A DNA stretch of 40,246 nt from Nanobdellota archaeon (GCA_021798355.1 JAJZMG010000018.1:1-40246), one strand, 5' to 3'. Shown: positions 1 to 40,246, numbered from the stretch's first letter. The notes: generated by a model from the letters alone, not told the origin. Made by a program: numbers and translations.

Positions 1-446
1 AAAAGGTCTGCGAGTCTTTCCATAGAGTACCTTGCTTCTGTATAAAAATCTTTTACTTTTGGGATTGCCACTTCATTATGTGGGGGAGGATACCCGTTGT
101 ATATTGATGAGCTGGAAGCAAAAACAAGCTTACACTTATTCTTTACACAGTAATTTAGTATGTCTATAAACTCGGAAATGGCTTTTCCTACTAAAGTATT
201 ATCCTTTCTGTAAACAGGTGAAGAAGAATATATGCCTTCATGAAATACTACATCTGCCTTCCCAAGTTTTGATATCTTTGACGAGTTTTCTTTCAAGAAA
301 TCTATCTTATTTTCTATATGTTTAATATTCTTTTTGTCTCCAGTGCTTAAGTTGTCAATGACAGAAACGGAGTAATTCTCTTTCAAAAGTTCTTCGGCGA
401 TATGGGAACCGACAAAACCGGCTCCTCCAGTAACTATTGCCTTCAT
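1..446 (-). CDS. NAD-dependent epimerase/dehydratase (extended SDR), 3' end outside window
   Basis: Not in ORF track. Manual translation from ATG at 446: MKAIVTGGAGFVGSHIAEELL...VIDNLSTG...VFASSSSIY. Rossmann TGxxGxxG motif of nucleotide-sugar epimerases. Confidence 0.9.
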   Translation of the reverse strand, partial: MKAIVTGGAGFVGSHIAEELLKENYSVSVIDNLSTGDKKNIKHIENKIDFLKENSSKISKLGKADVVFHEGIYSSSPVYRKDNTLVGKAISEFIDILNYCVKNKCKLVFASSSSIYNGYPPPHNEVAIPKVKDFYTEARYSMERLADL

Positions 447-480
447 ATCAATGATATGAATATGGCCATTTAAATGTATT

Positions 481-1173
481 TCATTTGTTTTCTTTAAGGT
501 AACTCTCTAAATCTTCAGCATTTATCATTGGCTTTTTTACCTTGTTCATGTCATCTATTGCTATTCTTTGGCATGCCGTGCTTACAAAAGCGTCTATTTC
601 CCTAAATTCATTTAGCCTTTCAAAGTTTATTTCATCTGCTATTACCGAGTACACTTGTTTTCCTTCTTTTCTAAGTTTCTCCTTTAACATTTTTGACCCA
701 TAAGTCTGTCCGGATTTTGTGGACTCAACGAACATTATCTTTTTTGCAGTCAATACAGCCCCAATTCCTTGCATTATCCTTTTTCTGTATTTTTCGGCCA
801 CACCTGCATCTATTATTTCAATATTTTCAGTTTCTGGGTCCGCAGTTATCACGGTTTTACCGTATTTAAGAGGTATGCCCAAGACATGAAACATCCCCTG
901 CTCAAAAGCCAAAGTTGCATCACAGTCATTACAGTCTGCAGCATAAACGTCGCAGCCTAAAATCTGTCCAGGATACATTGCCCTATAAAGCGATTGTTTT
1001 ACTACAAATTCTTTGTCTTTTACTCTTTCTTTAAAATCATTCATCTGGTCTATGAACTGTATAGCCGCAACAAGGTTTATTTTTTTGTATGGCTTTATCT
1101 CCTCATAAATCCTTTTTACAAATTCATCGCTTAATTTGCCTTTAAACCTGGATTCAACAAAAATCATTTCCAT
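481..1173 (-). CDS. dph2: Diphthamide biosynthesis protein Dph2 family (short form)
   Basis: GQILGCD, STKSGQ and FVSTACQRIAIDD match Dph2 domains 2-3. Only 230 aa. Confidence 0.85.
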   Translation of the reverse strand: MEMIFVESRFKGKLSDEFVKRIYEEIKPYKKINLVAAIQFIDQMNDFKERVKDKEFVVKQSLYRAMYPGQILGCDVYAADCNDCDATLAFEQGMFHVLGIPLKYGKTVITADPETENIEIIDAGVAEKYRKRIMQGIGAVLTAKKIMFVESTKSGQTYGSKMLKEKLRKEGKQVYSVIADEINFERLNEFREIDAFVSTACQRIAIDDMNKVKKPMINAEDLESYLKENK

Positions 1174-1200
1174 TTTATCTTCATTATATGCCCTTCTAAT

Positions 1201-1234
1201 AAGCTATTTATACATATGCAAAGCTATTTATAAA
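1201..1234. promoter_or_regulatory. Divergent promoter region with 12-bp direct repeat AAGCTATTTATA (1201-1212, 1221-1232) containing TATA boxes
   Basis: Exact repeat between divergent dph2 and rps6e. TTTATAAA at 1227 lies 32 nt before the rps6e ATG. Confidence 0.6.
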
Positions 1235-1258
1235 TAACAGTTATATCTAATAAAGTCT

Positions 1259-1636
1259 ATGGAAATAAAGATTGTAATAAATGATCCAAAAACGGGGAAA
1301 TCCTTTAATAAGAGTCTAGATAGCGAAAAGGCAGACCAGTTATTTGGTAAAAAGATAAATGAGGAGTTTGACCTTTCGTTTGTAGGTTTAGATGGATATG
1401 TTGGCATAATAACTGGTGGAAGTTATATGACTGGAATGCCAATGTCTAAGAACTTAGATGGAGCTGGACTTAGAAAAGTGCTTATAGGAAAAGGATTAGG
1501 AAATAGACAAGACATACGTAGGAGGAAAAGCATTGCCGGTAATACTATCGGGCAGTTTACATCTCAAATTAACATAAAAATATCAAAGTACGGAGAAAAA
1601 TCTTTGGAGCAGTTATTTACCCCTTCTAATGGTTAA
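1259..1636 (+). CDS. rps6e: 30S ribosomal protein eS6
   Basis: KIVINDPKTGKS, ITGGS..GMPM, RRRKSIAGN..QINIKI. Conserved position upstream of aIF2-gamma. Confidence 0.93.
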   Translation: MEIKIVINDPKTGKSFNKSLDSEKADQLFGKKINEEFDLSFVGLDGYVGIITGGSYMTGMPMSKNLDGAGLRKVLIGKGLGNRQDIRRRKSIAGNTIGQFTSQINIKISKYGEKSLEQLFTPSNG

Positions 1637-2810
1637 GAATATAACAATAGATATAGTTGGTAATTTTGCCGATGGAAAAACGACTTTGGTAAAGGCAATT
1701 ACCAGCGAGTCTACTTTAAGGCACAGTGAAGAAAAAAAGAGAGGTATAACTATAAGGCTCGGTTATGCACATTTTCTCATATATAAATGCGAATCTTGTG
1801 GCTCTTTCAGTAGGTACAAAAAATGTGAAGTGTGCAAATCGGATGCAAGTTTATATTATAGGGTTTCCATAATAGATTCTCCAGGCCATAAGACATTGAT
1901 GACTATAATGCTGAGCGGCGCAACTTTAGTAGACGGTGCAGTTTTAGTTATAGCCTCCAATCAAAAATGCCCCCAGCCGCAAACGCAGGAGCACATTGAA
2001 GCCCTTAGGATAATCGGCGTTAAAAATATAGTTGTAGCTCAGACTAAAATAGATGTGGTTGGTAAAGAAAGGGCAAAGGAAAGTTACAATGAAATAAAAG
2101 AGTTTATGTCAAAAAATGGTTATCCAGACGCCAAGATTATACCCGTTTTTGCTGCACAAGATGTAAACATTACACAATTAATCCAGGAGATAGGCAAGTT
2201 CGAAGTGGAGGATAATTCGAATCAAGAAAGGACGGAGATGGTAGTTGTAAGAAGTTTCGATATAAATAGACCTGGTGCAGATATAGGAGAACTTAAGGGA
2301 GGAGTACTGGGTGGGGGGATAAAATCTGGTCTGCTAAAGATAAATGACAGTATATTAGTTTACCCCGGCGCTTACATTAAAAATTCATGGAAGCCATTGA
2401 AGACTAAAGTAGTAAGCATGCAAAGCGAATTCGGGACTGAAAAATCGGCTTCAAGAGGTTTGATGGTAGGCGTAGAAACTGACTTAGACCCTTCTTTAGC
2501 AAGAAGAGATAATCTGGCTGGAGCACTAATTGTTAAAAGTGACAGCCTTCCATTGTTCAAAAATAGAATAGCAATAAAATACGAAGCGATTCAGGGCAAA
2601 TTTGACAAACCATTACAAAAAAATGAAACAGTTCTTTTGAATGTATTAGCTTCCAAAGTTTTGGGGACCGTTGTATCTTATGTAAATAGCAGCGTTGTTT
2701 TAAATCTTGGCACGTCGTCATTGCCTTACTTTGTAGGTGAACGTGCCATTCTTTCAAGAAAGCTTAATAACGTTTGGACTGTAGCGGGCTCTGGAAATAT
2801 CTATGAATGA
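1629..2810 (+). CDS. eif2g: Translation initiation factor 2 gamma subunit (aIF2-gamma)
   Basis: HSEEKKRGITIRLGYA, Zn knuckle CESC/CEVC, DSPGH, CPQPQTQEH, RSFDINRPG..LKGGVLGG. Confidence 0.95.
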   Translation: MVKNITIDIVGNFADGKTTLVKAITSESTLRHSEEKKRGITIRLGYAHFLIYKCESCGSFSRYKKCEVCKSDASLYYRVSIIDSPGHKTLMTIMLSGATLVDGAVLVIASNQKCPQPQTQEHIEALRIIGVKNIVVAQTKIDVVGKERAKESYNEIKEFMSKNGYPDAKIIPVFAAQDVNITQLIQEIGKFEVEDNSNQERTEMVVVRSFDINRPGADIGELKGGVLGGGIKSGLLKINDSILVYPGAYIKNSWKPLKTKVVSMQSEFGTEKSASRGLMVGVETDLDPSLARRDNLAGALIVKSDSLPLFKNRIAIKYEAIQGKFDKPLQKNETVLLNVLASKVLGTVVSYVNSSVVLNLGTSSLPYFVGERAILSRKLNNVWTVAGSGNIYE

Positions 2811-3162
2811 AGTCGTTGTAGACACAAATGTACTAGTTTATTGTTTCGACGGCAAATTAGATCTGAGGGGTTTGCTTGATAATTCTCTTCAGGAAAACTT
2901 TTCTTTAGTTACTATCAAAAAATGTATGGATGAGCTTCTTGTAATTAAAAGGCAAGATGTACATAACTTTTTTCTTTTTTATGGCATTAAAATAGTTGAT
3001 TTTAATGCAGGCAAAAACACAGACGATACTTTATTGGAGTACTGTACTAGTAAAAAGTGTCTGCTTTTTACGGAAGATAAAAAATTAAAAAATAAAGCGA
3101 ATGAGATTGGCATAAAGACATTGAGTCTTGACGGTAGGTCAGTAAGAATCAGCGATAAATAA
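2803..3162 (+). CDS. PIN-domain protein (Fcf1/Utp24-like)
   Basis: VVVDTNVL, TDD and LFTEDKKL acidic PIN motifs. Conserved rps6e-eif2g-PIN order. Confidence 0.85.
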   Translation: MNEVVVDTNVLVYCFDGKLDLRGLLDNSLQENFSLVTIKKCMDELLVIKRQDVHNFFLFYGIKIVDFNAGKNTDDTLLEYCTSKKCLLFTEDKKLKNKANEIGIKTLSLDGRSVRISDK

Positions 3163-3180
3163 GTTATAAAAATATAAATG

Positions 3181-3188
3181 TTTATATA
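3181..3188 (+). promoter_or_regulatory. TATA box (TTTATATA) for alba
   Basis: Archaeal TATA consensus starting 32 nt upstream of ATG 3213. Confidence 0.6.
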
Positions 3189-3212
3189 GATACAACTTTA
3201 AAAAATAGGATT

Positions 3213-3482
3213 ATGGAAAATGATATAATATTTGTGGGAAAGAAGCCAATAATGTCATATGTTATGGCCATACTTACTCATTTAAATTCCGGTAATAATC
3301 AAGTTGTACTAAAAGCAAGGGGTTCCTCAATTTCAACGGCAGTTGACATATCACAGGTTACGATGAATAAATTTATGAAAGATCTTAAGATTTCTCACAT
3401 TGACATCGGGACAGAAGAACTTGCTGATAAAGAGGGAAAGAAAAGAAATGTTTCATTCATATCAATTGAGATGAAGAGGTAG
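3213..3482 (+). CDS. albA: DNA/RNA-binding chromatin protein Alba
   Basis: IFVGKKPIMSYV, LKARG..ISTAVD, RNVSFISIEM. Confidence 0.95.
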   Translation: MENDIIFVGKKPIMSYVMAILTHLNSGNNQVVLKARGSSISTAVDISQVTMNKFMKDLKISHIDIGTEELADKEGKKRNVSFISIEMKR

Positions 3483-3483
3483 C

Positions 3484-4128
3484 ATGATAAAAGAAAATGA
3501 TTTTGTAATGATAAATTTTGTCGGCAGAATAACGGCTACTGGTCAGATATTTGATCTAACCGATAAAAAAGTTGCTGAACAAGAGAATATAAAAGGAGAT
3601 TATAATTTTTCTCCAATACTTGTTATTCCAGGAGGTAATTACGTTTTAAAAGCCTTATCTGATTCTGTAATAGGTAAAAATGTCGGAGATAAATACTCAA
3701 TTATCGTTTCGCCAAAAGAAGGTTTTGGTGAGTTTGACAAGAAACTTATACGAACTTATGGTATTTCAGTTTTTAGAAGTAATAACATCAATCCCTCCGT
3801 AGGAGACATGGTATTGTTAGATGACAAAATGGCCACTGTTTTAGCAATAAACAGTGGGAGAGTACTGGTAAGCTACAATCACCCTCTTGCGGGTAAAGAA
3901 TTAAAATATGATATAGAGATACTTTCAATAATTGAAAATGATTTAGACAAATACTCTGCGATATTTCAGCATTATGTTGGAAAGGCGCCGGAAAAAGTCA
4001 ATGTTAATGGGGAAAACATAAAAATATCAACTAAAGAGGATGTTAAACCTTATATAAAAGACAGTATATACGTGGACATAGAAAAATACATAAACAAGGA
4101 CCTCAAAACTGAGATCATAAAAGATTAG
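3484..4128 (+). CDS. slyD: FKBP-type peptidyl-prolyl isomerase (SlyD-like, archaeal long type)
   Basis: DFVMINFVGRI..GQIFD, VSPKEGFG, NHPLAGKELKYDIEI. Confidence 0.9.
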   Translation: MIKENDFVMINFVGRITATGQIFDLTDKKVAEQENIKGDYNFSPILVIPGGNYVLKALSDSVIGKNVGDKYSIIVSPKEGFGEFDKKLIRTYGISVFRSNNINPSVGDMVLLDDKMATVLAINSGRVLVSYNHPLAGKELKYDIEILSIIENDLDKYSAIFQHYVGKAPEKVNVNGENIKISTKEDVKPYIKDSIYVDIEKYINKDLKTEIIKD

Positions 4129-4176
4129 TAGATATTTATATATAATCAGGACTGATTAATTTATTGAGGTAATATT

Positions 4177-5304
4177 ATGGATGATATACAAATGAATAAT
4201 TCGCTTAGTCAGGGAATAAAAGGAATAAAATACGACGCCAGTAAGACAAAGGAGTTTGATAAGTCTCTAGAAGAGCTAATAGCGTCAAGAAGAGCAAATA
4301 TAAAAGTAGTCGGGGTAGGTGGCTCGGGAAACAATACTCTTAATAGGATGTTTGAGGTAGGTATAAAAGGAGCTGAGTTTATTGCAGTAAATACCGATGC
4401 AGCGGACCTTCTATGTACTCCTGCAGACAAAAAAATACTTATAGGTAAGGAATTGACAAATGGGTTGGGAGCAGGTGCAGATCCATCCGTCGGTGAAGCA
4501 GCAGCTAAAGAGCAAGAACAAGAAATTAAAGAGGCTCTTCAAGGCGCAGATCTGGTTTTTATATGCTGCGGTATGGGCGGCGGAACAGGCACGGGCGCAG
4601 CGCCAGTCGTTGCATTAGTAGCTAAAAAGATAAATGCACTTACAATTGCAGTAGTTACTCTACCGTTTAAAGCGGAAGGCAGAAGAAGAATGAATTCTGC
4701 TATCAACGGAGTCGAAAAACTAAAAAATACAGTAGATACTTTAATAACGGTTCCGAATGAAAAATTGATGGCAATAGCCCCGGGTTTACCACTCCCTATC
4801 GCATTAAAGATAGCGGACGATGTTCTTACTAACGCAGTAAAAGGGATAACAGAGTTGATAACTAAAGCAGGACTTATAAACGTAGACTTCGCAGATGTGA
4901 AAAGAATTATGTCTAACGGAGGGGTTGCTCTTATAGGGACCGGAGAAAGCGATGCTAAGGATAAAAAGCTTGAAACAGTAGTAGAGAAAGTTCTTAATAA
5001 TCCTCTTATAGATGTAGATGTTTCAACTGCAAAGGGAATGCTTATAGACGTAAGTGGGGGTCCTTCGCTCACATTAGAAGAAGCAAATAAGCTTGTTGAT
5101 TTGATTGGCCAAAAACTGCCTGAGGATATAAATATCATCTGGGGTGCACATATATTTCCAGATTTGAAGAATACTGTAAAGGTTCTGGCAATAATAACAG
5201 GCGTTACTTCTAAACAAATAAGCGGTAAGTCCATAGCGGAAGATCAACAACTTAAGGAAAAAAGAGAAGTTGAAGATGAGTTAGGAATAACCTTCCTAAG
5301 TTGA
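4177..5304 (+). CDS. ftsZ: Cell division protein FtsZ
   Basis: VVGVGGSGNN, AVNTD, GAGADP, GGGTGTG signature, INVDFADVK. GAGGT ribosome-binding site upstream. Confidence 0.98.
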   Translation: MDDIQMNNSLSQGIKGIKYDASKTKEFDKSLEELIASRRANIKVVGVGGSGNNTLNRMFEVGIKGAEFIAVNTDAADLLCTPADKKILIGKELTNGLGAGADPSVGEAAAKEQEQEIKEALQGADLVFICCGMGGGTGTGAAPVVALVAKKINALTIAVVTLPFKAEGRRRMNSAINGVEKLKNTVDTLITVPNEKLMAIAPGLPLPIALKIADDVLTNAVKGITELITKAGLINVDFADVKRIMSNGGVALIGTGESDAKDKKLETVVEKVLNNPLIDVDVSTAKGMLIDVSGGPSLTLEEANKLVDLIGQKLPEDINIIWGAHIFPDLKNTVKVLAIITGVTSKQISGKSIAEDQQLKEKREVEDELGITFLS

Positions 5305-5306
5305 TT

Positions 5307-5759
5307 ATGGATGAAAATAAAAGTCTCGCAGATGCTAATTTAGGTAAAGCTGATAGGAAAGAAGAAGCAACAAACCAAGTAAATACAGCGAGTACTGGAA
5401 TACAAGGGGAAAACCCAAAGGAGAAGTCTGCAGATATTAAAAATAATCAAAATGATCAGAAGACAGCTTCACAGCCCATCATTCAAAGTAGCTTAAATGA
5501 AAACCATAAAGATGAAAAGCCAAAAGTAAAGAAAAAAAGATTTCATCTCTACCATGTTAAAAATCTGCTTAAAAAGGCCCATCCTTTGAATATAAAGGCA
5601 AAATTGGAGCATTATAGGTTTGAATACAGTAGAATTCTGCATCTAGCTAGAAAACCTACAAAACAGGAATTTAAGGAACTTTCTATAATGGTTATAATAG
5701 GAACATTTATAATAGGTATACTGGGATTTATAATACAAATGATAATCCAAGTTATTTAA
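5307..5759 (+). CDS. secE: Protein translocase SecE/Sec61-gamma with long N-terminal extension
   Basis: C-terminal EYSRILHLARKPTKQEF plus a TM segment. Follows ftsZ as in many archaea. ATG 5307 preferred over TTG 5301. Confidence 0.85.
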   Translation: MDENKSLADANLGKADRKEEATNQVNTASTGIQGENPKEKSADIKNNQNDQKTASQPIIQSSLNENHKDEKPKVKKKRFHLYHVKNLLKKAHPLNIKAKLEHYRFEYSRILHLARKPTKQEFKELSIMVIIGTFIIGILGFIIQMIIQVI

Positions 5760-5868
5760 TATTAAAGCACTATTTCAAATTTATAAAATTTTATATAAAC
5801 ATCAGGTATGCTACTTTATTATAAATGTGAATCAGAACCTATAAATTAATCCAATTTGTTAGAATAAT

Positions 5869-6426
5869 ATGTCGCAGGCCGTCAAACTTAAGTTGATTCA
5901 AAGTAATGGACAAAATTGTAATGTTTACAAACTTTCTTCGAATAAAGAAAATGCAAGCGTTTCGGTTGACAAAAGCGTATTGAACATAGTCGATTTATTT
6001 AGAGGGGAGACCCCTAGAGCCAAATTCATAAACGACTCACTTAAACGGGGATTAGGCTTATTTGAAGCAGTCTGGATATTCAAGAGGGAGCTACTCGAAT
6101 TGAGTATGCACAAAAAAGTCATTGCAAGGGTAACTAAAAGCGCCATACGGCCATTACATAAACACTCCGGATTTGTTGAGATAACCCAAGAAAGTATAGA
6201 ATTCTATAATAAAAAACTTGATAAATTAATCATGAGTGTAGACAAAAAATCGATATCAGAAACAAGTGTAGGATATGACAAATTCTTTAAAAAAGAGTTT
6301 TATAGCTATTCTCCACCGCTGCGTTTTATTTTCAATGGAAAGACCATCTACCTATTTTTGAGACTTCCAGGAGAGAGAAAATTTAAAGGCGATGACAAAC
6401 TTTTTATAGGGCTCATAGGGGATTGA
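5869..6426 (+). CDS. Hypothetical protein (basic, beta-rich; possibly PH-like C-terminal domain)
   Basis: 185-aa ORF ending 1 nt before the ATPase start. No confident family motif. Confidence 0.6.
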   Translation: MSQAVKLKLIQSNGQNCNVYKLSSNKENASVSVDKSVLNIVDLFRGETPRAKFINDSLKRGLGLFEAVWIFKRELLELSMHKKVIARVTKSAIRPLHKHSGFVEITQESIEFYNKKLDKLIMSVDKKSISETSVGYDKFFKKEFYSYSPPLRFIFNGKTIYLFLRLPGERKFKGDDKLFIGLIGD

Positions 6427-6427
6427 T

Positions 6428-8842
6428 ATGGCCAAGAGCGTCGAAATAAACAAAGAAACCGAATTTAGAAAATTGTCTTCTAGTAAAAACGGGCTTTCCG
6501 ATAAAGAAGCGGAAGAGAGGATAAAAACCTACGGATATAATGAGATAGCAAGTAAAAAAGCCAGTCATATAAAAAAATTCCTTTTAAAATTTTGGGGGCC
6601 GATCCCATTTATGCTTTTTATCGTAATACTAATATCAGTTTTCCTAGGCAAATATATAGATGCTTACATAGTGATAGGTCTGCTTCTGTTTAATGGAGTA
6701 GCGGGGTTTTTTGAGGAGTTCAAGGCAGATAATACCCTAGAACTTTTAAAGAATAAACTTTCAGTAAATGTAAACGTGCAAAGAGATAATCAATGGAAGA
6801 AATTAGCTTCCAAATTTCTTGTTCCAGGGGATATAATTAGAGTAAGGATGGGCGATATAGTACCAGCAGACTGTCTTATAATAGAAGGCGATTATCTTTC
6901 GGTTGATCAGTCAATGTTAACAGGAGAGTCTTTGCCAGTCGATAGAAAGGAGGGTGATACAGTATTCTCCTCCTCAACTATAAGGGAAGGGGAAGCAACT
7001 GCCCTTGTTTTAAAGACTGGAAAGAGCACATCTTTCGGCAAAACAGCAGATCTTGTAAGAATCGCAGGGGGCAAAATGCACTTAGAAAATGATATTATAA
7101 AACTTCTCAAATATCTTATTTATGTAGACCTCATACTTATCGCTGCAGTTTTTATATCCTCCTATTTCTTTAATATAACTATACTTACTATAATCCCCTT
7201 TTCTCTGCTTATATTGCTTGCATCAGTTCCCGTTGCTTTGCCTGCTGCATTTACAGTCGCAATGGCGTATGGTACTGAGAGGCTTTCCTCAAAGAATATA
7301 CTTGTAACTAAACTCGAAGCTATAGAAGAAGCGTCTACTATGAATGTAGTTTGTCTTGACAAAACTGGAACAATAACAAGCAATCAGCTTTCTGTCTCCG
7401 ATCCTTTTGGTTATGGCAAATTCTCTGCACAGGAAGTTTTATTCTACGGTTCCATCGCATCAAAAAGAGAAGACAATGATGAGATAGATACTGCAATTAT
7501 AGACGGGTTTAAAAAATATGACACAAAAAAACTAGAATTAAACTATAAATTGGTAAAATTCACTCCATTCAGCCCATCAACAAAAATATCGCAAGCCGAT
7601 GTCGTTTTAAACGGCAAAAAGATGTCTGCAATTAAAGGGTTTCCATCGATTGTTATGAGAAAATGTTCTTTAGATGTTTCAGAGACAAAAAAAGTAAATG
7701 AGAAGATAAAGGAGATGTCTCTAAAAGGATATCGTACTATTGCCGTGGCAGCCAAATTGGAAAGTAAAAAAGACTGGTCTTTTGTCGGTGTTATACCATT
7801 AAATGACAAGCCAAGACAAGACAGTAAGAATTTAATAGAGGAGCTTAAAGCACTCGGTATAAAGACAAAGATGCTTACAGGAGATAATATAGATACTGCA
7901 AAGGAGATAGCTAAAGAAGTTGGGATAGGGGAAAGGATACTTGATGTTAGGACTTTGGAAGGTCTTGATGAAAAGACCTTGTCAAAGCTAGTTATCGAGC
8001 ATGACGGGTTTGCAGGTGTATTCCCAAAGGACAAATACATGATTGTAAAAGCATTGCAGGATTCTGGTTATCATGTTGGGATGACAGGTGATGGGGTTAA
8101 TGATGCACCTGCCTTAAAACAAGCTGAGGTAGGTATAGCCGTTTCAAATGCAACTGACGTTGCAAAAAGCGCAGCAACGATCGTTTTAACCTCTCCAGGG
8201 ATAGAGCCGATAGTAAACGCAGTAAAAGAGAGTAGATCAATATTTGAAAGAATGATAAGTTATACACTAAACAAGGTAGCTAGAATATTCCAAATAGCTT
8301 TCTTCCTTTCAATCGCATTTATAATATTAAGGTTTCTTCCGATTAGGGCTATACAGCTTATTCTTATGATATTCATAAACGATATAGGTAGCATATCCTT
8401 GTCTACCGATAAGGAAAGTTACTCTAAAAAGCCAGATGCCTGGAGTATAAAGGCAATATTTTATGCTTCCGTCATTTTTGGAATAATGGCAATAATTGAA
8501 GTTTCACTGCTTGCTTATTTTGGTTTAGTCTATTTTCATTTGAATCATGCTTCTTTTGAAACATTTATGTTCGTTGCGTTCATTTTTTCAATAGAAGCCC
8601 TTCTTTTATCTATACGATCTAGGAAGAGGTTCTTTCATTCAAGGCCCAGCATTCCGGTAATTATACAGATAGTACTTGCAGTTGTAATAACTTCTTTTAT
8701 AGCGGTATTTGGAGTTTTAATGCCAAGTATAAGTGTATATTATCTGCTGTTTGTAGGTATTTTTTCCGTAATTTTCTTACTAATAACCGATTACATTAAA
8801 GTGTTTGCTTATAAGAAAGACAAGGAGTTTTCACTTCTTTAA
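6428..8842 (+). CDS. P-type plasma-membrane H+-ATPase (type IIIA)
   Basis: DQSMLTGESLP, ASVPVALPA, DKTGT phosphorylation site, FTPFSP, TGDGVNDAPALK, FWGPIP. About 800 aa, typical of P3A pumps. Confidence 0.92.
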   Translation: MAKSVEINKETEFRKLSSSKNGLSDKEAEERIKTYGYNEIASKKASHIKKFLLKFWGPIPFMLFIVILISVFLGKYIDAYIVIGLLLFNGVAGFFEEFKADNTLELLKNKLSVNVNVQRDNQWKKLASKFLVPGDIIRVRMGDIVPADCLIIEGDYLSVDQSMLTGESLPVDRKEGDTVFSSSTIREGEATALVLKTGKSTSFGKTADLVRIAGGKMHLENDIIKLLKYLIYVDLILIAAVFISSYFFNITILTIIPFSLLILLASVPVALPAAFTVAMAYGTERLSSKNILVTKLEAIEEASTMNVVCLDKTGTITSNQLSVSDPFGYGKFSAQEVLFYGSIASKREDNDEIDTAIIDGFKKYDTKKLELNYKLVKFTPFSPSTKISQADVVLNGKKMSAIKGFPSIVMRKCSLDVSETKKVNEKIKEMSLKGYRTIAVAAKLESKKDWSFVGVIPLNDKPRQDSKNLIEELKALGIKTKMLTGDNIDTAKEIAKEVGIGERILDVRTLEGLDEKTLSKLVIEHDGFAGVFPKDKYMIVKALQDSGYHVGMTGDGVNDAPALKQAEVGIAVSNATDVAKSAATIVLTSPGIEPIVNAVKESRSIFERMISYTLNKVARIFQIAFFLSIAFIILRFLPIRAIQLILMIFINDIGSISLSTDKESYSKKPDAWSIKAIFYASVIFGIMAIIEVSLLAYFGLVYFHLNHASFETFMFVAFIFSIEALLLSIRSRKRFFHSRPSIPVIIQIVLAVVITSFIAVFGVLMPSISVYYLLFVGIFSVIFLLITDYIKVFAYKKDKEFSLL

Positions 8843-8846
8843 TTAC

Positions 8847-9677
8847 ATGAAAATAAATAATTACCTTACATTTATCCTTGCTTTTCTGTTTTCATATCTG
8901 GTTTATTTTTTGTTCAATAATTTTTATCTGTATTATTATGCCCTGCCGATTGCATTCCTTTCTTCTCTTCTTCTGCTGACTTACACTTCCCACAAGCATT
9001 ATTTTTACTTAGTGTTTGCAGCTATTGCTATAGTTGTGTTTTCTAATGTGTTTCCGATTAGATTCTCCTTTGAAATTATTTCTGTAAGCCTGATTATTCA
9101 ATCACTGCTTATAATAAAATTGACATTAAAGACCGTGAAGTTAAGTAGTAAACTGGAGGTAAGAAGAGATGTTGTTCAGATTATTATAGGAAGCATATTC
9201 CTTTTAATGTTTGTATTCTCCTATAAACAGGTTTTACTAGCATTGATATTCCTTGGTATTATAGTGGCACACATTATCTATGTATATGGCGGTAAACTAA
9301 AGAGGTTAGTAAGCACACTCGAAAGAGAGGGTGTAATATTCGGCTCTGGTGCAATATCGATGGCAGCCGGTACTGTTTTATTGTTGGGTTTTTTAAACCA
9401 TTTTGACTTCCTCTTTTTCGGCCTTTTTTCTTTGCTTATTTCTGACCCTATAGCTACCGTAGTAGGCTTGAAGGTAATGAAAAGTCCAGGTAACAAATCA
9501 ATTATAGGTAGTTTTGCCTTTTTTGTCTCTTCTTCAATTCCAGGAGTAATATTTTTCGGCCTAGCCGGTATACTATTTGCATTTATTCTTTCTTTAGCTG
9601 AGAGATTCAGCCCGGTAGATGATAATATTTTTATAGCATTTATAGCGGTAATTTTATCGCTTGCTTTTTTCGTATAA
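8847..9677 (+). CDS. Dolichol/phytol kinase-like membrane protein (CTP_transf_1/Sec59 family)
   Basis: RRDVVQ, SDPIATVVG, KSIIGSFAFF, AE..DDNI motifs. In-frame ATG 8847 avoids overlap with the ATPase. Confidence 0.75.
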   Translation: MKINNYLTFILAFLFSYLVYFLFNNFYLYYYALPIAFLSSLLLLTYTSHKHYFYLVFAAIAIVVFSNVFPIRFSFEIISVSLIIQSLLIIKLTLKTVKLSSKLEVRRDVVQIIIGSIFLLMFVFSYKQVLLALIFLGIIVAHIIYVYGGKLKRLVSTLEREGVIFGSGAISMAAGTVLLLGFLNHFDFLFFGLFSLLISDPIATVVGLKVMKSPGNKSIIGSFAFFVSSSIPGVIFFGLAGILFAFILSLAERFSPVDDNIFIAFIAVILSLAFFV

Positions 9678-9707
9678 TTTAAATATACCAAAAACGATAA
9701 AAAAAGA

Positions 9708-10343
9708 ATGTTAGGTGTATTTTTGAGTGAAATTTTCATTGAGTTTTCAACTATTCTTATTCTTCTTTTAACAGTGCCTTTGGCTTCGTTAATGACTTAC
9801 AAGTTTCTAAAGAAGAGGGGAAAAAGTCAGCTTTACTGGTCAATAGGGCTTTGGCTATTTGGAGCGGGTGTTTTACTTGAGGTGCTCTTTTCATTCAATA
9901 TATACAACTCCTTTTTGATAAAGGCTTATCTAGCTGCAGTTGCATTTCTAGTTAGCTTTTTAGCTCTCGGTTCTACCGTATTGCTTAAAAACAAGAGAAT
10001 ATTCAATTACTATGGCATATTTTTCATTTTTTCAGGAGCGTTTGTCATATATTCTTTGATAGTATCAAGTATAGGTAATGTTCTCACAAACTATGTAGTA
10101 TTTGGCGTTCTGCCTCTACTTATCGTAATTTCTTCCTCGGTGATGACGTTTCCCGCTGCCGCAATGCTTATAGCTGTAGCTGTTATCTCATATAGAAAGA
10201 CTTCTAGTAAGAAAATGCTTTCGATAATAGCAGGTGTTTTGATAGTAAGCATAGCAGGTTCCCTTTATATTGCTCATTTTCCAGCGTTTTTATATTATTC
10301 TGAATTTATAGGCATACTCCTATTGTGGTTTGGTTTTATCTGA
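9708..10343 (+). CDS. Multi-pass (about 7 TM) membrane protein of unknown function
   Basis: Alternating hydrophobic segments; 211 aa. Confidence 0.7.
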   Translation: MLGVFLSEIFIEFSTILILLLTVPLASLMTYKFLKKRGKSQLYWSIGLWLFGAGVLLEVLFSFNIYNSFLIKAYLAAVAFLVSFLALGSTVLLKNKRIFNYYGIFFIFSGAFVIYSLIVSSIGNVLTNYVVFGVLPLLIVISSSVMTFPAAAMLIAVAVISYRKTSSKKMLSIIAGVLIVSIAGSLYIAHFPAFLYYSEFIGILLLWFGFI

Positions 10344-10407
10344 TTTTTATTTTAAATACTAAGGCTAAACATAGAAACATATAAAAGCACAAAATAAGTT
10401 AAATTAA

Positions 10408-12012
10408 ATGCCAGCAAAGTTCATAGTGGTATTAGGATCGATAATGAGTGGCTTAGGTAAAGGAGTAGTATCTTCTTCTATAATGAAAATATTAGACTTG
10501 TATAATTTTAAGGTCCTCCCAATAAAATTTGATGGGTATTTGAATTACGACTGTGGCACGATGAATCCGTACAGGCATGGGGAAGTCTTTGTTTTGGATG
10601 ATAAAGGAGAAGTGGATATGGATTTTGGTACATATGAACGATTCCTTAACACTAGCCTTACTAGCAGCTCTTCTATAACCGGGGGGAAACTTTTTGGAGG
10701 GATAATAGAAAAAGAGAGGAGGGGAGAGTACCTAGGGGAAGATGTGCAGGTTATTCCACACCTTACAAATGAGATACAAGAAAAAGTAAAGGAATTTGCA
10801 GATAGAAATAAGCTAGATTTTGTTATAATTGAAGTTGGCGGAACAGTCGGAGACATCGAAAACGGTTATTTTATAGAAGCCATGAGACAACTTTCACTTA
10901 AGGAACAGGTGGTATTTGTTGATGTTACTTACATACCAAGATTAAAGACGGTTGGGGAACAAAAGAGCAAGCCAACACAGTTTGCATTTAGAACTTTAAT
11001 GGGAATGGGCATAATTCCACAGTTTCTTGTATGCAGGACGGATGGCGAAATGAGCGACAGTATAAAAAAGAAGCTTTCCATGTTTACAAGTCTAGATGAA
11101 AGTAGAATTATAAATGACCCTGATATGGATTCACCTTACCAGCTACCACAGTATCTAATAAATCAGAATTTTGATAAGATCCTTTTAGAGACATTTAACA
11201 TGTATAATAAAAAGATAAACACCGAAAAACTTGAAAAATGGAGGGACAACGTTAATAGAATAATAAGCAAAGATGGAAAGATGGTTACAATAGCAGTAAT
11301 TGGGAAATACGTAGAGCTAAAAGATTCGTATGTAAGTGTTAGAGAAGCATTAATGCATGCTGCCGGCAAACTATCAGTTAACATAAATATAAAGTGGATA
11401 GAATCTGAATTGTTAGAGAAATCTAATCCTGAAAATATATTAAGAGAGGTTAGCGGTATAATAGTTCCAGGCGGTTTTGGAAAAAGAGGCATAGAAGGTA
11501 TGATAACTGGGATAAAGTATGCTAGAGAGAACGATTTGCCATATTTAGGTTTATGCTTAGGTATGCAGCTTATGGCGGTTGAGTTTGCAAGAGATGTATG
11601 CAATTTAAAGGGTGCAAATTCAACCGAATTCAATCCGGATACAAAATACAATATAGTAGATATCCTGCCTTCTCAGCTTTCAGTAAAGCAGAAAGGGGGA
11701 ACAATGAGATTAGGTTCATGGGAAATGGTTATAAAAGACAAGAGCTCAATAGCATTTTCCTCCTATCACAAAAAGACTGTATCGGAAAGACACAGGCATA
11801 GATACGAGCTTAACAATAAATTTAGGAAAATTCTTGAAGAGAACGGGTTAAAGATAACAGCTACAACTAAAGATAACAAATTAGCGGAAATAATAGAGTG
11901 GCCAAACGGTTTTGGTATCGCTACACAGGCGCATCCCGAACTAAAATCAAGGATAGAAGATCCAGCTCCCCTATTTTTATCCTTTCTAAGTGCTGCAAAG
12001 AATAACAGTTAA
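10408..12012 (+). CDS. pyrG: CTP synthase
   Basis: SGLGKG, GTMNPYRHGEVFV, EVGGTVGDIE, VPGGFGKRG, GLCLGMQ, ERHRHRYE, QAHPE. Confidence 0.98.
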   Translation: MPAKFIVVLGSIMSGLGKGVVSSSIMKILDLYNFKVLPIKFDGYLNYDCGTMNPYRHGEVFVLDDKGEVDMDFGTYERFLNTSLTSSSSITGGKLFGGIIEKERRGEYLGEDVQVIPHLTNEIQEKVKEFADRNKLDFVIIEVGGTVGDIENGYFIEAMRQLSLKEQVVFVDVTYIPRLKTVGEQKSKPTQFAFRTLMGMGIIPQFLVCRTDGEMSDSIKKKLSMFTSLDESRIINDPDMDSPYQLPQYLINQNFDKILLETFNMYNKKINTEKLEKWRDNVNRIISKDGKMVTIAVIGKYVELKDSYVSVREALMHAAGKLSVNINIKWIESELLEKSNPENILREVSGIIVPGGFGKRGIEGMITGIKYARENDLPYLGLCLGMQLMAVEFARDVCNLKGANSTEFNPDTKYNIVDILPSQLSVKQKGGTMRLGSWEMVIKDKSSIAFSSYHKKTVSERHRHRYELNNKFRKILEENGLKITATTKDNKLAEIIEWPNGFGIATQAHPELKSRIEDPAPLFLSFLSAAKNNS

Positions 12013-12043
12013 ATATATAAAATAGGAGTTCCCTCTAAATTAT

Positions 12044-12112
12044 ATGGCAGAAGAAGAAAAGGAAGAAAAGTGTGGGTGCGGATGCAATTGCGGCTGCGGT
12101 TGTTCGGATTAA
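12044..12112 (+). CDS. 22-aa Cys-rich microprotein (metallothionein-like): MAEEEKEEKCGCGCNCGCGCSD
   Basis: Manual translation; below the ORF-track cutoff. TATA-like ATATATAA at 12013 (31 nt upstream), T7 run at 12132-12138, GC-rich against its intergenic surroundings. Confidence 0.7.
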   Translation: MAEEEKEEKCGCGCNCGCGCSD

Positions 12113-12131
12113 TTTTACAACCTAAATCATA

Positions 12132-12138
12132 TTTTTTT
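12132..12138 (+). terminator. Oligo-T archaeal terminator
   Basis: T7 run about 20 nt after the microprotein stop, followed by further T-rich sequence. Confidence 0.45.
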
Positions 12139-12193
12139 GTAGTTTGTTTTACGTGTTAACAAGTATTTATATGTCTTCTATTCATATAAAGAA

Positions 12194-12685
12194 ATGGAAA
12201 ATAAGATAAAATCTCTTTTTAGAAACGAGCTTTCTGAATCTGGAATATCTGATTCAAATATTTCTGCATTGGAAATCAAACTTTCAAAGCTCAGTATTAA
12301 TAGCGACAAGTTAGCAGAGGAACTGACCCTTTGTGGTAAAAACCTGGAAAAGCGGTATAGAAAATCCTTTTATGAGAGCTCTATAGATATCCTTAGTCAA
12401 TATTATTATCCAAATACCGTGTCATACCTTTCAAATAAGTTGTTTTCATTGGATAAAGGAAAAGTTATGAACACTTTGGATGTGCTAAGAAAGGAGTATT
12501 TCTCACTTTATGTAAACTTCATAGACCTAAGCTACAAGCATTCTAAAGGGATAGATTTTATAGATAACTTGTTTGCCTTAGATAAATTAAATGAAAGCAG
12601 CGTAAAGCATTTGATGAAAGAGGATATAGAAGAAAAAAGGATAAAGCAGCTTATACCCAAGGAAATTTTCTCTAATCTTTATTAA
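12194..12685 (+). CDS. Hypothetical protein
   Basis: 163-aa ORF with TATA box TTTATATG at 12166. Confidence 0.65.
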   Translation: MENKIKSLFRNELSESGISDSNISALEIKLSKLSINSDKLAEELTLCGKNLEKRYRKSFYESSIDILSQYYYPNTVSYLSNKLFSLDKGKVMNTLDVLRKEYFSLYVNFIDLSYKHSKGIDFIDNLFALDKLNESSVKHLMKEDIEEKRIKQLIPKEIFSNLY

Positions 12686-12989
12686 CCTTATCTCTATTTT
12701 TAAGGTATACATTTCTTACTTTAAGCATGTGCTTACACGGCATCCCATAATACTGAAAAGATTCACACGTACAACTCCCGTTTATTAAGTACATCGAGCC
12801 AGGCAGGTATTCTATTTCTATTTTGTGGAAATAGCCTACATTTGATTCGCTTTCCGAGTATGCCGAAATTGTAATTTCTCTTCCCTTAACATCTAATCCA
12901 TAAATTCTGGTTTTCTTGTCAGATGACGTTATAAGCGGCTTTCCAAGTATCTCCTCTAATTTATACGTTTTTCGATTTGATTCCATCAT
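12672..12989 (-). CDS. SWIM zinc-finger protein
   Basis: CTC...PCKH (CxC-xn-CxH) motif. Confidence 0.85.
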   Translation of the reverse strand: MMESNRKTYKLEEILGKPLITSSDKKTRIYGLDVKGREITISAYSESESNVGYFHKIEIEYLPGSMYLINGSCTCESFQYYGMPCKHMLKVRNVYLKNRDKVNKD

Positions 12990-13019
12990 TTATTATTAAA
13001 GGCTTTGAAGTTTAAATAT

Positions 13020-14039
13020 CTAAAATTTGATTACTTTTACACCCATTAATTCACTGTTCTTAAGCTCAGTTAACGCTGAATTTACATCCTCCAATTTTAT
13101 ATCACTGTATACCGGTTTTATTTCTAGATTTGTGGCAAGTCTTAGATACTCTAGCATGTCCTGTCTAGTATAGGATTCGACAGAAAGCAACAGCTTTTCA
13201 TGGAATAACTGCGAGTCGTAATCTATTTTTATTTCCCCGTCTATGTGTATTCCTGCAACAATTACTCTTCCACCCGGCTTAATAACTTTTAAGGCGTTCA
13301 TTATAGGTACAGAGGAAGGTGCAAAAATTATTGCATTTTCTATATCTTTATCCTTTAAATTTTCGTATATGTTTCCGTTTTTAGGCGAAAAAGTGAAATC
13401 TGCTCCAAGTTCGCTGGCAAGCTTTAGATGTTCTTCGTTTCTGCTTACTATTATGACCTTATGACCAAGTTTCTTTGCAAGCTGCAATGTTAAATGTGCG
13501 GAGCCGCCAAATCCGAACATTGTTATTGTACTACCTGGAGAAGCATGCGCCAGCTTGAATGAACGGTAGCCTATTGCCCCGGAACAAAGTAAAGGTGCGA
13601 TTTCTTCGTCCTTCAAGCCAACTGGAAGATTAAATATAAACCCGCTATCCGCTATAATGTATTCAGAGTACCCCCCATTTTTAGAAAAGCCAGTAAATTT
13701 CTTATTTTGACAGAGGTTCTCCCTGCCACTGAGGCAGTACTCGCAGCTTCCGCATGAGCTGTACAGCCAGGCAACTCCTACTCTATCACCGGTTTTTTGG
13801 GCTTTGACTTCGCTGCCCACTCTTTCAATAGTACCTACTACTTCATGCCCTGGAACTATATTGTTTACGTTGCCAAGTTCACCTTCCACCACATGTAAAT
13901 CGGTTCTGCATACTCCGCATGCACTTACTTTTATCAATACCTCATTTTCCTTTAATTCCGGTAATTTCAATTCCTTTATCTTCAAAGGTTTTTCTTCAAT
14001 CTTTCCCGGTTTTTCAAGAAACGCTGCTTTTGTTTTCAT
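13020..14039 (-). CDS. Zinc-dependent alcohol dehydrogenase (MDR family)
   Basis: CGVCRTDLH, GHE, structural Zn CGSCEYC...C, GFGGSA. Confidence 0.93.
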   Translation of the reverse strand: MKTKAAFLEKPGKIEEKPLKIKELKLPELKENEVLIKVSACGVCRTDLHVVEGELGNVNNIVPGHEVVGTIERVGSEVKAQKTGDRVGVAWLYSSCGSCEYCLSGRENLCQNKKFTGFSKNGGYSEYIIADSGFIFNLPVGLKDEEIAPLLCSGAIGYRSFKLAHASPGSTITMFGFGGSAHLTLQLAKKLGHKVIIVSRNEEHLKLASELGADFTFSPKNGNIYENLKDKDIENAIIFAPSSVPIMNALKVIKPGGRVIVAGIHIDGEIKIDYDSQLFHEKLLLSVESYTRQDMLEYLRLATNLEIKPVYSDIKLEDVNSALTELKNSELMGVKVIKF

Positions 14040-14117
14040 AAAACATAGTATAATCTTTTAAAATATAAACAGCTACTTCTAAAAAGTTTAATATCTTATG
14101 AATTTTTATTAATACAA

Positions 14118-15878
14118 ATGACATTAACTTTTGCAGACTTTAAGGATATTGGATTCATAAGTAATCAGTTAACAAGCTCATTGATAGACAAGAACGGCAA
14201 CGTACTGTGGCTCTGCTTCCCAAGATTCGATTCTGATCCGTTTATAGCTTACCTGCTTGATGAAAATAACGGAGGAGTTTTCAGAATAAGCCCGCTGGAA
14301 CAGTTCTCATCTTTTCATAAGTATACTGCACCAAATGTTTTGCATACTAATTTTAAAACTGTTGGGGGAAATGCGGATATAAATGATTTTTTGATACCAG
14401 GTAAAACCATACTTGTAAGGAACATAAATTCAGAGATAAAACTGCAGCTTAATTTTAATCCATTATTCGCTTTTCATACCATGAATTTCAATTATTCCGA
14501 GAATGATGGTAAAATAATGTTTGATAGCAAAAATGGGAAAGGAAGGCTGGTTTTAGAGATAATTGGAGAATACAAGAAAACAGGGGATTTTATGTGGGAG
14601 ATAGAAAAAGGATTAACACAAGTCATACTGTCTTATTACCCGTCAGCAGAGATATACGAATTGGAAGGAAAAAATGTTTCTTCAGCTAATTTCTCAAAAG
14701 CGCTGGATTCAACTATAGATTACTGGGGAGCATATACGGAAAGAATAAAATTAAGTCTTTCAGGCACAGATTTAGAGGAATTCGAACAGCTTTTAAGGTC
14801 ATCAGTTTTTACAATACTTGGACTTACATATTCACCGACAGGCAGCATAATAGCTGCACCAACTACGTCTCTGCCTGAAGATCCGGGTGGAAATAGAAAT
14901 TGGGATTACAGATATGTTTGGGTTAGGGATTCGGCAATAATGGCGTCTACCTTATGTAGACTGGGATTTTATACAGAGGGTAGGAGGGCGCTTGAATTTT
15001 TATTCAGCATGATTGATTATTCGGGTAAACCCCTTTATAATCTTTACAAAGTAGATGGTACAAAAATATACGGCGAAAAGTATATTGACTCGTTGAATGG
15101 CTTTATGAATTCAAAGCCTGTAAGGATAGGCAATCGCGCTACTAACCAGATACAATTGGATATAGAAGGGGAGTTTTTATACGCCGTAAAAGGTTATTTT
15201 GATTCTACGCAGGATACGGAGTTTATACAAAATCATTCAAAGGCTATAGAATACATAGCGGATTGGCTCGTAGATAATTGGCAGCTTGCTGATTCAGGGA
15301 TATGGGAAAAGCCAGATGATCATGAATATGCGCATTCAAAAGTTATGATATGGGTGGCCCTGGAAAGCGTAGGAAAACTGATTTCATCTGTAGGCGGGAT
15401 AGATCGCTGGGAAGAAACAAGAAATGAAATAAAGAATTGGGTCATGTCCAATTGTGTAAAAGATGGTTACTTTGTTACTTTTCCTAGGAGCAATGAAGTA
15501 GATTCTACTATATTGTCATTTCCGATTTATGGTTTTATTGACCCTAACAATCCTGTCTTTGTTAAGACACTCAAGATCGTTGAAAAAACTTTATTTGTTA
15601 AAGGCTTTGTTTATAGGTATAACTTTGATTCGATTGGCAAGGCTAATCATGCCTTTGTTCTTTGCTCTATGTGGCTTGCTTCCGTCTACTCGCAGCTGAA
15701 AAGAAAGAATGAAGCTATACAGCTGCTTAAAAATGTAAAAAGTATAGTCGGACCGAATAATTTAATTGGAGAGGATATAGACGTGCATAATAAGATGTTT
15801 GCAGGTAATTTTCCTCAAGGTTTTGTACATGCTACATTTGTAAACTCAGTTATCGATATTTTAACAAATAGCAACTAA
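14118..15878 (+). CDS. Glycoside hydrolase family 15 (trehalase/glucoamylase-like)
   Basis: WLCFPRFDS, AAPTTSLPE..GG.RNWDYRYVWVRD, QLDIEGE, SGIWE, GNFPQGFVH. Confidence 0.93.
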   Translation: MTLTFADFKDIGFISNQLTSSLIDKNGNVLWLCFPRFDSDPFIAYLLDENNGGVFRISPLEQFSSFHKYTAPNVLHTNFKTVGGNADINDFLIPGKTILVRNINSEIKLQLNFNPLFAFHTMNFNYSENDGKIMFDSKNGKGRLVLEIIGEYKKTGDFMWEIEKGLTQVILSYYPSAEIYELEGKNVSSANFSKALDSTIDYWGAYTERIKLSLSGTDLEEFEQLLRSSVFTILGLTYSPTGSIIAAPTTSLPEDPGGNRNWDYRYVWVRDSAIMASTLCRLGFYTEGRRALEFLFSMIDYSGKPLYNLYKVDGTKIYGEKYIDSLNGFMNSKPVRIGNRATNQIQLDIEGEFLYAVKGYFDSTQDTEFIQNHSKAIEYIADWLVDNWQLADSGIWEKPDDHEYAHSKVMIWVALESVGKLISSVGGIDRWEETRNEIKNWVMSNCVKDGYFVTFPRSNEVDSTILSFPIYGFIDPNNPVFVKTLKIVEKTLFVKGFVYRYNFDSIGKANHAFVLCSMWLASVYSQLKRKNEAIQLLKNVKSIVGPNNLIGEDIDVHNKMFAGNFPQGFVHATFVNSVIDILTNSN

Positions 15879-15969
15879 TAAATAAGATATTAAGAGTGCT
15901 CATAGACACTAAACACCCTCTAAATATCAATTTTAATAGTTATTCTTGTAAAATTTACAAATAATAATA

Positions 15970-15977
15970 TTTATATA
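15970..15977 (+). promoter_or_regulatory. TATA box (TTTATATA)
   Basis: Starts 30 nt upstream of ATG 16000. Confidence 0.6.
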
Positions 15978-15999
15978 TTAGAATTTTTCTATAAAATAT

Positions 16000-16662
16000 A
16001 TGAAAAAGGAAGAAACTTTAAATTCATTGTTAACTAACGCTGAAAAAATAGATTCTTATGAAGGTTGTACCTTTAACCATAACTTCGTGTATTCCTTTGC
16101 AGTTTTAAAAATAAACACATTTACAGAGGAAGTTGACCCGGAGTACGAGATTTACAAAAATTCTGATATTTCACGTTATAAACGAGTACATGCTTATATT
16201 GTAGATAAGGATGGAGAAGATTTACTCTACATTTTTAAAAACAGTACTCCCGAACGAGTAAAGTACGTCTCCCAAGGCGATGACAGTGATCTATTCAGCG
16301 AGCGCTTGAAGAGGAACCTTATTTATACCATTGGATTAGGCGAGACAAAAAAGCCTAAGTCAGAAGACGGTTTTTTTAATTATTACAAAATTTCTTTGAA
16401 CGATAGCAAAGACGTTGGTGATATAGATGAGAGAAGGGAATACGTGCTAGAAAATATAAGAAAAAATAAGGACAATCAAACAGTCTGCTGGCATATCTAC
16501 CCTTATTTTGAAAATGGTAAAATGATACTCAATATATTGGAACATAACAATCCAAACGAGTTGAGACTTGCAAATATTGTTGAAAACGACCTAGAAAAAG
16601 ATATTCATTACCTTCCTCTGGATAAAGACGAGAAAAACTGGAAAAACGACATAAAAACTTAA
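16000..16662 (+). CDS. Hypothetical protein
   Basis: 220-aa ORF with its own TATA box; no recognised motif. Confidence 0.7.
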   Translation: MKKEETLNSLLTNAEKIDSYEGCTFNHNFVYSFAVLKINTFTEEVDPEYEIYKNSDISRYKRVHAYIVDKDGEDLLYIFKNSTPERVKYVSQGDDSDLFSERLKRNLIYTIGLGETKKPKSEDGFFNYYKISLNDSKDVGDIDERREYVLENIRKNKDNQTVCWHIYPYFENGKMILNILEHNNPNELRLANIVENDLEKDIHYLPLDKDEKNWKNDIKT

Positions 16663-16704
16663 AATAAAAGTTTATTTAATAAGCCCTACTTAATTTTTAT
16701 GTGA

Positions 16705-17043
16705 ATGGGATTTACTAGTCTAGATACGTTATTGTCGGGTGAAGGTAAACAAATTAAACATAATGCTTTAGGATCCTTGAAAAAGCATGCAAAGACTTAC
16801 AAACTAGCAATTTCAAGTATTTTCGCATTCCCGGAGATGTATTGTGGCTTGCTGATAGAAAAGGAATCTAATCTTATACCCCCTTATGAATACCAGCTTG
16901 CATATCTACATTATGCTGCGGTTACTTTCCCAATACTATACGCATTTGCAGTTATGGGCACTTATATCGATTTAGAGCTGTTTAAAGTTACTATTTCAAA
17001 ATTCTATAAAAGCTTTATTAATTTGTACAAAAAGTTTAAATAA
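16705..17043 (+). CDS. Hypothetical membrane protein
   Basis: 112 aa with one or two hydrophobic segments. Confidence 0.55.
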   Translation: MGFTSLDTLLSGEGKQIKHNALGSLKKHAKTYKLAISSIFAFPEMYCGLLIEKESNLIPPYEYQLAYLHYAAVTFPILYAFAVMGTYIDLELFKVTISKFYKSFINLYKKFK

Positions 17044-17063
17044 GCCAAATTCTTATAGATAAA

Positions 17064-17729
17064 ATGCAAGGTAAACCAAAGAAAAATAATTTTCTTGTTT
17101 ATGAAGTAATTGCAGTGGCTTTAATTGTAGTAATCGCAATAGCCGTAATATATACCCTTGTTCCCTCTTCTCCGTCAGCGGCGCTCCTTAAATTTATAAA
17201 AACTGTACCAAGCGGGGTAGCTGTTTACTCTACAAATAATTCGATAATAATAACAGGTTCGAATGTTACTCTGCCAATAGTTGCGTATGAGAATCTTTCC
17301 TACAATCCTGTATACAATATAACCTACCCTGTTAATGTAACGGCAGCAGATTCCTTTCTTGAAACTCCAAACCATGAACTTCCATACTTTATGGATTATG
17401 GTCTAATAGACCCAACATTCGTTATAAAGAAAGGATCTACTGTAAACTTTATTTTCATAAATCTAGGAGCAGAAATACATATATTTGCTATAACCCCTCA
17501 AGCTCCACCATTTAATCCATTTATAACGCTCTCTCCAGAAACATTAAAAGCGGATCTTTTATATTTACCAGCACTACCACCTCCTGCTAATTTTAATAAT
17601 CCTTTCAGCGGGAGCATTTATTCGACAAGTGGTTCTTATACGTTTAATGCAACTGGCACTTATTATTACCTTTGCCCTATACCAGGACATGCAGAATTGG
17701 GTATGTATGGTAAGATTGAGGTAGTATGA
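17064..17729 (+). CDS. Membrane-anchored rusticyanin/sulfocyanin-like type-1 blue copper protein
   Basis: N-terminal TM; DPTFVIKKGSTVNFIFIN..EIHIFAIT (His ligand); YYYLCPIPGHAELGMYGKI (C-x4-H-x4-M). Confidence 0.9.
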   Translation: MQGKPKKNNFLVYEVIAVALIVVIAIAVIYTLVPSSPSAALLKFIKTVPSGVAVYSTNNSIIITGSNVTLPIVAYENLSYNPVYNITYPVNVTAADSFLETPNHELPYFMDYGLIDPTFVIKKGSTVNFIFINLGAEIHIFAITPQAPPFNPFITLSPETLKADLLYLPALPPPANFNNPFSGSIYSTSGSYTFNATGTYYYLCPIPGHAELGMYGKIEVV

Positions 17730-18463
17730 TGGAAAACACTAAGAACAGCAATGCAATGATTCTAGCAATAATACTCGTAATAGCAGTCATAGTAATAATA
17801 GTGGCATTTCTTGCCATTAATCACACGATAAGCTTTGCAGGTCCTGTTTCCGTTTCTGTCTCTACTGCTTTAAGTACTGTACCAGCAGGCGTTACAGTTA
17901 ATGCGGCTACTAACACCATATATGTTAATAAATCTGCGACAATATCTATGGGAATGATAGATAATTTGTCTTCTGACCCTGCGAATAACATAACTTTAAA
18001 TTCTACTATTCCAGGAACTAGTACTCCTTATAAAGTATTGTTAGGAGAGTTGGACCTTCAGGCACTCCCTGCCTTCATGGTATATGGACTCATAAATCCT
18101 ACAATAGTTATAGAACAAGGTTCTACAGTTACATTTAATGCATTTGATTTATCTGACTACGCTTATCACGGGTATATGATAACAAATGATAGTTTTGCTC
18201 CACCTTATTCTATTCCAGGGCCGGAAGCCGCATTTAACGGTTATACTGGTTCAAAGGACATAGTCGTAAAGGGCATACTTATACCTCCCCCCAAGACTGG
18301 CAGAATATACGAAGAAAGTGAAATATTTACTGCAAATACCAATGGTGTATACTGGTACATCTGCCCAGTGTTTGGACATGCAGCATTGGGCATGTATGGT
18401 AAAATAGTCGTAAGTGCTTCTCCTTCTTCCACTGCAAGCACTAGCAGCAATGGTTATTCTTAA
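17726..18463 (+). CDS. Second membrane-anchored rusticyanin-like blue copper protein
   Basis: N-terminal TM; NPTIVIEQGSTVTF..YHGYMIT; YWYICPVFGHAALGMYGKI. ATGA overlap with the upstream paralog. Confidence 0.9.
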   Translation: MMENTKNSNAMILAIILVIAVIVIIVAFLAINHTISFAGPVSVSVSTALSTVPAGVTVNAATNTIYVNKSATISMGMIDNLSSDPANNITLNSTIPGTSTPYKVLLGELDLQALPAFMVYGLINPTIVIEQGSTVTFNAFDLSDYAYHGYMITNDSFAPPYSIPGPEAAFNGYTGSKDIVVKGILIPPPKTGRIYEESEIFTANTNGVYWYICPVFGHAALGMYGKIVVSASPSSTASTSSNGYS

Positions 18464-18476
18464 TTAGTTTTATTTA

Positions 18477-19451
18477 ATGGAAAAAGTTAAACGCAGGTTT
18501 GACAAAATACCCATAATAACAAGATTATCTTTAGGCATAATATTTATTGCAGATTCCTTACTTAAGTTAATACCAGACTCCGCCTATTTAATAAAAGAAA
18601 ATGTTCTTACCGGTGCTTATGGAGCAGGGTCTTTTGTGTACCCTTGGGTTGCATTTTGGGCAAACTTCACTGCAAACAACATAAATTTCTTTGTGGTTTT
18701 TGCGATTATAATAGAATTCTTAATCGGCTTGTTTCTTATACTTGGTTTTTTAAGAAAATTTCTTTACATTATTGGCGCAATATACTCGATAGTAATATGG
18801 CTAACAATAAGCCAGTTCGGGGGGCCTTACATAGCTGGAACGCTTGACATTGGCGCCACTCCCGTATATTTTCTTTTATTCCTGCTTTTAATATTTACAG
18901 AGAGGAATTTCAATACTTATGATAAATCAATAGACAAAGTAATAAAAAATAAGTATAAGATATGGCAGAAGTTTGCATACTTCAAGCAAACTAAATCAAA
19001 AAATGAAAAAACAACAGTTTTTGCAGTATCCTCAATAGCTTTTGGAGCTATACTGGCTGTAAATGCCTCGTTAAAATTAGTCAGCGGTACAGCATCCAAT
19101 ATTGCAAGTAACCAGTTAATGCAAATATTAGGAGAACCAAAACTTTTAATTCCATTTTTTTTATTTTGGGATAAAATAATCTTGCCAAATATACACTTGT
19201 TTTTGTATATTTATGCATTTTCAGAGTTTTCTATAGCCGTATTACTTATTTTTGGGCTGTTTAGGAAATGGGTTTACTTGGCAGGAATAATATATAGCCT
19301 GTTTTCGTGGTCAGTTATACAAGGGTTTGGTGGCCCTTTTTTTGCGGGCGTAACCGATTTGGCTTCAGGACCATTGTATATCCTTATATTTGTGATGTTT
19401 ATTTTTTACAATTCAAACTTAAAACTTTCGGCCTTTTATTATAAAAAATAG
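18477..19451 (+). CDS. DoxX/DoxD-like membrane protein with two tandem domains
   Basis: Two repeats of R/S..LG..F..(A/S)LK...E..IG/A..LI.G..RK...FGGP..AG..D. Confidence 0.75.
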   Translation: MEKVKRRFDKIPIITRLSLGIIFIADSLLKLIPDSAYLIKENVLTGAYGAGSFVYPWVAFWANFTANNINFFVVFAIIIEFLIGLFLILGFLRKFLYIIGAIYSIVIWLTISQFGGPYIAGTLDIGATPVYFLLFLLLIFTERNFNTYDKSIDKVIKNKYKIWQKFAYFKQTKSKNEKTTVFAVSSIAFGAILAVNASLKLVSGTASNIASNQLMQILGEPKLLIPFFLFWDKIILPNIHLFLYIYAFSEFSIAVLLIFGLFRKWVYLAGIIYSLFSWSVIQGFGGPFFAGVTDLASGPLYILIFVMFIFYNSNLKLSAFYYKK

Positions 19452-19481
19452 CTATTTATATTTTAATTAGTTATAGTTAAC

Positions 19482-20036
19482 ATGAGTATGACAAAAGGCC
19501 AAGCAGTAGTTTACGGCGGTTCTAAAAAATTGGCATATCTAGAATTTGGATTTGCAGCCGTTGTAATAATTACCGCCATACTGGTTTTTTTTACGGTTTA
19601 CCCAAAAATAATCTCAGTTTCTTCTGTAACCACAGTTTCGAGTTCTGTAAGTATAACGGGCCCTTCAAATTATAATTACTTATTTGCTTTAAATTATGCC
19701 TTTGTGGGATTTGACATTGTTATCGGTATTGCCTTATTATTTTTTGGGATAATCGCATTTATTGCATTGTTTAAACACAGAAGAGATAATGCCCCTATAG
19801 TTGCAATGATACTTAATCTTAATAAGAGCAGCAATCCTTTCTCCCTGCTTATACTAGCTTCGGTGATGGTTTTAATTGCAATAGCTGCTTTCTTCGTAAG
19901 TATACTGACAAGCTATTCCCTCCTTTCATTTTTGATAGGTGTAATGCTCGGAACAATGGCATTTTTGCTCGTAGCCCTATCAATTATAAATATCTCATTG
20001 AAATACTTAGCGAGGTTTGTTTTTAATTATGAGTAG
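19482..20036 (+). CDS. Hypothetical 4-TM membrane protein
   Basis: Hydrophobic segments; TATA-like TTTATATT at 19455. Confidence 0.65.
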   Translation: MSMTKGQAVVYGGSKKLAYLEFGFAAVVIITAILVFFTVYPKIISVSSVTTVSSSVSITGPSNYNYLFALNYAFVGFDIVIGIALLFFGIIAFIALFKHRRDNAPIVAMILNLNKSSNPFSLLILASVMVLIAIAAFFVSILTSYSLLSFLIGVMLGTMAFLLVALSIINISLKYLARFVFNYE

Positions 20037-20397
20037 TGCAATTTTAATAAGCACATCTACTGTAAATCCCCTCGCAGGATTTATTTTGCCAGTAGTACTG
20101 GTTTCAATAGCTGCTTTGTTGTTAGTAGTGTCTTTAATACTTTTCTTCAAAAGATTTTATTCTATGAGAGTTGCTAGTACCCAAAGAGTAGCATTATTTA
20201 AAAGTAATTGGTGGAAACTGTCTATTCTGTTTCTTTCCCCCACTATCGTAACTGTCTTTTTAATTGTAGGGCTTTTTACTCCAACCTCATTTGAGATATA
20301 TTTTTATCTTTACGGCTTGCTTGTAAGCATAATAATCGCAGAGACAGTTATAATCTCGATAATAAGGGTTTTGGGAATAAATAAACAGCTTGTTTGA
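20029..20397 (+). CDS. Hypothetical 3-TM membrane protein
   Basis: In-frame ATG 20029 with GAGGT upstream; overlaps the previous stop. Confidence 0.65.
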   Translation: MSSAILISTSTVNPLAGFILPVVLVSIAALLLVVSLILFFKRFYSMRVASTQRVALFKSNWWKLSILFLSPTIVTVFLIVGLFTPTSFEIYFYLYGLLVSIIIAETVIISIIRVLGINKQLV

Positions 20398-20446
20398 ATA
20401 ATATGAAAATAAAAACTATTTTATATAATCAGCTTTTTTATAGGTA

Positions 20447-21343
20447 ATGAACATAAAAATAAAGAATAGAATTTATTTCATATTTTTTGTATTGATAATT
20501 TTCTCTGTAATAGCTTACCTATTTACTTTGATTCCTGGTATACCTTCAAACATTGGCAGGGTAGTTTACATTTTTCTTATTCTTATTTCTGGGGTGCTAA
20601 TCGTAAATTTTTTAAGCGACATAATTGAGGCCAAGGCAAATAATAAAAATAAACAGGTTAGCAACACAATAGTTTTTATTACAAGGTTAGCAGGTTATAT
20701 AACCGTGATAGCCATTGCTCTGGCTTCTTTTAAGATCGGCTTAACTTCAGTTATTTTAGGAGGAGGATTTGTAGGAGTAGTCGTTGGTTTAGCTGCGCAA
20801 GCCTCTCTCTCCAATTTTTTCAGCGGCATAGTACTACTCTTTTCGAAGCCTTTTAATATTGGAGACAATATAACCTTAAGCACATGGCAGTATGGTTTAA
20901 TAGCGCCAAGTTATCCTCCAAAATTCTTCTCTAGCGATTTTATTGTCCCAGGTTATACTGGGATAGTTGAAAAGATGACATTGACGTTTACTACCATACG
21001 CTTGGATAATAACATTCCGATAAAAATACCTAACAGTATAGTACTGCAGGCTTCCATCTTTTTGAATAATGAAACATACAGAAAAGTTAAGGTAAGGTAC
21101 GAAATTCCATCCTCGATAGATCCCAACAGATTTATAGAACTGGTAAAATCAGAATTAAAGAACCTTTCATTTGTAAAAGGGCTGCCTTCCGTCTTCATAT
21201 CCGAGACTAGCTTTGCAAACAAAAGTAATGTATTTTCAATCAATGCCGTCTGTAAATCTCAATCGGAAGATTTACCAAGAAGCGAGATAATAAAGAGTTT
21301 AATAAAAATCCATAACTCTCTAGAGAAGCCAAAAAAGCGTTAA
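20447..21343 (+). CDS. mscS: Small-conductance mechanosensitive channel
   Basis: GFVGVVVGLAAQASLSNFFSGIVLLFSKPFNIGD; GIVEKM..TTI..IKIPNS. Confidence 0.92.
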   Translation: MNIKIKNRIYFIFFVLIIFSVIAYLFTLIPGIPSNIGRVVYIFLILISGVLIVNFLSDIIEAKANNKNKQVSNTIVFITRLAGYITVIAIALASFKIGLTSVILGGGFVGVVVGLAAQASLSNFFSGIVLLFSKPFNIGDNITLSTWQYGLIAPSYPPKFFSSDFIVPGYTGIVEKMTLTFTTIRLDNNIPIKIPNSIVLQASIFLNNETYRKVKVRYEIPSSIDPNRFIELVKSELKNLSFVKGLPSVFISETSFANKSNVFSINAVCKSQSEDLPRSEIIKSLIKIHNSLEKPKKR

Positions 21344-21443
21344 ACAGCAATGTTAACGGACCCTCTTCAATGATACTATATTTGCATTGGGAGGTTAATC
21401 GTACCTTTTCCAATATCGACATAGGATGGAATAATTCTGCTCA

Positions 21444-22199
21444 TTATTCTTGACCTAACTTGCGTCTCTGTTTTTCCAAGTATTTCATTGTCCTTTTAAG
21501 CTCTTTGTCTTGGTATTTTGTATTGTTATTTGAAAAGTCCATTAAGTAATTAATATTCATTAAAATGACTTTGTTTTTTTTCGTCAGATACATATTATCC
21601 AATGAAAAAGTACCTGTTGGCAACTTGTTGAACCAATTATGTGCTTTAAGTTTGTTTACTATACTAATAAGCTGGTTTTCTATGTTGCTTATACTACCTG
21701 TGTTACATAAATAACGGTGAATAAAAGAGTTTAAGCTCATATTGGATGGCACATACACATATCCGGCGCGAAGCAACCTAAATTTGATGTTGTCTACTAT
21801 CTTATGTCTCTTTCTTTCTGAAGCCAAATAATCTCCAAGACTGCCGAGTTCGCCGTCAGTTTTTGTAATATATCCTCGTATGTAATCCTTTGAAATTGAA
21901 GTATCATAAACTAATGCAATAGGTTTTACTGAGTTTTCAGGTATTATTTTGTTTATTTCACTAAGGTTTTCGAATTCATTTTCGAAATCCCTTTTGAGTA
22001 TTAGATGATAGGTTAAATCCGGATTGTTTGGATAAAAAAGTGAAAGATACGCTTCTGTTTTGTTTATGTATTCATTTTCATCCACAAAATGATAGCCTTG
22101 TTTTTCGAGTTCAGTTTTTCTGGGTACAGAAGCGGAGTTTACAAAACTAATACCCTTGCTGTTCTGTCTAACCAACTCCTCCAATTTACTTTTTTCCAA
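21444..22199 (-). CDS. Protein-kinase-like fold protein, probably catalytically degenerate
   Basis: TTG start with GAGGT upstream. Shares PEN.VKPIAL, QL.S.V.KL and N..LTK..K..L with 36365..36910 but lacks HGD. Confidence 0.55.
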   Translation of the reverse strand: MEKSKLEELVRQNSKGISFVNSASVPRKTELEKQGYHFVDENEYINKTEAYLSLFYPNNPDLTYHLILKRDFENEFENLSEINKIIPENSVKPIALVYDTSISKDYIRGYITKTDGELGSLGDYLASERKRHKIVDNIKFRLLRAGYVYVPSNMSLNSFIHRYLCNTGSISNIENQLISIVNKLKAHNWFNKLPTGTFSLDNMYLTKKNKVILMNINYLMDFSNNNTKYQDKELKRTMKYLEKQRRKLGQE

Positions 22200-22484
22200 G
22201 AGTTACCTCTTACTGCCCTATTTTTTAAGATTTTATCTACTTATTATAAAACCACAACTGATCCCTATCTTCTTTATATTTTGATCTATACAGATATATA
22301 TTTTTACATAAAATTAGTTATATAACTAGCTTTTTATTGTCACAATAAATAATAAAATATCTATTTCTAATAGTACTTGATTAATTCGACCATTAAAGTA
22401 GAAGAAAGGAAAGTACAAAGAAACTATAAATATCTTAGGAGTATAACTATCATTAAAAATTTGTGTTATTATAAAATAGATAGC

Positions 22485-22964
22485 ATGGAATTCAAGATAA
22501 AAGAACGGATGACCTTTGAAGTAAGGTTGGAAAAAAGGAAGGAAGGGCGTGAGAAGGTTATAAAATTCCTCACAAATAGTGAAGGTAATGAATTTGGCTT
22601 AGAGCAGTACAAGAACAAAGAAATGCCAATTAAATTAATAAAGTACTATCCATTTTTCTCAGCTAATTCAGAGAATGGCAAAATTATAGGAGCATGCGCT
22701 TCTGAGTTATATGGCAAAGGCTTACTTAGTATAGAATTGTTAGCAGTTGACAACAGATACCGGAGACAAGGAGCGGGCCTTTCTATACTGAAAAAAGTCT
22801 TAGATTTCGCCCATAAAAACAAAATACACAACATACAATGCAGTTCACTTGTCTCAAACAAAGAATCAAAGAAATTTCTGAAAAAAGCAGGCTTTAGAAA
22901 AGTTGGAAAGCTAAAAAAATACGTTGGAAAACAGGATTATTACCTTTGGGAGTATTTGCCCTAA
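22485..22964 (+). CDS. GNAT-family acetyltransferase
   Basis: LAVDNRYRRQGAG (motif A), N..SKKFLKKAGF. Start uncertain (22485 or 22509); TTG 22377 unlikely. Confidence 0.85.
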   Translation: MEFKIKERMTFEVRLEKRKEGREKVIKFLTNSEGNEFGLEQYKNKEMPIKLIKYYPFFSANSENGKIIGACASELYGKGLLSIELLAVDNRYRRQGAGLSILKKVLDFAHKNKIHNIQCSSLVSNKESKKFLKKAGFRKVGKLKKYVGKQDYYLWEYLP

Positions 22965-22965
22965 C

Positions 22966-23400
22966 TTACTTTATTATAAGAAGCGGTATTTTGCTAATTA
23001 CAGTTAATGCCTGGCTTACTGAACCAAGAACGGAGCCTTTCCATTTTCCCATTCCGCGGCTTCCAACTATTACTATGTCTGCATTTTTCTGATTTGCTTC
23101 GTCCATTATCCTGGTAGGAGGGTAACCTTCGACGTACTCATATTGCGCCTTAAATCCCTTCTTTTTTATTATTTCTACTTGGCGGGTAAGCTCTTTTTTG
23201 GTTTTTTCCCTGATTTTTTTAATTACGCTATCATCTATGAAAAGACTTGGATTTGAGAGGTACAAAGGCGCAGGCATTTCCTCCACATAAACAATATAAA
23301 TTGTGCTATTTTTGTCAAAGTTATTCATAACATATTCAACGGCTTTCTTTGAGTATCTAGATCCGTCAAAACCTATCACTATTTTTTGGTTTTTTATCAT
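22966..23400 (-). CDS. Universal stress protein (UspA family)
   Basis: IVIGFDGSRYSKKAV; ADIVIVGSRG..LGSVS..PLLII. Confidence 0.93.
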   Translation of the reverse strand: MIKNQKIVIGFDGSRYSKKAVEYVMNNFDKNSTIYIVYVEEMPAPLYLSNPSLFIDDSVIKKIREKTKKELTRQVEIIKKKGFKAQYEYVEGYPPTRIMDEANQKNADIVIVGSRGMGKWKGSVLGSVSQALTVISKIPLLIIK

Positions 23401-23428
23401 ATATACAAACTATATTTCGTTGTTTAAA

Positions 23429-24778
23429 TTAATTTATGAAGTTGGAAACGGCTGCTAAATAAGCAGTTTCTGCCCAGAGAAGACAGTTTATCGTTGAATT
23501 TCCATTTCTTTCAAAGAAGCCATTTATGTCGTTTACTCTGTTTCTATCATAAATTTCTTGTTCTGGCAGTGATCCATCTTCCCCTATCTTGCTTTCTATG
23601 TAATTGATTATATTTTCTGCCTGCCCTTTCTTGTCTTTCTTGATAAGGTACATAGAATACTGCAGGCCTAGGTGAAACCAAGAGCCTCTTCCAAAATATG
23701 TGTCTGTTACACCCGCGTATTTTCCAAAAAATCTGTATCTTATTGGCAGGTAATCCCCCTGGAAAAGTTCATTTTCTATTATCTTTACAGTGTTTTCTTC
23801 TATTTGTTCTACCACATTAAGCTTAAAAGTATTAAATATCTCAATTTCTTCTGCCCCTATACTAGGCATGATTTCGCCATATTCTATCTTTGATTTTGCA
23901 AGAAAAGCCCCTCTTTTTTCATCTGTTACGATGAAATTATCTAGCAGGAAATTGGATATCTCAGATTCATCAGCATCCTTTAATTTAATATTAAATGTTT
24001 TTGCTAATTCCTTTGCGCTTTTTATTCCTTTGTAAAGAGAAGAGACCATATATGAATCGATGGTTTTGCCCACGTAATTTTGCCCATTAAGCGTATTATC
24101 TATATCATAAAAGTAATATTGCTCCCATGCATCTGCGCAAGGCGTTTTATGGAAATTATACATGTAGTTTATCAAGAAATCAAGGTTCTTTGCAATTTTT
24201 TTATCTATAGTTTTTAGCCCGTTTTTTCCATGCTCTTGAAAGTATCTTTCAGTAGCCATAATTATTAAAGGCGCAGAGTCATACTGCATTGTCCAGCTCC
24301 TTGTTGTTTTTCCTTCTTTTTTATCGTTCTCGGTTCTTTTTACGCCATTTTCATCAACATCAAATCTTGACAGTATATGGTTATCACCAAGTTTTGATTC
24401 AAGCTTTGATATATCCGTTTCATACCCATTCATCTTTATTTTTTTTATCTCAGCATCCAAATTTTCCCACAATGTTGCCACGAGTTTTCCATTTAAATTA
24501 TCCAATTCATCAATCTCTTCGCTTAACAATCCATATAAATTGGTTTTTTTGGCATTTACTATAAATTCTGTAATGTAATAAGAAGAATACGCAGCATCTC
24601 TATTCCACATAAGATTGTAATCTGCATATTTTAAAGATGCAGGCGCTTTTACCAGATCATTAAAAGGTATAAAATGTCTTTTTACTTCTGTAATAACTTT
24701 CTTTATTTTATCAAGTCTTTCTTTTTTAGCAGTAATTTCTAGTGTTCCCGTTTTTTCTTCATTTTGAAAGTCAGGCAT
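23429..24778 (-). CDS. GH15-like glucoamylase (catalytic domain only)
   Basis: YNLMWNRDAAY, QYD, DAWE (acid), LPEQ (base), LLWAETAY. Confidence 0.75.
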   Translation of the reverse strand: MPDFQNEEKTGTLEITAKKERLDKIKKVITEVKRHFIPFNDLVKAPASLKYADYNLMWNRDAAYSSYYITEFIVNAKKTNLYGLLSEEIDELDNLNGKLVATLWENLDAEIKKIKMNGYETDISKLESKLGDNHILSRFDVDENGVKRTENDKKEGKTTRSWTMQYDSAPLIIMATERYFQEHGKNGLKTIDKKIAKNLDFLINYMYNFHKTPCADAWEQYYFYDIDNTLNGQNYVGKTIDSYMVSSLYKGIKSAKELAKTFNIKLKDADESEISNFLLDNFIVTDEKRGAFLAKSKIEYGEIMPSIGAEEIEIFNTFKLNVVEQIEENTVKIIENELFQGDYLPIRYRFFGKYAGVTDTYFGRGSWFHLGLQYSMYLIKKDKKGQAENIINYIESKIGEDGSLPEQEIYDRNRVNDINGFFERNGNSTINCLLWAETAYLAAVSNFIN

Positions 24779-24916
24779 AATTATATTAGAACGGTTGTGA
24801 TTTAATTACTTCACTTGCCTTTCACTAAGCCTAAAAATAGTAAAAAGGTAGCATCTTTTCTAAGTATGTAAAAAGTTAAAATTTAATATCTAAACCTGTA
24901 TCATTTTGAATATAAT

Positions 24917-26182
24917 ATGGACAAAGACAAGTATTGGCTTTCGGTTATATTTCCGATTGCGGCCATTTCATCGGGTTTCAGTGTTATAATCCCACTATAT
25001 ATATTAGAATTACACGGAAATGTAGTCGATGTAAGTCTTGCTACAACTGCTTATTCGCTTGCGGTTATTCCGGCTTCATTATTCTGGGGAGAGCTTACAC
25101 AGCGTCTTAAAAAAATAAAGCTGTTCATAATGCTTTCCGTTATTGGAGTTATCCCCCTAATAGTGCTTTTGTATTTATTGCATAGTATATTGCTGGCAGT
25201 AATAATATATGCTGCATATGCGTTCATTTTAACCGCTTCCTCTCCGGCCATAAACATGCTCATAATAAACAGAAGGAAAAAGACCATATTAAGGTCTTAT
25301 TACGGAATATATGGTTTGATGAGCATAATTGGTAACATTATCGGATACTTGCCGGGAGTACTGCTTTTCAGCGACGTAATCGCCAGATATCTGCTAATAC
25401 TGTTCGCGTTTAATATAGCGTCTTTGTTATTTGTGATTCTTTTTGTAAAAGAGAAAAAACAAAGAATTAAGGGAGAAAAAGAAAAGCATCTGCATAGAAT
25501 GTTTCCAATGTTAAATGCATTAAGCAAGTTTCCGCAGATACTTGCCAGTCATCATCTTATAATTGAAATTGCAGAAATAAGGAAGAGGAAAAAGACAGTA
25601 AGGATAATAACTATATTTTCCGCTATTGCTTTGGTGAATTTCGGTATTTATCTTTTCAACACGTCTTACATTCCGTTTCTTTATTCCTATAGAATTTCAT
25701 ATTCAGACATCTTCCTTATAAACATGCTGAACGGCTTTGGTCAGGTCGCCGTTTATCTGGTTTTTATGTTGGGAAAAGCCAAGAATACTTTAAGAAAATA
25801 TTATAGGCTTTCGACAGTTGTGAGGTCAGCAGGTTATCTTATTGCAATAATATCTATTCTTTCATTGACAGCTGTCCTCTATCTTAACCTATTTTCATAT
25901 TTTATAGCAGGTTTAGGATACGCGCTTTGGAATATCTCTGCTTCAGTTATAATTTATGTAAATATAGCCGGAAAAATGGAGGCCCATTATATTGGGTTAT
26001 GGTCTGCAATAATAGGTTTATCAGGCGTTTTGGGAGCCATTTCCTCAGGATTCTTATCTTTTTATCTAGGTTATATATTCACCTTCATCTTAAGCATAGC
26101 CTTTACTTTGTCTTCAATCCTAGTATTTAACAGGGCTTATATTGATGGCCATAAGATAAGAGATTTTGGAAATGAAATATGA
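24917..26182 (+). CDS. MFS transporter
   Basis: About 12 TM in two halves; FWGELTQRL in the motif-A position. Confidence 0.85.
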   Translation: MDKDKYWLSVIFPIAAISSGFSVIIPLYILELHGNVVDVSLATTAYSLAVIPASLFWGELTQRLKKIKLFIMLSVIGVIPLIVLLYLLHSILLAVIIYAAYAFILTASSPAINMLIINRRKKTILRSYYGIYGLMSIIGNIIGYLPGVLLFSDVIARYLLILFAFNIASLLFVILFVKEKKQRIKGEKEKHLHRMFPMLNALSKFPQILASHHLIIEIAEIRKRKKTVRIITIFSAIALVNFGIYLFNTSYIPFLYSYRISYSDIFLINMLNGFGQVAVYLVFMLGKAKNTLRKYYRLSTVVRSAGYLIAIISILSLTAVLYLNLFSYFIAGLGYALWNISASVIIYVNIAGKMEAHYIGLWSAIIGLSGVLGAISSGFLSFYLGYIFTFILSIAFTLSSILVFNRAYIDGHKIRDFGNEI

Positions 26183-26224
26183 ATACCGTAAAATTTATAT
26201 ATTATTTATCTTCTGTAAGAATTG

Positions 26225-27004
26225 ATGGCAATGAATTTGTCCGCCGTTCTTAAAAAATGTGAAGAACAAGAATCGGTAATAAACCTAAACGAATTAAAAG
26301 ATTATAATATTGTGTTAAAATATCCAACCAAAATTAAAAAGGGAGACATAGTGTTAAATGCAGGGTTGACAGATGAGATATATCTTGGTATTTATAACAA
26401 CAGGTTTACACAGCGTTTTTTATCAGAGGTATACGGAATACACATAAATAAAGAACTGCATAAATCATCTAATTTATATGAACTTTATAAATCTGCCGTC
26501 TCTTCAGCCAATGGTAAAACTGGGTTAGATAGGGTTTTGGCAATTTCAGCTTCAGTTTATCTCCATCTGCACTATCGTATGAGGGAATACACGGATAGTT
26601 ATAGCAAAGCTAAAGGGATACTGACAAATACAGATCTGCTGTATCTAAGTGGGAATAATAAACGCGATGGGAAGGCGATTAACATAGATTATTCATTGAT
26701 TGAAGGCCCGTTCCTGTGCCATGAATTCGCAATAACTTTGAGTATTCTGCTTGATAAAGAAATAGGGAGAACTGGCTTAAAGCCATTTTATGTTATGGGT
26801 ATAGTTGAAAAGGAAGGAGAGAAGGTAGAGCATTCTTGGATAGAGCTACGTGGTAGAAAAGGAGACAGAATTTTAATGGATCTTATTTCAAACGTTGTGC
26901 AGCCGATGAAAGAAGGGCAGAATCATGTGGTTTCAGCAAATGGTTTAAAATACTGGATAGATAATGGTCCTCTTATATTAAGAAAAAGTCGCTTATCAAA
27001 ATAA
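26225..27004 (+). CDS. Transglutaminase-like (Cys-His-Asp) protein
   Basis: LCHEFA, EHSWIEL and ILMD in transglutaminase-core order. TATA at 26194. Confidence 0.7.
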   Translation: MAMNLSAVLKKCEEQESVINLNELKDYNIVLKYPTKIKKGDIVLNAGLTDEIYLGIYNNRFTQRFLSEVYGIHINKELHKSSNLYELYKSAVSSANGKTGLDRVLAISASVYLHLHYRMREYTDSYSKAKGILTNTDLLYLSGNNKRDGKAINIDYSLIEGPFLCHEFAITLSILLDKEIGRTGLKPFYVMGIVEKEGEKVEHSWIELRGRKGDRILMDLISNVVQPMKEGQNHVVSANGLKYWIDNGPLILRKSRLSK

Positions 27005-27105
27005 AAGAAATTTAACAATTTGACGAGAATCTCCTTTGTAATACTAGTATAAGCCGGGTGTAATTTACTATAAAGCTATTTAACTAAATATTTTATTTAG
27101 TGATT

Positions 27106-28044
27106 ATGGCTATAGAGATGAAAAACTTCAATGGAGATGCGTGGGGCATACTCTTTGTTATCCTTATACCTTTAGTTGTAGGTTACCTAGTTTCAATTGT
27201 TAATTTATATGCAGGGGTAGGAATTGCAATATTACTTTTTATTGCGTTTTTAGTTGCCGCCATACGGGTGGTTAACCAATGGAACAGGAAAGCAGTACTT
27301 TCATTTGGAAAGTATGTTGGTATAATGGGACCAGGCATACATATACTGATACCATTTGTACAGACTACCCCCGTTACATTGGATTTGAGGGTAATAAACA
27401 CGATTTTTAAGGCTGAGAAGACGCTTACAAAGGACAATGTGCCAGTAGACGTAGATGCACTTCTTTTCTGGAAGGTTCTAAACTCGGAGAACGCTGTTTT
27501 GAATGTTCAGATTTACAGAGATTCCGTTCAATTGGCAGCACAGACGGCTTTACGAGATGTAATAGGTAAAACCGAATTATCTGAGATGTTGGCAGGCAGA
27601 GACGTAATAGGTAAGGATGTAAAGAACTTGATACAAGACAGAGTAGCAGACTGGGGGATAGAAGCAATATCTGTTGAAATAAGGGATGTAAGTATACCTC
27701 CAGATTTACAGGATGCAATGGCCAGGGTTGCTGTAGCAGACCGGGAAAAGCAGGCAAGAGTTAAATTAGCAGAAAGCGAATCCCTTGCCGCGGATAAAAT
27801 CATAGAGGCAAGCTCAAAGTATAAAAAAGATTTGTTTGCGATGCAACTTAGATCGCTCAATATGATGTATGAAATAAGTTTAAATGGAAAGAATCTTATG
27901 ATATTTATTCCAACAGATAGTAAAGGATTTAGTATACCTACACCTGTGGGGGTTGAAGGGATAAAAGACCTGTTTGAAAAGAGTAACGTAAAGAATTTAC
28001 CCGGTAAAGCCGATAAAGAAAACGAAGCAAAGAGGGATAACTGA
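27106..28044 (+). CDS. SPFH/band-7 (stomatin-like) membrane protein
   Basis: N-terminal TMs; GPGIHILIPFV, LDLR, TLTKDNVPVDVDA, AQTALRDVIG, QDAMARVAVADREK. Confidence 0.93.
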   Translation: MAIEMKNFNGDAWGILFVILIPLVVGYLVSIVNLYAGVGIAILLFIAFLVAAIRVVNQWNRKAVLSFGKYVGIMGPGIHILIPFVQTTPVTLDLRVINTIFKAEKTLTKDNVPVDVDALLFWKVLNSENAVLNVQIYRDSVQLAAQTALRDVIGKTELSEMLAGRDVIGKDVKNLIQDRVADWGIEAISVEIRDVSIPPDLQDAMARVAVADREKQARVKLAESESLAADKIIEASSKYKKDLFAMQLRSLNMMYEISLNGKNLMIFIPTDSKGFSIPTPVGVEGIKDLFEKSNVKNLPGKADKENEAKRDN

Positions 28045-28113
28045 TTTCTCTTGAAAGGTAAAACCTAAAAGTTTATTAAATACAACTTTCTATAGTATTA
28101 CATCTTAGTTACT

Positions 28114-28779
28114 ATGGTAGAAATAAAAAGAATACCTACGGGTATACAGGGCCTAGATAAAAAGATAGAAGGTGGGTTTGAAGCAGGTTCTGTAGTAAGT
28201 GTATTGGGTGGGCCCGGATCTGGAAAATCCCTGCTAGGCATGTCATTTTTACATGAAGGCTTAAAGAACGGAGAAACATGCCTTTTAGTATCATTTGAAG
28301 AAAACGTTGATGATTTAATACTTGATATGGAATCTATCGGTTTTGTGGATGTAAGAAAGTTTATTGCTGATAAAAAATTAATAGTTTCATTTAATTCGCC
28401 TATAAACTTTGAATATTTGGGTGTGCTTGATGTAATCCAAGAGAACAATGTTTTTAGGGTTGTAATTGATTCTTTGTCTGCCATCTCTATGTATATGGAA
28501 GACAGAGGCAAATTCAGGAAATTCATGCTGGATTTAGTTACCGAGCTCAAAAAGTTTAAGGTAACTGCAATAGTTACTGATGAGCAGCCGCAGGTTTCTG
28601 ATGGTGATACACTTTACTTCAGTGGTGAGTACCTTTCTGATGCAGTCATAAAGTTGTTCTATACAGGTTTGGGTGGCGATTTCGACAGAAGCATGCAGAT
28701 AGTGAAGATGAGAAGAACCAACAATGATAGATCAATGCTTCCGATGAGAATAGATAAAGGCGGCATATATGTCAAATGA
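28114..28779 (+). CDS. Single-domain KaiC-like RecA-superfamily ATPase
   Basis: RIPTGIQGLD..GGF, Walker A GGPGSGKS, SFEE, Walker B VVIDS, EYLSDAVIKL, R.MQIVKMR. Confidence 0.93.
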   Translation: MVEIKRIPTGIQGLDKKIEGGFEAGSVVSVLGGPGSGKSLLGMSFLHEGLKNGETCLLVSFEENVDDLILDMESIGFVDVRKFIADKKLIVSFNSPINFEYLGVLDVIQENNVFRVVIDSLSAISMYMEDRGKFRKFMLDLVTELKKFKVTAIVTDEQPQVSDGDTLYFSGEYLSDAVIKLFYTGLGGDFDRSMQIVKMRRTNNDRSMLPMRIDKGGIYVK

Positions 28780-29290
28780 TTCTAGTCCCAAAGACTTCTT
28801 AAACAAAATGCTTTTAACTGGAAATATAACCTTTGACGGTAAGCATCTTTTGTTAATGGGTAGGCCAGGTTTATTGCTAAATGCCGATATACTAGTTAGT
28901 TTGTATGGATACCTTTTAAAGTACGATAAGGATGCACTTTTTAATGCGGGTGTTAAGTCAATTAATGACATAATAATAGATTATAAAAATAGATTTAGTG
29001 ATATAAACAAAATTTTTTCATTATTATCTGAGATCGTAGAAACTTCTGGCCTTGGCGAGTTTGATTTTGTTTTCGAAAAGTTAAATTCTATTCTTAGAGC
29101 TAATAATTCAATTATTCCAATAAGATATTTGACGCTTTTTGGAAGATCAGATAAACCCATTTGTTTCTTTTTGACAGGCATGTTTTATCAGTCTTTAAAG
29201 ATAGTATTTAACAAGGATTACAAAGTTGAGGAGGTGACGTGCATCGCTAAAGGAGACAATGTATGTACTTTTTTAGCTAAAGAAATTTAA
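28769..29290 (+). CDS. V4R-domain (XylR/DmpR-type ligand-binding) protein
   Basis: SGLG, PICFFLTG, VEEVTCIAKGDNVCTF: the Cys/Glu/Cys/Cys pattern of V4R. Confidence 0.88.
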   Translation: MSNDSSPKDFLNKMLLTGNITFDGKHLLLMGRPGLLLNADILVSLYGYLLKYDKDALFNAGVKSINDIIIDYKNRFSDINKIFSLLSEIVETSGLGEFDFVFEKLNSILRANNSIIPIRYLTLFGRSDKPICFFLTGMFYQSLKIVFNKDYKVEEVTCIAKGDNVCTFLAKEI

Positions 29291-29292
29291 TT

Positions 29293-30642
29293 ATGAAACC
29301 TAGTTTAAAGAACACTTTGGAATATGCATTTAAAAATGTTGATTTTTATAAGCAGGATAACTATAAAAAAATATTATCTGAGAATAGAGGCAAACTTGAC
29401 CATCTTCTACTTTCGCGATTACCAATAATTGACGGAAATTATTTTTTGAATGATTTTTATAAGTTTATTCCGTCAAATCCAAATTCATACATATTTGACT
29501 TTGAAACATCTGGTTCATCGGGTACTCCAAAGAATATACCCGTAGATGTTAATTTTATGAGTGATTATGTTAATGGAGTTATAAATATTTTTAATGATAT
29601 ACTCGATGGCGCTCCAAAATTTTATATAAATATAGCACCTCCAAAACCAGCAATAAGTGGGGTTCTTATGAGTAGATTAGTTGAGCTAGTAAATGGGATT
29701 GAATTTGTTCCTGGCCCAGGGCAGAGAATTTTAGATGTGTTGCGAAATGCTTATGCAGTATACTCAAATCATAAAAACATGGGCAAAAAAGTAAATATAA
29801 TGGCGATATCCTCTTTACTATTTAGGGAAGTTTATAGTTTGAATAAAGATGAATTGAATGAATTAAAGAGTTTAACAAATAGCCTTGATGTGTATGTTTT
29901 GTTAGCTGGAGAGCCAGTTGATTTCAATAGGGTAAAGTTATTACAAAAGATGTTTAATACTAAAGGGGTAATAGATTTAATAGGCACAACAGAGGGGGCT
30001 TCTGGTTATAGATTTTATAGCTATAACAATATAATAAATAACAATGATCCGGGGTATGAATTTATAATGAATGATTATAACGTGCATTATAGCATTTTTG
30101 ACGGTAATAAGTTATTAGAATTAAATAATAAAAACGTTGGGGAAAAAGGAGAATTAACCATAACACAAAAATCGCGTAAAAACAAAACTATTTGCCCATT
30201 AATTAATTATAATATGAAAGAATTAGTGATTTTTCGTGGATTTTATAAAGGGAAACCAAAGTTTGAGTTTATCGGCAGGAGTAATAAGCTAACTAATTTT
30301 AGTGTATCAAAATTAAATGATAATATTATAGATGATGTAATTGCGGGGGCAATTTTAAATTATGATGTCGGCGAGGGATATGCAGAGATTACGAGAGAAA
30401 ATGGTTTAGATAAGTTGTTGTTCCATTTCTATAAAAAAGGTTTTAATGGAGATAAGAACTCAATTAAAAGTTTTTTAGAAAACGCTTTATCTAATCATGA
30501 AATGGAGCTTTCTTATGTTATTAAAAACAAATTAGGATTAATAGATATTGATATCACGGACAAGAAAGAAGACATACCATTTTACGTTCAAAAGGGCAAA
30601 TCCATACGTTTAATGGATAAAAGAGGGATAGAACACTACTGA
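29293..30642 (+). CDS. PaaK-like adenylate-forming enzyme (ANL superfamily)
   Basis: LEYAFKNVDFY, SRLPII, ETSGSSGTPK, AGEP, GTTE, GELTIT, PLINY, GRS, GKSIRLMDKR parallel PaaK motifs. Confidence 0.8.
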   Translation: MKPSLKNTLEYAFKNVDFYKQDNYKKILSENRGKLDHLLLSRLPIIDGNYFLNDFYKFIPSNPNSYIFDFETSGSSGTPKNIPVDVNFMSDYVNGVINIFNDILDGAPKFYINIAPPKPAISGVLMSRLVELVNGIEFVPGPGQRILDVLRNAYAVYSNHKNMGKKVNIMAISSLLFREVYSLNKDELNELKSLTNSLDVYVLLAGEPVDFNRVKLLQKMFNTKGVIDLIGTTEGASGYRFYSYNNIINNNDPGYEFIMNDYNVHYSIFDGNKLLELNNKNVGEKGELTITQKSRKNKTICPLINYNMKELVIFRGFYKGKPKFEFIGRSNKLTNFSVSKLNDNIIDDVIAGAILNYDVGEGYAEITRENGLDKLLFHFYKKGFNGDKNSIKSFLENALSNHEMELSYVIKNKLGLIDIDITDKKEDIPFYVQKGKSIRLMDKRGIEHY

Positions 30643-30643
30643 T

Positions 30644-31741
30644 TTAGGACCTTGAAAGGTTTGAAACGCCGTCTATCTCCTTAAATGACTTTGTTGCTTT
30701 CGTTGTCTTTCTCCTTACGGCGTAGTCCTCGTCATTTATTAGCAGAAGTTCTGGTTCAGCAACTATCATCTTTGTTTGTGCCTTTTCTCCGTATTTAGTG
30801 GTTTTTCCACCGTAGTTCATATATATAAATGTAAGGGGGAAAGAGGGGAAATAGGTTATATTATTATCGCCTGAAAAACCTATTGAGGATTTTCCTGCGT
30901 AATGACCGTACATAGGTATAAGCTTTTTACCAATTTCTTTTTCTGTCTTTTTTAATCCTTTTCCAGTTATCTGTGTACCAGACACCTTTATTAAATTAGT
31001 GTCGTAAAACAGGTCTTTAGGTAACATTGAAAGCATCTCCATCGCAGCCGTAGCTATTCCAACGTTACCTTCTTTTAATAAGTAAGTCTCCTTTTCCATG
31101 ACAGGTTTCATTGCCTGCATCATCTCTTGTGGACTTAAAAGTTTCAATCCCTTTGTCTCAAATTCATTTCCTACATATTCCATTCGAAGGAGTTCTGCTA
31201 GTTTTTTGTGTTCTTCCTGGTAAGCGCCTACAGGGCCTGCGGCCAGTAATTTCTTGTTTTTTAGCTCCTTTACTGGATACTGCGCCTTTATTCCGGTGTA
31301 TTCATTGACTGCCGATATATACAAAGATTGCGGTGTATGGTAAACTGTTTTTGCTGGTCCGGTAGTTCCAGAGGAAGAACTTTTAAACATAGTATCTGTT
31401 TTAAAACCTGTAGGCATGTAATAACGTTCGTAACCTCTCTCCTCCTTTAAAAGGTTGGAATCAGAATTACCTAAAAGCGAAACTAACTCATCTAAGCTTT
31501 TGGCGTTGTATATTTTGGCGGGAGTTATATCCTTGATGTATGCTTTCGAAACCCAATACCTTGAGCCGGTACTACCGTTTATTTGATAGTTTGCCACTTC
31601 CTTTAACCAATTCAGCATTCCGTCTTCAACGTTACTATTTAACAATGCTTTATCAAAGGGTTTTTTAAACTTAGACCATTCTCCTTCGAATAAGTTCTCC
31701 CCATTAGCGTACTTTCTCAAGTTTTTTATATAATTATTCAT
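30644..31741 (-). CDS. EhpF/GriC-like atypical adenylate-forming enzyme
   Basis: GSTGSRYW, SSSGTTGPAK, AGP.G, SGT, PMYG, ITYFPSFP, YGEKAQ, DGVSN. 365 aa with no C-terminal ANL subdomain. Subfamily call is from recalled motif pattern. Confidence 0.65.
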   Translation of the reverse strand: MNNYIKNLRKYANGENLFEGEWSKFKKPFDKALLNSNVEDGMLNWLKEVANYQINGSTGSRYWVSKAYIKDITPAKIYNAKSLDELVSLLGNSDSNLLKEERGYERYYMPTGFKTDTMFKSSSSGTTGPAKTVYHTPQSLYISAVNEYTGIKAQYPVKELKNKKLLAAGPVGAYQEEHKKLAELLRMEYVGNEFETKGLKLLSPQEMMQAMKPVMEKETYLLKEGNVGIATAAMEMLSMLPKDLFYDTNLIKVSGTQITGKGLKKTEKEIGKKLIPMYGHYAGKSSIGFSGDNNITYFPSFPLTFIYMNYGGKTTKYGEKAQTKMIVAEPELLLINDEDYAVRRKTTKATKSFKEIDGVSNLSRS

Positions 31742-31819
31742 TCTATAATAGTGATAAGTTGTAATATAAATACTTTACTTAGAACCAAAATTATATAACA
31801 TACGCATATATAACTTACT

Positions 31820-32038
31820 ATGATAACGGAGGAATTGAGCAGTAAAAAGAAAAAAATCTTTTTTTCTGTAGTTATAGTTTACTTTTTAGTCGGGTTTTTG
31901 CTTATACTTATATTCCTGACAAGGTATTTTGGTCCAAACGGAGCTAGTCTTATAGGAATACTTTATCTAGCATTGGGCTGGCTGTTCCTTTATCGCTGGA
32001 AAGGGTTGTTCAAGATAATGAAAATAAAATACAAGTAG
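31820..32038 (+). CDS. Small 2-TM membrane protein
   Basis: 72 aa, two hydrophobic helices, TTATATAA at 31791. Confidence 0.6.
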   Translation: MITEELSSKKKKIFFSVVIVYFLVGFLLILIFLTRYFGPNGASLIGILYLALGWLFLYRWKGLFKIMKIKYK

Positions 32039-32044
32039 AGCTTC

Positions 32045-33214
32045 ATGATAAAAAACAATGTCAAGGATTCTGGTATCTCATTTGTTCATATAGTATTTAC
32101 TATAATGATAATAACCTTTTCTATACGAGCAAGCAACAACATGCTTACTACCTCCGTTCCACTACTGGTCAAGTATTATTTTGGTTTCTCTGAAACAGAA
32201 GTCGGATTAATAGCGGCCTTATTGTCTTTTACCACTTTTCTCACGACGGCTTTTTTAAATGCTAAGTTATCGGCAAACAAAAGGCGCGTAGCGTTTATAG
32301 TTTCTAATTTCATTTACATGCTTGTATTTATCAGCATATGGGTTTCCAATTTTTACAGCATTTGGGCATTAGCAGCAATAATGGGCGTTCTTCTAGGGTT
32401 CATAATGCCTAACATAATAACGGCTGCCGGCCTTTTCAAAGATCCAAAGACAAGGGACAGAATACTGTCCATTTACACGGTCATATTGAGTTTTAGCCTT
32501 ATAATCGGTCCGTTGATAGAGTCGGAGCTTCTCAAATTTGTAAACATACGGGAAGCATTTCTTATATTTGCGTTATTTGGTTTAATTTCATTTGTTCTTT
32601 CTCCTTTAATGAAGTTTCCGGTTGAAAAGCAGAAAAAGATCAAGGTCAAAGTGTTTTCAAACTACGGTTTCCGCTCAGCTGTTTTCAATATAATGGCATA
32701 TAATATACCCTTTGCAGTATTGATAGCATTTGCAGGAATATACGAAAGGGACACTTTCAAAATCTCTCTTTCCTTTGTTACCTTGGTGTTTTCGTTATTT
32801 TTCCTTACGTCCTTTTTATCGAGGATATATCTATCGATTAAACCTCCTAACAACATAAAATTTATGATGAATGGAACAATCGTTTTAACGCTAATAGGCA
32901 TAACAGTAATGGTTTTTTCGAGGAATTTAGAGATATTCATAGTTTCATTTCTGATTTTGGGGATACCACACGGTTTTGCATACCCTGTTTCAATAATTAC
33001 GCTTGGCAGGTCATTCCAGGCCAGATTAAGAAACGTTGCAAATAGTTACTTTTTTGCAATAATGATGGCAGTCGGCGTGCTTTTGCCAACCTTGTCAGGC
33101 TTTTCGATAGACAACATAGGTTTTAAGCTTACCTTTATTTTCATAACTCTTTTAATAGTTGTTTTGCTGGTATTAAATAATATTAATTTCAGGAGATGGA
33201 AACTTAATGTATGA
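32045..33214 (+). CDS. MFS transporter
   Basis: 389 aa, about 12 TM; SLIIGP and LGIPHGFAYP segments. Confidence 0.85.
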   Translation: MIKNNVKDSGISFVHIVFTIMIITFSIRASNNMLTTSVPLLVKYYFGFSETEVGLIAALLSFTTFLTTAFLNAKLSANKRRVAFIVSNFIYMLVFISIWVSNFYSIWALAAIMGVLLGFIMPNIITAAGLFKDPKTRDRILSIYTVILSFSLIIGPLIESELLKFVNIREAFLIFALFGLISFVLSPLMKFPVEKQKKIKVKVFSNYGFRSAVFNIMAYNIPFAVLIAFAGIYERDTFKISLSFVTLVFSLFFLTSFLSRIYLSIKPPNNIKFMMNGTIVLTLIGITVMVFSRNLEIFIVSFLILGIPHGFAYPVSIITLGRSFQARLRNVANSYFFAIMMAVGVLLPTLSGFSIDNIGFKLTFIFITLLIVVLLVLNNINFRRWKLNV

Positions 33215-33506
33215 CACGGATGATTAAAATATCTAAAAGCGGGATTGAAAAAGTGATAAGATACGTGCAAATCCGCTTAAACATAGAAAGATTGTGGTTT
33301 TTCCCCAGAAACAGTTTACGGAACATAGGCTAATGCTTTCAATGAGGAGGGGCATTAAAGAGAGATTTAAAGTAAATAGATGGCAGATACTTCCTTAACG
33401 GTGCATATCTGCAGCTTTGATCAACTGAAAGAAATAGAAGTTGTTATCTTTGTAAAATTAAATATACTTAGAATATAATTTAATACTTGAAAATTCATTT
33501 ACTTTC

Positions 33507-34436
33507 ATGGTAAAGTTAACCGTAAGAAACTTAAGCAAGAGATATAAGGATAAGAAAGGTAAAGGATTAGCGGCTTTAAAGAACATTTCTCTTGATTTGG
33601 ATATAAATGGAATATTTACATTGATAGGCAGAAACGGGGCTGGAAAAACCACTTTTATAAGGATAGTTTCTACTGAACTGCTTCCAACTACGGGAAAGGT
33701 ATACTTAGATGGAGTTGATGTCGTGGAAGATCCCAAAGGCATAAGGGATAGAATAGCAGTAATACCTCAGGAAGCGGAGCTTATACCCTGGATGACAGCA
33801 AGAGAAAATATATACGCATATCTGTTATGGAGGGGGTTCAGTTTTAAGGAGGCCAGAAAAAGGACAGATTCAGTTTTATCAAGGTTTAAATTGGAAAAAT
33901 ATGCGGATAAAATACCAAGGAAATTATCAGGAGGTACAAAGAGGAAGGTTTTGGTTGCATTGGTAATTTCCTCAGATGCAAAAATAATCTTTTTAGACGA
34001 GCCTACAACAGGTTTAGATCCCATATCGAGAAGGGAACTATGGGAGGTTCTTAATGAGTTGAAAAAAGAGCACCTTATAATACTAACAACACACTATCTT
34101 GAAGAGGCCGAGGAGCTTTCCGACTATATAATCATATTAAACAAAGGAAAGCTTGTAAGAGGGGGCACTATAAACGATATAAGAACTGCTGTAGGCTATC
34201 CATATGCAATAAAAATATTCAAGGGCTTCAATAGAAAAATCAGATTAAAAGGAAGAATTGTAAAGAAAAACGATGGTACTTTTCAGGTTTTTTCGGATGA
34301 AAAGGCAGCAAACAACCTTGCCCAAAAGTTGATAAAGACGAAGGTAAAGTTCTCAATCAATCCGACTTCATTGGAAGATATATTTTACATGCTGGTAGGC
34401 GATATAGACAAAGGGGAAGAACATGAAAACGAGTAA
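33507..34436 (+). CDS. ABC exporter ATP-binding subunit (DrrA-like)
   Basis: GRNGAGKTT, LSGG, FLDEPTTGLD, TTHYLEEAE. Confidence 0.95.
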   Translation: MVKLTVRNLSKRYKDKKGKGLAALKNISLDLDINGIFTLIGRNGAGKTTFIRIVSTELLPTTGKVYLDGVDVVEDPKGIRDRIAVIPQEAELIPWMTARENIYAYLLWRGFSFKEARKRTDSVLSRFKLEKYADKIPRKLSGGTKRKVLVALVISSDAKIIFLDEPTTGLDPISRRELWEVLNELKKEHLIILTTHYLEEAEELSDYIIILNKGKLVRGGTINDIRTAVGYPYAIKIFKGFNRKIRLKGRIVKKNDGTFQVFSDEKAANNLAQKLIKTKVKFSINPTSLEDIFYMLVGDIDKGEEHENE

Positions 34437-35166
34437 GTTTAGTCAGCTTTCTGCCTCAGTAATGGCTAATGCAATCTATGCCATGAAGAACTTCCCGGTC
34501 ATGCTTGTAAATACCATACTGGCTCCTTTCGGTTTGCTTATAATAATATTTTTTGTAAGTCACGGAACCTTGCTTGACGTTGGCATATTAGGGGCGTTCA
34601 TTTTGGTAATGGTAAATAACGGAATATCTATTCAGGGAGATCTTACGCACTTAAGGAATGACATGAAGCTGCAGGACATGCTTGTCAGTTCACCCGTTTC
34701 TCCCGCAATTTATGTGGCGGGCATAGCGTTATCCGAACTAGTTTTTTCTATTCCTGATCTAGTAGTTCTTTCCATCCTTGCTATTATATTTATCCATATT
34801 CCAGTAATTGCTGCCTTAACATTGGTAGCAGTCATGCTTCTTACCTTCATGTTTTCCATCTCCTTGGGTTTTTTTATTTCAACGATAAGCAGGGACGTTA
34901 TAGAAAGCTGGGCATTTATGGGTCTTATCTCAATGGTTTTATCCACCTTACCACCGGTTTACTATCCTGTTACATACATACCTATCCCTTTCAGATACCT
35001 TGCTTATATTTCACCTACAACCTTTTCTGCAATAATAGCACAGGGCAGCATAGGCTTTATTAAATTCTCAAGTTCATTTATTTTGACATCTTGGATAGTT
35101 CTTATTCTAGTTTCCGCCGCTTTAATTATATTTGCAATAAAGCGCTCCAGGTGGAGAGAGGAGTGA
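34423..35166 (+). CDS. ABC-2 type permease
   Basis: About 6 TM, PPVYYP..IP...SPTT; overlaps the ATPase gene. Confidence 0.9.
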   Translation: MKTSKFSQLSASVMANAIYAMKNFPVMLVNTILAPFGLLIIIFFVSHGTLLDVGILGAFILVMVNNGISIQGDLTHLRNDMKLQDMLVSSPVSPAIYVAGIALSELVFSIPDLVVLSILAIIFIHIPVIAALTLVAVMLLTFMFSISLGFFISTISRDVIESWAFMGLISMVLSTLPPVYYPVTYIPIPFRYLAYISPTTFSAIIAQGSIGFIKFSSSFILTSWIVLILVSAALIIFAIKRSRWREE

Positions 35167-35198
35167 ATTATTTTAACTGTATCTTGTTTTAAACAGTA

Positions 35199-35765
35199 AT
35201 GTATAATGATAAATTTTCAATAAGAAATATGTTGAAAATAGGGATACCAACGCTTCTTTTTCTGCCTATAATATTAGTCATAGCGTTGTTTTCTGGCAGC
35301 ATTCTTTTTTTGGATTACGTTCATGTGTTCAGCGGTGCTTCTTGGACAGGCATGGATCTTTTTATGGGCCTTTTTTTCTCCTTTGTTATGAAAGGACTTG
35401 ACAACGATGAGAGAGTTGAGGTATCTAAAAGGCTTACGCCGATGATGCTTTTTTTCATGCCCTCCATATCAGCAGTAACGATAACGGCGGGGATAATACT
35501 AGCAATGAAAGAAGGAATTTTTATTCTATCCTCCCCCATAATTATAGCCGTTCTTGTAATAGCTAGTATACTTACTTTACAAGGCATAGGCATATTCCTG
35601 CCAAATGAGTTAAGGGTTTATCTGGAGATAAAGCACGGCAGTAAAGACAAAGATAAAATAGTAAGGCTTACAATGTTTAACTTAAAACTAGCATTCAGCC
35701 AAGTTATCTTTCAAATAGCAATAATACTGCTTATGGCACATCTTGCTACGGGGTTAGCGCTATGA
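35199..35765 (+). CDS. Membrane protein with H-V-x4-W-x-G motif (CopD/DUF2269-like), paralog 1
   Basis: DYVHVFSGASWTGMDLFMG; 5 TM. Confidence 0.6.
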   Translation: MYNDKFSIRNMLKIGIPTLLFLPIILVIALFSGSILFLDYVHVFSGASWTGMDLFMGLFFSFVMKGLDNDERVEVSKRLTPMMLFFMPSISAVTITAGIILAMKEGIFILSSPIIIAVLVIASILTLQGIGIFLPNELRVYLEIKHGSKDKDKIVRLTMFNLKLAFSQVIFQIAIILLMAHLATGLAL

Positions 35766-36310
35766 TGATTAATTTTAGGTCTATTTACAGGTTCGGGGCA
35801 GTATCTGCAGCCTTGCCGTTGCTTTTTTTGGTTATAGTCTATGCGGTCAAGGACTACCTTTTAATAGACTATATACATGTTCTTGCCGCAGCGTTATGGC
35901 TGGGTTGTAATCTTTTTATGGGTTTCATATTCTACATTGTAATAAAAGATTTGGATGATAAGGAAAAGGTTGACATAACTATAAGGCTGCTTCCTCTTAC
36001 GTTGTTTTTTATACCCTCTATAACTTTAACCACAGTAATCGCAGGCTACATACTTGCCTTTTACATAGGCCTTTTTTCATACTCTGCTTTCATCTACATG
36101 CCAATAATTGTAATCTCCACGGTCCTTCTCTTGCTCTCTTTCATTTATTATATAGGAGATTCTCTGGGGATAATAATGATTTTAAATCATAAGACAAACA
36201 TTAAAAAAGTCATAGAACTTTCTATGAGAAACTTCAAAGTCGCCTTTGTCCAGTTGATATTACAGTCTATAATAATAGGATTTATGGCCTACATAGTCGT
36301 ATCATTATAA
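35762..36310 (+). CDS. Membrane protein with H-V-x4-W-x-G motif, paralog 2
   Basis: DYIHVLAAALWLGCNLFMG; alignable to 35199 along its length; ATGA overlap. Confidence 0.6.
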   Translation: MMINFRSIYRFGAVSAALPLLFLVIVYAVKDYLLIDYIHVLAAALWLGCNLFMGFIFYIVIKDLDDKEKVDITIRLLPLTLFFIPSITLTTVIAGYILAFYIGLFSYSAFIYMPIIVISTVLLLLSFIYYIGDSLGIIMILNHKTNIKKVIELSMRNFKVAFVQLILQSIIIGFMAYIVVSL

Positions 36311-36336
36311 TTTTATTATAATTAAATAGTAAAATA

Positions 36337-36344
36337 TTTATATA
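36337..36344 (+). promoter_or_regulatory. TATA box (TTTATATA)
   Basis: Starts 28 nt upstream of ATG 36365. Confidence 0.6.
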
Positions 36345-36364
36345 GGTTGATTTCATAATAACTT

Positions 36365-36910
36365 ATGAATAAAAAACTTGATGATTCTCTTTCAGATGTA
36401 TTTGTGAAACCTGAAACAGGTTTGTATACTGAACTTTTTTTGATCGAAGAGCTAGGCCTTGGTAAAAAAGCGGGCAACTACTTGAAAGCGAAATACAGCC
36501 CAAATGAACGGTTTAAGATGATGAAAAGAGAGTATAATACGGCTCCGGAAAACATCGTTAAACCTATTGCATTAAAGGAGTTGGACGGCGAAAAAGTGTA
36601 TATACTAGAAAAGATAACTGGTAATATGTTTATGGACTCTCTTTATAAAGTAAGAGAAAACAAACAGCTTTTATACAGCATAAAGCAACAGCTTGAATCT
36701 ACAGTAGAAAAATTACATAGCAATGGTTATGTCCACGGCGATTTAATGGGCGCAAATAACATTATGCTTACGAAAGACGGAAAAATCAAACTTATAGACT
36801 CTCTATACATACCTAAAAATTTTGAATACAAAAAAGCTTTCATTGAACTTGATAACAATGCAGTAAAATCTGTTATAAATACAATGTATACAAAATTTAT
36901 TGGTAGATGA
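36365..36910 (+). CDS. Minimal protein-kinase-like protein (RIO/Bud32/Kdo-like fold)
   Basis: YILEKI.G hinge, LH..GYVHGDL...NIM catalytic loop, IKLID. Confidence 0.8.
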   Translation: MNKKLDDSLSDVFVKPETGLYTELFLIEELGLGKKAGNYLKAKYSPNERFKMMKREYNTAPENIVKPIALKELDGEKVYILEKITGNMFMDSLYKVRENKQLLYSIKQQLESTVEKLHSNGYVHGDLMGANNIMLTKDGKIKLIDSLYIPKNFEYKKAFIELDNNAVKSVINTMYTKFIGR

Positions 36911-36925
36911 AATATTTAGTTTAAA

Positions 36926-37126
36926 ATGGAAAAGCTGGAAAGCATCCTAAACAAAGTAGTTACTACCAAAAGTTATTACATGCTTGCTTCTGATAGCATA
37001 CAGTCTAAAGTTAACCAGATAAACTACCAAACGAATATCTCTTTTTGGAGCCTGGCTGCAATAGTGTCAATAGTTGCAGGCTATTCTGTTTACAAATACC
37101 TAAAGTTTCTTAAGAGAGGTTACTAA
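36926..37126 (+). CDS. Small protein with C-terminal TM helix
   Basis: 66 aa; hydrophobic segment then basic tail; T7 run at 37133-37139. Confidence 0.55.
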   Translation: MEKLESILNKVVTTKSYYMLASDSIQSKVNQINYQTNISFWSLAAIVSIVAGYSVYKYLKFLKRGY

Positions 37127-37192
37127 GCCGCATTTTTTTGATTTTTCTGCTTTCGGTTATTTGGAAGGCACCTAGTCTTCTTATTTTTAATT

Positions 37193-37831
37193 CTATTTAC
37201 TATCTTTTATGTCTTGCTTTATTTTTCTTACTATCTCTTCAGATATTATAGGAGCTCCTATTGCCAAAATTTTCTTACTGTTGCTGTCAATTATGGTAAA
37301 ATGGCCATGATTAGCTCTTATACCCCATACTCCAAACTCATCCAAATCGAGAAAATAAGCGATTATAGCCTTTATAACATCTCCATGCGAAACGATTATT
37401 ACATTTTTATCTTTAGGTATATCCTCCAGTAACCCTCTTACCCTGCCCATTAAACTATCCCATCCTTCAAATCCGTTAGGATAACCCTGTATTATCTCCT
37501 TTACATGCCAATTGTAATCAATTTGATCTCCCTTGTTATCAGATGGTATTTTCTTGTTGTTGTAATTGCCCATGTTTCTTTCAGATAGCCTTGTATCTTT
37601 TCTTACTTTTAAGCCAGTTACTTTAGATATTATCTCCGCGGTTTGAACGGCTCTTAGAATTGGGCTTGAAAGTATTTCTGTTATTCCGCTTAATTTTTTG
37701 AGTTCTTCAGCGGATTTAACTAGGTATTTTTCTCCTTCAATTGTAAGAGGATATCCTTCAATATCATGGGTAAGATATCCTTTTTTATTGGATTCACTAT
37801 AGCCATGCCGTATGATTATTATAATTCCCAT
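37193..37831 (-). CDS. Histidine phosphatase / cofactor-dependent phosphoglycerate mutase
   Basis: IIRHG..ESN, SSPILRAVQTA, LSER.MG, VSHGD. Confidence 0.9.
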   Translation of the reverse strand: MGIIIIIRHGYSESNKKGYLTHDIEGYPLTIEGEKYLVKSAEELKKLSGITEILSSPILRAVQTAEIISKVTGLKVRKDTRLSERNMGNYNNKKIPSDNKGDQIDYNWHVKEIIQGYPNGFEGWDSLMGRVRGLLEDIPKDKNVIIVSHGDVIKAIIAYFLDLDEFGVWGIRANHGHFTIIDSNSKKILAIGAPIISEEIVRKIKQDIKDSK

Positions 37832-37889
37832 ATATTTCTATGGCATATATAAAATTAATCCTTTATGGTATAATATGTGCTAATTATAT

Positions 37890-39140
37890 CTACCTAGTCA
37901 TCCACATATCATGTTTGTTTATGCTTAGTACGGCGTATATAGCCGCTAAAAACATTACTAAAAGCATTATGGATCCGTAGGATAAGAGTCTTAGTTTGTC
38001 TTTCTTTACAGTTTTTATGATTAAGTATATCATTATTATAGCCGATAAAATAGATACTATTTTTAAGCCATTATACAACAAAGTAACAGACCTTAAAATG
38101 CTTGGGACATAAAAAATTGACTTTACAAAGAGTCTTCCTCCCTCTATTATACCTCTATCTAAGATTGTCTTCGCAATTAAACCTCCTCTTAAAACAAATT
38201 CCGTTAACACAAGGAAAGGTAATGTGTATAAATAAAACATAAAAAATGCATATAATGACCCGTTTTTGAAAATACTCCCGTCTTTAAGACTTTTAATGAA
38301 ATTTATGTATCCAGATCTAGACCATCTTATTGATTGCTTTACCAAATTTTTAAATGAATTTTGCCCTTTTGTTAATACAACTACATCTTGTGCCAGTTTT
38401 GTTTTATATCCTAAACTATTAACATATTTTGTAATAGTTATATCATCCCCCAAAATAAGTTTCTTTCCAAGAAATTTCGAATTTAGAAATTGATCAGAAC
38501 ACACAAAATCCTCTATTATATTCGTTTTGTATACGGCGCATTGTCCATTAATTACCATTACCTTATCAAAATAAGACAATGCTTTAAACGAAAGCTGCCG
38601 TAGTCTTTGAAGCATTTCAGAAGGGTAATAAATGAACTTGTTTTTTTCTTTTATAATTCTTACTTCTGCCCCGACGCCTGCTGTTTTATCATCAAATTTG
38701 CTTAAAATCTTTTTAACAGCGTTTTTAGGCAGTATAGTATCACTATCTAAGAACATTACGTATTTGCTTTTTATCAGTTTTATGCCTACGGCGAGAACGT
38801 TCTTTTTACCTATGTTTTTTCTTAAGTAAATAAATCTGCCGTTATTTTTTTCAGTTATTTCTTTGTAAGGGGAACAACACCCATCTCCTATGACTATAAA
38901 CTTTTTCCCCTGGTTTTTTACAGATGCAATGCACTTTTCAAACAGGTTTTTGTCTTCATTGTATACAGGTATAAGTATTGTAAGCGAATTCTTTGTTTCA
39001 TTATCATTTCCGGTCTTTTCCTTCTTTTTATAGAAATAAAATATGAATAAAATGTATAAAGAGGACGAAACAGAGATTATTATGGATAGATAAACATACG
39101 TTAAATATAATAGATGAGAATACACAACCATACAATTCAT
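37890..39140 (-). CDS. Processive GT2 glycosyltransferase (hyaluronan synthase/NodC-like)
   Basis: IPVYNED, GDG, DSD, GQC, GDD, QSIRWSRS (QxxRW), several TMs, terminal WMTR. Start may be 39131. Confidence 0.85.
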   Translation of the reverse strand: MNCMVVYSHLLYLTYVYLSIIISVSSSLYILFIFYFYKKKEKTGNDNETKNSLTILIPVYNEDKNLFEKCIASVKNQGKKFIVIGDGCCSPYKEITEKNNGRFIYLRKNIGKKNVLAVGIKLIKSKYVMFLDSDTILPKNAVKKILSKFDDKTAGVGAEVRIIKEKNKFIYYPSEMLQRLRQLSFKALSYFDKVMVINGQCAVYKTNIIEDFVCSDQFLNSKFLGKKLILGDDITITKYVNSLGYKTKLAQDVVVLTKGQNSFKNLVKQSIRWSRSGYINFIKSLKDGSIFKNGSLYAFFMFYLYTLPFLVLTEFVLRGGLIAKTILDRGIIEGGRLFVKSIFYVPSILRSVTLLYNGLKIVSILSAIIMIYLIIKTVKKDKLRLLSYGSIMLLVMFLAAIYAVLSINKHDMWMTR

Positions 39141-39199
39141 CTGCTTTTTAGCTATTTATACCTATTATTAAGTATACAAGGCACCATGGGAAAATTTAA

Positions 39200-40246
39200 C
39201 GGTTCCACCGAGAATTCCCCTTTCATAAGATGAGTGGTGAAAGGTGGTAAAGGTATAAAACCTAAGTAAGAGTAAATAAAATATGCGTAATTACAAGTTC
39301 AGATTATATCCGAATAAAGTCGTAGAAACGGAGCTTAACAGGCAATTAGATCTATGCAGATGGACTTATAACAGGCTTTTAGAAGAATTAAACAAGGCAA
39401 AAGAAGAAGGAAGAAAGCTCAAAAGATATGACACGCAACAATTCCTTGTAAAGCTTAAGGAAGAAGATAAATCAGAGTTAAAAAACGTCTACTCAAAGAC
39501 ATTGCAAATGGTAAATCAGCAGTTATGGAACAATATCCACACGTTAGCAGGAAGGAAGAAAAAAGGCTATAAGATAGGAAAATTAAGGTTCAAAGGCTAT
39601 GACTTGTTCAAATCAATATTCTACAATCAAAGCGGATTCATTATAGGAAACAGGAAAATAATCCTTTCAAAAGTTGGAAAAGTAAAAGCAGAGTTTCACA
39701 GGGAAATAAAAGGCAACATCAAAGGTATAATAATCAGCAAAAGAGCAGATAAATGGTATGCCTGCATTCAAGTAGAGAATCCTAAACAAGAAAGGGCTCA
39801 ATCAAAAGTCAATCCAGATACCTTACATAAAGCAGTAGGCATAGACAGAGGAATAAAGCATTTTCTTGCAGACAGCAACTCCAAAGTTGTGGAAAAACCT
39901 AGATTCCTGCAGAAGACTGCGGATAAAATAGCAGCTATTCAAAGGCAATTGGCAAAGAAAAAGAAAGGTTCTAACAGAAGAACCAAGGTAAAATTACGAT
40001 TAAGTAAATCTTATGAGCATCTGCAAAACCAGAGAAAGGATTTTACCCATAAATTATCTACGGAACACGTGAAGAACTACGGAATAATCGTAGTTGAAAA
40101 GTTAAACATTCAGGGAATTGCAAAGAATCACAGATTAGCAAAAAGCATATACAATGCCTGCTGGCTGCAGTTCATATTCTTTTTATCCTACAAGGCTGAA
40201 AGTGCTGGCAGGATATTGATAAAAGTAGACCCGAAGAACACTACGC
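39200..40246 (+). mobile_element. IS200/IS605-family element (no tnpA upstream of tnpB), right end outside window
   Basis: tnpB preceded by a GC-richer hairpin (CCTTTCA 39219-39225 / TGAAAGG 39238-39244). Left boundary is inferred. Confidence 0.65.
39283..40246 (+). CDS. tnpB: RNA-guided endonuclease TnpB (partial, runs off window)
   Basis: Not in ORF track. Manual translation: MRNYKFRLYPN..CRWTYN..AVGIDRG (RuvC-I)..KKKKGSNRR..DFTHKLS..IVVEKLNI (RuvC-II)..SYKAESAG..VDPKNTT. Confidence 0.95.
   Translation, partial: MRNYKFRLYPNKVVETELNRQLDLCRWTYNRLLEELNKAKEEGRKLKRYDTQQFLVKLKEEDKSELKNVYSKTLQMVNQQLWNNIHTLAGRKKKGYKIGKLRFKGYDLFKSIFYNQSGFIIGNRKIILSKVGKVKAEFHREIKGNIKGIIISKRADKWYACIQVENPKQERAQSKVNPDTLHKAVGIDRGIKHFLADSNSKVVEKPRFLQKTADKIAAIQRQLAKKKKGSNRRTKVKLRLSKSYEHLQNQRKDFTHKLSTEHVKNYGIIVVEKLNIQGIAKNHRLAKSIYNACWLQFIFFLSYKAESAGRILIKVDPKNTT

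Follow-up and report, generated by a model that had tools for sequence, protein, structure and literature searches.

Sensors of the XylR/DmpR/MopR type use a V4R domain to recognise substrates of the enzymes under their control, and in XylR/DmpR-type activators this domain is part of a larger protein that also carries an AAA+ sigma-54 interaction domain and an HTH domain. Bacterial pherotype loci such as comQXP and agrBDCA are polymorphic. Circadian KaiC is a two-domain protein of about 500 aa. The single-domain KaiC-like ATPases of archaea have been proposed as signal-transduction hubs, at least as that proposal is cited in PMC5847659.

The locus described here resembles these hubs in that a single-domain KaiC, with Walker A, Walker B and the EE pair intact, lies beside a small sensor-type protein; it differs in that V4R-KaiC is locked to two putative adenylate-forming enzymes (ANL449 and ANL365) and in that the sensor is swapped together with one of them. 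The four genes are inherited as a single unit that, within the range of the searches, occurs in just one DPANN order. In this unit V4R and ANL449 are a fast-evolving, co-inherited pair that has been swapped between lineages as one cassette. The exchange of V4R and one enzyme as a matched pair points to a unit for sensing and activating ligands that has not been described before. Makarova, Galperin and Koonin (2017, mBio) reportedly proposed archaeal single-domain KaiC-like ATPases as signal-transduction hubs, and that paper may bear on the novelty of the unit.

Organisation of the locus

The window, the whole stretch of 40,246 nucleotides that was analysed, belongs to a tiny acid-mine archaeon with a genome of ~0.7 Mb (a MAG 87% complete). 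The relevant features are:

27100-28044, plus strand: SPFH/Band-7 protein, backbone gene bordering the insertion site upstream in the window's genus (Pfam PF01145)
28114-28779, plus strand: KaiC-like ATPase, 221 aa, single domain, RecA superfamily (Pfam PF06745)
28769-29290, plus strand: stand-alone V4R protein, 173 aa (Pfam PF02830)
28816-30577, no strand: exchange cassette, V4R + ANL449 (sliding nucleotide identity)
29293-30642, plus strand: ANL449, predicted PaaK-fold two-domain adenylating enzyme, 449 aa (Foldseek, motifs)
30644-31741, minus strand: ANL365, predicted EhpF-like ANL enzyme without C-terminal subdomain, 365 aa (Foldseek, motifs)
31742-31819: divergent spacer between ANL365 and the 2-TM gene, 78 nt
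31820-32038, plus strand: 2-TM ORF, 72 aa (two hydrophobic stretches, judged by eye)
32045-33214, plus strand: MFS transporter (Pfam MFS_1)

The first 11 nt of V4R lie within the end of the KaiC ORF, ANL449 starts after a 2-nt gap behind V4R, and ANL365 is convergent on ANL449 with a 1-nt gap. When the coordinates were recomputed, all six ORFs, with their overlaps and gaps, were as an earlier reading made from the sequence alone (the sequence-only reading) had given them. In line with that reading, no paa catabolic genes and no DNA-binding regulator are seen among the 36 window ORFs scanned with Pfam. Overlaps of 4 nt and 11 nt also occur within the module at L038 and L044, two loci from other genera.

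The KaiC-like and V4R proteins

The identification of the first two genes as KaiC-like and V4R holds, both being above the Pfam cut-offs. The KaiC ORF matches PF06745 over residues 7-220 with 158.2 bits (cut-off 26.6; E 2.9e-46). Its best NCBIfam match, KaiC_arch_3, scores 127.5 bits, below the cut-off of 249, so the ORF is no equivalog member. Circadian KaiC (NCBIfam TIGR02655 / NF006799) was rejected because the protein has 221 aa and one domain and scores 124 vs 408 and 73 vs 546 bits. Invariant in 18 sequences are the Walker A residues G32-G35-G37-K38, the E62-E63 pair and D119; the last two correspond to the catalytic glutamate pair and the Walker B aspartate. KaiC evolves slowly and is the conserved part of the module, with 70-91% identity to other loci of the genus and 59-64% in the other two genera.

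The V4R ORF matches PF02830 with 42.9 bits (cut-off 31; E 5.1e-11) and is predicted to be a small-molecule binder. Its C-terminal half aligns gap-free to residues 142-194 of the MopR sensor domain, and its N-terminal half gave no alignment to MopR. In this alignment V4R C132, E155, C158 and C166, which are invariant in 16 sequences, land on MopR C155, E178, C181 and C189. Thus all four residues of the Cys/Glu cluster of the phenol/aromatic sensors XylR, DmpR, MopR and PoxR are present, and the locus may follow the same principle as these systems, in which the sensor is tuned to what neighbouring enzymes use as substrate. Unlike them, V4R here stands alone, without an AAA+ sigma-54 activator domain or HTH, and its presumed output is the KaiC ATPase rather than transcription. 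A XylR/DmpR-type activator was rejected, since the 173-aa protein contains only V4R and a weak MetOD1 match, with MobR at 17 bits vs 999.

The two adenylate-forming enzymes

Neither ANL449 nor ANL365 reaches any Pfam or NCBIfam cut-off, and Pfam AMP-binding has no match to ANL449. Both contain an ANL-type P-loop (ETSGSSGTPK in ANL449, SSSSGTTGPAK in ANL365), and the catalytic and binding motifs of the module proteins are, as judged by sequence, intact throughout. The predicted model of ANL449 is moderately confident (pLDDT 73.6). Its top Foldseek matches are BT_0428, AjiA1, PaaK1/2, other PaaK-family AMP ligases and NatL2 (E 6e-15 to 8e-13, TM ~0.47-0.49, probability 1.00 to PaaK-family chains), and T72-S73-G74..G77..K80, T233-E234, G328-R329 and K436 are invariant in 15 sequences. 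The modelled two-domain fold, the P-loop and the C-terminal lysine K436 place ANL449 in the ANL superfamily. With the PaaK family (PaaK1/2, BT_0428, and the ester- or amide-forming NatL2 and AjiA1) it shares the predicted two-domain PaaK-type fold and, by eye, a C-terminal K-x5-D-x-R. It is, however, only 12-16% identical to these proteins, and CoA may not be its acceptor. The label 'PaaK-like' from the sequence-only reading therefore stands for fold and motifs and falls as a PaaK equivalog, which we rejected because NCBIfam PaaK models are absent at E<=1, no paa genes occur among the scanned ORFs, and CoaB was not found in the 87% complete genome.

The 'second, different adenylating enzyme' of the same reading is borne out as an EhpF-like ANL enzyme whose chain stops at the hinge arginine, with no C-terminal domain. 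The ANL365 model (pLDDT 89.9, pTM 0.90) has as its top five Foldseek matches 3hgu, 3hgv and 3l2k ('phenazine antibiotic biosynthesis protein', 345-352 residues), with E 7e-17 to 3e-15 and TM 0.68-0.75. We take these entries to be EhpF, an ANL enzyme of D-alanylgriseoluteic acid/phenazine biosynthesis without a C-terminal domain. EhpF is thus the best structural match to ANL365, close to its 365 residues in length, and both have the P-loop and end at the hinge; ANL365 differs in being 15-17% identical and archaeal, with no phenazine genes nearby and with KaiC and V4R as partners. The alignment of 17 ANL365 sequences stops at R364, the last-but-one residue, which is invariant together with the motif SSSSGTTGxxKTVYH. 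Out of 1.84 billion cluster representatives, no more than 80 match its profile at E<=1e-3, and 72 of these 80 are 320-430 aa long.

Ending at the hinge arginine without a C-terminal domain, ANL365 needs a partner. This would fit a multi-enzyme machine in which V4R is a carrier or acceptor for a hydrophobic acyl group, like its eukaryotic relative Bet3, and thereby the missing partner of ANL365, the KaiC hexamer serves as scaffold or motor, and what comes out is not a signal but a modified lipid or protein. The homology of V4R to TRAPP Bet3 is described in PMC2253512. Also in line with such a machine, the genome gave no match to a carrier protein (PF00550), and ANL365 and KaiC overlap by 4 nt in the co-directional arrangement. 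We nevertheless consider it quite unlikely: the four invariant residues C132, E155, C158 and C166 of V4R sit on the conserved Cys cluster of MopR, presumably a metal site, which leaves V4R without an obvious free acceptor cysteine; that fused forms were not found speaks weakly in the same direction.

Linkage of the four genes across relatives

Linkage in other genomes was the refuting test that the sequence-only reading had set beforehand, and the enzymes stay with kaiC-V4R: of the 18 loci with ANL365, 16 (the window and 15 other genomes) hold all four genes side by side, and the remaining two are disrupted or truncated by the end of a contig. The adjacent sets come from three genera of one order (Parvarchaeales per record titles) and display three gene orders in at least four genomic contexts. 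The order KaiC>V4R>ANL449><ANL365 is found at nine loci and on one scrambled scaffold, ANL365>KaiC>V4R>ANL449 at five loci, and ANL365>KaiC>V4R><ANL449 at one. In the window's genus the flanks are SPFH and the 2-TM gene. Outside it, Pfam flank scans covered three loci, with a sulfatase and DUF72 on one side and GatA/GatB/AspRS on the other at L038, a tRNA_SAD protein and PolB at L044, and Nuo-like subunits at L042. V4R and ANL449 match the same 9 of 24 other genomes of the genus; ANL365 is present in eight of these nine, the ninth contig being cut.

Since 16 of the 18 ANL365 loci keep the genes adjacent in three different orders, the clustering exceeds chance. All loci come from one order and related loci are not independent; in particular, the 19-kb neighbourhood is syntenic throughout the window's genus, so that nine of the 16 loci add little. 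These same facts, a single order and nine loci with a whole neighbourhood in common, would be expected if the genes had no joint function and were neighbours by inherited synteny alone. We regard this as very improbable, because adjacency is kept at 25-60% identity although the gene order takes three forms and the flanks are of at least four unrelated kinds, the four genes are lost as a block, and reading frames overlap. The module is very probably one functional unit in which V4R and ANL449 are co-adapted.

The loss as a block is seen at L018, where SPFH directly adjoins the 2-TM gene and then the MFS gene and all four module genes are missing. SPFH (E 2.1e-38 against PF01145) is 84-96% identical across the loci of the genus, and the MFS protein matches MFS_1 with 115.6 bits (cut-off 33.4). 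The sequence-only reading had drawn the MFS gene into the circuit and noted the 2-TM gene beside it. As L018 keeps this pair without the four genes, we assign it to the backbone, outside the module. Also against membership, MFS is absent at L029 and L042, both with the module, and tblastn searches of the co-directional loci in the other two genera (L038-L041 and L044) detected neither gene.

The distribution is patchy, with ANL365 in 18 of 40 genomes of the order, and a transposase-like ORF lies beside a disrupted copy of the module in L037. Together with the block missing from L018 and the cassette exchange, this could suggest a conflict or defence module, in which the KaiC-like NTPase and V4R sense an invader-derived cue, the ANL enzymes are effectors, and patchiness and swapping reflect an arms race. 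Against this, PADLOC (PADLOC-DB 2.0) gives 0 families for V4R, ANL449 and ANL365 and only a short P-loop match for KaiC (mad8, residues 7-71, 29.8 bits), and the flanking genes are housekeeping genes rather than defence islands, which makes a defence role highly unlikely.

Exchange of the V4R-ANL449 cassette

Nucleotide identity was measured along the locus in 150-nt steps. Between the window and L028 it is 88-97% in 28816-30577, compared with ~85% in SPFH and KaiC and 61-84% in ANL365; between L028 and L031 it is 49-68% in the same interval and ~88% in the flanks. Overall, comparisons with a backbone at ~88% drop to 47-70% in this interval. The cassette's breakpoints fall close to the stop codons of KaiC and ANL449. 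At the protein level, identities between the window and L031 are 94% for SPFH, 91% for KaiC, 89% for MFS and 76% for ANL365, as against 48% for V4R and 44% for ANL449, and those between the window and L028 are 95% for V4R, 96% for ANL449 and 75% for ANL365.

The pairwise identities of V4R and ANL449 correlate with r 0.95 to 0.99, and the same correlation against KaiC is only -0.12 to 0.42. Also, the V4R and ANL449 trees agree with each other and both conflict with the KaiC and ANL365 trees. In AU tests, whose groups were named after the identity tables had been seen, a clade of L028, L027 and L031 is rejected for V4R (p 8e-9) and ANL449 (p 3e-7) and not rejected for KaiC (p 0.47); ANL365 recovers it. 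The pattern represents essentially one exchange event (the window, L028 and L024 vs the rest), and the joint transfer of two adjacent genes could reflect the mere placement of recombination breakpoints.

The co-variation of an enzyme and a ligand-binding protein as a cassette, with the transducer conserved, recalls the polymorphic synthase/receptor pairs of comQXP and agr. In those pherotype loci a producer-type enzyme and a ligand-binding protein likewise co-diverge as a cassette between conserved flanks and transducer, but the present locus has no peptide, histidine kinase or linked exporter. The resemblance, and the position of MFS 300 nt from ANL365 across the divergent spacer in the window's genus, would suit a quorum-like or pherotype-like circuit, in which the enzymes produce or alter a carboxylate signal that leaves the cell through MFS and is sensed back by V4R-KaiC. 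We think such a circuit unlikely. The 2-TM and MFS genes persist without the module in L018, MFS is missing from the module-bearing loci L029 and L042, and the pair was not found by tblastn at five co-directional loci, the Pfam flank scans being confined to L038, L044 and L042. In addition, precursor-forming genes are absent at the locus and the genome is only ~0.7 Mb.

It is similarly doubtful, and a little more so, that the cassettes are strain-specific small-molecule 'dialects', each type making or conjugating and sensing its own carboxylate via the conserved KaiC. If true, they would let ultrasmall episymbiotic archaea recognise kin or hosts; Archaea would then have their first pherotype-like signalling locus, and an archaeal KaiC hub its first defined input.

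Proposed mechanism

The specific mechanism that we favour is tentative, and its particulars could well be otherwise. We infer that one small carboxylate is recognised by both V4R and ANL449, with KaiC as the transducer. By analogy with the XylR/DmpR/MopR sensors, V4R would bind the hydrophobic or aromatic carboxylic acid that ANL449 adenylates, or its product. Since the module has no DNA-binding domain, ligand occupancy of V4R would be relayed to the KaiC ATPase, and the output would depend on the nucleotide or phosphorylation state of KaiC. ANL365, without the C-terminal domain and its catalytic lysine, may perform a second, partner-dependent activation of the same molecule. The acid would be acquired from the host or environment and then conjugated as an amide or ester, and the cassette type would determine the acid handled by each lineage.

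PF00501, PF00550, PF00549 and PF04127 have no match in the module's own genome (87% complete), and PF04127, as a control, matches in 14 of 14 control genomes. CoaB, a carrier protein and another ANL enzyme were thus not found in this ~0.7 Mb genome, which at 87% completeness does not amount to their absence. The small genome and these missing matches favour an acquired, conjugated acid over a self-made exported signal or a classical CoA thioester.

Two V4R>KaiC pairs without ANL genes occur in another DPANN family. The enzymes might on this account be targets or passengers rather than ligand partners, and the existence of such pairs argues that V4R-KaiC is the sensing core.

Gene content of the locus

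The ORF map reproduces exactly the frames, overlaps and gaps that had been read from the sequence alone:

28114-28779, + strand, KaiC-like gene
28769-29290, + strand, V4R gene, overlapping the KaiC-like gene by 11 nt
29293-30642, + strand, 449-aa ORF (ANL449), 2 nt after the V4R gene
30644-31741, - strand, 365-aa ORF (ANL365), convergent with ANL449 at a gap of 1 nt
31742-31819, divergent spacer of 78 nt
31820-32038, + strand, 72-aa ORF with two hydrophobic segments (2-TM gene)
32045-33214, + strand, MFS gene (MFS389)

The KaiC, V4R and MFS identities are likewise confirmed, each above its Pfam cut-off (158 bits against 26.6; 42.9 against 31; and, for MFS_1, 115.6 against 33.4). Neither putative adenylating enzyme reaches a Pfam or NCBIfam cut-off, the best sub-threshold matches being GH3_M (19.2 bits against 23.6) and an amino-acid adenylation domain (17 bits), and sequence searches of the PDB with ANL365 and ANL449 gave no significant match; their identity had therefore depended on the P-loop-like motifs ETSGSSGTPK and SSSSGTTGPAK. 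A single base separates the stop codons of the two converging genes (30642-30644), and since this leaves terminators no room, the transcripts may overlap as antisense. Judged by eye, KaiC, ANL365 and the 2-TM gene are preceded, at a distance of about 25-35 nt, by TATA-like AT-rich boxes, which at 33% GC is not evidence of promoters.

Structural assignment of the two enzymes

The ANL365 model, built from alignment A1 (17 homologues), has a pLDDT of 89.9 and a pTM of 0.90. In a Foldseek search of the PDB the five top-ranked matches are chains from entries 3hgu, 3hgv and 3l2k, annotated 'phenazine antibiotic biosynthesis protein' (345-352 residues; E 7e-17 to 3e-15; TM 0.68-0.75), followed by BT_0428 and PaaK1/2. 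We take these three entries to be EhpF, a member of the ANL superfamily of adenylate-forming enzymes that is notable for missing the C-terminal subdomain. The ANL365 family alignment likewise ends at R364, an invariant residue one position from the C-terminus, and the motif SSSSGTTGxxKTVYH is invariant in all 17 sequences. Look-alikes in the ESM Atlas fall in clusters named 'phenazine antibiotic biosynthesis protein' and 'acyl-protein synthetase LuxE' (score 0.96). The earlier description of this gene as a second, different adenylating enzyme thus holds, in that the model matches EhpF-type structures without the C-terminal domain.

For ANL449, a model from alignment A2 (15 sequences; pLDDT 73.6) matches BT_0428, AjiA1, PaaK1/2, a 'PaaK family AMP-ligase' and NatL2 (E 6e-15 to 8e-13). 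Against the PaaK-family structures the TM score is only about 0.47-0.49 and the rmsd is large, as would be expected of models whose two domains differ in orientation. Invariant residues include the P-loop T72-S73-G74..G77..K80, T233-E234, G328-R329 and the C-terminal K436, which presumably correspond to the ANL core motifs A3, A5, A8 and A10, respectively. The term 'PaaK-like' is accordingly apt for the fold and not for an equivalog, as no PaaK model is among the NCBIfam matches of ANL449 at E<=1.

Linkage and gene order

Relatives' loci were searched by tblastn with the window proteins. ANL365 is found at 18 loci (the window, L027-L042 and L044), and in 16 of these all four genes (KaiC, V4R, ANL449 and ANL365, the module) are adjacent; L030 is cut inside ANL365. 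Three arrangements occur:

KaiC>V4R>ANL449><ANL365: window and eight loci, plus the scrambled L034
ANL365>KaiC>V4R>ANL449, all co-directional: L038-L041 and L044
ANL365>KaiC>V4R><ANL449: L042

The possibility that the enzymes are unlinked from kaiC-V4R in other genomes, on which the proposed system would have failed, is not borne out. The co-directional genes of L038 and L044 overlap by 4-11 nt or lie about 5 nt apart. Flanks differ between arrangements at the loci scanned: the module is bounded in L038 by a sulfatase and a DUF72 protein to one side and by GatA, GatB and AspRS to the opposite side; a tRNA_SAD protein and PolB flank it in L044, and Nuo-like subunits in L042. At L044 identity to the window has fallen to 59% (KaiC), 28% (V4R), 25% (ANL449) and 35% (ANL365), and the four genes are still together. 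A second metagenome scan, with A1, gave three loci, of which L049 is genuine and co-directional; its identities are nearly those of L041, and it is not counted as independent. A second copy, L045, lies on a contig of 3.3 kb and is not informative, and L050, L051 and L043 were dropped as short matches in the P-loop range.

Mere synteny is a rival explanation, in which the genes are neighbours by descent only. In the window's genus the neighbourhood is syntenic over about 19 kb, and for this reason the proximity of the MFS gene is attributed to inherited backbone; for the four genes, the several orders and differing flanks speak for a unit. At L018, in genome G019, the 2-TM and MFS genes follow the SPFH gene (the upstream flank of the module in this genus) after about 100 nt with none of the four genes between, which indicates that the four are gained or lost as one block between the SPFH and 2-TM genes. 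MFS389 is absent from two loci that carry the module, L029 (G003) and L042 (G009), and neither it nor the 2-TM gene was found by tblastn at L038-L041 or L044. The two membrane proteins, formerly counted as members, are thus excluded from the unit, and of the six-gene signalling system first proposed a real module remains, with four genes.

Two of the loci look rearranged. In L034 (= L014; 9076-11851), on an ARMAN-4 scaffold, residues 131-449 of ANL449 lie on the minus strand, followed on the plus strand by KaiC 71-221, V4R and ANL449 2-230, and a fragment of MFS389 stands at the contig end; the scramble could be an inversion with a duplicated edge of about 100 residues, or a misassembly. In L037, on an ARMAN-5 scaffold, a 183-aa ORF that is DDE-transposase-like by eye (5852-6403) directly follows ANL365, 730 nt before the contig end, and an upstream 221-aa ORF (2790-3455) ends in a second-copy ANL365 fragment (residues about 224-339). 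It seems that a mobile element has reshuffled this locus.

V4R and ANL449 as an exchange cassette

Protein identity to the window (%) at two loci of the genus
L028: SPFH 94, KaiC 90, MFS 91, ANL365 75, V4R 95, ANL449 96
L031: SPFH 94, KaiC 91, MFS 89, ANL365 76, V4R 48, ANL449 44

In a nucleotide identity profile taken in 150-nt steps, the window and L028 agree at about 85% in SPFH and KaiC, 88-97% over 28816-30577 and 61-84% in ANL365, and for L028 and L031 the identity is 49-68% across 28816-30577 and about 88% outside it, in the flanks. One breakpoint falls at the KaiC stop/V4R start, the other at the ANL449 stop. In the V4R and ANL449 trees the window and L028 form a clade with 100% support and a long stem, outside all other alleles of the genus. 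A clade of L028, L027 and L031 is rejected in the AU test for V4R (p 8e-9) and ANL449 (p 3e-7), is not rejected by KaiC (p 0.47) and is recovered by the ANL365 tree (support 80), and the window+L028 clade is rejected by KaiC (p 0.042) and ANL365 (p 0.007); these p-values are descriptive, the groups having been named after the identity tables were seen. Pairwise identities of V4R and ANL449 correlate at r 0.95 (36 pairs) and 0.99 (21 close pairs), and those of either protein with KaiC at -0.12 to 0.42. On these comparisons V4R and ANL449, and only these two, have moved together between lineages, in what is essentially a single exchange, represented by three genomes (those of the window, L028 and L024).

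The window ANL365 (30644-31741) is an outlier of its own. Among themselves the close genus loci share 76-88% identity in this protein, and with the window they share 74-78%; the low identity extends to L028, despite the 95-96% identity of V4R and ANL449 there. A protein from elsewhere, P0002, is 97% identical to the window ANL365. Because the window ANL365 diverges from the genus loci, L028 included, and has this 97% match elsewhere, the module is a mosaic of at least three histories.

V4R and ANL449 have also changed more rapidly than KaiC at all depths; identities between the window and genus g18 are about 60% for KaiC, 45% for ANL365, 37% for V4R and 36% for ANL449. Cluster counts at 60% and 70% identity drew on sequence sets that differed from gene to gene and are left out of this comparison. 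Cassette variants should differ in specificity, and would provide a natural, built-in specificity experiment. A conflict system is a rival explanation of the module; PADLOC returned nothing for the module beyond a P-loop match.

V4R and KaiC as the putative sensing core

Genome G036, from another family of the class, contains two V4R>KaiC pairs without ANL genes (L019, 6276-7546; L020, 6394-7676), and the frames within each pair abut or overlap. CutA1 neighbours one pair, and a transglutaminase-like protein and a SAM methyltransferase neighbour the other. The comparison suggests that V4R and KaiC are the sensing core of the module. The window V4R aligns without gaps to MopR 142-194, and its C132, E155, C158 and C166, which align with MopR C155, E178, C181 and C189, are invariant in 16 module V4R proteins. 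The conserved residues of this Cys cluster presumably bind zinc. All 18 aligned KaiC sequences keep their Walker A, EE-pair and Walker B motifs, and with these intact ATPase activity of the module KaiC is probable. Galperin et al. (PMC5847659) describe three strongly conserved, clustered Cys that V4R shares with the phenol sensors PoxR and MopR. Co-folding of KaiC with V4R (A3 with A4) scored 0.00 in both runs, which gives no verdict in either direction, and V4R fusions to longer proteins, a weak test, were absent at E<=0.001 among 7999 candidates.

Distribution

Both enzyme families are very small. Homologue searches gave 25 proteins out of 8000 scored candidates (E<=0.001) and 18 out of 7265, under names that include Candidatus Parvarchaeum and Parvarchaeota archaeon. 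Outside Parvarchaeota, homologues come from a Sulfolobus sp. E5-1-F isolate (P0026, 36% identity), a 5.6-kb 'Thermoprotei' MAG contig and a partial 'Conexivisphaerales' protein; a metagenome scan for P0026 relatives found 0 among 171 stretches. The A1 profile has 80 matches at E<=1e-3 among 1.84 billion cluster representatives, 37 at <=1e-10 and 10 at <=1e-30, and the module supplies a context for this orphan family.

Forty-one genomes were drawn: the window's genome (G000), 24 others of the genus and 16 from 16 other families of the class. ANL365 occurs in nine (G000, 8/24 and 0/16, respectively) and ANL449 in 10, including 9/24 others of the genus. V4R is in the same nine genus genomes as ANL449, with weak matches in 3/16 of the others. 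In the sole genome with V4R and ANL449 but without ANL365, the contig ends inside ANL449 (L024). KaiC homologues at E<=1e-10 are present in 36/41 genomes, and every genus genome except G014 has two paralogues of about 30% identity; KaiC matches of at least 47% identity are confined to nine module genomes plus G023 and G007 (gene at contig end). Across the whole order (40 genomes, one family, three genera), ANL365 is present in 18: G000, 12/32 others of g1, 4/5 of g18 and 1/2 of g19.

Metabolic setting and proposed function

In the window's genome (700 kb, 50 contigs, 87% complete), none of the models PF00501 (AMP-binding), PF00550 (carrier protein), PF00549 (CoA ligase) and PF04127 (CoaB) found a match; in the control genomes PF04127 has matches in 14/14. 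Since PF00501 is unmatched, ANL365 and ANL449 are the only ANL-type enzymes detected in it. This archaeon may need to take up its CoA, and we therefore infer that transfer to an acceptor other than CoA, giving an amide or ester as with GH3, NatL2 or AjiA1, is no less likely than formation of a CoA thioester.

Comparative analysis establishes a four-gene unit, a co-inherited V4R/ANL449 pair and intact catalytic and binding motifs. In the mechanism we propose, V4R and ANL449 would recognize a common ligand, KaiC would be the transducer, and ANL365, being without a C-terminal domain, would need a partner. A multi-enzyme machine, with V4R as the acyl holder, is a rival that would also give ANL365 its partner. 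The circuit put forward in the sequence-only reading, in which a ligand is made or modified, exported and sensed, is a further rival. The ligand would more likely be acquired than self-made, as neither a precursor pathway nor a linked exporter was found.

Many archaea encode single-domain KaiC ATPases, for which a role as signalling hubs has been proposed, the key paper being that of Makarova et al. 2017; we know of almost no defined inputs or outputs of such hubs. Literature searches pairing KaiC with V4R returned nothing on gene adjacency, those pairing KaiC with PaaK nothing relevant by title or abstract, and one paper that pairs Parvarchaeota with KaiC names KaiC in its reference list only. 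The words operon, ATPase and adjacency did not come up in a term search of Podar et al. 2008 (V4R, archaea, TRAPP). Within the searchable literature, excluding Makarova et al. 2017 and supplements, the KaiC-V4R-ANL combination is not described. KaiC plus sensor is a known theme, and what is new here is the unusual enzyme complement and the behaviour of the specificity cassette. The module offers a compact, testable case of KaiC input, with one KaiC, one predicted ligand binder and two screenable enzymes, and in DPANN genomes of about 0.7 Mb any gene set that has been kept is likely to be important for living with a host.

Other features of the window

An IS605 OrfB/TnpB-type ORF (39283-40245) runs off the window end; it matches the Pfam models OrfB_IS605 and HTH_OrfB_IS605 and includes the beginning of a Cas12f1-like TNB domain. 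At 35199-36310 two paralogous ORFs (188 and 182 aa) lie in tandem. Neither has a Pfam match, and they cross-match at 32-40% identity in tblastn of relatives' loci; they are present in L028, L031 and L034 and were not detected in L029, L032 and L033. Two adjoining cupredoxin/sulfocyanin-like ORFs (17064-18463) lie beside a DoxX-domain protein, and two GH15-family glycoside hydrolases are encoded at 14118-15878 and 23429-24778.
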